DNA of 64,000 bases from an uncultured virus (IMG/VR IMGVR_UViG_3300043108_000047). Lineage: Duplodnaviria; Heunggongvirae; Uroviricota; Caudoviricetes. Positions 1-64,000 of the stretch are shown piece by piece. The stretch's first letter is position 1, and every line of letters begins with the position of its first letter. The position numbers and the translations under genes are program-made. The stretch covers positions 1 to 64,000 of the IMG/VR virus record IMGVR_UViG_3300043108_000047. One strand, given 5' to 3'. The notes under the pieces were generated by a model. That model saw nothing but the letters and a program-made list of their open reading frames with translations, did not search any database and was not told the DNA's origin.

Positions 1-2
1 CC

Positions 3-236
3 TCTGAAACTAAATCTGTTCAAAGAAGAGGTAGGGTCGTTAGAAAGGAAGGCGATAAGATAGCAGAGATATTTAATTTGGTAATTGACCAAACAGTAGA
101 AACAAAATGGTTTTCTAATTCTCACCAAACTACGGAATATATTACTATAGACGAAAAAGGTCTTGATAATGTATTAGATGGGAAAGAACCAGAACCATAT
201 GTAAAGAAAATAAAAGATTTTACATTTAGATATTAA
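3..236 (+). CDS. SF2 helicase, C-terminal fragment (5' truncated by window)
   Basis: Manual translation of frame 3: SVQRRGRVVRKEGDK...FTFRY*; QRxGRxxR is SF2 motif VI; TAA at 234-236. Confidence 0.75.
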   Translation, partial: SETKSVQRRGRVVRKEGDKIAEIFNLVIDQTVETKWFSNSHQTTEYITIDEKGLDNVLDGKEPEPYVKKIKDFTFRY

Positions 237-326
237 CGTATGTAGTGATTCCGCTCCGAAAGGAGAATAAACATTTTACAGTTTAGAGATTGCAACTTTT
301 TAAGTAAATATCTTTAAACTAGAAAT

Positions 327-947
327 TTGAAACATTTAACTCTAAGTTTAGAAGAGGAAATAAATCTCTTGGACAAATATAATTTAACTCCTAATGAATT
401 CCTAATAGTTAAAGTTCTTCTATTATTGCAAGATAATGAAGAAGAAGAATTGTTTTATAATTTAATAACAACTATAAAACATATTGGGCTTGCATTGCGA
501 GATATTCTTATTAGTTTACAAGAGAAGGGTGTAATTTTAAAAACATATAAAGTACCATCTGAAGGAACTAAATTTGATCCTTTTGCTATTCCTATTAATA
601 AGAATTTTGTAAAGCATTTTTATAAATGTTCTTTTGAAATAGGTAAAGAATTATTTGATAATTATCCTCAGTTCGCTACTATTAACGGTTGTGTAGTACC
701 CCTACGTACTGTTGCTAAGAAGTTTGATTCATTAGAACAAGCTTATCTTAAATATGGTAGAGCAATTGGATTTAATCCAGAAAAGCATGAGAAAATTATA
801 GAATTAGTTAAATGGGCAAAAGACAATAATATCTTAAATTGTTCTTTAGCTTCATTTATAGTTAATGAAGGGTGGCACGATTTAGAGGCTCTCAGAAATG
901 GTAAAGATGTGGCAAATATTAATTATGATGCAGTTAGAATTTTATGA
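327..947 (+). CDS. hypothetical protein coupled to DnaB (possible replication initiator/loader)
   Basis: 206-aa ORF with TTG start and ATGA overlap with the helicase; function inferred from position only. Confidence 0.6.
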   Translation: MKHLTLSLEEEINLLDKYNLTPNEFLIVKVLLLLQDNEEEELFYNLITTIKHIGLALRDILISLQEKGVILKTYKVPSEGTKFDPFAIPINKNFVKHFYKCSFEIGKELFDNYPQFATINGCVVPLRTVAKKFDSLEQAYLKYGRAIGFNPEKHEKIIELVKWAKDNNILNCSLASFIVNEGWHDLEALRNGKDVANINYDAVRIL

Positions 948-1715
948 TTGCAGAATCATTACTTCATCAGATTGAAGTAGGTAGATTAGGTAAGCAGTGG
1001 GGATACTCAATGGGTCTCCCAAAATTAGAAGAGATAATAGATGGAGTATCTAGAGGAATTTATACTTTAGTATTTAGTCCTACTGGTAGTGGTAAGAGTT
1101 CACTTGCTTTATATTCTTATGTATATAGACCATTAATGGAACATCTTGATGATGGTAATTTTAAAGTTAGTTATTTTTCATTAGAGATGAGCGCCGAAAT
1201 GATCTATGCTAAGATATTAAGTATGTATATCTTTGAAACTTATGGAATAGAGTTGTCTACTGGAGAACTTCTTTCTAGAAAACGTAATTATAAATTATCT
1301 GATGATTATTATAAAATAACTCAAGAATGTTTACCTTGGTTACAGAAGGTTGAAAAGATTTTAGTTATTTATGATAAAGCATTAAATGCTAGTAGTTTAT
1401 ATACAATCTTAATGGCTCAACTAGAAAAAGATGGCAAGTTTGAAGAAACAGATGGTAGAAAAATATATCATCCTAGTAATGAAGAACTTACTCATTTAGT
1501 AGTTATAGACCATTTAAGTTTAGTAAGAAGGTCTAATGGACGTACTCTAAAAGAAGAAATGGATTTAATATCCTCCTATTTGGTAACATTAAGAAATATA
1601 TGTAAAATTAGTCCGCTTGTAATTATGCAAGCAAATCGAAATTCTACTTCTATGGATAGAAGAAAAGAAGGATTAAATAACTTAAGAATTGATGATACCA
1701 AAGATACTGGTGCGC
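944..1715 (+). CDS. dnaB: DnaB-like replicative helicase, exon 1
   Basis: Walker A SPTGSGKS, FSLEMS, VIDHL and MQANR motifs; splicing restores KDTGAPAQDSEII (DnaB SGxxxQDAD motif); spliced length 359 aa. Confidence 0.88.
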
Positions 1716-1967
1716 CAAATTAGGGCTAGACGCACCTAAAACTCCGTTAAACGGGGAAACTCCTAAATAGGACAATCCCGTGCTAAATCCTTTAGAAATA
1801 AAGGAAAACGCCTAACGACTAGAAGTGATGCTAAACAGGTAGAGCTGTAGCTATAAAATCTTCCACGAAAGCGGGGCACTGCTTACATTTGTAAGTTAAA
1901 GAGATAGTCTGAACTATATAGTAATATATAGAAGTATAAGATAAAGAACTTATACGATAACATTATG
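1716..1967 (+). mobile_element. group I intron (ORF-less) in dnaB
   Basis: P1 GGTGCG/CGCACC; P10 GGGCT/AGCCC; Q aatcccgtgc, R ctaacgactag, S aagagatagtct; terminal G at 1967. Confidence 0.88.
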
Positions 1968-2275
1968 CAGCCCAGGATTCGGAAATAATTATATCTATTT
2001 TTAATCCTCATAGAGAAAAATTAGCTAGTTATAGAGGATATGACATAAAACAGTTAGGTGCTAATTTTAGAAGTATAACAGTTTTAAAGAATAGATATGG
2101 AGAATCTGATGTAGAAGTAGGATGTGCCTTTTATGGTGCAGTTTCAATATTTTCAGAACTTCCAAAACCAGATGAAATTTATGATTATGCAAAGTATAAA
2201 AGTTCCGAATGGCTTTTAGCTAATAGTAAAGAAGATACAGAAGAAAAACAATCAAAACACAATTTTGTATTATAA
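1968..2275 (+). CDS. dnaB: DnaB-like helicase, exon 2 (absent from ORF track)
   Basis: AQDSEIIISIFNPHREK...ITVLKNRYGES (KNRxG arginine finger)...HNFVL*; TAATG overlap with next gene. Confidence 0.88.
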
Positions 2276-2541
2276 TGGCAGCGCAGACAATATTAATTTT
2301 AGGTGAAAGTGGACAAGGTAAAAGTTCTAGTTTAAGAAATTTAAATGCGGAAGAAACATTTATTATTTCTACTACTTCTAAACCTCTTCCTTGGAGAGGT
2401 TGGAAAAAGCACTTTAAGAAATGGGATCCTAAAACTAGTCCAGAGGGTAATTGGTATCAAACTTCTAAATCTTCTAATATAATTACTATTGTTAAATATG
2501 TTAACTCTAAGAGACCGGAGATAAAGAATATCGTAGTCGAT
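2275..2541 (+). CDS. AAA_24/Sak4-like P-loop ATPase, exon 1
   Basis: Walker A GESGQGKS; ends at Walker B IVVD, completed to IVVD|DLQY by splicing; spliced length 229 aa. Confidence 0.85.
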
Positions 2542-2755
2542 AAGTAAAAATTGTCGACTTTAAATCCCGTTAATTGCTGGGACATCCTTAGAGCTTTATA
2601 AACTACAACGATGATTAGTAATAATGAACGTGAATGTTTAAAAATTATAAAGATTGGACAATCAGCAGCCAAGATTCTATATGGCGAAATAGAATAAGGT
2701 TCACAGACTATCCTTTATGGAGTAAAAATTGAAAAACAAATATTTGCTTTTTAAT

Positions 2756-2786
2756 TTTGAAAAGCGGGAAATTTAGAGTATATTTG
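2756..2786 (+). promoter_or_regulatory. Bacteroidetes-type promoter for intron endonuclease
   Basis: TTTG(2756)-N19-TATATTTG(2779) matches the -33/-7 consensus TTTG-N19-21-TAnnTTTG. Confidence 0.7.
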
Positions 2787-2820
2787 AAGTAAATTATTAA
2801 TAATAAATTTATTTCAAAAT

Positions 2821-3747
2821 ATGCAACAAAATAATTATTCATTTTATGTTCTTAAATCGGACATATCGCCAGACGAAATTCGTTATGTAGGAGTAACTAC
2901 TCAAAAATTAGATAGAAGATTTTCTCAACATAAATACTGTGCTAACCATCCAGAAAAAAGAGGATTACCTGTTCATAAATGGATATACTCTGTATATAAA
3001 AATGGGGGCTCAGTTATTATAGAGAAAATAGACGAATGCTCAGAAGAAGCTTGGGAAGCTAGAGAGCAATACTGGATTAGTTATTATAAAAACCTTGGAC
3101 ATAAATTAATGAATATTGACAAAGGAGGAAAAGGTGTAATAACTAAAGAAAAAAGAAGTATTGATTCTCTTACAAGAGCAGGAAATGCCCATAAAAAACC
3201 GATAACAGCATTTAATTTAGATGGCACTAAATATAAAGATTTTGATTCTATTACTGAAGCAGCAGCTGAATTAAACGGATCAATAACTAATATAGATAGT
3301 GTATTAAATGGTAATTCTAAATCAGCTTGTGGTTTTATATGGAAATATAAAACAGAAGAAGAAAAAATAGATTCTTATAAAAAAGAATCTATTGGAATTA
3401 AAATATATCAGTTTGATTTATATGGAAATTTATTAAGAGAATTTGAAAGTAAAAAGTGTGTAATTCAATTCCTTAATAAAAATAGCCACCACGCGTTGGA
3501 TAAAGCCATAAAAAATAAAACTGAATATAAAAGGTTCTTTTGGGCATTAACTGATAAAATAAATATTTCCGAGTATGTATCTCCATTTAAATATAAGATT
3601 ACTAAAAATGGAGAGGAAGTAATTCAATTAATAGAACAAAAAGAAGTTGCTGAGTATTTATGTATATCTAAATCTGCTGTTAATCAGTGGTTAAAGAAAT
3701 ATAACGGATCGTTTTCATGTAATAATTATATTGTTGATACAATCTAA
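2821..3747 (+). CDS. GIY-YIG homing endonuclease with NUMOD1 repeats
   Basis: FYVL...YVGVT...RFSQH, EAREQYWI, LMN; repeated FDSITEAA...GFIWKY / IYQFDLYGNLLREFES modules. Confidence 0.88.
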   Translation: MQQNNYSFYVLKSDISPDEIRYVGVTTQKLDRRFSQHKYCANHPEKRGLPVHKWIYSVYKNGGSVIIEKIDECSEEAWEAREQYWISYYKNLGHKLMNIDKGGKGVITKEKRSIDSLTRAGNAHKKPITAFNLDGTKYKDFDSITEAAAELNGSITNIDSVLNGNSKSACGFIWKYKTEEEKIDSYKKESIGIKIYQFDLYGNLLREFESKKCVIQFLNKNSHHALDKAIKNKTEYKRFFWALTDKINISEYVSPFKYKITKNGEEVIQLIEQKEVAEYLCISKSAVNQWLKKYNGSFSCNNYIVDTI

Positions 3748-3792
3748 ATTAAGATATAGTCGGTCTTATATTGAAAAATATAAGGTTGCACG

Positions 3793-4215
3793 GATTTGCA
3801 ATATACCATGTCTTTCGAATACATGGATCGTAGGTCTGAAACTGGATTTACTAAGTTTTCTGATATTGGTGGAGACTTTACTGATCTTTTAAGAGTTGCA
3901 GATATTATTAGAGATGATATTAAACTTATCTTCACAGGACACAGTGAGAATGTCGGAGATGCTATGAACCCACACTGGAGTTTGAAAACAATTGGCAAAA
4001 TGGTTAATGAAAAGATTACTCCAGAAGGTTTGTTTACTTATGTTTTCTACGCGATGGCTATACCAGGAGATAATAAAATGGAATATAAATTTCTTACTAA
4101 TACAGATGGTGAGCATGTCGCTAAAACTCCTCTAGGAATGTTTGAAGAACAACTAATAGATAATGATGTTGCAGAGATTATTAAGATTATAGACGCATAT
4201 AACGAAGGAGAATAA
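3793..4215 (+). CDS. AAA ATPase, exon 2
   Basis: DLQYTMSFEYM...IFTGH...KTIGKMVNEKITPEGLFTYV...AKTPLGMF, a typical AAA_24 C-terminal half. Confidence 0.85.
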   Translation, partial: DLQYTMSFEYMDRRSETGFTKFSDIGGDFTDLLRVADIIRDDIKLIFTGHSENVGDAMNPHWSLKTIGKMVNEKITPEGLFTYVFYAMAIPGDNKMEYKFLTNTDGEHVAKTPLGMFEEQLIDNDVAEIIKIIDAYNEGE

Positions 4216-4775
4216 TGATAGTTGAAGAATTCACATTGACTCTTAAGTATCAAGTATCAATAAATAGTGATACTGGAGAGATGACTACAAAATGTATCAG
4301 TCGTACAATAGACAAACCAAAAACCAAAAAGAATAATGAGGATGAAAATCCACAATTAATCTTGGAGGATAACAAGTACAAACTTAATAGTGCAGCTATT
4401 GATTTAATGGGGCTTTCTCCAGATGATAAAGTTGATATTAAGTATGAAAAAAGAGGTTCTAACATGGTTCCTATTATAGGAACTGATGAAGCCTTTGGAA
4501 CAAAAGGAGGCAATCGCCTTACTAAAAGTAACACTGTAGCATGTAGGGGCAGTAAAAATGATGAACTTTCTAAGTATGGTTCTATTTTTACTATTACCAC
4601 GCATGAAAGTAAAGAGAATCTATTTGTTTTACATGGAGATTCTCAACCTGAAGAAATATCTAAAGGAGATGAAAATATTTCAATAGAGGATCTCGATGAA
4701 GAACTTCCTGTTGATTTATCTAGTTTAGATTTAGAAGAAGACATAAACTCATCCGATTTTTCATTTAATTTATAA
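4215..4775 (+). CDS. hypothetical protein, acidic C-terminal tail
   Basis: 186-aa ORF, TAATG-coupled. Confidence 0.7.
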   Translation: MIVEEFTLTLKYQVSINSDTGEMTTKCISRTIDKPKTKKNNEDENPQLILEDNKYKLNSAAIDLMGLSPDDKVDIKYEKRGSNMVPIIGTDEAFGTKGGNRLTKSNTVACRGSKNDELSKYGSIFTITTHESKENLFVLHGDSQPEEISKGDENISIEDLDEELPVDLSSLDLEEDINSSDFSFNL

Positions 4776-4792
4776 TAAAAAGTAATATAATT

Positions 4793-5488
4793 ATGGCAGA
4801 ATTTAATTTTGGTTCACTCGCAAACACTCAGGCAGTTTCTAATGTTCAACAACGTCTTAAACCTTGGAATATTTATAATGTAAAGTTTACAGGTGCTCGT
4901 ATTGACGTTATTCAGGGCAAGAAAGACCCTAATGCAACCTATAATATTCTTAAAGTAAGATTTGACGGTGAAGATGGATATTATGAAGAGTCTATTTTCT
5001 TCCCTAAAGAAGGAGATGACCAACGTCCTATGTACACTAGTAAGGATGGTCATGAGTATCCGGGAGCATCTTCATTTGATCGTACTATGACTTTTATTGC
5101 ACAAGTAAGTGAAGTTCTTAATCCAGAAGGTTGGAAGAAATTGCAAGCAGCAAGTGTACGTTTTAAGAGTTTTGATGATGTTGCAAAAGCTTTTATTGCA
5201 ATCCTTGATAAAGTTAAAGGTAAGGAGACTAAACTTAAACTTGTAGGTAAAACCAAAGATAATCAAGTTCAAGCAGTTCTTCCTAAGTTTGTAGCTATTG
5301 ATAAGCAAGGAAATAAATTTACTTGTGATAATTTTATTGGGGATAAATTGTTCTTTTCTGCATATGAGGAATCTAAGAAAGCAGAATATGAAAATGCAAA
5401 ACCAACTGCAATGCCTTCTAAGCCTGCCGAAAATCTAGAGATTGATAATGCTGGTTCCGAAGACATTGATTTCTCATCCCTTCTCTAA
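4793..5488 (+). CDS. putative single-stranded DNA-binding protein
   Basis: 231 aa, beta-rich, acidic/hydrophobic tail (EDIDFSSLL); lies between AAA ATPase and primase. Confidence 0.5.
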   Translation: MAEFNFGSLANTQAVSNVQQRLKPWNIYNVKFTGARIDVIQGKKDPNATYNILKVRFDGEDGYYEESIFFPKEGDDQRPMYTSKDGHEYPGASSFDRTMTFIAQVSEVLNPEGWKKLQAASVRFKSFDDVAKAFIAILDKVKGKETKLKLVGKTKDNQVQAVLPKFVAIDKQGNKFTCDNFIGDKLFFSAYEESKKAEYENAKPTAMPSKPAENLEIDNAGSEDIDFSSLL

Positions 5489-5510
5489 TGATTAGTTGAA
5501 TTTTGGAAAC

Positions 5511-5541
5511 TTTGGTTTTTGCTAGAAATTATATAAATTTG
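5511..5541 (+). promoter_or_regulatory. Bacteroidetes-type promoter upstream of primase
   Basis: TTTG(5511)-N19-TAAATTTG(5534). Confidence 0.7.
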
Positions 5542-5562
5542 CATTAAAATATAATATAGTTT

Positions 5563-6573
5563 ATGAATTTCCAGTTTGAAACTAAGGTAACCAAGGAATT
5601 AATACTTTCTAGGTTTTCCGAGGAACAAATAATGGAATATTATTTACGAGTCCCTGTAAAGCATGGATTGTTTAGATCTCCCTTAAGAAGAGATAAACAA
5701 CCAACTTGTAGTTTTTATAGAAACAAATCAGGAGAATTAATTTTTAAAGATTTTGCAACTGGACAACATTTAAATATATTTGGCATAGTTCAAAGTATGT
5801 TTGGTTGTTCCTACTATGAGGCTTTACGTATAATAGCAAATGATTTAGGAATTGTAAAGAATAGTTCTATTACTCGGAATCCTGGAAAGATTAATGAAAA
5901 TCCAGTAACAATTAAAGATAAAGAGATGTCTAAAATCCAAGTTGAAGTACAAGATTTCACTGAATTAGAATTAAAATGGTGGAAGAAGTATGGTATAACT
6001 TTGGATATTTTAAAAAGATTTGATGTTTATTCTTGTAAATATATATTTCTTAATGATCAAGTTTTTGCTAAATCCCAACAACATTGTCCTATATTTGGAT
6101 ATTATGGTAAGAAATATCAAGGTATGGAACTTTGGAGATGTTATTTTCCAAAAAGAACTTCTTTTAGATTTATAACAAATTGGCCCAGTAAGAAAATACA
6201 AGGATTTGACCAACTTCCTAAAGAAGGAAAATTATTAGTAATCACAAAATCCATGAAAGACTGTATGTGCTTATATTCTATGGGCATTACAGCTATTGCT
6301 CCTAATTCTGAAACCCAATTTATATCAGATACAGTATTGGAAAATCTAAAACAAAGATTTAAATATATTGTAGTATTATTTGATAATGATTATACCGGAA
6401 TTTCATTTATGTCTAAAATAAAAAAGAAGCATCCAGAATTAATTTATACTTGGTTGCCCAGAAAAAGTGGAGCAAAAGATATTAGTGATTATTATAAAGA
6501 AAATGGAAGAAGTAAAACATTAAATTTAATAAAGAGTTTTGTATTATGGCTAAGAAATCATAGAAAGAATTGA
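5563..6573 (+). CDS. DNA primase (TOPRIM)
   Basis: SPLRRDKQPTCSF...FKDFATG (degenerate CHC2 zinc-binding domain), ITKSMKD, TOPRIM LFDNDYTG, KDISDY. Confidence 0.85.
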   Translation: MNFQFETKVTKELILSRFSEEQIMEYYLRVPVKHGLFRSPLRRDKQPTCSFYRNKSGELIFKDFATGQHLNIFGIVQSMFGCSYYEALRIIANDLGIVKNSSITRNPGKINENPVTIKDKEMSKIQVEVQDFTELELKWWKKYGITLDILKRFDVYSCKYIFLNDQVFAKSQQHCPIFGYYGKKYQGMELWRCYFPKRTSFRFITNWPSKKIQGFDQLPKEGKLLVITKSMKDCMCLYSMGITAIAPNSETQFISDTVLENLKQRFKYIVVLFDNDYTGISFMSKIKKKHPELIYTWLPRKSGAKDISDYYKENGRSKTLNLIKSFVLWLRNHRKN

Positions 6574-7109
6574 ATACATCGTGTAAAGCAACTTTTAAAA
6601 GTGGGACTAGTAAAGAATATTCTTCTATTGAAGAAGCTAGTTTAGAAACAGGTATTAGTATAGCATCTATTAAAATACGGTGTAATAAACCTGGAACTGG
6701 AGGAAAGGATAAAACTGTATTTGAATGGTTAGATCCAAAAACTGCAGCGCATTATAGAGCTAAAAAATCTAAATCTAAAGGAAAAGATTTAGAATATGAG
6801 ATCGTAGAACGATTAAAATCTATAGGATATTCTGGAGTTTGTAGATCAGCAGGCGAAAGTAAGGCTTTAGATAATAATAAAGTGGATATTGCAGATACTA
6901 ACAATGAATTAGAAGTAGCAATTCAAGCTAAACACTATGCTAATTTTCCTAATTATTTTAATATTCGTTCTAGCTGTACTGATCCTAGAGAATTAGTAAT
7001 GATATGGAAGAAAAGTGCTGAAGCTGGTTCTATAAGTAAAGGCACACTAGCTGTAATGGACGTTGATTTATTTTACAAATTATTAGAGACTTATCATAAA
7101 AACAAATGA
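6570..7109 (+). CDS. PD-(D/E)XK Holliday junction resolvase-like nuclease with N-terminal NUMOD1-like HTH
   Basis: SKSKGKDLEYEIVERL...VDI...IQAK (Hjc-like); EYSSIEEASLETGISIASI. Confidence 0.65.
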   Translation: MNTSCKATFKSGTSKEYSSIEEASLETGISIASIKIRCNKPGTGGKDKTVFEWLDPKTAAHYRAKKSKSKGKDLEYEIVERLKSIGYSGVCRSAGESKALDNNKVDIADTNNELEVAIQAKHYANFPNYFNIRSSCTDPRELVMIWKKSAEAGSISKGTLAVMDVDLFYKLLETYHKNK

Positions 7110-7321
7110 ATAAATATATAATTCCTATTTGTGATCTTGAAGAAGTATGGATTCTTACTATAATGGCACGCTCTACATCTGCTTGTCAAGATAAAATTAT
7201 AGAAAATTTAACAGACAGGTATGATATAGAAGAATGTAATAATTATAGAGAATTTGTACAAGTTGCAGATTCTAAATATAATATCCTTATAGGAGATATA
7301 AAAGATATAGAAGAACTATGA
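7106..7321 (+). CDS. hypothetical protein
   Basis: 71-aa ORF with ATGA overlaps at both ends. Confidence 0.7.
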   Translation: MNKYIIPICDLEEVWILTIMARSTSACQDKIIENLTDRYDIEECNNYREFVQVADSKYNILIGDIKDIEEL

Positions 7322-7839
7322 ATTTAAAAGTATCTATGGATCTTGATGGCTGTCTATGTGACTTTTATGGTGCCTATTTCTCTAGGTTCGGAAAAGCATC
7401 TAAAGACTCCGCAATAACAAAAAACGTTACAACAATACTAATTAAAGATAAAGAGTTCTGGATGAATCTTCCAGTACTAAATACATTAAATTGGATTCCA
7501 AGACAATATACTACTGCTCGAATTATACATAAGAGTTGGACTAGAGAGTATTTGGATAACAAACAATTTCCTAAAGCACCAATCTATCAGGTTTATGGAT
7601 ATGGTTTAAGTAAATATGCTAAAATTAAAATGGGGGGCTGTCATCTGCATATAGATGATAGCCTTTCTGTATTTAAAGACTTAAATTCAAAAGGAATTCC
7701 ATGTTTATTGCTAGATAGTCCTACTAATCAAAATTGGGGGCCTATAGGTAGAATTTATTCATTGGATGCTGATGAAATAGAAGATTCATATTGGTTATTT
7801 AAACAAACTTTATTTCCCTATTTTAAAGAACTTCTATGA
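7318..7839 (+). CDS. HAD-family 5'(3')-deoxyribonucleotidase-like protein
   Basis: DLDGCLCDF (DxD motif I), TTAR, HIDDS motif IV. Confidence 0.75.
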   Translation: MNLKVSMDLDGCLCDFYGAYFSRFGKASKDSAITKNVTTILIKDKEFWMNLPVLNTLNWIPRQYTTARIIHKSWTREYLDNKQFPKAPIYQVYGYGLSKYAKIKMGGCHLHIDDSLSVFKDLNSKGIPCLLLDSPTNQNWGPIGRIYSLDADEIEDSYWLFKQTLFPYFKELL

Positions 7840-8855
7840 AAATAACTCCATTATTAGATACTTTAAGACTAGAGAAAATTAGTGATGCAGAATACTTTTC
7901 TGAAAAGTATAGTAATTATATTAGTAATTCTAGATTAGGATTAATAAATCCAGAACAAGATGGTTCTGTTGAAAAGTTCTTTGAAGGATTTAAACCTATG
8001 TATAGTGCAGCATTCGATTTAGGTAGTGGGGTGCATGAACTTACATTACAAGAAAATCTCTTTGAAGTATGCTGGGATGCAGATAAACCTACAGCTAAAA
8101 TGGGAGCATTAGCAGATAGATTATATCCGATTTTTAAAGATGGAAATCTTACAGATCAAGATATACTAGAACAAGCTACTATTATAGATTATTATGGAGG
8201 ACAACTATCTGAGTCTGGAATACAAAAAGTAAAAGATAAATGTGAACAATATTGGAAAGATCGACAACAATGTGAATCTCAATATAAAGGTACTAAGGAA
8301 TTATTATTTTTTGATCCTAGAAGTAGAAGTATTGTAAAGGATTGTGTAGATGCATTGGCTAAGAATATGCGAATACAACAATTACTTCATCCTACAGGAT
8401 TGTTAACGACTCCAGTATCTGAAACAGAACAAGCAATTCTATTAGATGTTGAAATTGAAATAGAAAATTGCCCTAAATTTAAATTGAGATTAAAGTCTAA
8501 ATTAGATCACTATTCAATTGATTGTGAATCTAATATCATTACTGTGAATGACGTAAAGACAATTGGTAAAGTAGTTTCTGAAATGGGAAATAATATATCT
8601 AAATTCCATTATAATAGAGAAATTGCTATGTATAGTTGGCTTTTAAGTTTATGTGCTAAAAAATTCTATAATCTAGATAATCCTACTATAAAAGGAAATT
8701 ATTTAGTAGTTTCTACTCTTCCTAAAAATTATACTAAAGTAGTTCCTATGACCAAGCAAATGTATAAAGAAGGATGGTCGGAATTTGTAAAATTACTAAA
8801 ATTAGTAGCACAAACAGTGTCCGAAACACATCATGATTTTGGAATATGGATATAA
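7836..8855 (+). CDS. RecE/ExoVIII-like PD-(D/E)XK exonuclease
   Basis: ISNSRL, LGSGVH, LKSKLDH...VNDVKT, HYNREIAMY. Confidence 0.75.
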   Translation: MKITPLLDTLRLEKISDAEYFSEKYSNYISNSRLGLINPEQDGSVEKFFEGFKPMYSAAFDLGSGVHELTLQENLFEVCWDADKPTAKMGALADRLYPIFKDGNLTDQDILEQATIIDYYGGQLSESGIQKVKDKCEQYWKDRQQCESQYKGTKELLFFDPRSRSIVKDCVDALAKNMRIQQLLHPTGLLTTPVSETEQAILLDVEIEIENCPKFKLRLKSKLDHYSIDCESNIITVNDVKTIGKVVSEMGNNISKFHYNREIAMYSWLLSLCAKKFYNLDNPTIKGNYLVVSTLPKNYTKVVPMTKQMYKEGWSEFVKLLKLVAQTVSETHHDFGIWI

Positions 8856-9187
8856 TAACCACACCTCCGTATGAAACAATGCAAAGACTTTATAATACAT
8901 ATTTTTCTCTTAAATATTTAGGAAAAGATATTAATAGTAAATTTGCATTAATAAGTCTAGTTTGTTATATTACTGAAAAATTAAAAGAAAAGAAACCTGA
9001 TTGGACACATTGGAAAACTTTATATAGTATAAATAAAGGATCTGTTCCAGAAGATTTTTTAAAAGGTTTGGCAGTAATATGTTCTGATTTCGCATATGGA
9101 TGCACTTCATTTCCAACTTTTGGAATAGAGGATAAGAAAATTCCAGCTAAAATAAAAGAGTTATTGGATTCTTATCTTCCATTTTAA
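8846..9187 (+). CDS. hypothetical protein
   Basis: 113-aa ORF overlapping upstream stop. Confidence 0.7.
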   Translation: MDIITTPPYETMQRLYNTYFSLKYLGKDINSKFALISLVCYITEKLKEKKPDWTHWKTLYSINKGSVPEDFLKGLAVICSDFAYGCTSFPTFGIEDKKIPAKIKELLDSYLPF

Positions 9188-9267
9188 AGTCTATGTTACA
9201 TAGGCTTTACAGTTCGTATAGATACAATCTATTAACACCTTTTAACAATTAAAATATTGATTTTATT

Positions 9268-9398
9268 TTTGAGTATTTGATAATAATATTATATTTGCAA
9301 GTACTCCGATTGCTTAGAGGGGTAGAGATAAAAATGAGAAATTTTAGATTATTTTACAATTTATTCTTTTGATAATTCGATAAAAAGTAGTAAATTTG
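9268..9398 (+). promoter_or_regulatory. tandem Bacteroidetes-type promoters
   Basis: TTTG(9268)-N18-TATATTTG(9290) and TTTG(9368)-N19-TAAATTTG(9391). Confidence 0.7.
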
Positions 9399-9456
9399 TA
9401 TATAGTTAGAATGGAGATGATAATACGAACTAATGTTTAAAAATATTTATTGAATT

Positions 9457-10014
9457 ATGGACAAAATTTTGAATTTTAAGAAGCTTGAAGTAAATGGTGC
9501 AACAAAGGAAGAGGCATTGGCAAAGGCACCTTTTGATATTATGGGTAATGCAACTCCGGCATATAAGCTATGGCGTAAGAAGCAAGTAAACGGTATTACT
9601 GAGTCTGATAAGAAGCAGTTTATGCTTGATTATCTTGCAAATAAGTCTAAGAATTGTGCTAATGTTGGTTTTTATATTGTAGTAGAGTCAGCTGTAGCTG
9701 ACACTCGTGAGCGTCCTTATCGTATTAATGATGTAAAGAATGAGAAGGGTACTCGTCATTATAAGACTGTTTATCAAATTAAGGATGCAGCTACTGGTGC
9801 TGTTCTCGCTGAAACTAATGAAACCAAGGCTAAGGCTAAGGAACTTGCTAAAGCTCTTTATACAAATGCAGAGAATCCGTATAAGGGTAATTTGGTTTGT
9901 ACTTATACTAAGCAGGTTGTTGACGGTGAACCTACTGCATTTACAGTAGATTATACTCCTTCAAAGAGTTCACAAATGGGCACATACATTGTATTTGGTA
10001 TTGAAAGAGACTAA
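9457..10014 (+). CDS. hypothetical protein, probably highly expressed
   Basis: 185 aa; codon usage rich in aag/gct/cgt; own promoters and terminator. Confidence 0.8.
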   Translation: MDKILNFKKLEVNGATKEEALAKAPFDIMGNATPAYKLWRKKQVNGITESDKKQFMLDYLANKSKNCANVGFYIVVESAVADTRERPYRINDVKNEKGTRHYKTVYQIKDAATGAVLAETNETKAKAKELAKALYTNAENPYKGNLVCTYTKQVVDGEPTAFTVDYTPSKSSQMGTYIVFGIERD

Positions 10015-10061
10015 TTTAAAATAAAATTAGTGATTTAATTTAAAATTGATAATTGCTTGAC

Positions 10062-10093
10062 AGGGTGGTATCTTCGGGTATCACCCTATTTTT
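10062..10093 (+). terminator. intrinsic terminator
   Basis: AGGGTGGTATC-TTCG-GGTATCACCCT followed by ATTTTT. Confidence 0.8.
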
Positions 10094-10101
10094 GTATATA
10101 T

Positions 10102-11355
10102 ATGAAACAAACAACATTAAAGAAATATCTGGGTATTTTAAAGAGTGTAAAGAAAAGTGGTAAAACTCTAAAACAATATTGTGATGCACATTCTGATATG
10201 TCTTATAAATCAATAGTGCAAACAATATCTAAAATTAGAGAATTACATGAAGAAGAATCTAAAATAGTTTCAGATATTTTGACACTTTATAGTCAGGTGA
10301 CTAAACAAACACAGACAATTACTAATTGTGAAATTGAAACAGATGCAGTAGCTGAGACATCTTGTGATAGAGATGAGAATGGACATATTCAGAATTATAG
10401 GTATCAAATATTTAGAAAAAACAAAACTCCATTGTGTGGAAGATTGTCCAGAGAAGAAATGGATACTATTTATAGATTGTATTCATATTATGGAGATTCT
10501 TTAACTCAAAGAGTTATTTCTAGATATTTTGTAGAATTATCTCTAATAGACTTTAAGAGAATTCTTCGTGCATTTAATATTACTAAAGCTTCCTCTCCTT
10601 TCGCTCCCCATATGTTTGAAGAAAAATCCGAGGAGGAGCTAAGAGAAATACAGCTTCGTGAAAAGGAAAACAGTTTCCTTAGAAAAGCTGAAGAAGACAA
10701 TATTAGAAATACGGAGAAACTTCTTAAAAAGTATGCTCAAGAAAATATAGAACTGAAAAAGAAAATAGAAAAATATACAGAATTTTCAATTTCAATTCCT
10801 AAAGATTTAGAGCCTTTACATTTTACAGAGAGTTCTCCCTCTACGGGATTGAACTTAAATTTATATTTATCTGATATTCATCTAGGTGCTAAAATAAATA
10901 GTGGAGCATTGTATCAAGAAAATATAAATTATGGGTATAATGAAGCTAAACGTCGTCTAGTTACTATCTTGCATAAATTAGAATGTTTTGAATCATTATT
11001 TGATACCATAAATGTAGTACTTTTAGGAGATAATGTTGATTGTCCTGGATTCTTTGGCAAAACTGCCAGATTAGATCACGATATGCCAGAAAATATGGAT
11101 CCTCGTGAGCAAGCTAATAGTTTTATTAAACTTATTATGTGGTTTGTGGAATCTTTGTATGTTTCCAAAATAGGTTCTAATATAAATATATATTCAGTTC
11201 CATGCGGAAATCATGGAGGAAATTTTGAGTATATGTGCAATAAGGCATTAATGGCAAGTATAAATGCTAAATTTCCAGATGCTAAAACTACTATGTGGGA
11301 AGAATTCTACGGAGTATTTAAACAAAGTGGTCATACCTTTGTCTGTGCCCATGGT
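10102..11355 (+). CDS. calcineurin-like metallophosphoesterase with long N-terminal extension, exon 1
   Basis: SDIHLG, GDNVD, GNHG and CAHG motifs; ATG 10102 preferred over TTG 10057; spliced length 516 aa. Confidence 0.8.
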
Positions 11356-11376
11356 AATTAAAATCTAAAAATTAAT

Positions 11377-11407
11377 TTTGTTTTATAAAACATATTTCGT
11401 ATATTTA
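11377..11407 (+). promoter_or_regulatory. promoter-like element for intron endonuclease
   Basis: TTTG(11377)-N19-TATATTTA(11400). Confidence 0.55.
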
Positions 11408-11436
11408 TATGGAAATAGTAATTAATATATAGAAAT

Positions 11437-12426
11437 ATGAAATTTTATAAAAATTTAAATCTTGATGATCTTATTAACTTACTTTTAAGAGGTGAAAAAA
11501 CTCTTTCAGAAGTAACTAGAAATTATAAAGATACAGAACAAATAATTATAAATAGATTTAAGGAATTAGGATTTTATAAAATAGAAAAAGGAAAGAATAT
11601 AGTTTCCTGTGCTAAATATAAATATGCAGCTGATAAATATGTTGAATTGGGAGGTTTTCCTAATACAAATATTAAAGAATTAGCGTCAGAATTTAAAATT
11701 AGTGCTAATGAACTATCTGACTATATTTCTACTTATTATCCTGATATAAAAATTTTAGGAAAAGCGAATTTTAATGAATATATATTTGATTCAATTGATA
11801 CTGAAGAAAAAGCGTATTGGCTAGGATTTTTATTTGCTGATGGAACTATTAGTTCTTCACCTTTAAGAAAAGAAGTTAAAACTCAATATCAAATTGAATT
11901 ATCTTTATCTATCAAAGACTTGGAACATCTTGAAAAGTTTGCTAAATTTTTAGAATATAAGCAATCTTTATATAAAGATGAAATTAGGTGTAGATTAAGT
12001 GTATATTCTAAACATTTATGGAATATTTTAAATGTTAATGGCTGTACTCCTAAGAAATCATTAACTTTGAAATTTCCTAGAATTGAATTATTTAAATCTA
12101 AAGAATTGATATATCATTTTATTAGAGGATATTGGGATGGGGACGGCTGTTTAACTTGGAATGATAAAGAGCATACTCGCCCAGAAGTTTCTGTCTTAGG
12201 AACAGATGAAATATTAAATTCTATTATTAAATTTATTTGTTCTAAAACACCTACTTTACATATTAATCACCCAGAACAACAAAGTATTATTAAATATTTT
12301 AATTTAACTGGAAAGGACGCCTATGAAAGTATGTGCAAACTTTATAAAAATTCTACAATATATTTATCGAGAAAATATGAAAAATTTTTAGAATATTGCC
12401 GTCTATATGAGGAATCATATAGATAA
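11437..12426 (+). CDS. double-motif LAGLIDADG homing endonuclease
   Basis: AYWLGFLFADGT and HFIRGYWDGDGC; N-terminal HTH-like segments. Confidence 0.92.
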   Translation: MKFYKNLNLDDLINLLLRGEKTLSEVTRNYKDTEQIIINRFKELGFYKIEKGKNIVSCAKYKYAADKYVELGGFPNTNIKELASEFKISANELSDYISTYYPDIKILGKANFNEYIFDSIDTEEKAYWLGFLFADGTISSSPLRKEVKTQYQIELSLSIKDLEHLEKFAKFLEYKQSLYKDEIRCRLSVYSKHLWNILNVNGCTPKKSLTLKFPRIELFKSKELIYHFIRGYWDGDGCLTWNDKEHTRPEVSVLGTDEILNSIIKFICSKTPTLHINHPEQQSIIKYFNLTGKDAYESMCKLYKNSTIYLSRKYEKFLEYCRLYEESYR

Positions 12427-12653
12427 TTAGAAACCAAAATCGGGGAATACTGAGATGTTAATCCCGAGGTAATTACAGAAATTAAAAAGTCTGTAACACC
12501 GTAACGCGTAGGACTTGAAACTTGTAAAAGAATAAAATAGTCCCAAGAGTGGTTTCCATCCCAACTGAAATAAGTGGATGAAAAGGTACGCTGAGCTATA
12601 GTGAATAGGAAACTATAGAAGTCAAGATAAAAAACTTGGCGATAACATAACTG

Positions 12654-12950
12654 AAAGACGACCAGTTCTGTAAAAAGGGACTTCCTCTCAACTTAGATGA
12701 AAAGTCTAAGGTATTGTTATATGAATGGCTAGATTCTAGAGGGATTACAGGTGATAATATTCATATTGTTAAAGGTGATTTGCATTCTAATAATATGAAT
12801 TCTTGCAAGAAATTTACTTATCGTAATGTGTTAAGTTTATTTGGAGCATCTGATTATTCAAATTATAATTTCTCTAGAAATTCTTATGGACTTTCTTATG
12901 ATTTGATAATTAATGATAATTTAATTAGTGGAACTTTTGAAAATATTTAA
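12654..12950 (+). CDS. metallophosphoesterase, exon 2
   Basis: KDDQFCKKGLPLNL...IVKGDLH (motif V); in frame with track ORF 12714..12950. Confidence 0.8.
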   Translation, partial: KDDQFCKKGLPLNLDEKSKVLLYEWLDSRGITGDNIHIVKGDLHSNNMNSCKKFTYRNVLSLFGASDYSNYNFSRNSYGLSYDLIINDNLISGTFENI

Positions 12951-12952
12951 AA

Positions 12953-13430
12953 ATGGATAAAGAAGAATTAATTAGTAGATATTGCGAGGATTATGATAAG
13001 GTACTCAATTATGTTGATAGTTTATCTGATTTACAATTAGATTATATTTCAAATAAATGTTGGGGGAGAAATTCCTGATAATTTCGAAGATTTCACAAAT
13101 TTTATAATTAGAGAAGTAAGTGGTGATGTATTATATTTTGCTTTTGAATATTTCTTTAAGGATAATAGTGGCCCTGTATGGGATATTCTAGAAGAAAGAG
13201 GAGTTTTTTATGAATATCCTGGTCGAGATTTTGTAGAAGATTTGTATAAAGCTAACACTTATAAAGTATCACTTGACTCCCTTATATCTTATATAAATGA
13301 GCTTCTTGAATATTATAAAGAAGATTTGGAGAAACTAGTAAAAGGTCCGATTTGTTCTTATTATTATACTAAATATCTATTAGCAGATCATCTTAATCAA
13401 ACTAATGATTTTAAATTTATTGTAGAATGA
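12953..13430 (+). pseudogene. frameshifted hypothetical gene (extra G in G5 run 13062-13066), paralog of next ORF
   Basis: Removing one G fuses MDKEELISRY...KCW with GEIPDNF...DFKFIVE (158 aa); may be an assembly error. Confidence 0.65.
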
Positions 13431-13867
13431 CTCATATTGAAGCTTTTGAAGACTTATTAAATTCATATTATCCAGATTATAGAAATATTCAAAGATTTGT
13501 TAATAACTTATCTTCTGCAGAACTGGATTTAATTGAAAAACATTTTGAATTTAGACAATTACCCTACACTTATGATTTACGTAAATGGTTAATAGGATTA
13601 GTTGGGTGTGAATATTTGCCTATTATAATGGCTCAATTATATGATATAGATTCTTTTGAATTTACTAATTCTGATATTTCGGAATATAATATTATAAGAT
13701 ATGATTATGAGCTTAATAGTTATATAGTACAACTAAATAATTTATTTTCTTATTTAAGTAATGTTAAACATATGGAACAGCCTTCAGATATTATTGATAA
13801 ATCTTACTTAACTAGGTTGTTAAATATAAGTACTCCTTTAAAATGGTTTGTTTATTATAATTATTAA
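13427..13867 (+). CDS. hypothetical protein
   Basis: 146-aa ORF similar to the reconstructed 12953..13430 product. Confidence 0.75.
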   Translation: MTHIEAFEDLLNSYYPDYRNIQRFVNNLSSAELDLIEKHFEFRQLPYTYDLRKWLIGLVGCEYLPIIMAQLYDIDSFEFTNSDISEYNIIRYDYELNSYIVQLNNLFSYLSNVKHMEQPSDIIDKSYLTRLLNISTPLKWFVYYNY

Positions 13868-13868
13868 A

Positions 13869-13991
13869 ATGCAGATATTAAAAATATTTAGAAATACTTT
13901 ACAAATAATGTTATTGGGAATAATCATAGGCATGATACTGTCTCTTCCTATTATGGCATTAATAATGAAAGTACCAATTTGTACAATATAA
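13869..13991 (+). CDS. small membrane protein (40 aa)
   Basis: MQILKIFRNTLQIMLLGIIIGMILSLPIMALIMKVPICTI*; fills the gap exactly. Confidence 0.6.
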   Translation: MQILKIFRNTLQIMLLGIIIGMILSLPIMALIMKVPICTI

Positions 13992-15356
13992 ATGAAAAAT
14001 ATAATACTAGGAGAAGATCAAGAAAAAGCTTTTAATATGGTTAAAGACTTTGTTAATGATCATAAAGATATAGCTTGTTTATATTATGGTAGTGCTGGTA
14101 CAGGTAAAAGTATATTAGTAAATTATATTATTAAGTGGTGTGAACAACAAGATATTGAATATACATTATGTGCGCCAACGCATAAGGCAGCGTTGGTTAT
14201 CTCTAGATACACAAATAGAGAAGCAATTACACTACATAAATTACTCGCGCTTTCTCCTAATCTTGACATTTTTATGTTGGATTTTCGCAATCTTATGTTT
14301 AAATGCGGCAATACTAATGGAAGTATGCCTTACAAGGGTGTTATAATTTGTGATGAATCTTCAATGATAAATGATGATTTATATGAAGTTTTATTAACTA
14401 AAGCGCAAGAATTTAAATCTCAGATTATCTTTACGGGAGATTTTTGTCAACTTCAACCTGTAAAACAAGATTCTTTAACTAAAATTATTCATACTAAACC
14501 TAGTATTGAATTACAAAAAATATATAGACAATCGGACAAGAGTGGACTTCTCGATGTATTACAGACTCTCAGAAAGCATTCCATACTACGTTTCGATAAT
14601 TCTATAGGTGAAGATGGAAGTCTTCTTGTAACGTCTAATATGTCTGAATTTTTAAAAGAAGCAAAAATTGAGATTGAGAAAGCTTTAAAGGAGTCAGATG
14701 TGCTAAAAACTAAAATTTTATGTTATACTAATGAAAGAGTGCAGGCGTATAATGCAGGCTTTCATAAGGCATTATTTGGAGAAGATTGTCAGTATCATAA
14801 AAATGAATTTCTTATAGGTTGTGAAAATCTAGAGTTTAATAATTTTAAGTTCTATAATTCTATGGATTATGTTATTATAAATGAGCCAGAGAAAATAGAC
14901 TTAGGCATTCCTAACTTTGGAATATTGCCAGCTATTAGATTAGAACTTTATGATTCTCTAACTAAAAGTAGTGGAAATATTGCTATGTTGTCAAAAGATA
15001 TTTCTAAAGATTATTTAGATATGTTAGCATACAAAATCGAGGAATTTAGGCAAAGTGCAATTTCAAGTAAACAAGCCGGGAATAAAGCTCAGGCAAATAA
15101 ATATTGGAGAAGATATTTTGAAATGGTCGAAAGTTTTACTACTCCAATAGATTTATACGTTGACGGCCGATTGATTAGAAAGAAATCTTTTGACTATAGC
15201 TATGCTATAAGCACACATAAAGCTCAAGGTAGTACTTATGACAGTGTATTTGTCGATATTCGTAATATAAACAGTTGTAGAGATGAAGCGGTAAGAAGGC
15301 AACTCCAATATGTAGCTTTATCTAGAACTAAAAAGAATGTTCTAATTTATCAGTAG
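13992..15356 (+). CDS. dda: Dda/RecD-like SF1B DNA helicase
   Basis: GSAGTGKS, APTHKAA, DESSM, GDFCQL, YAISTHKAQGSTY, YVALSR. Confidence 0.88.
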   Translation: MKNIILGEDQEKAFNMVKDFVNDHKDIACLYYGSAGTGKSILVNYIIKWCEQQDIEYTLCAPTHKAALVISRYTNREAITLHKLLALSPNLDIFMLDFRNLMFKCGNTNGSMPYKGVIICDESSMINDDLYEVLLTKAQEFKSQIIFTGDFCQLQPVKQDSLTKIIHTKPSIELQKIYRQSDKSGLLDVLQTLRKHSILRFDNSIGEDGSLLVTSNMSEFLKEAKIEIEKALKESDVLKTKILCYTNERVQAYNAGFHKALFGEDCQYHKNEFLIGCENLEFNNFKFYNSMDYVIINEPEKIDLGIPNFGILPAIRLELYDSLTKSSGNIAMLSKDISKDYLDMLAYKIEEFRQSAISSKQAGNKAQANKYWRRYFEMVESFTTPIDLYVDGRLIRKKSFDYSYAISTHKAQGSTYDSVFVDIRNINSCRDEAVRRQLQYVALSRTKKNVLIYQ

Positions 15357-15358
15357 TT

Positions 15359-15750
15359 ATGAATGATAAAAAACTTATTAAATTTTGCAAATCTAGGGAT
15401 ATCCTGAATTTGTAGCTGATATTATAAAGTATTATAATATCGAAAACTACAAGCAAGCTGATATACATGTAGAAAAAAAAATAAATTTTCATCGCTGGAA
15501 AGTCATTATTAATTTAAAGACCTACATAGTCGTTGATGAAGTTGTTTGGGAAACAATATGGATGGAAGGCATAGAGCAAATAAGAGAGCAAGCAGCAAAA
15601 GAAATTCCCGATAAATTCTTTGCTTATATAAATTGGGATGATTATTTGGCAGACAATAATCTACCCGATTTATCCGATGTGTATGATTTTGACACAGATG
15701 ATATTTCTGAAAGCTATAGAGGACGTTATTTTGTGAAACTCTTACCATAA
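15359..15750 (+). pseudogene. frameshifted member of acidic paralog family (missing G in G3 run 15396-15398)
   Basis: Adding one G gives MNDKKLIKFCKSRGYPEFVADII..., similar to VLNWCDEHGYNKFVAALI of 16070..16498, and continues into track ORF 15562..15750. Confidence 0.65.
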
Positions 15751-15761
15751 TCTTAAAAGAT

Positions 15762-16073
15762 ATGATACAGACAGTAGAAACTATTATTAAAAAGCTTACT
15801 AAGAATCCTACTAAATATTGGACAAGAGTTAGAAATGTAGCCTCGAATTCTAAATGCGTTGAATTTAATTATCCTATTCATGTAAAAATAACTTTAGAAA
15901 GGATGCCGATAGATGATTTTATTTTAATTATTGAACCGGAGCACCTTCAATCTATGAATATGATTATTCTTAAAGAAGATGGTTTACGTATAAAACTCTT
16001 GATTAATGAATTAGAAGAAGCTTGTGTCCAAGGAACTAGAGAATATTTAACTAATATAATACTTAGCTTATGA
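15762..16073 (+). CDS. hypothetical protein
   Basis: 103-aa ORF in operon. Confidence 0.7.
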   Translation: MIQTVETIIKKLTKNPTKYWTRVRNVASNSKCVEFNYPIHVKITLERMPIDDFILIIEPEHLQSMNMIILKEDGLRIKLLINELEEACVQGTREYLTNIILSL

Positions 16074-16498
16074 TTGGTGAACTTATTGATTTAGAAGCAG
16101 AAAAGAAGCATAATAAAGAAGTTCTTAATTGGTGCGATGAACACGGTTATAATAAATTTGTAGCTGCGTTAATTTTAGCTTATGATTTTGATTATACTAA
16201 AAATGATAATTTTAAAATTCTAAAATCAACTAAAAGTTTAGCGGAAATTAAATATGATAATCATATTTATAAAGTATTTGATAATGATGAGCTTGATAAT
16301 ATGATAACTTCGTATCAAAGAGAAACTGAAAAGAATTGGCTGGTGCGAATTCCTGTAGAAATGCATTCTTATATTGATTGGGATGATTATTGGGATACTC
16401 ATTATCCAGATATTTATGAATTCTGTGCTGTTTATGTAGCAGTTGATGAGGATTTCTACGAAACTTTGTATATTAAAAATATTGATAATGATCGTTGA
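16070..16498 (+). CDS. acidic hypothetical protein (paralog family, ArdA-like motif)
   Basis: IPVEMHSYIDWDDYWD motif. Confidence 0.7.
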   Translation: MIGELIDLEAEKKHNKEVLNWCDEHGYNKFVAALILAYDFDYTKNDNFKILKSTKSLAEIKYDNHIYKVFDNDELDNMITSYQRETEKNWLVRIPVEMHSYIDWDDYWDTHYPDIYEFCAVYVAVDEDFYETLYIKNIDNDR

Positions 16499-16919
16499 TT
16501 GTATTGGAAGTAATGAAAAAGTCATTAAAGAATGGGTTTCAAAACATAATTTTCTAATGTCTGAAAAAATTATTGCAGTACTTTTATTTATTAGTGCTGA
16601 TATTGAGGATCTTAATGCTTATGATATTTCAGAATCTTTATTAACAAATTTAATTACTGTTAAGGATCATTTCTTTATTCGCAGTTATCGAGTACTAGAT
16701 GAGCAAGAAGCTAAAAGTGCTGTTTATAATTATCAAAGTGAATTTGAAAATACTTGTACAGTACAAATCACTCCAGATTTTCTTTCTAATTATATAACTG
16801 TAAATTGGGGAGATTTTTGGAAGGATGCGGATTTTGGACAATTAGAAGATGTTTTAGATGGGTTTTATAGAGTAATTGTTGATTGCCAGAATTATTATAT
16901 ACTTCCCCGTAATGGATAA
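16488..16919 (+). CDS. acidic hypothetical protein (paralog family)
   Basis: ATG 16488; EKIIAVLLFISADIEDL...SNYITVNWGDFWKD; close to 17889..18314. Confidence 0.7.
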   Translation: MIVDCIGSNEKVIKEWVSKHNFLMSEKIIAVLLFISADIEDLNAYDISESLLTNLITVKDHFFIRSYRVLDEQEAKSAVYNYQSEFENTCTVQITPDFLSNYITVNWGDFWKDADFGQLEDVLDGFYRVIVDCQNYYILPRNG

Positions 16920-17016
16920 GAAAATTGATAATATAACTAATTCTATTTTATTAAAATGGTTAAAAGAAATCTTTTTAGAAATGGGTTTAAAAAGAGGCCC
17001 ACGAATAAAATATTAA
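16912..17016 (+). CDS. small hypothetical protein (34 aa)
   Basis: MDKKIDNITNSILLKWLKEIFLEMGLKRGPRIKY*; fills gap. Confidence 0.45.
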   Translation: MDKKIDNITNSILLKWLKEIFLEMGLKRGPRIKY

Positions 17017-17024
17017 ATTAAAAA

Positions 17025-17645
17025 ATGGAAACAAGATATATTTCACTAACTCTTGAGAAGGCTAAAGAGTGGTATAATAGTGGTAATGCAACACTCAAGG
17101 AGGTAGCATTACGAGCCTTTAATAAACAAGAGCTTATAACAAAAGACTGGAAAAATATCAAAACCTTTGAAGATGCTTGCAATACCTTGAATGTTGATAG
17201 TTCATTTTTGTTAGGTGGTGCAATATCTAAGTATTGTTTCAGAAAGCATCTTTCAGCTCTCTACAAGCTTGACATCATTAGACAAGCATTAAATAAAGGC
17301 TATAAACCTTCATTGATTGATGATAAAATTTATTACCCTTGGGTTAGGTTATGTAAGGACTACGACGATATCCAGGATGTAATAAAAAATAGTGACTTGG
17401 AGATCTGTGGCAAGGTTAAGCTTGAGGGCACTTCTTACTATTTAGTTGGGGGTGATTATATTGTAAGTTCGGTAGGTTTAGGTAGTTTTTATGGCAGATT
17501 TGGTGCTATAGATGCTAATTTAGGGTTACTAAGGTGTGAATCACTAGAGATAGCAAAGCATATAGGTAGGTATTTCGCTAAGGAAATCTTTGACGCTGTA
17601 TATGGACAATATGATAATTATGAATGGATAGAAAATGGACGATAG
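17025..17645 (+). CDS. hypothetical phage protein (IKTFEDAC motif)
   Basis: 206-aa ORF; ends in TAG with a backup TAA 7 codons later. Confidence 0.75.
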   Translation: METRYISLTLEKAKEWYNSGNATLKEVALRAFNKQELITKDWKNIKTFEDACNTLNVDSSFLLGGAISKYCFRKHLSALYKLDIIRQALNKGYKPSLIDDKIYYPWVRLCKDYDDIQDVIKNSDLEICGKVKLEGTSYYLVGGDYIVSSVGLGSFYGRFGAIDANLGLLRCESLEIAKHIGRYFAKEIFDAVYGQYDNYEWIENGR

Positions 17646-17892
17646 ATTAAAAAAACTTTTAATTAAAGATGGTCAATGCCAACTTTTAATTAAAGAATTA
17701 GAATGGTTACTAGACCATCCTGATTTTTGGGATCCAGATATTAAGGAAGAATATAAACATTCTATGTTATATCTTGCCGAATATGATAAAAAAGACTGGA
17801 CTAGATATTTAAAAAGACGTTTAAATTTCTATGAAAAAGAATTAGAAAATATTAATGATCAAATGAACAAATTTAAATATTTTGAAAAATGA
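17635..17892 (+). CDS. hypothetical protein
   Basis: 85-aa overlapping ORF. Confidence 0.7.
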   Translation: MDDRLKKLLIKDGQCQLLIKELEWLLDHPDFWDPDIKEEYKHSMLYLAEYDKKDWTRYLKRRLNFYEKELENINDQMNKFKYFEK

Positions 17893-18314
17893 TTACAGAC
17901 TATTTTGTTGATGAGACCGTAGCTAAAATTTATAAAGATTTTGCTAAAAAGCAAGAATTTGAGAAGCCCAATAAAGTAGTAGCTGCTTTGTTATTTATAG
18001 AAGCAGATACTGAAAATCTTGACGCTTTAAAAGTTACAGAGGAAATTCTTCCTAATATGGTAACTATAAATGACGGGCACTTAACTAGAAGCTTTCAAGT
18101 TCTTGATAGTAAAGATGCTGATGAAGTAGTATTTAACTGTATTCAGCAACTTAAAGAAGAGTATGAAGAGGCTATAGAACCTGCTAGTTTAAGACCTTAT
18201 ATTAAGGTTGATTGGGCTAGCTATTTTAGTGACTTTGAACTGGATCATGTTCTTGATGGTTCTTATCATTTAAATATAGATTATAAACATTTCTATTTAA
18301 CACCTTTGGATTAA
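17889..18314 (+). CDS. acidic hypothetical protein (paralog family)
   Basis: NKVVAALLFIEADTENL...SLRPYIKVDWASYFSD...LDHVLDG. Confidence 0.72.
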   Translation: MITDYFVDETVAKIYKDFAKKQEFEKPNKVVAALLFIEADTENLDALKVTEEILPNMVTINDGHLTRSFQVLDSKDADEVVFNCIQQLKEEYEEAIEPASLRPYIKVDWASYFSDFELDHVLDGSYHLNIDYKHFYLTPLD

Positions 18315-18315
18315 A

Positions 18316-18603
18316 ATGTTAAACATAACTATAGTAGTCAATAATTCTAAAGAATCTAAAAAGTTTACAGATGCTATCATACCTGTAAATAAAGAAAAGG
18401 AGTCTATTTATTTCACTATTTTAAATACGGAATATCACTCGGATAAAAACCGTGCTTATAAATTAAAAAGTGAATATGGTGCTAGATTAAATCCATTTAT
18501 TCTAGTTATGAAAGATGGGAATTTAAATAAACTCTTTTACAAAGAAGCTTGCGAAGACCCTATAGAAGATTTAATTAATTACTTAAAGGATGCGAGAACT
18601 TAA
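18316..18603 (+). CDS. thioredoxin-fold-like protein lacking CxxC
   Basis: AYKLKSEYGARLNPFILVMKDG; paralog of 24347..24604. Confidence 0.55.
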   Translation: MLNITIVVNNSKESKKFTDAIIPVNKEKESIYFTILNTEYHSDKNRAYKLKSEYGARLNPFILVMKDGNLNKLFYKEACEDPIEDLINYLKDART

Positions 18604-18982
18604 ATTTACGGATTTAATAGCAATATCTAATTTAATACCTCTTAATAATTTATGGCATTGTAATTCCATAGAATTAGCTGAGAAGGGTTTGTCTACAGAA
18701 CAAATCTATAATATTCAGCATAGCTCTTGTGGTTATATAGTTATATGGAAAGATGATGGTTTTAGATTTGAAGGTTGGTGTGCTATCTTTGCTGAAGGTG
18801 TATCTCTTTACATAGATGCCGGAAGTGAATGGTATAGAACTTCTAATATAGAGTCTATTAATTGGAATTCTGAGTATTTTACTACTCAGAATTCTAAATA
18901 TTACTTTAAATTGGATAATTGTTTGCATATTGACTTAGATGAATGGGCTAAAGCCTCAATCGAAGTGCAAAATGACTTATGA
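18590..18982 (+). CDS. hypothetical protein
   Basis: 130-aa ORF. Confidence 0.7.
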   Translation: MRELKFTDLIAISNLIPLNNLWHCNSIELAEKGLSTEQIYNIQHSSCGYIVIWKDDGFRFEGWCAIFAEGVSLYIDAGSEWYRTSNIESINWNSEYFTTQNSKYYFKLDNCLHIDLDEWAKASIEVQNDL

Positions 18983-19069
18983 AGAACTTGAAGAGCAATT
19001 CTGTAAAGAGTTGCAAAAAGTAAAACCTAAATGGAAAATAACTTCAGAAATATTAAAGGAGCTATAACC

Positions 19070-19312
19070 ATGTTTGCTGTGAATAAAAAGTGGATTAGAA
19101 ATCATATATACGGTAACGTAGATATTTTTGAACAGGAAAAAGGTGAGGAATGGCAAAGTGGTATTTTCTGGGCAGGTGATGCACAACATTATTCATTACT
19201 GTATATTAGTGATTATTACAATCCATTAAGAGATGTGATTGATTATTACAGAAATAATCATGAAGCATCTAAAACTACAGAAATTTCTAATTTAAATGTT
19301 GGTTTTCTATGA
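19070..19312 (+). CDS. hypothetical protein
   Basis: Likely start MFAVNKK, following a 31-aa ORF at 18972-19067; in frame with track ORF 19031..19312. Confidence 0.6.
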   Translation: MFAVNKKWIRNHIYGNVDIFEQEKGEEWQSGIFWAGDAQHYSLLYISDYYNPLRDVIDYYRNNHEASKTTEISNLNVGFL

Positions 19313-19581
19313 TTAATTTTAAGAGTTTAAATGGTGTAGAAGTTGTGTATGATGCACAGTATACACAAACTAAAAATATTGGTGAAGTGCTTGAATGTAC
19401 TCAAGAACCGTATTTTATAGATGAAGACTTCTTTGAAGAGCGTGTTGATGATTACGAAGAAAACTACGCTCCATTAGTTGGTTTAGCTTGTGATGTAAGT
19501 GATAAATATACAACTGTTTATGTTGCTTCAGATGCGGAATCGTTAGTTTATGATATAATTAATTATTATAGAAATAAATGA
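19309..19581 (+). CDS. acidic hypothetical protein
   Basis: 90 aa; C-terminus DIINYYRNK resembles DVIDYYRNN of the previous ORF. Confidence 0.7.
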   Translation: MINFKSLNGVEVVYDAQYTQTKNIGEVLECTQEPYFIDEDFFEERVDDYEENYAPLVGLACDVSDKYTTVYVASDAESLVYDIINYYRNK

Positions 19582-19826
19582 TTTTAATAAAAATATGCGG
19601 AATCTGTTTAGTAATATATACTCTTTATTGTATGCTAAATACTGCTAATATGACATTAGAGGATTTTATGGAATTTAAAAGTAAAGACGAGGATGCAGAA
19701 TATTTGCTTAAATTTCTAAAAGATAATCCTAAAATAGCGCAATCTTATGTTATATTAGTTAAAGTAGGAATACTAGTATTATTATGTATTCCCTTTATGT
19801 GTGGAATTTATGCTTGGCTTTACTAA
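19578..19826 (+). CDS. two-TM membrane protein
   Basis: Hydrophobic N- and C-terminal segments. Confidence 0.65.
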   Translation: MILIKICGICLVIYTLYCMLNTANMTLEDFMEFKSKDEDAEYLLKFLKDNPKIAQSYVILVKVGILVLLCIPFMCGIYAWLY

Positions 19827-19849
19827 AATATTTTTAAAAATAATAAATT

Positions 19850-20065
19850 ATGACATTATACACAGTTCAAATTATATTTCAAGGGGATTGGACTCCTCTT
19901 CTTGTTACTACAGATAAAGAACTCGCTGAGAAAGAAATAGAACAAGTAAATAAAAATTATCTTAGTAATTCTGCAGATAAACCAATTATAGATATTTTTG
20001 AAAGAGAAGCAGAAGACGATACAACAGTTTTTTATAATTATGATTGGTATTGTGAAGATATTTAA
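19850..20065 (+). CDS. hypothetical protein
   Basis: 71-aa ORF. Confidence 0.65.
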   Translation: MTLYTVQIIFQGDWTPLLVTTDKELAEKEIEQVNKNYLSNSADKPIIDIFEREAEDDTTVFYNYDWYCEDI

Positions 20066-20092
20066 TTCAATAATAAATAAATTTTAGTAATT

Positions 20093-20260
20093 ATGAAAGA
20101 AACAAAATCTAACGAGAAGTATTGGTTTAAAAATTATAAACCCAACAAGAATGCTAAAGCTGTTACTTATAAAGGGACAGAGTACCTTTCCAAAGCACAA
20201 TGTATGGCTCTTGAAGGAATAACCAGAAAAGAATTGGACGAGTATCTTAAAAATGCGTAA
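20093..20260 (+). CDS. small basic protein, NUMOD1/HTH-like (55 aa)
   Basis: MKETKSNEKYWFKNYKPNKNAKAVTYKGTEYLSKAQCMALEGITRKELDEYLKNA*. Confidence 0.6.
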   Translation: MKETKSNEKYWFKNYKPNKNAKAVTYKGTEYLSKAQCMALEGITRKELDEYLKNA

Positions 20261-20268
20261 TTAATTTT

Positions 20269-20296
20269 AGAGGGAGCTAATAACTCCCTCTTTTTA
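20269..20296 (+). terminator. intrinsic terminator
   Basis: AGAGGGAG-ctaataa-CTCCCTCT followed by a T run. Confidence 0.75.
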
Positions 20297-20309
20297 ATTT
20301 TATAAAATA

Positions 20310-21104
20310 ATGATTTTAACTGTAAACGAACTATTAAAAGGTAAAGCCACTATCATTAAGGATAAGGAATATTTGAGTACTGAAGCATTTGTAACTCCAT
20401 TTTTAGAAAGAATGTCTAAATTAACTAGTGATTTTAGAGTACAGGCTAAACTTCCAAGTCAAATAAGTCTTACAAAAGATGACGACATGAATCTTGAAGA
20501 TACTGTATTTAATAGAGTATGGGTTCAAGCTGTTCTTCCAGAGGAATATTCTTTTCACAATCATCAAGAAGTAATTGGGATGGTATATGGATTAGATACT
20601 AGAAAACCAGTATTTAAAATATATCGAGGTGCTTTAAATATGGCTTGCTTAAATTTATGCGTATTTGATCCAATATTTTTAAATGTTCAAGAAATTGAAC
20701 CTGAGAAGACTATTAATTATAATGTACTAAATAGTTTATTGGAATATACTTCTGATATAACAGATTGGTTAAATCAATTAACTAATACTGAAGTAGAATA
20801 TAATGAAGAATCCATAAATGAAAATCTGGGATTGTGGGTTAGAAAATCTCTTAGTTGTTCTTATGATACCGGATTTGGTAAAGTAAAATTAGCAGCTAGT
20901 ACTGCAATAGATGCTTACAAATTACTTTATGAGAAAAAAGATTCTCCATATTATGTAAAACCTGGAGAAACCACAAATATGTTTAATGTTTATAATGCTT
21001 TTACCGAGCTTATAACTAATGATGGAACTAAAGGAGAGGGATCTAAAGACATATTAAATAAATGTGAAAAGACCTTGCTGTTGAAGAATATTCTTACTCT
21101 ATAA
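20310..21104 (+). CDS. DUF932-like protein
   Basis: 264 aa; GALNMACLNL and NMFNVYNAFTE resemble DUF932 RxxCxN and xWxxYNAxT motifs. Confidence 0.55.
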   Translation: MILTVNELLKGKATIIKDKEYLSTEAFVTPFLERMSKLTSDFRVQAKLPSQISLTKDDDMNLEDTVFNRVWVQAVLPEEYSFHNHQEVIGMVYGLDTRKPVFKIYRGALNMACLNLCVFDPIFLNVQEIEPEKTINYNVLNSLLEYTSDITDWLNQLTNTEVEYNEESINENLGLWVRKSLSCSYDTGFGKVKLAASTAIDAYKLLYEKKDSPYYVKPGETTNMFNVYNAFTELITNDGTKGEGSKDILNKCEKTLLLKNILTL

Positions 21105-21108
21105 ACAT

Positions 21109-21139
21109 TTTGTTATATGGGAATAATTGTGTATATTTA
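21109..21139 (+). promoter_or_regulatory. promoter-like element upstream of nrdD
   Basis: TTTG(21109)-N19-TATATTTA(21132). Confidence 0.55.
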
Positions 21140-21164
21140 TCAATTAACCCTAAAATAAATAATA

Positions 21165-22376
21165 ATGAAAGTAACAAAAAGAAACGGTGAGCCCGCTGAG
21201 TTTAATAGAAGTAAAATTGTAAATGCAGTTTCAGCAGCATTTAAAGAATGTGGGTACGAAAGTATCCCTAAAACTATTGAGGAAATTGTAGATGAAGTCC
21301 AGATTTGGGATAATATCAGTATTGAAGATATACAAGATCAAGTTGAAGAACTTTTAATGGATTATGGATATTCAGATGTAGCTAAAGCTTATATTCTTTA
21401 TAGAGAAGAACGTAAGATGATCCGTGCTGAAAAAGATAAACTCATTAAAGGTATTAAATCTAAACTTGAAGCTTCTAATGTAAAAAATCAAAATGCTAAT
21501 ATTGATGAGCATTCATTTGGTGGACGTATTGGCGAAGCAGGTAGAGTTGTAACTAAAGATTATGCTCTTAATTATTGTATGTCTGAAATGGCTAAGCATA
21601 ATCATGAAAATAATGAAATATACATTCATGATTTGGATTCTTACGCTGTAGGGATGCACAACTGTTTGAGCATACCAGTAGATGACTTACTTGCTAACGG
21701 GTTTAAGCTAAAGCAAACTGATGTTAGACCTGCTAAGAGTATTAATACAGCATTTCAATTATTAGCTGTAATATTCCAAGTACAAAGTTTACAACAATTT
21801 GGTGGTGTATCTGCAACTCATTTAGATTGGACTATGGTTCCCTATGTAAGACTATCTTTTAATAAGCATTATAGAACTGGATTGAAGTATATTGATCACA
21901 TTCGTAATGAAAAATACGATCAAACAGATTTGTCTATAGAAGATAGTTTGTATAAAGAACATCCTAATTCTTATGAATATGCTTTGGATATGACTAAACG
22001 AGAAATTCATCAAGCTGTTGAAGGTATGTATCATAATTTAAATACTCTACAAAGTAGAAGTGGTAATCAATTACCTTTTACTTCTATTAATTATGGTACT
22101 TGTACACAACCTGAAGGACGTCTTATTAGTCTAGCTTTACTTGAAGTAAGTAAGAATGGTATTGGTAGCCATCATAGCACTCCGATTTTTCCGTGCTGTA
22201 TCGTTCAATTAATGAAAGGTGTTAATCGAAAACCTGGAGATCCGAATTATGATATATTCCAAGAAGCTACTAAGGTTACGAGTCTTAGGTTATACCCTAA
22301 TTATGCCAATGTAGATTGGTCTGGTAATGAAGGGTATGATATAAACGATCCTCGCACTTATTTCAGTACAATGGGT
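21165..22376 (+). CDS. nrdD: anaerobic (class III) ribonucleotide reductase, exon 1
   Basis: ATP cone (VTKRNG), IHDLDSY...HNC, QSRSGNQLPFTS, PIFP; ends at TMG. Confidence 0.95.
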
Positions 22377-22669
22377 AAGTGAAAACTGCAGCCCATTTAA
22401 AATCTCTTTAACCCTGCTTAAGGGGTGTTTCTATTTAAGCGTAGAAGCTAACGGTTAGGTCTTATTATATAATTGCAGTGTAAATAATAAGATGAGACCG
22501 TGCTAATGTACTTATAGTTATATTAGTACAGAATGTGTATCGACTAAGGGTGATGAGTGTAGCCCTGTAGGATCGGAGATAAGCACCGATTCCAAACAAG
22601 AGACAACTCTTTGTTGTGAAACAAGGAATGAACATATAGTCAGTTCCGATGGTGACATTGGGTAAAATG
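22377..22669 (+). mobile_element. group I intron (ORF-less) in nrdD
   Basis: P1 ATGGGT|.../GCCCAT; P10 CTGCA/TGTAG; R tatcgactaa, S aacatatagtca; terminal G at 22669; splicing restores MG|CRT. Confidence 0.92.
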
Positions 22670-23662
22670 TGTAGAACTGCGAATGGCTGGGATATTAATG
22701 GTTTTGGTCAACTTAAAGATGGTAGAGGTAATATCTGTCCTGTTACAATCATACTTCCTACACTTGCAATGAATTCTAAACTGCAAGCTATATCTAATAT
22801 GGATAATGCAGATGTAAATATCAAGGATTTAGTATGGAATAAATTTATTGAATTGTTGGATACTAAGATTCATGAAGCAAAAGATATGCTAATTGAACGA
22901 TTTGATTGGATATGTAGTCAAGATGCTGCATCCGCTAAGTTTATGTATCAAAATAATGTAATGTATGGATATAAACCTGAAGAAGGTATCCGTTCAGCAT
23001 TAAAACATGGTACTTTAGCTATTGGTCAATTAGGATTATCAGAAGCTTTGAGAATTATTTTCGGTAAAGACCACACTGATTCAGAAATTATGGATAAAGC
23101 TAAAGAATTAGAAGCTCTCTTTAAGAAGAGATGTAGTGAATTCAAAGAAGCTTATAAACTTAATTTTGGTGTTTACTATACTCCTGCTGAAAATCTGTGT
23201 TATACAGCAATGCAGAAATTTAAGAAGCAATTTGGCGAAGTTCCAGGAATTACAGAACGTGAGTTCTTTACTAATAGTATGCACGTACCTGTATGGCATG
23301 AATGCACTCCATTTGAGAAAATTGAAATTGAATCACAGCTTACTGGTTTCAGTAGTGCAGGTTGTATAACTTATGTTGAATTACCTGCTTCTACTAAGCA
23401 TAATCCAGAAGCTATTGAAGAGATTGTTAATTATGCAATGGATCATGATATTCCATACTTTGCCATTAATGTACCAAATGATTCTTGTCAAGACTGTGGT
23501 TATATTGATGAATTGAATGATACTTGTCCTATGTGCGGTAGTAAAAATATCAAACGATTACGTCGTGTAACAGGCTACCTTACCGGAGACTACAAGACGT
23601 CATTTAACGTTGGTAAGCAACAGGAGGTCGAACAACGAGTTAAACATATAAAAGAATTATAA
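22670..23662 (+). CDS. nrdD: class III ribonucleotide reductase, exon 2
   Basis: CRT (thiyl Cys), GRGN, TPAENL, CxxC...CxxC zinc ribbon, RRVTGYL glycyl radical loop; spliced length 734 aa. Confidence 0.95.
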   Translation, partial: CRTANGWDINGFGQLKDGRGNICPVTIILPTLAMNSKLQAISNMDNADVNIKDLVWNKFIELLDTKIHEAKDMLIERFDWICSQDAASAKFMYQNNVMYGYKPEEGIRSALKHGTLAIGQLGLSEALRIIFGKDHTDSEIMDKAKELEALFKKRCSEFKEAYKLNFGVYYTPAENLCYTAMQKFKKQFGEVPGITEREFFTNSMHVPVWHECTPFEKIEIESQLTGFSSAGCITYVELPASTKHNPEAIEEIVNYAMDHDIPYFAINVPNDSCQDCGYIDELNDTCPMCGSKNIKRLRRVTGYLTGDYKTSFNVGKQQEVEQRVKHIKEL

Positions 23663-23664
23663 AA

Positions 23665-23844
23665 ATGACTAAACTTACTTTACAGGTAGAAAATACAATT
23701 TTTTCTTGGGAAACAAATTGTAATGATTGTTCTGTTGGAGAAATATTGCAAGGATTGCATGGTTTAATGGTGGGGCATTCATTTTGTTCTGAAACGGTGC
23801 TAAAAGGTATGCGAAATTATGTAGAAGAGAATGAACTATCTTAA
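23665..23844 (+). CDS. hypothetical protein (59 aa)
   Basis: MTKLTLQVENTIFSWETNC...EENELS*; lies between nrdD and nrdG. Confidence 0.6.
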   Translation: MTKLTLQVENTIFSWETNCNDCSVGEILQGLHGLMVGHSFCSETVLKGMRNYVEENELS

Positions 23845-24343
23845 AATAACTTATCCTGATATTAATAACGGATGCGGATGTCGAGTAACTCTTTGGGTTG
23901 CTGGGTGTCCGCATCATTGTATAGGGTGTCATAATCCAGAATCGTGGATTGAAAATAATGGAAAACCTTTTACAGAAGAAACTAAGAAGCAATTATTTAA
24001 AATTCTTGAATTACCTTATATTAAAGGTATAACATTTTCTGGTGGAGAACCTATAAAACTCGATAATTCTAAATATGCACAAGAGTTAGAAAATCTTATA
24101 CTTGAGATAAGAGAAAAATTTCCAACTAAAGATATTTGGATTTACACAGGATATACAATAGAACAGATTCTTAAAAACTTTAATTGGCATACAGTATTGT
24201 GTAATATAGATATTTTAATAGATGGGGAATTTTATTTAGAAGATAGAGATGTATCATTACCTTTTAGAGGTTCAAGCAATCAAAGAATTATAGATGTTAA
24301 AGAATCTTTAGCACAATATCATTTAGTATTAAAGAAATATTAA
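23831..24343 (+). CDS. nrdG: anaerobic RNR activase (radical SAM)
   Basis: GCPHHCIGCHNP (CxxxCxxC), SGGEP, FRGSSNQR. Confidence 0.95.
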   Translation: MNYLKITYPDINNGCGCRVTLWVAGCPHHCIGCHNPESWIENNGKPFTEETKKQLFKILELPYIKGITFSGGEPIKLDNSKYAQELENLILEIREKFPTKDIWIYTGYTIEQILKNFNWHTVLCNIDILIDGEFYLEDRDVSLPFRGSSNQRIIDVKESLAQYHLVLKKY

Positions 24344-24346
24344 TAT

Positions 24347-24604
24347 ATGGATATATTTATTGTTTATAATGATGAATCTACAATAAAGAGAATAGACGGT
24401 ACTTTTAAAGTATCTCCTTTCTTTCATTTTATAGATGATCAAACTAGATATGGCAAGAAGGAAGCTTGGAAATTAAAAGGTAGTTTTGGAGCTAGATTAA
24501 CTCCATTTGTAGCAATATTTGAGAATGATAAACCCATTAAGGCGTTTTATTCAGAAACTGGGGAAGATGTAATTAAATCTTTAATTAATTATTTAAATCA
24601 ATGA
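24347..24604 (+). CDS. thioredoxin-fold-like protein lacking CxxC
   Basis: AWKLKGSFGARLTPFVAIFENDKPIKAFYSE. Confidence 0.55.
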   Translation: MDIFIVYNDESTIKRIDGTFKVSPFFHFIDDQTRYGKKEAWKLKGSFGARLTPFVAIFENDKPIKAFYSETGEDVIKSLINYLNQ

Positions 24605-24807
24605 TAGTAGTTTTAGGAGACATACACGGCAGAACTATATGGAAGAAAATTCTAGAAATAGAGCATCCAGATAAGGTAATATTTCTTGGAGATTATGTAA
24701 CTACCCATTATGGTATTTCATCAGAAACACAAATAGAAAATTTAAAAGAGATCCTAACATATAAAGAAAATAATCCTGACAAAGTAATACTTCTACGAGG
24801 AAACCAT
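24601..24807 (+). CDS. metallophosphoesterase, exon 1
   Basis: GDIHG, LGDYV, RGNH; spliced GNH|D, 227 aa. Confidence 0.85.
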
Positions 24808-24834
24808 AAAATTAACAAATTTTAAAAATTTTTA

Positions 24835-24866
24835 ATTGGCAATCTGAGGTAATCATATTATATTTG
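24835..24866 (+). promoter_or_regulatory. Bacteroidetes-type promoter for intron endonuclease
   Basis: ATTG(24835)-N20-TATATTTG(24859). Confidence 0.6.
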
Positions 24867-24888
24867 TAATAATAAAATTCAAATATAT

Positions 24889-25797
24889 ATGAGTACTAGA
24901 AAATACTATTTTAATGAAAATTATTTTAATGAGTTAAAAACTCATGAACAAGCATATATATTAGGCTTTATATATGCAGATGGGTATAATCGAGAAGATT
25001 GTCTAGAATTAGATCAATTAGGTGAAAGAATTGATATATTAGAAAAAATTAATAAAGCATTAAATTCCGAATATCCTATAAAGAGTTACAGTCCCAATAT
25101 TTATAGACTTACTTTTAATAGTGTAAAATTATGTTCCGATTTGATAAAACTAGGAGCAATCCGCAATAAATCTTTAACTCTTACTTTTCCAACTTTTATT
25201 CCTATTGAATTAATGTCTTCTTTTATTTTAGGATATTTTGACGGGGATGGTTGTGTTTGGAACGGTAAACGTAAAGTAATGACTGTAAAAAATGAAAAGA
25301 AGCCTGGAGAATATAGAAATAGAATAGTTCATAATGTAAAATTTACTTTTACTGGCAATTCTGAATTTATAAGTTCTTTACAGGATTTTTTAATTCAACA
25401 GGGTATTGTTTCTAAAAAAACTAAATTAAATTTTAGTAAAGCGAAGAATCCTAACACTCCTACGTGTGATAAAGTTTGCACAATGGAATATTCTGGTAGA
25501 AAACAAATGCGAAATTTGTATGAATATATGTATTCTAAATCACCTATTTGGTGTAATGAAAAAAAATTAAAATTTGAACAAATATTTTGTGCGTCTAAGG
25601 AGAAATCCTTAGAGGACACCTCGTTAATTGCTGGAACGTCTGAGATGATAATCAGCAGCCAAGCTTCAGATAATATATCTGTTGAAGGTTCATCGACTAT
25701 CCCTGAAATGGGAGTAGAATCAAGTGATTCGAAATGCGAGGCTCCTAACTCTGTAAAAGAGAAGGATGAAGATATAGTCAGTTCTGCAACAAAATGA
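24889..25797 (+). CDS. double-motif LAGLIDADG homing endonuclease
   Basis: AYILGFIYADGY and SFILGYFDGDGC; last ~70 codons overlap the ribozyme core. Confidence 0.92.
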   Translation: MSTRKYYFNENYFNELKTHEQAYILGFIYADGYNREDCLELDQLGERIDILEKINKALNSEYPIKSYSPNIYRLTFNSVKLCSDLIKLGAIRNKSLTLTFPTFIPIELMSSFILGYFDGDGCVWNGKRKVMTVKNEKKPGEYRNRIVHNVKFTFTGNSEFISSLQDFLIQQGIVSKKTKLNFSKAKNPNTPTCDKVCTMEYSGRKQMRNLYEYMYSKSPIWCNEKKLKFEQIFCASKEKSLEDTSLIAGTSEMIISSQASDNISVEGSSTIPEMGVESSDSKCEAPNSVKEKDEDIVSSATK

Positions 25798-25849
25798 AGT
25801 TGCAGCGTTAAAATTGGGATTAATTTAACGAATTAATCTAAACAAAAAG

Positions 25850-26326
25850 GATAATCAAGAACTTGGATATAGTTGGGGTGAATGTTCTGGATATGATTCA
25901 TATGTAGCTAAACATATGACTGCTATGAAGGATAGATTTCTAGAAGATACTCAATGGATACATATTGAAAATAATATAATCTTTTCACATGCTGGAGTTT
26001 CTAAGGTTTGGTTAGAACAAAGTGCTAAAGTTAAGCTAGAGGATGTTAATAAATTACCCCCTTCAGAAATATTTGGATTTATTCCTGATAATCGCTATGA
26101 TTTCTGTGGAGAATCAGTAACACAATCTATTACTTGGATTCGACCCACTAAGTTAATATCATGTAATATAGATGGATATGATCAAGTAATTGGTCATAGT
26201 CCTGTAGAAGAAATTACAAGCATGGTAGCAGATAATGGACAATTAATTTATGCGTGTGATTGTCTCGAAAACAAACAGTATTTAGTTATTGATAATAATA
26301 AATTTATTCCTAAAAGTATTTTATAA
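25850..26326 (+). CDS. metallophosphoesterase, exon 2
   Basis: DNQELGYSWGECSGY...FSHAG...WIRP...QVIGHSP. Confidence 0.85.
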   Translation, partial: DNQELGYSWGECSGYDSYVAKHMTAMKDRFLEDTQWIHIENNIIFSHAGVSKVWLEQSAKVKLEDVNKLPPSEIFGFIPDNRYDFCGESVTQSITWIRPTKLISCNIDGYDQVIGHSPVEEITSMVADNGQLIYACDCLENKQYLVIDNNKFIPKSIL

Positions 26327-26328
26327 TT

Positions 26329-26838
26329 ATGACAACAGTAAATGTAATTAATATTTCAAATAATAATCTTCCTAAGTATGAAACTTCTCAATCAGCTGGT
26401 ATGGATGTACGTGCTGATTTTAGTAGAATAACTCCTCAAAATCCTATTAAGCTTTATGGGGAGGGAGAGATAATTTTTAAAGGAGATGCGCATAAAATGA
26501 CTATGTTAAGACTAGAACCTGGTTCTAGAGCATTAATTCCAACTGGTTTATTTACTGCTATTCCCGAAGGTTATGAAATACAAGTAAGACCTCGTTCTGG
26601 GCTATCTTTAAAAGAAGGACTCACGTGTGCTAACTGCGTGGGGACTGTGGACAGCGATTATCGTAGCGAAATAGGTGTTATATTAATAAATCTAGGTACT
26701 GAAACTGCTTGGATTGAAGACGGTGAAAGAATAGCACAATTTGTACTAAATAAAGTAGAACAAATTAATTGGAATCAAGTAGATTCTCTAGATGAAACTT
26801 CTCGTAAAGGAGGTTTTGGACATACTGGAACTAAGTAA
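26329..26838 (+). CDS. dut: trimeric dUTPase
   Basis: AGMDV, RPRSGL, GTVDSDYRSEI, GERIAQ, RKGGFGHTG. Confidence 0.95.
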   Translation: MTTVNVINISNNNLPKYETSQSAGMDVRADFSRITPQNPIKLYGEGEIIFKGDAHKMTMLRLEPGSRALIPTGLFTAIPEGYEIQVRPRSGLSLKEGLTCANCVGTVDSDYRSEIGVILINLGTETAWIEDGERIAQFVLNKVEQINWNQVDSLDETSRKGGFGHTGTK

Positions 26839-26839
26839 T

Positions 26840-27043
26840 ATGACAGCAGAAGATTTCTTTTACCAATTTATACATTCTACTGGTCAACATTTTAATTCTA
26901 AAGATAAAGATTATATACTTGATACTATTAGTTTTTATCTTAGAGATGAAGATGTTGAAAATTATTTATTAGAATGTATAATTGCTAACCATAATTTTAA
27001 GTATCATAAAGTAAATAAAAATATTAAAAGTTACGATTGGTGA
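26840..27043 (+). CDS. hypothetical protein
   Basis: ATG 26840, in frame with track ORF 26792..27043. Confidence 0.6.
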   Translation: MTAEDFFYQFIHSTGQHFNSKDKDYILDTISFYLRDEDVENYLLECIIANHNFKYHKVNKNIKSYDW

Positions 27044-27342
27044 TAACTAAAGAAGAATTAAAAAGTTTACTAGAAACACATACAGAACTAGTAAATGAAT
27101 TGGATAAAATTTCTGATACTCTTAATATCTGTATATATGAGAATAAAGCAGTAGATGCCGCTTTAAAAATATTTGATAAAGCCTTAAAAGTAATATTTAA
27201 TGATGAAGGTTTAGATACTTTATATTGGTGGCTTTATGAAAAGAAAGAAAATCCAGATCTAAAAATGTGGTGTGATGGAGAAGAATTACCTACAGAAACT
27301 ATAGATGATATATGGGAATTAATAGAAGACTGTCGTAAATAA
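27037..27342 (+). CDS. hypothetical protein
   Basis: ~100-aa ORF with DTLYWWLYEK motif. Confidence 0.7.
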   Translation: MVITKEELKSLLETHTELVNELDKISDTLNICIYENKAVDAALKIFDKALKVIFNDEGLDTLYWWLYEKKENPDLKMWCDGEELPTETIDDIWELIEDCRK

Positions 27343-28545
27343 ATGCTTAAGAAATATCTTTTAGGAAAATCTTCTACTGGTAAATTCAGATATGCGGTAG
27401 TAGAATGTAGTGAGGAATGGGAAGATACTGGATATGTTATCCAAAGAAGCTATGGTCAGGTTCGGGGAAAGAATACTCTTTCCCCAGCCATTGTAGTTTC
27501 TCAAACTAAACAGAAAAGAAATTGGAAAGAACAATATACTTTACAATTTAATTCTGAAGTAAAGAAATTCTTGGATAAAGGATATAAAGAAGTAGAAAAA
27601 CATCCTAACGAGTATACTGATGAAGAATTAAATGAAATATATGGAGATGTTAAAACTAGAGGAGATGGTATAATTAAGCCTATGCTAGCCAAGCAAGCAG
27701 ATAAAGTGTCTGCCAAAACTTTTGATAAAGACTATTATGGGTCGCGAAAAGTAAATGGAGTTAGATGTTTAATTTATTATAAAGATGGTAAAATTCAAAC
27801 AGCTTCCAGAGGTGCTGTAAATTATAATATAGCTATTATTCATATTATTCAGCATCCTTTGGTAGAAGAATTCTTTAAAAATCATCCAGAAGCTATTTTA
27901 GATGGAGAAATCTTTAAAATGGGATACACTCTTAATAAAATTAGTGGTATATGTAGAAGCCAATCTACTGTAAATGATGGTAAAGATTTAGAGTTTTATT
28001 GGTACGATATAGTCGATCTGGAGAAGCCTTTTACTGAAAGGTACAAACTTATGCAAGAGTGGTCAAAAGAGCTCCAGCTGTCTGAATTTGACCCATATAG
28101 GCATTATTCTGAGGACATACTGCATATCCAATTTTTACCACAAGTAGAAATTACAGGATATGATAATATGAAAAAATTACATGATTCCTATGTAGCAGAA
28201 GGATGGGAGGGCTTAGTTATACGATTAGCTTCTTCTACTTATAAACCAGGAGCCAGAGGAAATGATTGGATCAAAATAAAATGCTATTTTGATGATACTT
28301 ATAAAGTTATAGGATATGAACTTGGTCTTAGAGGTTCTGAAGATATGGTATTTATTTGTGAAATGAAAGATGGTAAAACTTTTAAAGCTTCTCCAATGGG
28401 ATCTAGAGAAATTAAACAAGAATATGTAGATAATTTTGAAGAAAAATATAAAAATCAATTAGGAGATTGTAAATATTTTGAAATATCCCCATACGGTATT
28501 CCTCAGCAACCTAAATTTATAGCATTTCGTTGGGATTTAAACTAA
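27343..28545 (+). CDS. ATP-dependent DNA ligase
   Basis: KPMLA, KVNGVR (motif I), LDGE, WYD, EGLVIR, WIKIK. Confidence 0.92.
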   Translation: MLKKYLLGKSSTGKFRYAVVECSEEWEDTGYVIQRSYGQVRGKNTLSPAIVVSQTKQKRNWKEQYTLQFNSEVKKFLDKGYKEVEKHPNEYTDEELNEIYGDVKTRGDGIIKPMLAKQADKVSAKTFDKDYYGSRKVNGVRCLIYYKDGKIQTASRGAVNYNIAIIHIIQHPLVEEFFKNHPEAILDGEIFKMGYTLNKISGICRSQSTVNDGKDLEFYWYDIVDLEKPFTERYKLMQEWSKELQLSEFDPYRHYSEDILHIQFLPQVEITGYDNMKKLHDSYVAEGWEGLVIRLASSTYKPGARGNDWIKIKCYFDDTYKVIGYELGLRGSEDMVFICEMKDGKTFKASPMGSREIKQEYVDNFEEKYKNQLGDCKYFEISPYGIPQQPKFIAFRWDLN

Positions 28546-28568
28546 TATTATTATTTATAAAAATTTTA

Positions 28569-28600
28569 TTTGATGGATAATTAAAAATTCAATATCTTTA
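28569..28600 (+). promoter_or_regulatory. promoter-like element for free-standing endonuclease
   Basis: TTTG(28569)-N20-TATCTTTA(28593). Confidence 0.55.
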
Positions 28601-28635
28601 CACATGAAGAGTAATAATGTATTAAATAAAATATT

Positions 28636-29829
28636 ATGAATAAAGAAGAAAAATTAGTTAAATTTTTGTAGAAGGCTAATGAAAAGTTTCCACAATTTGA
28701 TTATTCAAAAGTGGAGCCTTTTTCAAATCAGGAAAAAAATTATGTTACGATTGTTTGTAAAGATCATGGTGAGTTTAGAACTACCCCAAGAACATTTTTA
28801 GATGGAAAATATGGATGTCCTACCTGTGCTAGATTTTTAAAAGGGAGAAATAGTAAAAGTGATTTAAATAATATTGTTACAAATTCTTTACCAGATATGT
28901 TAATTATTGAATCTCCCATAATTGTATTAAAAGAAAAAATTATAGGAACAGTTTACTGTTTTATAAATACTATTAATAATAAATTATATATAGGAGAAAC
29001 AGTAAAATCTAATTATGAGGAACGTTTCAGTGAGCATAGAAATAAAGCAGAAAAAGGTAATAATTATTTTTACAAAGCTATAAGAAAGTATGGCTGGGAT
29101 AAATTTGATAAAGTAATATTGTTTCAAACAGACGTTCTAGATAATACGCCGGAGAACAAAAAATTATTGAATGATATTGTTAACGAAAAAGAAATATATT
29201 ATATTAATAAATATAAAACTTCTGATCATAAATTTGGTTATAATTTAACTAATGGAGGTGATGGAATTGTTGGCTATAAGCATTCAGAAAAAACTCTAAA
29301 AACTTTATCAGAAACTCATTCTGGAGAAAAACATTGGAAATATGGCAAAAATAATTATGGAGGTTGCGCAATTTTACAATTTGATCTTGATTTTAATTTA
29401 ATTAAAGAATGGGACAGTATGAAAGAAATAGAGCGTTAGATGGATTATAAAAGTAATAATATATCTAGATGTTGTAATAATAAAATAGATACTTATAAAG
29501 GTTACATATGGGTTAAGAAAGATTTATATTATGAAGGGTACCTACAAAAATATAAATCTAGGGCAAAATGTAAATCAAATGATAAATCCGTATTGCAATA
29601 CGATTTTCTCGGAAATTTTATATCTAAATATATTAGTTGTGCTGAAGCCGGAAAAGCACTTGGTAAAATTACAGTAAGTAGTGCTGCCTCAGGTAGAGAT
29701 GCTCAATTATATGGTTACATTTGGATATACGAAACAGATTTTTCAGAAAAATTACTCACCGAAAAATTAGAAAAAGTAAAAAGTACTAAAAAATATAAAA
29801 CCTTTATGGAACAGATTAATAATTGTTAA
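28636..29829 (+). CDS. free-standing GIY-YIG homing endonuclease (Zn ribbon + GIY-YIG + NUMOD3 + 2x NUMOD1) with two in-frame TAG
   Basis: One 397-aa frame if TAG 28669 and TAG 29437 read as Gln; CKDHG...GCPTC, GTVYCF...LYIGET, GYNL, EIER(Q)MDYKSNNISRCC. Confidence 0.85.
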
Positions 29830-29845
29830 ATAGCCATTAGAGACT

Positions 29846-30103
29846 ATGAATGAGATTTTAATAAAGAAATATGAAAAGTTAATTGACAATTTAAATTTAG
29901 AAAAAGTAGTTCTGGCAAGTGCTCTTGAAAATAATAATATTATTACTTTAAATATTATGGGAGGATTGCACGGAAAAGGAACTTGGACACTGTATATTAA
30001 ACAGTTAGAGACTATTATTAAAAAGTTTGATAATTCATATGTCATTTCTTTAGATTACGATGAAGAAATTGATATATGGAATTTAATTTTAGGTATTAAA
30101 TGA
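29846..30103 (+). CDS. hypothetical protein
   Basis: 85-aa ORF. Confidence 0.7.
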   Translation: MNEILIKKYEKLIDNLNLEKVVLASALENNNIITLNIMGGLHGKGTWTLYIKQLETIIKKFDNSYVISLDYDEEIDIWNLILGIK

Positions 30104-30402
30104 TAATTCCTAGTAAATTTATTATACATGGGCACACTGTTACTGTAAATATAGTAGAGTTTTGTGATGACCCAGGTGAATTTGGGTGCTATAATTCAGT
30201 TCTAGAGGAAATTACAATTGCTACTAAAGTACTTGAAGGTACTAAGGCGATAGAACTTAAACAATATCAAATAGAGCATACATTCGTTCACGAACTTCTG
30301 CATTGCTTTCAATTTCATATAAGAGGTTCCTACGATGAAAGCGAAGCTCAATCTTATGCTGGATTATTTTTAGAATTTTTAAATACCAAAGAAAATGTTT
30401 GA
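30100..30402 (+). CDS. small zincin-like metallopeptidase
   Basis: HTFVHELLH (HExxH) with downstream E (DESEA). Confidence 0.65.
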   Translation: MIIPSKFIIHGHTVTVNIVEFCDDPGEFGCYNSVLEEITIATKVLEGTKAIELKQYQIEHTFVHELLHCFQFHIRGSYDESEAQSYAGLFLEFLNTKENV

Positions 30403-30913
30403 TTTTGCACAAGCTTATACCCATCTTTTATGGGGTCATAGAGTATCTCTGACTTTAAATAATATTAAAAGAATATATTATCGTACAGCAGATGGAGATA
30501 TTATGTGTATTCCTAATAATAAAAAACATTTAGAATATAAAGTAAAATCTTTTAAAATTGATGCCATATCTTCTTATGAATGGGATCTGGAGAAAGATAA
30601 TAAATTTCTTATTACTACTAAATTGAATGGAGATGATCGATTTAGTCTGCATTATGCCGGATTTTCGGATTCGGAAATGACCGAAGAAGAACTTACTGAT
30701 AAATTAAATCTTTACCCAGACGAATTTTTAGAAGACTCTCATGAAGAATATGAAATGTATGAAGATTTAGAAGATGACGATTACGGAGTTGATATTATTG
30801 TTACCAAATTAACTCCTCAAGAATTAGAGGATTGCGATTATATGACTTGGTTTGATCATTTAAGTGCTTACGATCTGGATAACTTAACTTTTATAAGAGT
30901 TAATATTGGATAA
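30395..30913 (+). CDS. hypothetical protein, acidic C-terminal half
   Basis: 172-aa ORF. Confidence 0.7.
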   Translation: MFDFAQAYTHLLWGHRVSLTLNNIKRIYYRTADGDIMCIPNNKKHLEYKVKSFKIDAISSYEWDLEKDNKFLITTKLNGDDRFSLHYAGFSDSEMTEEELTDKLNLYPDEFLEDSHEEYEMYEDLEDDDYGVDIIVTKLTPQELEDCDYMTWFDHLSAYDLDNLTFIRVNIG

Positions 30914-30915
30914 AC

Positions 30916-31065
30916 ATGAAGAAAAAGAATTTTGTAACATTACAAAAGCATCGACAAGTTAAGAAACATTTAAAAAGAAAACAAGTAAATTCGATAAAAT
31001 CAATAATGAATAATTTAGATTTTATTATGGCACAATATTCATTGAAAAATGTTCTTTCGTATTAA
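30916..31065 (+). CDS. small basic protein (49 aa)
   Basis: MKKKNFVTLQKHRQVKKHLKRK...VLSY*. Confidence 0.5.
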   Translation: MKKKNFVTLQKHRQVKKHLKRKQVNSIKSIMNNLDFIMAQYSLKNVLSY

Positions 31066-31097
31066 ACCCAGACTCACTTATTTAAATTTCTGGTAAA

Positions 31098-31955
31098 ATG
31101 AAGAGCTTTAAAATTTCACAATTAATAACTGATAGACAAGATGCATCCTTGGGATTATATTTCAAGGATGTATCTAAGCAGTCTATGATAAATGCAGATA
31201 AAGAAGTAAGTCTTGCCAAACGTATAAAGCAAGGAGATAAGGAGGCTTTACAGGAATTAGTAAATGCCAATTTAAGATTTGCAATTTCAGTTGCCAAACA
31301 ATATCAAAATAAAGGACTACCTTTAGTAGATTTAATACAAGAGGCTAATATTGGTTTAATAAAAGCAGCCCAAAGTTATGATGAAACTAGAGGATTTAGA
31401 TTTATTTCTTATGCGGTTTGGTGGATAAGACAATCTATTATGCACGCTATATCGGATCAATGTAGAACGATACGTGTTCCAATGAATCAAATTGCTAATG
31501 TTAATAAAATAAATAAAGTAACTGCTAAATTTGAACAAGAGCATATTAGAAAACCCTCTCCAGAAGAATTAGAGGACTTGCTAGATATTCCTGTTTATGA
31601 TATTAATTTGGCAACAGCATCTTTTAATAGGTCTGTATCATTAGATACTCCTTTTAGTATGGATGAAGACGCAGGAAGTCTAGTAGATATTATTCCTAAT
31701 GAAAATGCAGAATCTACAGATTCCTCTTTAATAAAAGACGGAATATCTAAAGAATTGGAAGTAGTTTTATCTAAATTATCTTATAGAGAGCGAGATGTTC
31801 TTAGAATGTCTTATGGTTTAGGTATGCAAGCTATGCAACATGAAGAAATAGCTAGTAGATTTGGTATAGGATGTGAAAGAGTTCGTCAAATTCAACATGA
31901 AGCTATTAAAAAAATTAGAGATAGATATAGTGATTTATTAAAAGAATTATTATGA
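31098..31955 (+). CDS. rpoD: RNA polymerase sigma-70 factor resembling the Bacteroidetes primary sigma
   Basis: ANLRFAISVAKQY, DLIQEANIGLIKAA, RGFRFISYAVWWIRQSI, RTIRVP, ERVRQI; 285 aa, no region 1.1. Confidence 0.92.
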   Translation: MKSFKISQLITDRQDASLGLYFKDVSKQSMINADKEVSLAKRIKQGDKEALQELVNANLRFAISVAKQYQNKGLPLVDLIQEANIGLIKAAQSYDETRGFRFISYAVWWIRQSIMHAISDQCRTIRVPMNQIANVNKINKVTAKFEQEHIRKPSPEELEDLLDIPVYDINLATASFNRSVSLDTPFSMDEDAGSLVDIIPNENAESTDSSLIKDGISKELEVVLSKLSYRERDVLRMSYGLGMQAMQHEEIASRFGIGCERVRQIQHEAIKKIRDRYSDLLKELL

Positions 31956-32031
31956 TTAAAACTATATTAGCATTCCGAGAATCCCGAGGAAGAGAAATCG
32001 AAACTGCACCTTTAGAAGTATTTCAATTAAA

Positions 32032-33321
32032 ATGATTTATTTAGTAAGTAAAGATAAAAAACTATATTCTCCAGAAAGATATAGAGAAGTAGACTTTAAG
32101 GAGGCTATGGATATTTTATATCCTTTAAAAGAGGTACAATTAGATACAGAAACTAAAGGATTAGATTGTTTTACGAAGGAATTACTTACTTTGCAATTAG
32201 GGTGTACTGAAAATCAAGTTGTATTTGATTGGAGAACTATAAGTCCTTCTGAAAAGTCTATTTTAAAAGAATATCTAGAGTCTGATAGAGTGTTCTTGGG
32301 GCATAATATAATGTTTGATTTAACCTTTTTATATAAACAAAATATTTGGCCCAATCATGTTTATGATACTATGGTAGTAGAACAATTAATATATTTAGGG
32401 TATCCTAGAGTATTAGCTACCGAAATAGTACAGACATATGGAATTAAACCTTCTTGTTATGAATATATTGCTCCCGACGAAAAAACTAAAGAACATTGGG
32501 AATTATCTTATTCTTTACGAGCTACTGCAAAAAGAAGACTTGGAGTAGATATTGACAAAACTGTTCGAGGAAAAATTATAAATGAAGGTTTAACAGAAGA
32601 TGTTGTAGTATATGCTGCTGGGGATGTAATGTGGCTAGAGCCTATAAAAGAAAAGCAACTAGAAGAATTATCTACTCAAGATCTTTTAAAGGCTGCAGAA
32701 TTTGAATGTGAATTTATTAAATTTTTAGCATATGTAAAATTCTGTGGAGTTCATTTGGATATTTCTAAATGGAAAGAAAAAATGAAAAATGATCAAGCTT
32801 CTTTAAGAGAAGCTGAGTCACAATTAAATAAATTTGTTATAGATTTAGATGCTAAAGAATATTTATATAGATATGCTAAAAATAAAAAAGAAAAAGAAAA
32901 ATTAGTAGCATTAGGATTTATTCGATTTCCCGAAAAAGATGATTCTATGGAGTGTTACAGATATAAAATAAAAGGAAAATTTGTATCTATAAATTTACAA
33001 TTATCCTTATTTGAAGAATGTAATGACATAGGGCCACAATGCACTATAAATTGGAGTAGTTCTACTCAAGTTATAAAATTATTTGAACTTCTTGGGATAC
33101 AAGTTACAACTTTTGATAAAAAGACTAAAAAAGAAAAGAAGTCCATTAATGCTACGTTAATTAGTTCTCAAGTTGATAAATTTCCTATTCTTGCTATATT
33201 TTTAAAGTATCAAGCCGCCTCAAAAGTTGTATCTACTTATGGTCAAAACTGGTTAGACGCTATTAATCCAGTAACTGGAAGAATTCATGTTGATCTACAT
33301 TCTATTGGAACAGATACAGGT
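32032..33321 (+). CDS. polA: family A DNA polymerase, exon 1 (3'-5' exonuclease)
   Basis: LDTET, GHNIMFD, YDTM, YAAGDV; INWSSSTQV; ends GTDTG. Confidence 0.92.
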
Positions 33322-33402
33322 GAAAAATTTCCATAAATTACAATTTTTCTATTAATTTTATTTCTAAGGTATTAACTATTTTAATCTGTCCTAAATAATT
33401 AT

Positions 33403-33410
33403 TATATTTG
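33403..33410 (+). promoter_or_regulatory. -7 promoter box for intron endonuclease
   Basis: TATATTTG with TTTA about 19 nt upstream. Confidence 0.55.
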
Positions 33411-33442
33411 CATATAATAAATTTAAATTAAATATATGTATT

Positions 33443-34345
33443 ATGATTAAAAAATGGACTGAGTAGGAAATAGAAAATTTAGTATCTGAGTATAACTCAG
33501 GTAAAGATACTGGAGAATTAGCAGTTATGTTTAATTGTTCTAAGTATCAAATTAGAAATAAATTAAAAGATAAGGGGATTGTTTTAAGAAAAACTGCCCT
33601 TAATCGAACTTATAAATCGAAAGCTATTGTTCCGTTACAAGCATGGACAGATAAAATAGGCAGTCCAGAATTTGACTATTTTATTGGAATACTAGCCTCG
33701 GATGGTTGTATTGTTGATACTTGTACAGCTTTAGAAGTTAAAGATTTAGAATTAATAGAAAATTATAATAAATTTTTAGGTTTTCGATGTAATATTAATT
33801 CAAGAAAATCTAAAGTTAATGGCAATGTCTATTATAATATTAAGTATAAAAATAAAGAAATAGTTAACTTTTTATCTGAATATGGTATAGTGCCAAGAAA
33901 ATCTAACATACTAATGCTTCCATATATAAATTGGAATATATTATTAGGAATTTTTGATGGAGATGGTAGTATTACTAAAGATAAAAGATATGAGTGCTGT
34001 TTTAAATTTACTATTACTTCTGGAAGTATTAATTTTATTAATCAAGTTAAGAAGTTTTTAGAAAAAGAGAATATCTCTCCAAATATACAAGAATATAATA
34101 CAGATAGTGGACATTGGTATAATATATATGTAACTAAAGGTGAACATATATATAAAATATATTGTAATTTATATAAAGACTCCTCTTTCTTTCTGTCTAG
34201 AAAGAAAGAAAAATTCGGCCCCTTAGTAGAGAAATTTGCTAAGTGTAACTCCGTAAATTCAGTTAATGGGAGGGAAAACCAGAAGACTGAGCCAAGCCTT
34301 AATATTGAGGAAGGTGCAGAGACTAGAAACGGAGAACCTAAGTAA
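33443..34345 (+). CDS. LAGLIDADG homing endonuclease with in-frame TAG at codon 8
   Basis: MIKKWTE(TAG)EIENLVSEYNSGKDTGELAVMFNCS (HTH), YFIGILASDGC, LLGIFDGDGS; 300 aa. Confidence 0.85.
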
Positions 34346-34392
34346 TAAGTAATTGTTATAAGGTTGAGGTATAGTCCGGCATGGAAATGTTG

Positions 34393-35325
34393 CGAGTATC
34401 TAGTGGTGGTGGTCAGTATAAATTAAACCAACAGAATTTACCACATGATAAAATAACTAGAGCATGTTTTACTTCAGAAAAAGGTAATAAATGGATTTCT
34501 TGTGATTACCAAAGTCAAGAAAGTAGAATTATTGCATCTGTTTCTAAAGATAAAGCTATGGTAGAATTATTTGAATCTGGATGTGGAGATGTTCATAGTT
34601 TGGTTGCCTATATGTCTTATCCTAATATAATTCCCAGAGACACTAAAATAGAAGATATAAATGAACTATATCACGATCAAAGACAGGATGCAAAAGGAAT
34701 TGAGTTTTCAGTTAATTATGGCGGGGATGCTAAAACTATAGCTAATAATAAAGGTATTCCGTTGCGAGCTGCAGAAAAGATATATTCTGATTTTATGAGG
34801 GGTTTTCCAGGAGTAGCTCAATATCAAGAGTATTGTAGGCAAAATGTAATGGAAAAAGGATATATCTTAATGAACTCTATACTAAAGCATAGAGCCCATA
34901 TTTATGATGCAGATTGGATTATACAAATGCATGAGAAATGTAAAGATCCTGAATATTGGCAATATTATCAAGAAATGAAAATAGAATCTCCACATTGTGA
35001 CACTGTTAGAAATGTTAGTCATTATCTTAGTCGGAAATCAGACTGTGAAAAGCAATCCATAAACTACAGAATACAAAATCGTGGGGCCTGCGCTTTCAAA
35101 TTATCTGCAATTAAACTATTTAATTGGATAAAAGATAATAATTTACTTAATGTAGTCAAAATATGTGTAGTAGCACATGATGAATTTAATCTAGAGTGCC
35201 CAGAAGATATGGCAGAATATATTGGAGATATATTAGTCAAATGTATGATTGCAGGAGGAAAACCTTTTTGTCCGAATGTATTTTTAGGAGCTGATAAAAC
35301 TATAAGTGATCACTGGATTCATTAA
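34393..35325 (+). CDS. polA: family A DNA polymerase, exon 2
   Basis: RVSS...QNLP, motif A CDYQSQESR, motif B RQDAKGIEFSVNYG, motif C AHDE; spliced length 740 aa. Confidence 0.93.
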   Translation, partial: RVSSGGGQYKLNQQNLPHDKITRACFTSEKGNKWISCDYQSQESRIIASVSKDKAMVELFESGCGDVHSLVAYMSYPNIIPRDTKIEDINELYHDQRQDAKGIEFSVNYGGDAKTIANNKGIPLRAAEKIYSDFMRGFPGVAQYQEYCRQNVMEKGYILMNSILKHRAHIYDADWIIQMHEKCKDPEYWQYYQEMKIESPHCDTVRNVSHYLSRKSDCEKQSINYRIQNRGACAFKLSAIKLFNWIKDNNLLNVVKICVVAHDEFNLECPEDMAEYIGDILVKCMIAGGKPFCPNVFLGADKTISDHWIH

Positions 35326-35331
35326 AAATTT

Positions 35332-35424
35332 ATGTTAGCAAATCTTTTAATTATCTTTTTTATTATTATATTTATAAGTAGTATAATATTTTGGTTGATA
35401 ATAATTTTCAGTAATATATGGTAG
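35332..35424 (+). CDS. small membrane peptide (30 aa)
   Basis: MLANLLIIFFIIIFISSIIFWLIIIFSNIW, TAG stop. Confidence 0.45.
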   Translation: MLANLLIIFFIIIFISSIIFWLIIIFSNIW

Positions 35425-35573
35425 GATTGTTATCCGGGTATATAATCGTAGCTTTACTTATAACGGGAGATCTTCTTTATAGTATATATAAAGGAGAATA
35501 TCTTCAGTCTATAGGAACTTTCATTACAATATTAGTTTTATATATTTTAATAATTTTAATGTGCTTAACATGA
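35418..35573 (+). CDS. small two-TM membrane protein (51 aa)
   Basis: MVGLLSGYIIVALLITGDLLYSIYKGEYLQSIGTFITILVLYILIILMCLT*. Confidence 0.55.
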   Translation: MVGLLSGYIIVALLITGDLLYSIYKGEYLQSIGTFITILVLYILIILMCLT

Positions 35574-36112
35574 AATATACAATTGATAATCATACTTATG
35601 AAATAGATTTTAAACGCTGGGGAAATTCACTTTTCTCCTATATAAAGAATGGTTTATTTTTTAGTAGAAATATTTTATCCATACTTATTAGTCATCCTAC
35701 TGTATTCTACCTTGAAGAGCGTTCTGGATTTAAATTCAGTGTTTTATCTTTTATAGAAAGACTTGGATATAAGGATTCTCCTTATGAGGCTATCCTACAG
35801 GAATGGTATAAGGATTTTGAATTATACTTAGAAAATGAAATTCTAGATCGCACTAAAATTAAAATTGGCGATACAGTAGTTGTAAAACCTATACATAGTA
35901 GTGATACGTTTGATTACATAGGTAAAGTTACTAAAGTAGATTCTGAATCTAACTCGGTGCAAGTTGAAACCGCTTGGAATGAAATTGGAGAGGGTCAGAT
36001 GCTCTATTTATGGTATAATGTAGAAAGACTTCAAAAAATTCCTAAATATTGGACTAGAGAAGATATTATATTTAATAATGTAAAAAATATAGAGACTGAA
36101 AATGGCTACTAA
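35570..36112 (+). CDS. hypothetical protein with KOW/SH3-like C-terminal half
   Basis: ATGA-coupled start; IKIGDTVVV...GKVTKV. Confidence 0.65.
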   Translation: MKYTIDNHTYEIDFKRWGNSLFSYIKNGLFFSRNILSILISHPTVFYLEERSGFKFSVLSFIERLGYKDSPYEAILQEWYKDFELYLENEILDRTKIKIGDTVVVKPIHSSDTFDYIGKVTKVDSESNSVQVETAWNEIGEGQMLYLWYNVERLQKIPKYWTREDIIFNNVKNIETENGY

Positions 36113-36755
36113 TAAGCAATGGGCAGAATTAGAGGTAATTAAAGCTATTACATATAATAAATCAACTGATGCACATGCAGAAGATATTTATAAAATGGTT
36201 TTAAACGCATATGAAGAAATAACCGATAGCTTTATAATCGGCCCTTCTAGTTTTACAAAAGTTAGAATGGTTAATATATTGCGGCGGCTATTACTGCATT
36301 TACCATTAAGCCCTATTACAGAATCGGATTTTTGTGAGGATGATAAATTTATATCTCCTAGAGATGGTATAAAGTTTGAAACTCCCTGCATTAGAGATTA
36401 TCCCGTAACTAAATATGAGTATGAGGATGGTACTATAGAATACGAAGATTTTAAAAGAGCTATTTGTGTAAATATATCATATCCTGAAATAGAAGAACCT
36501 ATAAATTCAGTATTTAGGGATTGGTTAAATAAAAACTTTCCAATAACTTTACCCTATTTACCAAAGGTTGAAAAGTATAGACTTTATATTCAAAAGTTTG
36601 ATTATGCTGGTAAAGAATATGAACGAATATGTAGAATTATTACTCCAGAATTTGAATTAATCACCCCAGATTATGTGTGTAGTGCACGGGATTATCTGGG
36701 ACATATGGAAAGAATATCTAAATTTGATTTCTTAGAGGCTTGGCGCAAATCTTAA
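36102..36755 (+). CDS. hypothetical protein
   Basis: 217-aa ORF (LPLSPIT...FPITLPYLP). Confidence 0.75.
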   Translation: MATNKQWAELEVIKAITYNKSTDAHAEDIYKMVLNAYEEITDSFIIGPSSFTKVRMVNILRRLLLHLPLSPITESDFCEDDKFISPRDGIKFETPCIRDYPVTKYEYEDGTIEYEDFKRAICVNISYPEIEEPINSVFRDWLNKNFPITLPYLPKVEKYRLYIQKFDYAGKEYERICRIITPEFELITPDYVCSARDYLGHMERISKFDFLEAWRKS

Positions 36756-36807
36756 GGTTTTAAATGAATATTATTTACCTACTACAACAATTTAACAAAA
36801 CATAAAA

Positions 36808-36987
36808 ATGAACTTAAATAATTGTGATTTATTTGTTCCTGTTAATGACCCAAAAGGAATATTAATGACTAAAGAAGGTTTCTTAGAGAATTGTTTCTTT
36901 GTGGATAGTTCAATATTACAAAGCGAGTATGGTAATAAGGCTTACTTTGCAAGAGTTACATGGTTACAAGAACATAAAATAATTTAA
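36808..36987 (+). CDS. hypothetical protein (59 aa)
   Basis: MNLNNCDLFVPV...QEHKII*. Confidence 0.6.
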   Translation: MNLNNCDLFVPVNDPKGILMTKEGFLENCFFVDSSILQSEYGNKAYFARVTWLQEHKII

Positions 36988-36990
36988 ATT

Positions 36991-37395
36991 ATGATTGATT
37001 TTCAGAATAAATATGAAGGTTTAGAGGTTGAAAAGGTAATAGCTCAATATACCCAACCTGGAGATTGCTGTGAAGATGATGATAATTGGCAAACCATTCA
37101 ATTAGAAACTGAAAATAATGGAGTATCTCCTTTTATAAGAATAAGTTTGCCAGAAGGAGGTCACTGGTCTATTGATGGTATATCGGATATAAAAAGAATA
37201 CTTGATGATTTCAGCCAAAAGGTTAACTACAAAGAATCTTTTGTAGATGAACCGAAGTTAAAGGAAATAATTAAAGGTATAGAAGACTTGCTGCAAGAAG
37301 TGGTGGATAATGACAGTGCTACCCATAAACTTACTGATGAATCTATGCTTAATTATATGTGTAAAAAATTAGCAGAACTAATTGATGGAAAGTAA
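36991..37395 (+). CDS. hypothetical protein
   Basis: 134-aa ORF. Confidence 0.7.
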   Translation: MIDFQNKYEGLEVEKVIAQYTQPGDCCEDDDNWQTIQLETENNGVSPFIRISLPEGGHWSIDGISDIKRILDDFSQKVNYKESFVDEPKLKEIIKGIEDLLQEVVDNDSATHKLTDESMLNYMCKKLAELIDGK

Positions 37396-37564
37396 AATTT
37401 ATTTAACGGTAGCACAATTGGATGCAATTATTAAGCTTCATAAACAATTTCCTGATAAAGGTATTACTGTGGCAGACAAATTACTACCTGGAGTAGGAGC
37501 TATCACTACAGCTTCTGTGGACGATGACAAAGATTATGATATAACTGATATAGACTCATTTTAA
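37385..37564 (+). CDS. hypothetical protein
   Basis: ~59-aa ORF. Confidence 0.6.
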   Translation: MESKIYLTVAQLDAIIKLHKQFPDKGITVADKLLPGVGAITTASVDDDKDYDITDIDSF

Positions 37565-37566
37565 TT

Positions 37567-37812
37567 ATGTTATTTACTAAAAAAGAAGTAATCACTAAGG
37601 TTAGGGATTTAATTAGTACTATTATTTATCAAGAATACAAAGAGGCTGCTTTAGAAGCACTTGATTTAATTATAGATATTCAGGATGCTGATTATCCATT
37701 ACCTACAGAAATTCCAGATTGGAATATAGATCCAGAATTACTTAAAGATGTAAAACCTCAAAGTATCGGAGATGATATAGAAGCACAACGTAAAATGGAA
37801 ATTAAATTTTAA
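37567..37812 (+). CDS. hypothetical protein
   Basis: 81-aa ORF. Confidence 0.7.
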   Translation: MLFTKKEVITKVRDLISTIIYQEYKEAALEALDLIIDIQDADYPLPTEIPDWNIDPELLKDVKPQSIGDDIEAQRKMEIKF

Positions 37813-37814
37813 TT

Positions 37815-38042
37815 ATGTATAAAGGAATTCAAATAGATTTAACTATGTCTAGAACTCTGTATTTTGAGCAAAACGAAGGAGAATCTGATGAAGAATTTTT
37901 AGAAAGATATAAACAAGATATTCAAACTCCTAAGAATGTAATAAATACTTTAATGAAATTTTTACAATCTAGAGGTATTAGTATATCTGGAACTGATTTA
38001 GAGGGATGGGAAGTTAAAAATCAAGAATATAAAGTAGTATGA
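37815..38042 (+). CDS. hypothetical protein
   Basis: 75-aa ORF. Confidence 0.7.
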   Translation: MYKGIQIDLTMSRTLYFEQNEGESDEEFLERYKQDIQTPKNVINTLMKFLQSRGISISGTDLEGWEVKNQEYKVV

Positions 38043-38257
38043 ATAGATTTTTAATAACAGTTAATGATGATTTACATATTCTAGCCTATGGAAATAATAT
38101 TGTAGATCAAATTAAAAACGATGAAAAGTTTTGGGATATACTAGTAAACGAATATGATATAAATGACGGGACGATTACTGTTGCAAAAATATCTGAAAAA
38201 AGGTATCAGAAAGATACTGCGTATTATGACAGTCTTAAAGTTATCATCTATGGCTAA
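38039..38257 (+). CDS. hypothetical protein
   Basis: 72-aa ORF, ATGA overlap. Confidence 0.68.
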   Translation: MNRFLITVNDDLHILAYGNNIVDQIKNDEKFWDILVNEYDINDGTITVAKISEKRYQKDTAYYDSLKVIIYG

Positions 38258-38555
38258 TATATGTTATAATAAAATGTACTTTGAGTGCCCTCAAAAGGAC
38301 TTTAATAAATGGTCTGAAATATTTAAAAATATAGATGTTGACTTTATCTCAGCTACAGAAAATCCTTATGGATGGATAGAAGCAGAATTTGAATCACCTT
38401 GGGATTTTCCAGATAAAGTATTTAAAGAAATTATGCCTAATGGAATAAAGGATATTTACTTTAGATGTCTATCAGAAGAACCTGGATTTGATTACTTTGC
38501 CTGTAATGTCTATAAAAATGGTTATTGGCAGAAAGAACAATATTTTGAGGTATAA
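38250..38555 (+). CDS. DUF1281/YubB ferredoxin-like domain protein
   Basis: MANICYN start; EFESPWDFP and SEEPG resemble the family FxTAWxPP and EPG motifs. Confidence 0.55.
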   Translation: MANICYNKMYFECPQKDFNKWSEIFKNIDVDFISATENPYGWIEAEFESPWDFPDKVFKEIMPNGIKDIYFRCLSEEPGFDYFACNVYKNGYWQKEQYFEV

Positions 38556-38572
38556 ATTAAAATTGAATTATT

Positions 38573-38833
38573 ATGAAATCTGAAATTATAGTTGACTATT
38601 CTATCCTTGTTTATACATCCGCAAGTATTGATTTAGCTAAATTGGTTGATAGAATAACGAAAGAATTAAACAAAAATGGTACAGAAATAAGTAAAAAATC
38701 TATTATAAGTGAACTCGATAATAATGGTGATTTTTATTTAGCTGAAATTATAGAGAATTATTATGATATATCGGATGATGATTACTGTAATATTATTGAT
38801 ACCATTGTGAACTCTTTAAAAGAATACTTATGA
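38573..38833 (+). CDS. hypothetical protein
   Basis: 86-aa ORF. Confidence 0.68.
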   Translation: MKSEIIVDYSILVYTSASIDLAKLVDRITKELNKNGTEISKKSIISELDNNGDFYLAEIIENYYDISDDDYCNIIDTIVNSLKEYL

Positions 38834-39069
38834 AAATATGCGTTGATCAAAAAGAAACTATCTGGAATACTACCAAAATTAATATTATAGGAAAATGCTC
38901 AGTTGAAGATCTTAAAAAGATTGCAGAAAATTGTAAAACTATTTATGATTTAGAAATGGCTTTGTATAAATTAGATATTGATTTTGAAGTTGTAAATTCA
39001 GAGTATTTGTTTGATACCGCAGAAGTTTATGATAAAGGATATTCTTTTGAAGTAAGAGCTATTATATAA
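38830..39069 (+). CDS. hypothetical protein
   Basis: 79-aa ORF. Confidence 0.68.
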   Translation: MKICVDQKETIWNTTKINIIGKCSVEDLKKIAENCKTIYDLEMALYKLDIDFEVVNSEYLFDTAEVYDKGYSFEVRAII

Positions 39070-39071
39070 AA

Positions 39072-39164
39072 ATGGATACTGTATTGTTTCTTTTAGGATG
39101 TTTATTTGGAATGGTGGTACTTCCACTAATTGTAGTAATAATATTTTTAATTAAAGGTTGGTAA
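39072..39164 (+). CDS. small membrane peptide (30 aa)
   Basis: MDTVLFLLGCLFGMVVLPLIVVIIFLIKGW*. Confidence 0.55.
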   Translation: MDTVLFLLGCLFGMVVLPLIVVIIFLIKGW

Positions 39165-39316
39165 TGATAATATTTTGGGCAGTAGTTTATGCTGCATTAC
39201 GATATTTTCGGTATGTGAATATAGACGACTATAGAAAGAAAACTGCCGATTGGTTAGAATTTATGGTGTTATTTTGTTTAATTTTGGACATTTTGAAACT
39301 TTTTAATTTAGTATGA
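39164..39316 (+). CDS. small membrane protein (50 aa)
   Basis: TAATG and ATGA coupled; MIIFWAVVYAALRYF...LKLFNLV*. Confidence 0.55.
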   Translation: MIIFWAVVYAALRYFRYVNIDDYRKKTADWLEFMVLFCLILDILKLFNLV

Positions 39317-39687
39317 AAGAATCTGATTATTATCCAGCAGGGGCGTGGAATGACCCAGATGCTCCTTATAATTGGCATGAGCAACCTGAAATAGAACTTG
39401 AGGTTACAGTATCTTTAACTATTAGTAAAACTGTTAAAGTATGGGTAAATGATTATGAAACTAGTATAGAGGAGGATCCAGACGATAATACTGTGCATAC
39501 ATATTATGACTTTAGTAATTGTAATTTAGAGGAATATGTTCAGGAACAAATAGAACTACCTCATGAATTAGCAAAGGATTTAGAAAATAATCATTTAACT
39601 GAACGTGAAAAACGCTCAAAAATACAAGATTGTAAAGATTGGACTGTTGATGATGTTTGTTGTGTATTAGAAGACTATAATGTATGA
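39313..39687 (+). CDS. acidic hypothetical protein
   Basis: YPAGAWNDPDAPYN motif, 124 aa. Confidence 0.75.
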   Translation: MKESDYYPAGAWNDPDAPYNWHEQPEIELEVTVSLTISKTVKVWVNDYETSIEEDPDDNTVHTYYDFSNCNLEEYVQEQIELPHELAKDLENNHLTEREKRSKIQDCKDWTVDDVCCVLEDYNV

Positions 39688-40517
39688 AATTAATTAATCA
39701 AGACTATAAAATTATGGAAATTCCCAAGAGTGTAAAAGACTCTTGGGATATTATTGAGGCAGCTACAAGAACATGTTATCAATCTGAGCGTAGGGACAAT
39801 TCTGAAACATCTGAAGAGTGGTGCCGTAGAGTTCTTCTTAGAAATGAAAACCCAGAAGCTAATCATGGTGCAATGTTAGAACATGGAACTATATATTTAG
39901 AAGTACCTATTTTTATAGTTGAACATCCTACTTGGAATTCTTTAATAAATAATCCTTATACTAGAGTATTTATGGATTCTAAAAACTGTTATATAACCAC
40001 TAATTTAAGAGTATTATATGAAAATTGGTGGGAAGATGTATTGGATTATGCAGTATGCCCAAGTGAATTACATTGTAAAAGATACACAGTATGTATGAAT
40101 ACTTCTTTACAGGTATATAAAGAATTAACTAGACATAGAGCATTTAGTTTTGCTATAGAAAGTACTAGATACTGCAATTATAGTACTAATAAATTTAACA
40201 AATCTATTAAATATATAGAACCTTGTTGGGCAATAGAAGAAGAAATTCCTGAAATATATAAAGATTTTGAAACTCTTGAAGCTATTTATTTTAAATGGAT
40301 TGATAAAGGTTGGAAGCCTCAAGAAGCTGCCACTTTTATACCTCAAGGAATAAAAGCTCAAGTATGGATGACAGGATTTGAAGATGATTGGCAACATTTA
40401 TTTAAATTGAGAACTAAAATAGCTTTAACAGGAAAACCTCATCCTCAGATGCTAGAAATAATAACTCCAATCTACGAAGATTTTGTTAAATTAGGATATA
40501 TTGAAAGGTTAGAATAA
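39684..40517 (+). CDS. thyX: flavin-dependent thymidylate synthase
   Basis: RTCYQS, HGAMLEH, ELTRHRAFSFAIESTRY, WQHLFKLR. Confidence 0.92.
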   Translation: MKLINQDYKIMEIPKSVKDSWDIIEAATRTCYQSERRDNSETSEEWCRRVLLRNENPEANHGAMLEHGTIYLEVPIFIVEHPTWNSLINNPYTRVFMDSKNCYITTNLRVLYENWWEDVLDYAVCPSELHCKRYTVCMNTSLQVYKELTRHRAFSFAIESTRYCNYSTNKFNKSIKYIEPCWAIEEEIPEIYKDFETLEAIYFKWIDKGWKPQEAATFIPQGIKAQVWMTGFEDDWQHLFKLRTKIALTGKPHPQMLEIITPIYEDFVKLGYIERLE

Positions 40518-40553
40518 TGTAGTGTAATAATTGTCCTTTAAAGAAAATTGATT

Positions 40554-40853
40554 ATGAAAACTTTTAATGTTATTTTATACGACTTTAATGCTCGTAAATT
40601 TATTCCTTATGATGTTATTCCATATTTAGTAAAGTGTTATAAAGAAGCTCGAAAGAAGCCAAATACTCCTGAAGAATTTAGAAAATTTATTGAAGGTTGG
40701 TCGCAGTATAGATGGTGGTCACGTTGTGAATATGAAATAATTTTATCTGATTGGCCTAATTCTAAAGATGAGAAAAAAGTAGATGTACATTGGCAAGTTA
40801 TGCTAAATATTGATTTAATAACGAACCTAGTAATAGAATCAATAAATGAGTAA
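40554..40853 (+). CDS. hypothetical protein
   Basis: WWSRCEYEIILSDWP...KVDVHWQV. Confidence 0.72.
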   Translation: MKTFNVILYDFNARKFIPYDVIPYLVKCYKEARKKPNTPEEFRKFIEGWSQYRWWSRCEYEIILSDWPNSKDEKKVDVHWQVMLNIDLITNLVIESINE

Positions 40854-41391
40854 ATATATAGAATATTTAATATATAATCCTTTTAAGACTTGGTGGAAAG
40901 CTAGAAAGTATTTTAAGCGTCCTAAAATATCTTTTCATTTCTTCTGGAAACTTTCTCAAAATTGCCCAATAGCATATACTAAGAATGTTGGTAAAATATT
41001 AGATATATATATTGACGATGTTCTTTGGAAAGATAAATATAACAGTCCTAGGCATGAAAGAGATCCTTTTATATGGGTATGCTTCTTTAAACAATTCGGA
41101 TTCTCTATTAATTTTGATATATATTATAGAAATGAATTTGGAGAACGAGTAGTTGGAAATATGTATTATTGGGAATATATGCTGGATTATCTTTATTATC
41201 ATCACACTTTAACATGTTTTCCAGTATGGGAAGGTAATTCAAAACTATATAAATATATATTTGAATTTAAGAATACTGAAGGTGGCTCTAAGGATGTGCT
41301 ATCCCCATGTAAATATATTGTCCCAAGTGTTGCAATGTCTTTAAATAAAGAAGGCATCAAACAATTAAAAAAGGAATTAAAAAATGCTTAA
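40846..41391 (+). CDS. hypothetical protein (aromatic-rich)
   Basis: 181-aa ORF. Confidence 0.72.
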   Translation: MSKYIEYLIYNPFKTWWKARKYFKRPKISFHFFWKLSQNCPIAYTKNVGKILDIYIDDVLWKDKYNSPRHERDPFIWVCFFKQFGFSINFDIYYRNEFGERVVGNMYYWEYMLDYLYYHHTLTCFPVWEGNSKLYKYIFEFKNTEGGSKDVLSPCKYIVPSVAMSLNKEGIKQLKKELKNA

Positions 41392-41393
41392 AT

Positions 41394-41984
41394 TTGATGA
41401 AAAATATATTCTTTACATCAGATACACACTTCTATCATACAAACATTATTAAGTATTGTAATAGACCGTTTTCTTCTGTTGAGGAAATGAATCAAAAATT
41501 AATTGAAAATTGGAATAATACAGTATCTGAGCATGATACTATATTTCATTTAGGAGATTTTATGTTTAAAAAAAATTGGGAAGAAATACTTTCTCAATTA
41601 AATGGACATATTCATCTTATATTAGGAAATCATGATTGTACCACATTTAAAAATAAATATAGACAATATTTTGATTCTGTGCAGGAACAACTTACAATTA
41701 AAGTTGAGGATATCAAATTAATATTAACTCATTTTCCGTTACTCTGTTATCATGGATCAACTGAAAATGAAAGTAATATCTGGAATATTCATGGGCATGT
41801 CCATTTGTGTAAAAACAATAATGGAAATTATGAAAGAATAAAATTAACGTGTCCAACTCAATATGATGTAGGAGTAGATTTTAATAATTATACTCCTATT
41901 TCTTTTAATAATTTGAAACATATTATAAATACCCAGATAAAGAATAATATAAATCAAACATATTGGATTAATGAAAATTTGTGA
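41394..41984 (+). CDS. calcineurin-like phosphoesterase
   Basis: TSDTHF, HLGDF, GNHD, THFP, HGHVH. Confidence 0.88.
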   Translation: MMKNIFFTSDTHFYHTNIIKYCNRPFSSVEEMNQKLIENWNNTVSEHDTIFHLGDFMFKKNWEEILSQLNGHIHLILGNHDCTTFKNKYRQYFDSVQEQLTIKVEDIKLILTHFPLLCYHGSTENESNIWNIHGHVHLCKNNNGNYERIKLTCPTQYDVGVDFNNYTPISFNNLKHIINTQIKNNINQTYWINENL

Positions 41985-42183
41985 TACAAGATCTTGTACA
42001 ATATTATCACCAGATGAATCTTGTGAATTAGGAGTATTTTATGAAGATGGAAAGTTATATGCTGGATATATTTCTAATTCTGGAGCAAATAAAGAATGGT
42101 CTATTGATTATAATGAGGATTGTTCATTTGATGATAATTTAGAAATGTTGTATGATGAAATACTTAATAAAAGTGAGTTTTGA
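41971..42183 (+). CDS. hypothetical protein
   Basis: 70-aa ORF. Confidence 0.65.
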   Translation: MKICDTRSCTILSPDESCELGVFYEDGKLYAGYISNSGANKEWSIDYNEDCSFDDNLEMLYDEILNKSEF

Positions 42184-42385
42184 CGAAGGTAAACACTGGT
42201 ATCAATTACAGTGGGAAAATATGGATTTTACCCAGTTTGATAGAATTAAAGGATTAAAAGACGTAACGACAATAGATGGATTACAGAATTTAGTTAAAAA
42301 GAATTATCCTAATGTAAATCTTACTTGGACTCTTTTAGATAAAGTAAATACTATACGAAAAAAGAAAACACGAAATGGAAAATAA
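42152..42385 (+). CDS. hypothetical protein
   Basis: 77-aa ORF. Confidence 0.62.
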   Translation: MMKYLIKVSFDEGKHWYQLQWENMDFTQFDRIKGLKDVTTIDGLQNLVKKNYPNVNLTWTLLDKVNTIRKKKTRNGK

Positions 42386-42686
42386 TAATTTTATAAAACA
42401 ATCGTCTCCAGTTGCTGAATTTGAAGCTATAACTAAAGAAATGCTAGAAGTATTTAAAAGAAAAAATCACGATTATGGAAATTCTTTTGAAATTTCACTA
42501 GATAAGTTTGGAATTATTGCGGCAGTAGTAAGACTTGGAGATAAAATGAATCGTATAGAATCTTTAAGTACTAAAAAACAACAAGTAAATGATGAATCTA
42601 TAAAAGATACATTACAAGATATGGCAAATTATGCTATAATGACTATAATGTGGTTAAATAATTCTGTAAAGAAAAAAGATCTATAA
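42375..42686 (+). CDS. DUF1599 / nucleotide-modification-associated domain 1 protein
   Basis: KNHDYGNSF...RLGDKMNR...ESIKDTLQDMANYAIM. Confidence 0.8.
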   Translation: MENNNFIKQSSPVAEFEAITKEMLEVFKRKNHDYGNSFEISLDKFGIIAAVVRLGDKMNRIESLSTKKQQVNDESIKDTLQDMANYAIMTIMWLNNSVKKKDL

Positions 42687-42688
42687 TA

Positions 42689-42773
42689 TAAAAGGGGTTA
42701 GTTTGGCGATTGCCAGGCTAACCCCCTTATTTTTTAAGCCGATGACTTTATCTAAGTTGTCGGCTTATTTTTT
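42689..42773. terminator. tandem (bidirectional) terminators between convergent blocks
   Basis: GGGGTTAGTTTGGC-gatt-GCCAGGCTAACCCC flanked by A and T tracts; second hairpin TAAGCCGATGACTT...AAGTTGTCGGCTTA. Confidence 0.85.
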
Positions 42774-45700
42774 CTTTTCTGCTTTATAAGTATCTTGAAA
42801 TGATTTTAACACGGCTATATTCTAAACCGCCATATCGGTCGCAGCTTTTTCACCTAACGAAACTTTCAATAAATCAGTCATTAGTTTTATATTCTAAGAA
42901 TATATAGGAGGATTTGTATTTTCTCCCAAATATTCAAATACATTATAAATACCTCTAAATCCATCATAAGATCTAGAAGATCCTCCGTATAAAATTTCAA
43001 CAGCGGCATTTACTAAAGCATTATTTTTTGGCATCTGTTCTTTCTTAAAATTACTATATGCTGGATTCAATACCTAACTGTATAGAGTTCCAAAGAATAA
43101 CCAAGCTAATCCATCTGTAAGTAATTTCATTAAATTTTTTCTTTGCATAGGATCTAACCAAATATCTTCTTTAAAAGTTCCCTATGGAACAGCTTTAAAA
43201 ACATCATATAAAGTATACATTATACCCTAAACTATTGTTGGGACTTTCTTTAATACTGGCTAAATATGAGTTATATTTTCTGTAGCTTCTATTTCTGTTC
43301 CGTCATAATAATATTTAGTACTTCCATTATCCTGTACTGCATATATTAATCTGCCAGAGTTATCAAAAAATAAAGGACGCCCAGAATCATCTAAATCCTA
43401 TTCTAGTTTAAATTCGGTATTAGAATATTGTCCTGGTTTTAACATATAATTAGCATAGATGCCGTTCATCCAGGTAGAGAACATTCCAAAGAAAGTTCCC
43501 AAAGCCATGTGTTCATATGCCGCTCTAGTACTTTTATCATAAGAACCATATATAGTATCAGCTGCATGTCTAATTACATTAACTTCTTGAAAATTATAAG
43601 GCATTGGAAGGTCGTCGCTCATTTGAAGAGCCTATTCAGGATGATCTTGATTATATGCTCGTATGGCATTAAAATATGCTCCCATCTATTCATAATATTT
43701 TGGATTACTTTTATTACCTGATGCAAATATTTTAAAACGCTCATCTTTTTTCCAATCATAAACTAATTTCCCATCTTTAATATCAAAAGCATCATAAACT
43801 CCATCTTCGTAGCATTTAGCAACAAATAAAGTCATTCTATTAAGAAAATCAGGGGCGCGTAATGTTGAATACATCCAGTTCTAATAATTAGTTATTCCTC
43901 TTTCAGACTTTAATCCTTCTGAAATTCTAGATATATCCATATTTGAAAGTCTATATATCTAGCATAATTGATTTACTATGTTAATAGATCGACTATCAGA
44001 AAAAGAATTTTTTATTACTGTGCCGTAAGCCTTTGTTAAAGATTTTGGAGATATATTAGTTTGATAATGATTTAAAGATCTCATAGTATTTTGCCAAGCG
44101 CCTTCAAAAGTGTCTCGCACTGCTCCTTTTATATTTCCAGCAATTAAAGTATTAGATACTAGTCTTCTAAGAGGTGTAGTTAATCCAACTATTCTTTGAG
44201 ATGCTTCATCCATAATAGAAGTTCTGAAAACATTTACTTTTACGAAGTCATCAATCATTGAAATAGTCTACTTAACTACCTTTTCCATATTTGGATTTTC
44301 TCCTAAAATGTCTAACTAAAATAAAACTCCTTTAATAACGATTAAAGCTTTATTTAATTCTCTAGTTTCAATATCGCGTTCTATAAAATCTGCTAATAAA
44401 CTTTCTAGATTAGTTTCAAAATATCCTTCTCCATATTCAGAAATATATCCTTCACGAGTTAATCCTTCCATATAGTTATTTCTTTTAACTCGTTCCCCTA
44501 TTAAAAATTTATTCTATAATTTCATAGCTTTAATGCTAACATCTCGTAATTCCTATTCTTCTTTATTATCTATATCATTAATATATTCTTCTACTCCTTT
44601 TTTTGGATTTTTTAATAATTCCATGGCTAAATTTTTAGCGTAGGATAATTTTTCTTTTATAGAATATTTCTACAGGCGAGTAGATTTAGAAGCTCTTTCT
44701 AGAGGAATATTAAAATAAGTATCAGAATGATTTTTAATAAAAGCTTGTAAATTTGGATCTTCCACACTTGTAAAATTAAAAGATATTCCCATCATTGGAT
44801 ACCTTACTTTTGCAAATTCAAATAAAATTCTTTTTAAGAATTCCTATTTAACACTTTTATGGCTGGTTATCTAAGCCATATCATTAACATCGTAAGGATT
44901 TAACAATCTTAATAAATTATGCCCTTGATTATCTTTTCTATATAAATCTTCAAACTACGAAGCCTAATTACCAATAGTAGCATTCTATAATTTAGTGTAT
45001 CCAATATCATCGTAATATTTATATAATAATTTACGAATTGGCACCCATTTATTTTCAGCCTACTCGGCTATAGAGTTAATAGTTTTAGTATATAAATCAA
45101 CAATTATACGAAAATTTCTATTTGGAACACTACCACTTACAAAACCATATCTATCCATACCACTAAGTACTTTTTCTGTAGGACTAATTTCTCCAACAGT
45201 ATAGTAGGTAATAGCATTAACAACCTACTAGTATAAAAGAGCTATTTTTTTAAAGGAAGGATCTTTTAAAAGAACCTAAAAATCAGTAGTGTCAAGTTGC
45301 GGAAATCCGTCTTTTAAAGCTTTTTCAACTTCTCTTAATGCTGTTATTTTAGCCTCGACTGTTTCAGCAGATGCTAATGCCCCAAATCCTGTTTCAATTA
45401 ATTGCTACTTTTCGGATTCTGAAGCCTTGTTATCTTGTATAATCGATTCATATTCCTACAGCAAAGTCTAAAATCTGCTTATATAATAATATTGTCCAAA
45501 GTTATTTTTAATAGTAGTATTTGGTAATTTAGTATTTACATATTGAATAATAGGGGTAAAGCACTCTTTTGATAGTGTTTCTATGCTAAATGGAATTCCC
45601 TGACCTCCATTCCTAAGTGATAGTACTTGTAATTTACCCAATATTAAATCACCTTTTATTTTCGGCAGAACTTGGTTTAAAAGAACCATTGTTCTAACCG

Positions 45701-47375
45701 CTTCAATATTACCGTAGTTTGCACGATAATTAAATAAACTTCCAGATTTATTATCGGGTAAATAATATCCCAATACAGTATTGCCTCTTTTACCTATATT
45801 TATTTCAGTTCCTAAATTAAAGGTACTTAAAGTAATTACATCTAATTGATGGGTTATTTTATTTTTAATAAGAATAATTCCAGCGCTATTAAGAGTATCG
45901 TTTTCTAATAATTCCCAATCAGAACCCTCTTCCTTAGATTTCTGAACAAAATATTTACTTAATATTTTATGTAAATAAGCTCCATTTGTAGCATACGCAG
46001 AATCAGTTAAAAATGAAGTAATGCCAGTATTAATACCAGCTTTAATATCTTTTAAAAGACGGTGTAATACAACATCATTATTAGTATCAAATAACTCTTT
46101 TCCATTTCTAATTACATGCTCTAAAATTTCGGTATTTTTTTCTGGTTTTGCATTAGATTTTATGGGAATAATTTTATCCTGCCCTAATTCTAACTAATAA
46201 GCATATTCAGGATTATTACTATCTAAAATATGAGATTTATTCTTTTTAACCCATTCTAATGCAGTTAATCTAACTCCATCGGCTTGAATATCTCTAGCTG
46301 GAAATATAAGTTTCAGTTGCTCATTTACTATATCAACATCTTCATCGTTTATAGAATCTAATACTACAGAAGATTTTATAAAATTACGGGCAACTTTATC
46401 ATATTTGCCAAATACATATTTTCCATTAAATACAGTCAATTCAATAGGAGTGTCTCGCATTATTGCAGATTTTACTACAGATAAATCATCATTATATTTT
46501 ATTTTAACAGGAACAATATTTAAAGTAGCGTGACGTACACTAATACCCTAACTTGCCAACATTTGTTTCAGTAAAGCCATTTGATATTTATACTTTTCCA
46601 GCTTTACAGATTGTGGCTATATAGTACTAGTGGTTGTTTTAAAATTAAATAAATGTACATCTCCAGAAGCATCTACTACAACCATATCTATATGTCCAAA
46701 TAAATCTTTGTCTATATTTTCTATTTTATTTTTTATATTTAAATTATATATTATTCTGGAATGCTGTCCCCCATTCTTTCTGAGTATTCCACCAAGAGTT
46801 TTTTCTTTAAAAGTAATATAACTATCCCAAAGCTCTCCTGCTACGGCTTCAAATTTAGTTCCTTTAGCATCACTCTCAAAATCTTGCCGATCGTAATCTT
46901 TAGAACTCATTTTAGATAGTAGAATATGTAAATCTGTACCGTCATCTGCAATTATTTGCCATTTATCTACTTCTTTTTGAGCAATTTCTTTAGCTTCTTC
47001 TTCACTTAATCCTTCTGATACTAATGCTGTTGCGGTCTCAGAAATATAATCAGAATCATGTAATTTATAAATTAGAGGTTTTCCATTTAGAGTAAATTGA
47101 TTGGAATCAATAAATTCCTGACCACTTATAGAATCATTGTCTGAAATTATAGGTTCTCCATCAAAGAATGATGTATTGCTTTTTGAAAATCCTTCTTTCC
47201 TAAGTTCTACTAATTTAGACACAATATCTTCCTAAGTTATTAATGCTGCATCTCTGCTAAGTACTAAATCATTGGCAGTTTTTGCATTTCTCTTTTTTCT
47301 GTATTCTTCAATAAGATCTAAGTAACTATGTTTTTTGTTATTTGGATCAGCTTTAAAAGTATATGTACATCCCAT
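42765..47375 (-). CDS. large virion cargo/ejection protein (~1536 aa, TAG=Gln) with PD-(D/E)XK-like domain and C-terminal hydrophobic segments
   Basis: Track fragments 43398, 43686, 43959, 45468, 46194 and 46617 share one frame and end at TAG; starts MGCTY, ends KAEKKK*; GHIDMVV...FNFKT. Frame spot-checked, not exhaustively. Confidence 0.8.
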
Positions 47376-47376
47376 A

Positions 47377-49743
47377 TTAACATTTTTCAATTATATTCTT
47401 TTCCTTTATCTCTTTAGCTATCCAATTAGATGCCTCTCTGAATACTTTTCCTGTTTCAAAATCTAAACCTGTGGCAGATTTTCCAATATCTTTATTAAAT
47501 TGTAAAAAAACATTATTTAATTTTCCTTTATATATAGAATCTATATCATCCTCTTTTGCCAATGTAAAAATTCTTGGAAGAAGTTTATCAACTTCTTCTT
47601 TAGTTTCTTCTAAAGCTTCGTCACTAGTTTCCTATCTATTAGTATCAAATATTTCAGAGGAGTTTTTACCAGATATAAATTCAGAAAATAGTTTTACAAA
47701 AGCTTCTTCTGCTACGTCAATATCTGCTAAATTTGGATAAACTTTAGCTTTTAAAAACTATTTTAAATTACGACCTTTTTCTGTTGCAATTACTTTTCCA
47801 AGTAATTTTTCATATGCTTGATAATTGGAAGCCTTTAAAGCACCTAGAATTAAATGTGTGTATTCATGAATTGCGTCTGCAGAAGTAGCAACACTTCCAT
47901 TTATATATATTTTACCCTTCCGAATAAAAGCTTTAGTACCAGCAGGTACTTCTGGGAACTAAGTAGTTACTTCATCCTATGTGAGCACTTTGGCGTTTAC
48001 ATTAAATCTTTCCGTTAAATGTTCTACGACTTCATCAATTAATCCTATGATCGGCTAAGGTCTTTTATATTTACTGTTTACAGTAATTTTATCGTCAGAT
48101 AAAGGAATTACATTTAAAATATAACTAGATTGTTTATAACTATTTTCTGCCTATTCAACTTTATGGGAATTCTAAACATAATATCTTAAATAATTATTAT
48201 TGTCTATAGCGTTTTTAATAGTTATTAAAATACTATTAAATTTATCAGCATTTTCTTTTGTTAATTTTCTATCTTCTATAGAATCTCCAGTTTCTTGATT
48301 TATTAAATAGGTAAATATTCCAGCAGATTCTATACTATTAACAATATTCTTTAAACTCAAAAACTAAGACTCTGTTAATTGTTCTTTAAAGTGTTCATAA
48401 AAGTCTTCTAAGGTCTAATCAGATCTTAGCATTGTATATTCATCGTAGTTTAAATGTGTATTTTTATCTAAATCAATATTTAGTAATTGAATACCACTTC
48501 CACTTATATGAAAAATATTATTATTTACTTCTAAAGTTCTATTATAACTTCCTGGAAACCGTAATCCTATATCAAATAGTTTCTTAAAGGATCCTCTTTT
48601 AGAATCCGTATATAAAATATCTATAGCTTTTTTTGCTTGAGCCATATTAGTAAACTCATTAGGCTAATCTGTTGGAGCAAGTAATCCTCTACTATAAATA
48701 TAAGATGTTTTATCATCTTTAATATATTTATAAATAGTAAATCCTCTATAATTTTCTACTTTCGTAGTATATTCGTTAATAGAATCATAAGTAAGATTTA
48801 ATTTACTATCTAATGTTTGAAAAGCTATTTTTAAAACTATAGCATCCTCATTTATACTCTATACTTTACAAGATAATTCGGTTAAATTTTTTTGTATTTC
48901 TGTAAATAAATCCTTTACGAATTGTTCATCCTTTTTCCAACCTTTTTTTAATTTAATATTGGGAAAAAACTATTTAAGTATAAGTTCAAGCTAATCATAA
49001 GTAAGAATACTACTATTAGAATCTTTTACTTTATCAGTTCTAGCGTTTAATTCCATATCTAAAGGTTGGCTATATCCTATATATGAGTTACTAGTTAAAG
49101 TCCTAATAGTTTCAGTAAGTAATCCATAAGTTCCGCGTCCAACGGGGGAAGTTCTATATGGAGCATTATTAGTTAAAAAATCTATTAACAAGTCCTGAGA
49201 ACTTTTAAATTTCTTTTTTAAAGCTTTTTCTACTATTGGTTTTATTGCCGAAATTCTATCATCTTCTTTGTAACTGGTTAATACACTATTTTTTGCTCTT
49301 AAATGCGCATATAATTTTTTAATACTTCCTGGACTATTCTATACTACGTACACTAAACCCCCTGTACTACTTTTCTTATATATAACATCTCTAATATTAA
49401 TACCATTAAAATCAAAAACGTCTATAAGAAGTATATCAGGATCTTCAGATATATTAGGAAACCCATCAGGATTTGCATATTGTAATGTATGAAATTTACA
49501 ATTACCTACTATACCATCTTTTAAATCCTTTAATTCTACAGCTCGTTTATCATACTTTTTTAAATTTTCAATAATATCTATTAAGTTTTCTTTTATTTCT
49601 GTATTTGAATTTAAAACCTTAGCTATATTTGTTAAATTTACTGTTTTCGGAATAAGGTTACTGTTTTCTATAACAATCTTAGGGAGAGCTTCATCGCCCT
49701 CCCTAAGAATACCATTTATATTGAATACTATATCACATCCCAT
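47377..49743 (-). CDS. virion cargo protein (~788 aa, TAG=Gln) with zincin-like metallopeptidase domain
   Basis: Fragments 47377, 48172, 48415, 48991 and 49339 share one frame; KAFIRKGKIYIN...AIHEYTHL at ~47850. Confidence 0.8.
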
Positions 49744-49744
49744 C

Positions 49745-52700
49745 TTAACAATTTTCTGTATTAATAATTATTAAACCTCTCTTTATTAAATTATTTAAAA
49801 TTCCTACAATCTATGCCACATCATTAGATCTTAAACCTGCAATTGCATTAATTTTTAAATTTGCAAAAGGAGTTTTTATGCAACCATAATCATTATAATT
49901 CTAAATTCTATTATACTTTATGGCATCATTTTCTTTCTAATCTGCATAATAATCAACATCTGGAACTAAATCTTTAGGACTTCTATATTGTCCTTTATAT
50001 TTACGTTTATACATAATTCTGCCATTTATGTATTCTCTGACTATATCCTCATTATGACTACCTTCCTAAGTTTCAGAAATTACAGGAGCAATTTTATAAC
50101 GCGCATCATCCATATTAAATCCCCATTCTTCTAACTCAGCTATAGATTCTGGCATTTTAGCATCCACAAAATCTAAATCTCCTACATATTTCATAAATGA
50201 TTTAATAATAGAATCATTTTTTATTATGCCTAAGAAGTTTCCAAATAAAGTAGTCAATCTATCAGAACCAAATTTATTTTTATTAACTACTAAATTATAT
50301 AACATAAACCAATCCGATAAAGGTCTCCCGCCTAATTCATAATTTTGTAATTTAATAAAATCACTTAAACATTCTTGATATTTACCTTCATTTTCAGCTG
50401 TAGAAACAACATTCTACATATCGAGATTTAATCTTAAAAATCTTTGATTCTCATTATTTAAGTCAAATACTAAATTCCTTATAAATTTATTGTCCATAGG
50501 AAATTCTTTCTTCACTACCTTACCATCTACAACGTCGGAATAATAACCTTGTTTTAATTCTGAAAATAACTTTTCTTCTATTAATCTTTTAAAAGACCCT
50601 CTACTATATTCAGAATCTACTACTATATGATCAAATTCACTTGTAACTGTTTGATCATCCCAGTTAAAGTCTATTATTTTATCATCCTTAAATATAGGAT
50701 ATTTAAATTGCTGCTCATTTAAGAACTTTAATATTAAAACATCATCAACATAATCAATTAATTTTTTTATTTTAAGATCGTCAATAACATCATAGTCATC
50801 AAATAATTTTGCAGTTAAATTTTCAACAAGGGCAGTCTTTTTTATACAAGTCTATTCAAAAGTGTAGACAGCTTTAAGAATATCAAATATAGATTTAAAA
50901 TGAGGTAATTTATCAATTATGTCAAATACATTCCAAGTTCCTTTTATTAAATTATAATAATCGGAAGTAGCTTTACGATATCCGTTTTGATTATTTAACC
51001 ATTTCTAAAAACTAAAAGTATTTACAATTCCTAAATCTTTAGCAGTAGTCAAAATTGTTCTAATTTCTTCTTCTGAATATTTAGAATTTCTATCTTTTAA
51101 TGTTTGTACTAAATTATTAAAATAATCTTCATTTTCAAACTATTTAGCACTTATTGCAAACATCATTTCTTTATTATGTACTATTTTATTAATTCTAATA
51201 TTTAAAGCTATTAATTCTTCAATAGAAGTTGGAATACCCTAATTAAATCCTAATAAAGTAGATCCCAATTCACTTGTTTCAGTAGCTAAATTATAAACAT
51301 GCTCAAACTCTTCTAAGTCTGCAATATAATCAGATTCAGTTAATCCAGAATCCTTAACCTTATCAACTAAATTTTCAATAAAATCAGATAATGCCATTAT
51401 TCCATTATTTAATTTAGACTTAGTTGCTTGCTGCGAAGTATCTAAGAAATCAAATAATTCCTAGTCTATTTCTCCAGATATTTTAGCAAAGAAGAAATCT
51501 TTTAATAATTCATCAAAGTTATATTCTTTTGGAACTAATTTAGATTCTGAAATTTCAGTTTCTGCACCCTCTTCATTTTTCATTTTCTTGGTAATAGTCT
51601 AAGTTTCCATTCCATACCCAGCATCATGTAATGCTTTAGAAACTTTAGCATTAAGAGCTGCAAAAGCTTGATTATATAAGGCTTGTGATACATAATTTCC
51701 ATATTCTTCATCAAGAACTTTAGAAGTACCACTTAAAAACTATTTATATGGAATGTGCCCTCGCATCCATCTTATAACCTTATTCATATTTGTTTTGTAC
51801 AAATATTCATCAAACATATTTACGTTATTAAGATCATTTGCTATAGATACAACAGGACTAGTCATGAAACTAACTATATCATTAATACTGAACCCCATCA
51901 TAATAAGATGTAAATAACATTTGGCTAAATTAGTTCCAGCATTAATCTTCGCAAGAATAAGCTCCTTAGCATTATCTGTTGCCGCAGATAATAATTGACT
52001 AATTAAATCGTCTGCATAAATACCATTTTCCTAAATATTTCTAACAGCCTCAATTAATTCCTTATTATAAGCTTGCCATGTTTCAGTTTTATTTTCAATA
52101 TCTGCATCTGTGATATTATATTTGGCTCTTAACTCAGCATCAATATCAGAAGCTGCATTAAAATATAATCTTAATTGTTCGTTATTTTCGAAATTTATAT
52201 TTGCGATAGTATTCTTAGTGAGGGACTACATATTACCAGTAGATCTTCCTTGTATTCTATTAAAAGTCTAATTAAAATACATATTTCTAAGTCTTATCGG
52301 ATCTCCAGTTATTAATCCTTCATTCCAATAGTGGCTAGTATTAAAGAATACTTTTTCTCCAACGGCTGTAATACCAATAACTCCTTTACCTACCATATTT
52401 TGTTCTTGCATTAAGAATTTAGTAAGAGGATTCATTAAAGTCATTCTTTCAGATTTACTACCTTTAGGACTTTGTTCTGATGCCTTACGTATAGAAGACA
52501 TTGCAATTGGAGAATATGCCTAGTCCATATTTCTTAAATTCTAAATAATATTAGAAATTGAAGAAGAAACAGAATTTTTTAAGCATCTCTAAATCATATT
52601 AGGAGTTATTTCTGTATCCTGATGGCTTTGTAAATCATTAACTATATCTTGAGCTATATTATCGTCTACAGTCCATGTTATATATTGATATTGTTTACCC

Positions 52701-52975
52701 TTAGAATAAGTAATAGGTTTATCTTGTAAAACTCTAAGCAAATCAGCTTCTGCTCTAATCTTTTCTACTTTAGTTGTTTTAGAAGCAATTTTACTAATAT
52801 AATCTGAAATATCAAAGCCAGTATCGCTTTTTACATATTTAACACCTTCTGGTATAGGTAAATATTCAGAAGCTCTAAGAGTATCTATAGAGGAATAATC
52901 AAATAAATTACTCCATCCTAAATATTTTCCATTATCATCAAATTCATATCCCATTATATATGCTTTATCAATATC
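49745..52975 (-). CDS. virion RNA polymerase, exon 2 (TAG=Gln)
   Basis: Starts DIDKAYIMG; VIGITAVGEK, SAATDNAKEL; ends INTENC*. Confidence 0.85.
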
Positions 52976-54055
52976 CAGTATACCCTATGTCTTTCAACAT
53001 AAGCTCGACTATATCATCACTTGTTATCAAGTGTCTCGCGCTTCGAAACAGCACTATGCTGTGCAATGAATTCTTTCTTAGTAGAACTTTCTCGTATTTT
53101 ATATAAAAGAGATGGAACTTGTTCAATATATGGTTTTACTATTTTAATAAATTTATCAGAATCATTGTTAGTACGTACTGAAATAGAATATAATTTAGAT
53201 TTTTCTATAAAAGGTCTAAATTCTATATCCCAGACATCTTTAAAGTACTCTATTATCATCTTACATGTTTCTTCATTGACACATGTGGATATTTTAATAC
53301 TTCTTTGAATTGATCCATTTCTTTGTTCTGATTCATTTATATTAATAAAACCATCATCCATAAACCATATGGCAAGACCTTGAGCATCCAGCCAATTCAA
53401 TAGGTTTCTTGTAAAGGTTTTCTTTGGAGTATACACCGAGCGTCTTAAAGCTTTAATAGTGGAATGTAAAGATATTTGAGAGTATAAAACACCTTTACCT
53501 TTATTATATCCGCATGTAGATATATACTCCTTAATTCCATTATTTTTTATACCGAGTTTATTAAGTAATCCAACTTTCCATTCTAAATATTCTCGTTGCT
53601 CTACAGAATGAGAAAGTTTAAAAACATAATTACTAGAGATTGTGCCATCTCCCAGTAATAATGCTATTAATAATCTTTTTTGTTCTTTACTAAGTGATTT
53701 TTGAATTTTTCTTGCCATTTATTCAATAATTTAAATTAAACATTGAATAAAAGTTCTACTCCCTTTCGGGATAGTCTGTGAACTTTCATCCTTGCAAATA
53801 TAGTAAATATTTTATCAATTGACTAATCAATTTATATAAATTTTACCTAGGATGCTTAGCTGCGGATTGTCTAATTTTATATACTTTTTACTATACCAAT
53901 AGTAATTAATTATTGCCATTAGATGTATTTCTACTCTAATTTAGTATATATAAACTTAAAGAGTTTCCCGCAATTCACGAGATTTTATGACTACAATATT
54001 TTATCTAGTTTAACTAGAAGGGGTTATGTCATACTACTCTGGTATGGTAGTATCA
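52976..54055 (-). mobile_element. group I intron splitting the RNAP catalytic DxDxD motif
   Basis: P1 GACTAT|.../GTAGTC, P10 AATATT/GATATT; P AATTGCGGGAA, Q AATCCGCAGC, R TTCACAGACTA, S TGATATAGTCG; terminal G at 52976. Confidence 0.92.
53017..53718 (-). CDS. LAGLIDADG_2 (I-SceI-like) homing endonuclease
   Basis: LIALLLGDGTI, QREYLEWK, GLAIWFMDDG; no internal TAG. Confidence 0.9.
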   Translation of the reverse strand: MARKIQKSLSKEQKRLLIALLLGDGTISSNYVFKLSHSVEQREYLEWKVGLLNKLGIKNNGIKEYISTCGYNKGKGVLYSQISLHSTIKALRRSVYTPKKTFTRNLLNWLDAQGLAIWFMDDGFININESEQRNGSIQRSIKISTCVNEETCKMIIEYFKDVWDIEFRPFIEKSKLYSISVRTNNDSDKFIKIVKPYIEQVPSLLYKIRESSTKKEFIAQHSAVSKRETLDNK

Positions 54056-57000
54056 ATAGTCAGAACCCTAAAGCCAGGTCTGCCAATGGCTTACATAGCA
54101 TATATTCTTGCTACTCTACGTAAAAGCTACTGCTTTCATCTACATAAAAGACTGTAAAGTCTAAGCAGGGATACGAGCAGCTGTAAAATATAAAGATTTC
54201 AAGAAAGAAGAATAGACTTCCTCTGCAAATTGTGAATAATAATTTACTAAAGCTGCATTATATTTCTTTGTATCTATATTAATATGATCATTTTTTATTT
54301 TAGCTGGTTTTAAATATTCTTCTAGAGTTTCATTTAAAAATTCTCCAGCTTTTCCAGTAATGTTTATATGAGGAATAATACTCTTAATATGGTCAGCTGA
54401 TGATGTATACATAGAATCATTAAGTCTTATGCCATTATAATTATTCTCATAATACATTTTAGTCATAATACTTCCAATCTATTTATATACATCATTCATA
54501 AGTTTATCTCTGAGAGCTTTTACTTTCTAGTCTTTATCTAATTTCTAATATTCTTCTGAATCTGTAAATCCAGTATCCTTTCCAAAGGCTGATAACATAT
54601 TCTAAATATTAAAATGTCTTAGATTATAGGTTATAGGATGATTTCCTTTAACTTCAACTATCTAATAGTTAGAAACATATTCTTTATATCTATATACAGC
54701 GCCTTTATAGTATCTAAGTTCTGGATCTACAATCTCAGTATTATCTTTAGCACTATAAAATTTACCTTTTTGATAAACTATATCTTTTGTCTTTATATTC
54801 TTACCTACTTTAAATAAAATCTAATTATCTTTTGTGGTAGCATATACTTCATTATTTTTTTCTAAAGTATATTTCCAACCAATATTTCTAGGTTTAAATA
54901 CATTTTCTGGATCTACTTTAGGAGTTTTAAAAGTAATGTAAGTATGTTTACCGCTACCGGTAGTAAATGCCATATCATAATGTTTGGAAATAATAGGAGT
55001 AATTCTTCTAGGTTTAAAATAATTAGCACCGAAAGATTTTAATTCGGCTAAAGATCTTCCAGAAGTATTGTACTTAGAAGCATACATATTAGAAATTACT
55101 AATTCTGCAGCTTCGTTTTTTAAATTATATATTTTTCTACCTTTGTAAAATCCTTTTTCTAGTTCATCAAACATTTTCTAAATTTCACGTCTATTCTAAG
55201 TAGCATTAAAATTAGAATCTTCTCTATTTAAAAATGACTACACTACTGGTTCTGTTAAGAATACATTAGTAGAGACTCTATGTGTAGTAGCCTTAGCTAA
55301 AGTCTTCAATCCTCTTTCTTCTTCGTAGTAAGTATTTTTACCTCTTTCTACGATAGGATTAACAGTATTTATTACGACTGCATAAATTCCTGGAACTTTG
55401 CCATCCTCTAATTTTTTCTTAAATATTTCCCGATTTCTTTCAACCCAAGTATTGAAAGTATCCTTACCATATTCTATACCAAATATATCTTTAAAGAATT
55501 CTTCATCAGTTTTGTCCTAGTAACCATATCTGGCTTTTCTTTCTTTTAATGTTTTTCCATGACCATTCTTTAAATCCAGTTCTCCTTTTTTATTTGGAAT
55601 TTCTTGCCTAACATTCTTTTCGTCAATAGTAAGATCTTTCCAATCATTATTCTATCGACGCCCATTAGACATAATTTCTTTTAATTCCCAATAAAGTTTA
55701 TTCCAGTGGGCAAAACCTTCCACATCCTAACCAGTTCTATTCTAACCATCTACATACTAAATTATAGAATATGGCTATTTGGCTACATAAAACTCATCCC
55801 CAACTTCAGGTGCCCCAGATCCTTTAGTTTTAACAGCACTGTCGAAACCTCTAGAATAATCAGAATTAGAACCGTGCCAATATATATCTTTTTCAACACT
55901 ATTGGGATAAATACTGCGAATGTACTGAGCATAATCTTCATTTGTTGCATTTATTTCCTATAGAGTAGTTGCTAATTCCGGGTTTTGCTACATTACTACT
56001 CGTACCTAATCTAGCGTATTCTAACTTATAGATTCTAAATTAGGAGTTTCAGACTATTGCTAAAGTGCAAACCAATTTTTAAATTGCTCAATATCCTATG
56101 TGGTTCCTAAGAAATGCACATTCTCTTTCTTATTATTTAAAATAACTGCTACATCAGATCCAAATTCATTATCAGTTTGTTTCCCTAAAATAGCATCATT
56201 TGGAGCTTTATCTTCGTCATATTCAAAAGATATTCTAGCAGGAGCTAAGTCTCTAGCCTATGTAACATTTACTGCATAAGATATGTCATCTTCAGGATTA
56301 AGTTGTCTACCAATTAATTTCTAGATAAAATTTCTAGTAGTTTCTTTTCTATAAACTCCTGTTATATCATTATTAGTACGCCCCTCAAAGGCATAATAAT
56401 TATATGGATCATCAAGTCTTAAAGTAGTTGCATATTCACCATTTATTAAAATATCTACTATATCAGTAGGCTAAAATTTAGTATTATCAAATGTTGCCTT
56501 CTTCCATTCTTTTTCCTAAAAAGTATGTAAATAAGCAGCCACTAAATTTTTATTATAAATAGCAATACTTTCCTTAGAAGGGTCAAAATCTCTAAAAAAA
56601 GATTCTTTACGTTGTAACTATCTAGCTTTTTTTAATACATCATCAAACTATTCCTCATTTCCATTATACTTAAAAATCTAAATAATTCCATATCCCGGTA
56701 CCATTACACACCCAGATCCTGGAAATTTACGTTTAACGGATTTTTTATTTAAATTAGAAATAAATGTAGGAATGATCTAAGTAAATAAATTACTATCACT
56801 AAGAGGTAACTTAAGATTATCTAATGTATGATCACTTGTTAAATTAAATCTTTTCTTAATTTCCTATACTATAGGTGTCGCTAAATCTACTTGATCTACA
56901 CGCTATTTATAATTATTTAATAACGTTTTACCTATAATATCATACATTTCAGATTTAATAGCAATAGTAGGTAAATCATTACTTTTCGCTCTAATATATT

Positions 57001-60000
57001 TAACAGCAGCATTAATTTCTTCTTCAGATGCTTTGGTGCATAAATATCCTAATGTTCTATATACTTGCTTAGATATTCCATGTAATCGACCCCCAGCTTC
57101 CAAAGCTGATATTACCTGAGTAAACTCAGTCATTTGAGCATCGTCAATATCGTGGTCTGCATCCATTTGAATTCCTAATCCATTAGAATTTAAAGTCATA
57201 TACCTTAATTTAGTCTAACCTTTCCAAGCCTCTACACCATTTATATTTGCAGTTCCATTTTTAACAGCAGACTAATTTGCGGCATAAGAAATCATCATAT
57301 CCTTTAAAGGTTGATAATAAGTGCTCTAACTCATAATATCACTATCGGCATTTTCTTGTCGTATAGTTACATTATTCATGAATCCTACAACTGCATATGA
57401 AGAAACATCTGAATATTTAAGAACATTAGTATCATTATCATCTAGTACTCGTTCCATAGAGTAAATACCTCCAAGAACATTAAATAATTCAAATAAAGAA
57501 TTTATATTATGAGTTCCTTTAACTTTCGGAGAAATTCCTCTAAATTTAAGATGATTACTATCAGCATCAAATCTATGATATACTTTAACAGGATCTCCAG
57601 AACTTACTCTATCACCACTTATATTTACAGCAAATTCTTTAGTATAATAACCAAATTCATCTAATCCAAAATCAACGATTCTATAATAGCTGCCATTTTC
57701 CTCATAGAATAATTCTCTACCTGCTAATATATCCTAATAGAAATCAATTTTAGTAAAGCCATTCTTTTTATATCCTTTAGAATTAACTAGATCAAAAGGA
57801 ACTCCCTTATCATTATTCCAGGTTACCTGCCCATCCTCTCCAACTGTTGTCCATTGTAAATTAGTCATTTGCTTAAACAAATCATACAATTTAATATCCG
57901 AGTTAAGAGATGTTCGCATTCTTTCATTTGTTATAGTAAATGTTGCAAATTTAAGAAGAGTTGCGGACATTGTTCTAGTATCGTAACTATGCCAAATTGG
58001 TTTCTTATCGACTCCAACTTCCTAATCTTGTAAACCTCTATTTTCAAGAATTGATACAAAAGGATTAATGTACGCAGAACCATCATGAGCATCTTCAGTA
58101 TCCGAGTCACCTCTAAAATTAAATATCTTAGCTTGGGTATCTTTAATAACAGCTACCTTCATTTTAGCTGGAACTCCATTTAATACATTCTATTGTATAT
58201 ACTACAGAGTAGCAGGAATAATTACATTACGTTTTAATTGAGTACCTTGTGCTACAGCTTCAATTTTAGTAATAACTTTATCATATAATGGTTTTAAATC
58301 TGAATGCTATTTTACCCAAATTAAATCCTTAAAATTATCCTTAGCTTCATATTTTTGATAAATATTTCCATCAAGAGCATATAAATTCTTATTAAATTCC
58401 TGAATAATATTCTATTTAATATTGTCAGAATAACTAAGTTTTGCTCCCATAGGTAATACATTAATAATATTTTTTATAAGAACTCCATTTAAATTAGTTC
58501 CATCTAATGTATAATTACCTATACCATCAGTTGTCAATACTGCATTTCCTTCATCAGTACTTAACTATATTTCAGTATCACTAATTTTTGTTGTTTTAAT
58601 GTCATTAGTATTAACTTTATTAAATTCAAAATTAGTTCCAGTAGTAAAAAATTTAAAATACTGAGGACTATTCTAAGGATTAATACCTAATTTTAATAAC
58701 TCTGAAGTATAATTAATTTTAGCCTTATCTGGATGAGCAATTTCGGAACCTGTTAATTCAAATCGTAAATTATTAGCCAGAAGAGTATCAGTAAAGAAAT
58801 ATTTTTCTAATAAAGGATTTAATTCTATAGTATCATTTTCATTATATTCAATTTCGGAACCTTGATAAATATTCGCACCATTTACTTTAGCTAATATTAA
58901 TTTATTATGATATATCCAATTATTCCTATAATGTTCATTTTTAGTTACTGTTGTCGAACCTTCGATCATTTCTTTTTTAGAAAATACTTCATCAATAATA
59001 CGAGAAATAGGATTACTAGTTATTCCTTTTCTAATATTGGGATCGTTATCATCAAAATAAGATACATAGAAATTAACTCCTGAAGAAAGTAAATCATTTA
59101 AAAAATTAAACTGTTCTCGTTTAAAACGATTTACCAAAGAATTTCTATCCGCATATAAATTAGTTGCATAATGATATAAAAGTTCATTAAATTTACAATG
59201 TTCCCCATTTTTTCTATAATGAGTATCTAAAATTAATGATATTCCTTTTGAATCAGCTAAACTTAATAATTGCTCTTCTGAAACAGTATTTAACCAAGAA
59301 TTAACTTCCTCCAAAGAAGCATCTGGTTTACCCATTACATTTTTTAAATCGTTTAGTATATTATTATAAGAATTTATATAAGCCTAACCTACCGTGTCCT
59401 AGTATAAATCAATTAAGTTATCACTAGACATTTCCCATATTGATTTATTATCATAAGACTTATTAGGAGCTTTAATTTTCTTATTAGCCTTAATAGCATA
59501 AGTAATAAAAGAAGTTTTATCAGAATAAGTTGTAGGCTATATCAATATAGTTTCATGTAATTTATTTTTAGTGTTACCAAATTTATCAGAATTTAATTTA
59601 GACTATAAATAATTTCCATAAAAATTCTAGATAATGGAGGAATAAAACAACTCAGATGCCTTCATATCTTTAACACTCTTTTTTATACCTGTTCTAGATT
59701 GTGCATCCTAATTAAGTACAGTTTGTGCAATTAATCCATTGTTTTCTGTAAATAATAATGGCGTAGTAGCCTATCCATTCTATTCTTGTTCTGCTTTCTA
59801 ATACTAAGATAAATAGTATTTTATATTTCCACCTAAAAACGATACTCTACTATTAGCAATTTTATTATTGTTAATATCATTAGTAGTAGATTTAGAAATG
59901 TCCCCGTTTATTTGAGACTCTATATCGGCTAAATTATCTATCCAAGAATCACTTGTTCTAACAGAAATTAATTTTGGGATTCCTAAAGTGTTACTTAAAA

Positions 60001-62227
60001 AGTTTTTATATTTTTCATACGAATTAAAATTCAAATTTCTAAAAGGCAAATACCCATCACTACTTTTTAGAAATTCAGTAAAATACATTTTATTAGGATA
60101 TTTTCCTTCTTTCAATTTTACATTAAATCTGTGGTACAAATCATTTACTACAGCAGTTCTAAATACACTTCCTAAGATTTCTTCAATGTATAGATTTTTA
60201 TTAGCGTCATATCCTTTATAGAATAACAATTTAGTTAATCCATCTTTTGATAAAAAATCAGTTCCTAAATAATCGTCTATTAATTGTATAGTATCCCTAA
60301 ACAATTTCTCATCAGAAGACAATGCAGAAGGATTATTTCCTAATTGTAGTATTCTATTTATAGAGGATTCGGAAATTAAATCTATAGTAGAATCTTTTTG
60401 ATCAAATATTGTATTTAATCTAGGATTTGAAAAAGTTATTTTAATAGGTTTGGAGGATAAAATACCCATATCATTCTTAGTAGTTCCTGTAATGTAAAAA
60501 TCCCCAACTTTAATAGAATATGTATGACAATCGTGTCTTCCTAATCGTTTGGACTCTTCGATTGACATATCTTCATCTATAAGTTGATATTTATCACATA
60601 AAGCTTTTCTAAGAGCGTCATTTTTAGTTATAGAATCGTATTCACTATTAATTCTATTTATTACATTATACTAACCTTTTCTAGCTGCCCCCTTCTTTTT
60701 GGTAGTTACTTCTACCATATTAGATTCTTTAGAATACACAGCTTGAGTATAAGTAGAATCCATGGTTCTGTCCATTACTCCTGTAATGGCATCTACTACA
60801 GAATAACCATTAATTGTAAAACTATTCTTAAGAGCTTCTATTTCAATTCTTCTAATTGAATTTTCATTATTAAGATCAAAAACATATTTAGCAACTGAAG
60901 TAAGTATATTAAGATTAAAATCATTAATTCCGGCAGCTTTTAATTTATAAGCCATTTCAGGTTTTAAAATTTCCTAAAATATTATTTTACTATATACCTA
61001 CGGATCATTATGAAAATTTTTAATTGCTTTCTACAGAGTAATAGCATTAGACAATCGATCGGCATTAACGAATAAATCTTCTTTAGCACGAGTAAAACTT
61101 CCTATAGAACAATATCTATTTAAAAATTTATTTTCGGTTGTTGAATATATTGGAATAGTACTGATTGCTAATTTTGAAAATTTGCCGATATGATCTAAAG
61201 CATTGTTTTTATCGTCGGAAGTTTCCCAACCTTTTACTTTATGTTCATCATCTTTAGCAAATCTGTATTTTAAAAAAGAAGAATCCATTTCAACATTATT
61301 TAATCCGGAATCACTTAATTCTATACTTCTTCCTACAGCATCTTTTAACATGTCGTCAAAATAGATTAAATTAACATAAGAATTTAAAGCATCATAGAAG
61401 CTATCAGAATATCCATTTAGACGTTTTCTCCAACCTTCTGTAACTAAATCTTCAAGAGTTCTGTTTTCCTAATCTATTTTTAAACCTTCGTCTTTAACTT
61501 TTTTTAATTCATTGTAGAATTGATTTAAAACTTGTAAATATCCTTTCTATAGTTCACCGTCTTCATTATATAATTCTTCTCCAAAATTATAATTCGGATT
61601 GATAGACTTTAAATAATTTACAATATTTTTAAAATACCTATTTTTAATGTCACATATAGCATCATTTAAATCCGCTCGTGTTCTAATAAGCTGCCTATTG
61701 TCTACGTCTACAACAGTAACTTTAGAAATATCTCTTCCAAATTGTTCTACTCTATAATCATTTGCTTTAATTACCGTACCATAATAATCCTCTACTATAT
61801 CTCTTAGTTTCTAACTTAATCGATCCTTTTCATTAGGAAAATCTTCAAGATTTTCAATTTCAGGTTCTTCCGGATCTGTTTCAGTTTTTATATCCTCTGC
61901 ATTTAATCCAGAATCAGTAATAAAGTTTTCATTTATAGTTTTTAAAAGAGAATCTACATCTACACTTTTCTACAATACATCTCTCCATTTTTCAATTAAT
62001 CCTGTTAAAGTTTGCTATAATAAAGGAATAGACTTTAAGTATTTCTAAGTTTTATTTGTTTTATCTCCAAATTCGAAAGCGACGGCATCACTTTTAAGAG
62101 CATTAATTATTGCTCCATATACTACATCAACTCCTTTACCCTTGTTTTTCCTCGTTGCCGAGCTTAGTATAGATACCAAGCTCGGACTATGAGTATTATT
62201 AAATGTTTCTTTTATACAGTACCCCAT
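54056..62227 (-). CDS. virion-encapsidated double-psi-beta-barrel RNA polymerase, exon 1 (TAG=Gln; spliced ~3800 aa)
   Basis: All - strand fragments from 54161 to 62045 share one frame and end at TAG; HDGSAYINPF, RKFPGSG, RIPA(Q)TLQS, WL(Q)GSDY|DIDK. Confidence 0.85.
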
Positions 62228-62244
62228 AAATAATTTTTATTTTA

Positions 62245-64000
62245 TTAACAATTTGTCTTGGAGGTAAGTCCTGCATATAATTCATCAACTGCGTCTTCTC
62301 CAGCAAGCATTACCTATTCTTCCACAAATGATATTAATTTATTAATACTATCTGAATAATCTTTAGATGTTTTAGATTCATTACCATAACTATTGTAGCC
62401 GCCTTCTAAGAAATCTACAAATTCTATTAAACTAGGATCCATTTTAAAAGTATCAATAAGCTCCTAATTACTGTTTATCCATTCTGTTATATAGGATTTT
62501 AGATATTCTAATTTAGCTTGTTGTATTTTTATTAGTTCTTCTTCACTTACTTCTGAATTATTTTTAGCTTTTTCAGCGGCTTCTTCAATTTCTGTACTTA
62601 TAGCTTTATTAACAATTTTTTCGACTTTTAAACCATTTTTATTACCTCTTATTACTTTTAATATTGTACCATTTGGTAAAGTTAATATTAATGTACTATC
62701 TTCCCAAGAAATATCTTCAGGATTAATACTTTTAATAGGTTCTTTTAAATTAGCCTTTTCAGAAATTTGTTCAAGAATAGTTACTCTAGTAATTCCCGAT
62801 TCTCCTTTTGACATATGATATATTTCATTACCGGTAACTAACTATTGGCTAAATAATCTTTCGCTATTCTTAGATAATTCTTTATTTATAAGTGGGATAA
62901 GAGCTTCCTAGATAGCATCGTCATTTTCAGCTTTCTTCTTAATTTTATTTATTTGATCGTCTGAAATACCTAGTTGCTAACTTTCTGCTATTAAATCTAA
63001 AGTCTCTTGAGAATGAGTTTCTGTGGGTTCTATTGGGGGTTCTTCTGTTTCTTCTACCTAAGTCGATTCCACAGCTTTCTGTAATTCATTTAAAGTAACT
63101 ACAAATATAGGCATGTCAATATCAGCATTAACCGTTAATAATTTTTCGTTAGTAATACATTTTCTAAACATTGCCTAATTATTAATTTCTCCAACAACTT
63201 CAGCACCCATTGGATCAATATAAATACCATTTGGAAAATATGCATCAGTTGCGTGCCAATTAGTTCTAGTAGGATTTGCAGTTGTACCATGGAATGCTAG
63301 AGAAATTAAATCATAAAAAGAATTATCATGAAAATCTTCCCCGAGATCTCTAGGTATGTAAATATCACTTTTAGAATTTACAAATTCTCCATAATAAAAC
63401 TTTATATCTTTAGTTTTATCATTAGCGTCTTTTAAAACAATAGGAGCAATATTATAATCCTCATTATACTAATATCTATAAAGATTTTTATAAATATACT
63501 AAAGTACATTAGGAATATGTTTTAATGCTTCTTTCTTTGGAAACTATATTTCATAATTAACTCCATCTTCTGTAAAAGATAATGCAGATCCAGTAATTAA
63601 AGAAGAAGTTAATCCAGATATTGAATTTCTAAATCCCTCTTTAGTGGTAATTTGTCTATCTTTAGGCCACTCCTTTCCATCATTTGTTTTAAGTTTGACA
63701 GTATCTTTAAGTACAGTTGATATTAGATAATCTAACATTTTATACTATTTTTGAGCTGTAAAAGGAGTTATATATATTCCTACCGGAGTTTTATTAAGTC
63801 CTTTATAAAATCCATTATCAGCACTAATATTAGTTAGTTCTCTTAAATAGGTTCCCGAACCAAGTCTGCTACCACCTACTCGAAATTGTCGTACTCTAGA
63901 TGCTAAACTATCATTAAAATCTGAAAGTAACTTAAGTTCTTCCTAAGTTGCAGTAGTTTCTGATAAAATTTTGTCTACTTCTTCATCTACTTCCTCTGCA
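62245..64000 (-). CDS. large virion cargo protein, C-terminal part (TAG=Gln, 5' end outside window)
   Basis: Fragments 62464 and 63544 share one frame; ends GLTSKTNC* (TAA 62245-62247). Confidence 0.75.

Follow-up and report, generated by a model that had tools for sequence, protein, structure and literature searches.

Four consecutive giant genes, A–D, in an uncultured viral genome raise the question of why proteins otherwise poor in cysteine carry this residue precisely at the ends that face one another. We analysed a 64,000-nt stretch of the genome (the window). Translation of open reading frames in the window and the flanking genome revealed A–D on the minus strand once TAG was read as Gln; with code 11 the longest minus-strand frame here does not exceed 289 codons, and a reading of TGA as Trp does not open these genes. 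The 3′ part of gene A lies at 62245..64000, the full gene (3115 aa, Walker A motif at residue 1598) starting beyond the window at genome position 71592. It is followed by gene B, 3800 aa with its intron removed, then gene C (47377..49743, 788 aa, HExxH at residue 626) and gene D (42765..47375, 1536 aa), the last of the block, giving a total mass of 1.05 MDa. PHROGs and Pfam searches returned no name for any of A–D, and a tRNA search of the window found none.

Gene B is a candidate virion RNA polymerase gene split by a group I intron (52976..54055, minus strand) within its catalytic motif. Exon 1 (54056..62227) ends ...GSDY, and splicing to exon 2 (49745..52975) produces the DxDxD motif, DYDID, at residue 2723. 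The intron was placed from six intronless relatives, in which the stretch runs uninterrupted as G[SA]DYDIDK; at its boundaries the exon ends in T and the intron in G. It encodes a 233-aa LAGLIDADG endonuclease (53017..53718, minus strand; PF03161, E 8e-23). Rfam RF00028 gave two weak matches in the intron (E 0.0045 and 0.015), both under the gathering score, and a search at that score missed it.

The predicted proteins place the genome in Crassvirales. Its ORFs include capsid, ring and muzzle proteins of crassvirus type: PF24228 scored above the cut-off, PF23898 (E 2.6e-6, matched in a fragment of an intron-interrupted gene) and PF25702 (E 4e-4) scored under it, and a 1620-aa ORF matches the muzzle proteins of named crassviruses. 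The use of TAG for Gln, the many introns, the break inside DxDxD and the scarcity of named homologs are circumstantial pointers to the Zeta group (PMC7886860). The block shares with gp47/gp50/gp49 of crAss001 (PMC10172136) and g067/gp66/g065 of phi14:2 (bioRxiv 10.1101/2020.03.07.982082) its location downstream of the muzzle gene and two cargo genes, a DxDxD polymerase motif, a zincin-like HExxH protein, variable fusion and the cysteine rule described below; unlike them, it has four proteins, a stand-alone HExxH protein, TAG read as Gln and an intron in the catalytic motif. The orthology of B rests on position and motif, because BLASTP at E 1e-3 found no match to the named polymerases phi14:2 gp66 and crAss001 gp50. 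A tblastn search of named phages yielded only two or three unannotated records, and a fold search with a model of C returned nothing stronger than weak metalloprotease matches (best E 0.018), with no clear fold match in the PDB. The crAss001 proteins gp47, gp49 and gp50 were found in the virion by mass spectrometry (PMC10172136), and A–D are likely packed and injected by this gut crAss-like phage, one of them as an RNA polymerase.

The original prediction described a head-to-tail cysteine series across these proteins, and translation with TAG as Gln bore it out. The upstream proteins end ...KTNC, ...TENC and ...IEKC, the proteins that follow start MGYC, MGCD and MGCT, D ends EKKK without Cys, and the A/B, B/C and C/D gaps are 17, 1 and 1 nt. 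Protein A ends SKTNC, with Cys3115 (TGT, 62248..62250) followed by TAA TAA, and faces Cys4 of B (62218-62216). Protein B ends ...LIIINTENC at Cys3800 in spliced numbering (49750-49748), facing Cys3 of C (49737-49735), and Cys788 of C (47382-47380) faces Cys3 of D (47369-47367). All six junction-facing ends thus carry Cys, and neither free outer end does (A starts MKEND...); the two ORF ends created by the B intron have no terminal Cys either. The proteins are Cys-poor rather than Cys-free: their 9,239 aa contain 23 internal Cys. At this frequency of 0.25%, the chance of a Cys within five residues of all six ends is, post hoc, 3.6e-12, in keeping with the claim that the series is unlikely to be accidental. 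As a control, among the genome's remaining 64 ORFs (1.4% Cys) none ends in Cys; three have one in the last five residues and one has one in the first five.

Depletion of cysteine is also a property of the ejected proteins of Schitoviridae, which include a virion polymerase; N4 gp50 and DEV gp71-73 are Cys-free, a trait attributed to their crossing of the periplasm (PMC11445570). Unlike those proteins, which have essentially no Cys, A–D keep it precisely at the facing ends, and depletion therefore accounts for the background and not for the signal.

A survey of cargo termini in 17 named genomes, comprising four Crassvirales families together with phi17:2, Lbo-JY46 and A-4L, revealed the same arrangement. 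All 22 inner C-termini had a Cys within 12 residues of the end, and so did all 22 inner N-termini, the latter count including two starts shifted to a downstream ATG (20/22 with the first ATG). The outer ends had none (0/17 and 0/17), the expectation per 12-residue segment in this set was 0.9%, and, the genomes being kin, these counts are not independent events. Chains of two proteins occur in 12 of the 17, and there no protein has Cys at both ends. The sole four Cys in 5,398 aa of phi14:2 are its four junction Cys, giving the predicted pairs Cys1797-Cys3 and Cys2179-Cys3; the predicted pairs in DAC15 are Cys2220-Cys5 and Cys2265-Cys4, and those in crAss001, whose gp47 and gp49 each contain a single Cys, are gp47 Cys2339-gp50 Cys5 and gp50 Cys2404-gp49 Cys5. 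Kept out of the count were IAS virus (ambiguous bases, likely a frameshift), the intron-split cr116_1 and cr108_1, and Dulem virus 41, MT835492 and MT835470, in which the fetched stretch cuts the first gene; their true junctions are paired, bar one in IAS virus that is one-sided at ambiguous bases.

Conservation was also evident among homologs of single proteins. In 123 homologs of C with mutual identity below 50% (27 of 150 matches were dropped for lengths outside 700-1100 aa), the N-terminal Cys is kept in 121, the C-terminal Cys in all 123 and both in 121, against an expected 2%; two are thus one-sided. The HExxH motif is likewise kept in 121. Homologs of D, one of the 43 being the protein of this phage, all have the N-terminal Cys, and none has a C-terminal one. 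Across 88 IMG/VR loci, 51 distinct tight junctions comprised 44 with paired Cys, six without Cys, all upstream of A and outside the chain, and one that is one-sided. A one-sided case was also seen in one of 28 loci (L096), likely through a frameshift error. Wide, intron-type breaks in these loci lacked Cys in eight of nine cases; chance Cys at intron breaks were seen in cr116_1 and L045. In 44 junctions the distance between the two Cys codons ranges from 5 to 30 nt, each of the three relative frames occurs, and both TGT and TGC are used. In crAss001 and DAC15 the partner genes lie on opposite strands about 11 kb apart with the Cys kept, and in phi17:2 an extra gene is inserted within one junction. 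Because it survives gene inversion, change of spacing and change of frame, the cysteine pattern is a feature of the proteins.

Comparison of split and fused relatives revealed the Cys pair at junctions of separate genes and not where the two are fused. In MT835492 and 12 of 12 related contigs, A is split and a Cys stands on each side of the extra junction; in the fused A of this phage the matching region is at about 1410-1447, and there is no Cys between residues 245 and 1749. In L081 the overlap is shortened by 6 nt, with both Cys retained in their two frames. In fused A+B proteins, three of four narrowly mapped junction brackets contain no Cys, the exception being the fused cr4_1 protein with one (Cys2180); mapping of the fused B+D brackets was too coarse for use.

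A solved precedent is found in cyanopodophage A4 (Anabaena phage A-4L), in which the ejection proteins gp27 and gp26 are joined by a Cys1715-Cys5 disulfide seen by cryo-EM, with the C-terminal helix of gp27 sitting in a cleft of gp26 (PMC12002296). These are the sole Cys of the two proteins, at residue 1715 of 1717 in gp27 and residue 5 in gp26. In both A4 and this phage, large ejection-protein genes follow one another, the upstream protein has Cys among its last residues and the downstream one among its first five, the free ends lack Cys and, judging here from the model of C (helix 765-780), a C-terminal helix precedes the Cys. A4 differs in having one link and no polymerase, compared with three predicted links among four proteins here (five in relatives). 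No homology between D and gp26 was detected (profile probability 0.4%), and PDB sequence searches with the C and D profiles gave nothing relevant; A4 is therefore an analogy, a system that may work alike and not a member of the same family. The A4 paper treats the disulfide as one bond in one phage, and its main text does not contain the term ‘crAss’ (PMC12002296). An end-to-end cargo disulfide has so far been seen in this one cyanophage only. The main texts of the crAss001 (PMC10172136) and phi14:2 (bioRxiv 10.1101/2020.03.07.982082) papers make no mention of cysteines in these cargo proteins, and a literature search of mostly non-subscription papers gave no account of such a terminal Cys rule for crassviruses.

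We propose that the facing ends of A/B, B/C and C/D dock pairwise and that an inter-chain disulfide locks each pair, so that the cargo probably forms a reducible head-to-tail polyprotein. Conserved patterns and the model of C (strand 5-7, helix 765-780 with pLDDT ~90) suggest that the upstream end is an amphipathic helix and a short strand ending in Cys, and the downstream end M-x-C followed by a strand of alternating hydrophobic residues; B/C and C/D do not share the same patterns, a difference that could confer partner specificity. Docking would be non-covalent in the reducing cytoplasm during assembly, and the disulfide, the bond type suggested by A4, would form in the released virion. It would hold the subunits at 1:1 and in a single N-to-C polarity during unfolded passage through the narrow tail, until reduction in the host cytoplasm freed the polymerase. 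In crAss001 virions, inter-subunit disulfides are present in the tail, and samples were run reduced and non-reduced; the cargo proteins are not resolved in the map (PMC10172136). The 23 further Cys of A–D are possible competitors for the terminal ones. No member of the thiol oxidase or thioredoxin families was found among the 96 ORFs scanned, and the genome has a gene for an anaerobic ribonucleotide reductase, so that no source of the oxidant is evident. The interpretation in the original prediction is thus supported in part: conservation, the split and fused relatives and the A4 structure back a link between consecutive cargo proteins, and of the suggested chemistries the disulfide is favoured. 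Its ‘gene order’ calls for a caveat, since in crAss001 and DAC15 the opening gene is on the opposite strand, and is better taken as the ancestral order of the block.

Towing in gene order is less certain than docking and its disulfide. The bonds may instead merely stabilise the packed cargo or fix its stoichiometry in the head, a reading that differs in purpose alone and takes a real, if minority, share of the probability we give to docking. The A4 bond is described as one that would ‘further stabilise’ the outer pre-ejectosome ring of a packed pentameric assembly (PMC12002296) and thus fits packing as well as towing, and two upstream cargo genes whose products are expected to exit first stand outside the chain. 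Against this, a role in stabilisation alone would not require terminal positions, the strict C-to-N polarity mirrors the fused forms of relatives, and the A4 authors also propose a chain reaction on ejection (PMC12002296).

It is improbable that the facing Cys instead share a Zn or Fe ion between two or more chains. Such a hook would need no oxidant in an anaerobic host, which suits the setting and the lack of a thiol oxidase among the 96 ORFs, and in 76% of C homologs a Glu precedes the C-terminal Cys by two residues. However, that Glu is absent from other junctions, each end has a single Cys, the anchored profiles reveal no second conserved Cys or His, leaving the metal option with no further conserved ligand across the junctions, and A4, with the same anatomy, has a disulfide. 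Pairing within one chain or between identical copies has only a slim chance of being correct: B and C do have Cys at both ends, and both termini of the C model are of high confidence (pLDDT 83 and 88), but only one end of the first and of the last protein bears a Cys, the two-protein chains of 12 named genomes contain no protein with both, the Cys pair arises together at the new A split, and the A4 bond joins different proteins.

A and B end in Asn-Cys, which recalls the ends of inteins, and a peptide bond might be made by split-intein-like trans-splicing or a thioester, as in native chemical ligation. This is very improbable, given that the downstream Cys is at position 3-8 and in no case directly follows the initial Met, that among 123 C homologs only 36 end in the upstream Cys itself (mostly it is one residue before the end) and 23% have Asn directly before it, and that purified phi14:2 gp66 is active as a chain of its own (bioRxiv 10.1101/2020.03.07.982082). 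Pfam shows no Hint domain, and neither a position-1 nucleophile nor a His-Asn splice end was found. A nucleotide signal of the form TGT-TAA-n-ATG-nnn-TGT, acting in translational coupling, read-through or frameshifting with Cys as a by-product, would suit the 1-nt gaps here and the very short gaps in most relatives, but has next to no likelihood in view of the variable spacing, frame and codons, the inverted genomes of crAss001 and DAC15 and the gene inserted in phi17:2.

Extended to crassviruses and related phages, disulfide-locked docking leads to a bolder and tentative picture, possible though not the expected outcome, of a single megadalton, redox-cleavable thread stitched post-translationally. 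Orthogonal docking pairs would set the order, the first protein would pull the others, among them the polymerase, through the tail N-to-C, and reduction in the host would release and switch on the subunits. The residue pairs named above can be tested at once in the cultured phages phi14:2, crAss001 and DAC15. If true, the terminal cysteines would provide a marker with which annotators of recoded, intron-rich genomes could tell real protein termini from breaks caused by introns, would account for the free splitting and fusing of cargo genes, and would turn the lone A4 bond into a general design.

Cysteines occupy all six inner ends, those facing the next protein, of the four consecutive minus-strand cargo genes A (3115 aa), B (3800 aa spliced), C (788 aa) and D (1536 aa) of this crAss-like phage, bearing out the head-to-tail pattern of the original prediction. 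The facing ends read SKTNC and MGYC at A/B (intergenic gap 17 nt), TENC and MGCD at B/C (1 nt), and IEKC and MGCT at C/D (1 nt); D terminates in EKKK, without cysteine. The start of A lacks cysteine, and therefore both free ends of the chain are without it. Internal cysteines number 23 in 9,239 aa across A-D, the post hoc chance probability of six cysteine-bearing ends is 3.6e-12, and none of the 64 other ORFs of the genome has cysteine as its last residue. The B/C and C/D junctions are identical in pattern in an independent contig, L001 (98% identity).

The window covers the opening 64 kb of a contig of 124,604 bases, in a genome with crassvirus capsid, ring and muzzle genes. GC skew changes sign near 42.7 kb, and minus-strand frames beyond about this point open only when TAG is read as Gln, a recoding of the late-gene strand (42765-64000 (-)); no tRNA gene was found in the window, and the close relatives L003, L027 and L028 use code 11. 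Between the muzzle gene and the four giants lie several genes of intermediate size; from position, we infer that the final two (985 and 649 aa) are cargo 1 and 2. C contains HExxH at residue 626. B is interrupted by a group I intron with a LAGLIDADG gene (54055-52976 (-); exon's last base T, intron's last base G), inserted within the polymerase catalytic motif (DY|DID). Breaks at this site in relatives span 377-1113 nt or are absent, and DYDID is uninterrupted in six intronless relatives. Because splicing restores DYDID, and from its position, B is assigned as the predicted 3800-aa virion RNA polymerase; BLAST of B against named polymerases gave no match.

The plus strand is dense in mobile elements (1674-1931, 2821-3747, 11437-12426, 24889-25797, 28636-29829 and 33443-34345, all (+)): one group I intron passes the Rfam cut-off, and replication genes, DNA polymerase A included, are interrupted by GIY-YIG or LAGLIDADG genes. 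This strand also encodes a complete sigma-70 factor, spanning regions 1.2 to 4 (31098-31955 (+)), a product that hits PF25185, the Thoeris inhibitor Tad3, weakly and under cut-off at E 6e-4 (36102-36755 (+)) and, closing the block, a DUF1599 nucleotide-modification-associated domain (42375-42686 (+)). Two small similar-looking ORFs (95 and 85 aa; 18316-18603 and 24347-24604 (+)), without Pfam match, may resemble a thioredoxin or glutaredoxin fold lacking CxxC.

A survey of cargo-gene termini in relatives found the cysteines kept. Among 123 C homologs of 700-1100 aa, retained from 150 profile hits, cysteine lies in the first ten residues of 121 and the last ten of all 123, against an internal content of 0.2%. 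When 107 C sequences are aligned, just four columns are invariant, two of them Cys3 and Cys788. All 43 D homologs, D itself included, have the N-terminal cysteine and none a C-terminal one. The 88 IMG/VR loci surveyed, many near-identical, gave 51 distinct tight junctions, of which 44 are paired (cysteine on both facing ends), six, all between an upstream cargo gene and A, are without cysteine, and one (locus L096) is one-sided, likely through a frameshift error. Wide, intron-type breaks are without cysteine in 8/9 cases.

Across 17 named genomes, cysteine lies within 12 residues of the end at 22/22 inner C-termini and 22/22 inner N-termini, and at 0/34 free ends; for crAss002 and cr110_1 a downstream ATG was taken as the start (from the first ATG, the cysteines fall at 35 and 17). 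Six further records, set aside because of introns, a truncated first gene or ambiguous bases, are not in this count; among them is IAS virus, with one junction one-sided. In phi14:2, the four terminal cysteines are the sole cysteines of three proteins, and in crAss001 and DAC15 they are kept with the first gene opposite in strand to its partner. In phi17:2, a 119-aa gene (L011 18731-19090) sits within a paired junction, both terminal cysteines undisturbed. Some upstream cargo genes (L004 16987-19515, L005 24333-26918, L006 7548-9221, L012 29334-31358) have a cysteine near one end without a facing partner, examples being those of LMMB (ending KQSCR), crAss002 (Cys550 of 557) and Lbo-JY46 (Cys5).

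Split and fused proteins offer a further comparison. A is divided into two genes in MT835492 and 12/12 related contigs, with cysteine on each side of the extra junction and, in the contigs printed, a 1540-aa first half without any other. In the fused A of this phage, the region matching the split (about 1410-1447) lies inside a cysteine-free stretch, 245-1749. The split point also falls just before a domain with the Walker A motif GSAGVGKT (residue 1598 of A; source genome 62245-71592 (-)). Four A+B fusions in Suoliviridae are narrowly bracketed, with a cysteine-free junction in three and one cysteine in cr4_1; bracketing was poor for fused B+D forms. The phi14:2 paper (bioRxiv 10.1101/2020.03.07.982082) mentions fused versions of the three cargo proteins.

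A bond of the kind proposed is described for cyanopodophage A4 (Anabaena phage A-4L), in which the C-terminal helix of ejection protein gp27 enters a gp26 cleft, with a Cys1715-Cys5 disulfide stabilising the contact (PMC12002296). In its genome, the two genes are neighbours separated by 5 nt, and neither product has another cysteine. The anatomy equals that seen here, with the bond itself observed in A-4L; homology of gp26 to D was undetectable. For crAss001 virions, PMC10172136 reports tail and portal-vertex disulfides; the cargo proteins gp47, gp49 and gp50 are detected by MS and not resolved in the structure. Ejected proteins of Schitoviridae are cysteine-depleted (PMC11445570); such depletion accounts for the low cysteine background only.

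The last 20 residues of C homologs show an amphipathic-helix period and then I-x-E-x-C, and their start M-x-C followed by alternating hydrophobic residues; residues 765-780 form a helix and 5-7 a strand in the AlphaFold2 model of this protein, whose mean pLDDT is 88.4. The alternating stretch at the end of B is longer, and D begins with C-x-Y; these sequence differences could give partner specificity.

We propose that the facing ends probably dock on each other and that disulfides lock them, in a chain of one N-to-C polarity that would mimic a fused polyprotein yet be cut by reduction. No thiol oxidase or thioredoxin family member was found among 96 ORFs scanned, and the phage encodes an anaerobic ribonucleotide reductase; our guess is that oxidation after lysis would form the bonds. 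That the chain serves passage of the cargo through the tail is a tentative extension, weighed about evenly against a disulfide chain for packing and stoichiometry only. Metal bridging between the facing cysteines is improbable, and like-to-like or intramolecular bonds somewhat more so. The predicted disulfide link has a precedent in the A-4L bond. As to the ligation-type link also predicted, cysteines at positions 3-8 and 0-3 residues short of the C-terminus (usually 1 in C homologs) exclude chemistry requiring a free N-terminal or strictly C-terminal cysteine, leaving peptide ligation very improbable. A nucleotide signal is hardly credible, since the spacing of facing cysteine codons ranges over 5-30 nt, all three frames occur and both cysteine codons are used.

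The terminal cysteine rule was not found described in the accessible text of the searched literature or main crassvirus papers, with subscription papers mostly outside coverage. The single A-4L bond is already in print; the proposed multi-link, order-wide form, including the polymerase, would go beyond it. The window contributes a chain of four members, from a lineage with recoding and many introns, and a comparison, inside one family, of its own fused protein A with split counterparts; its relatives contribute a five-member form of the chain.
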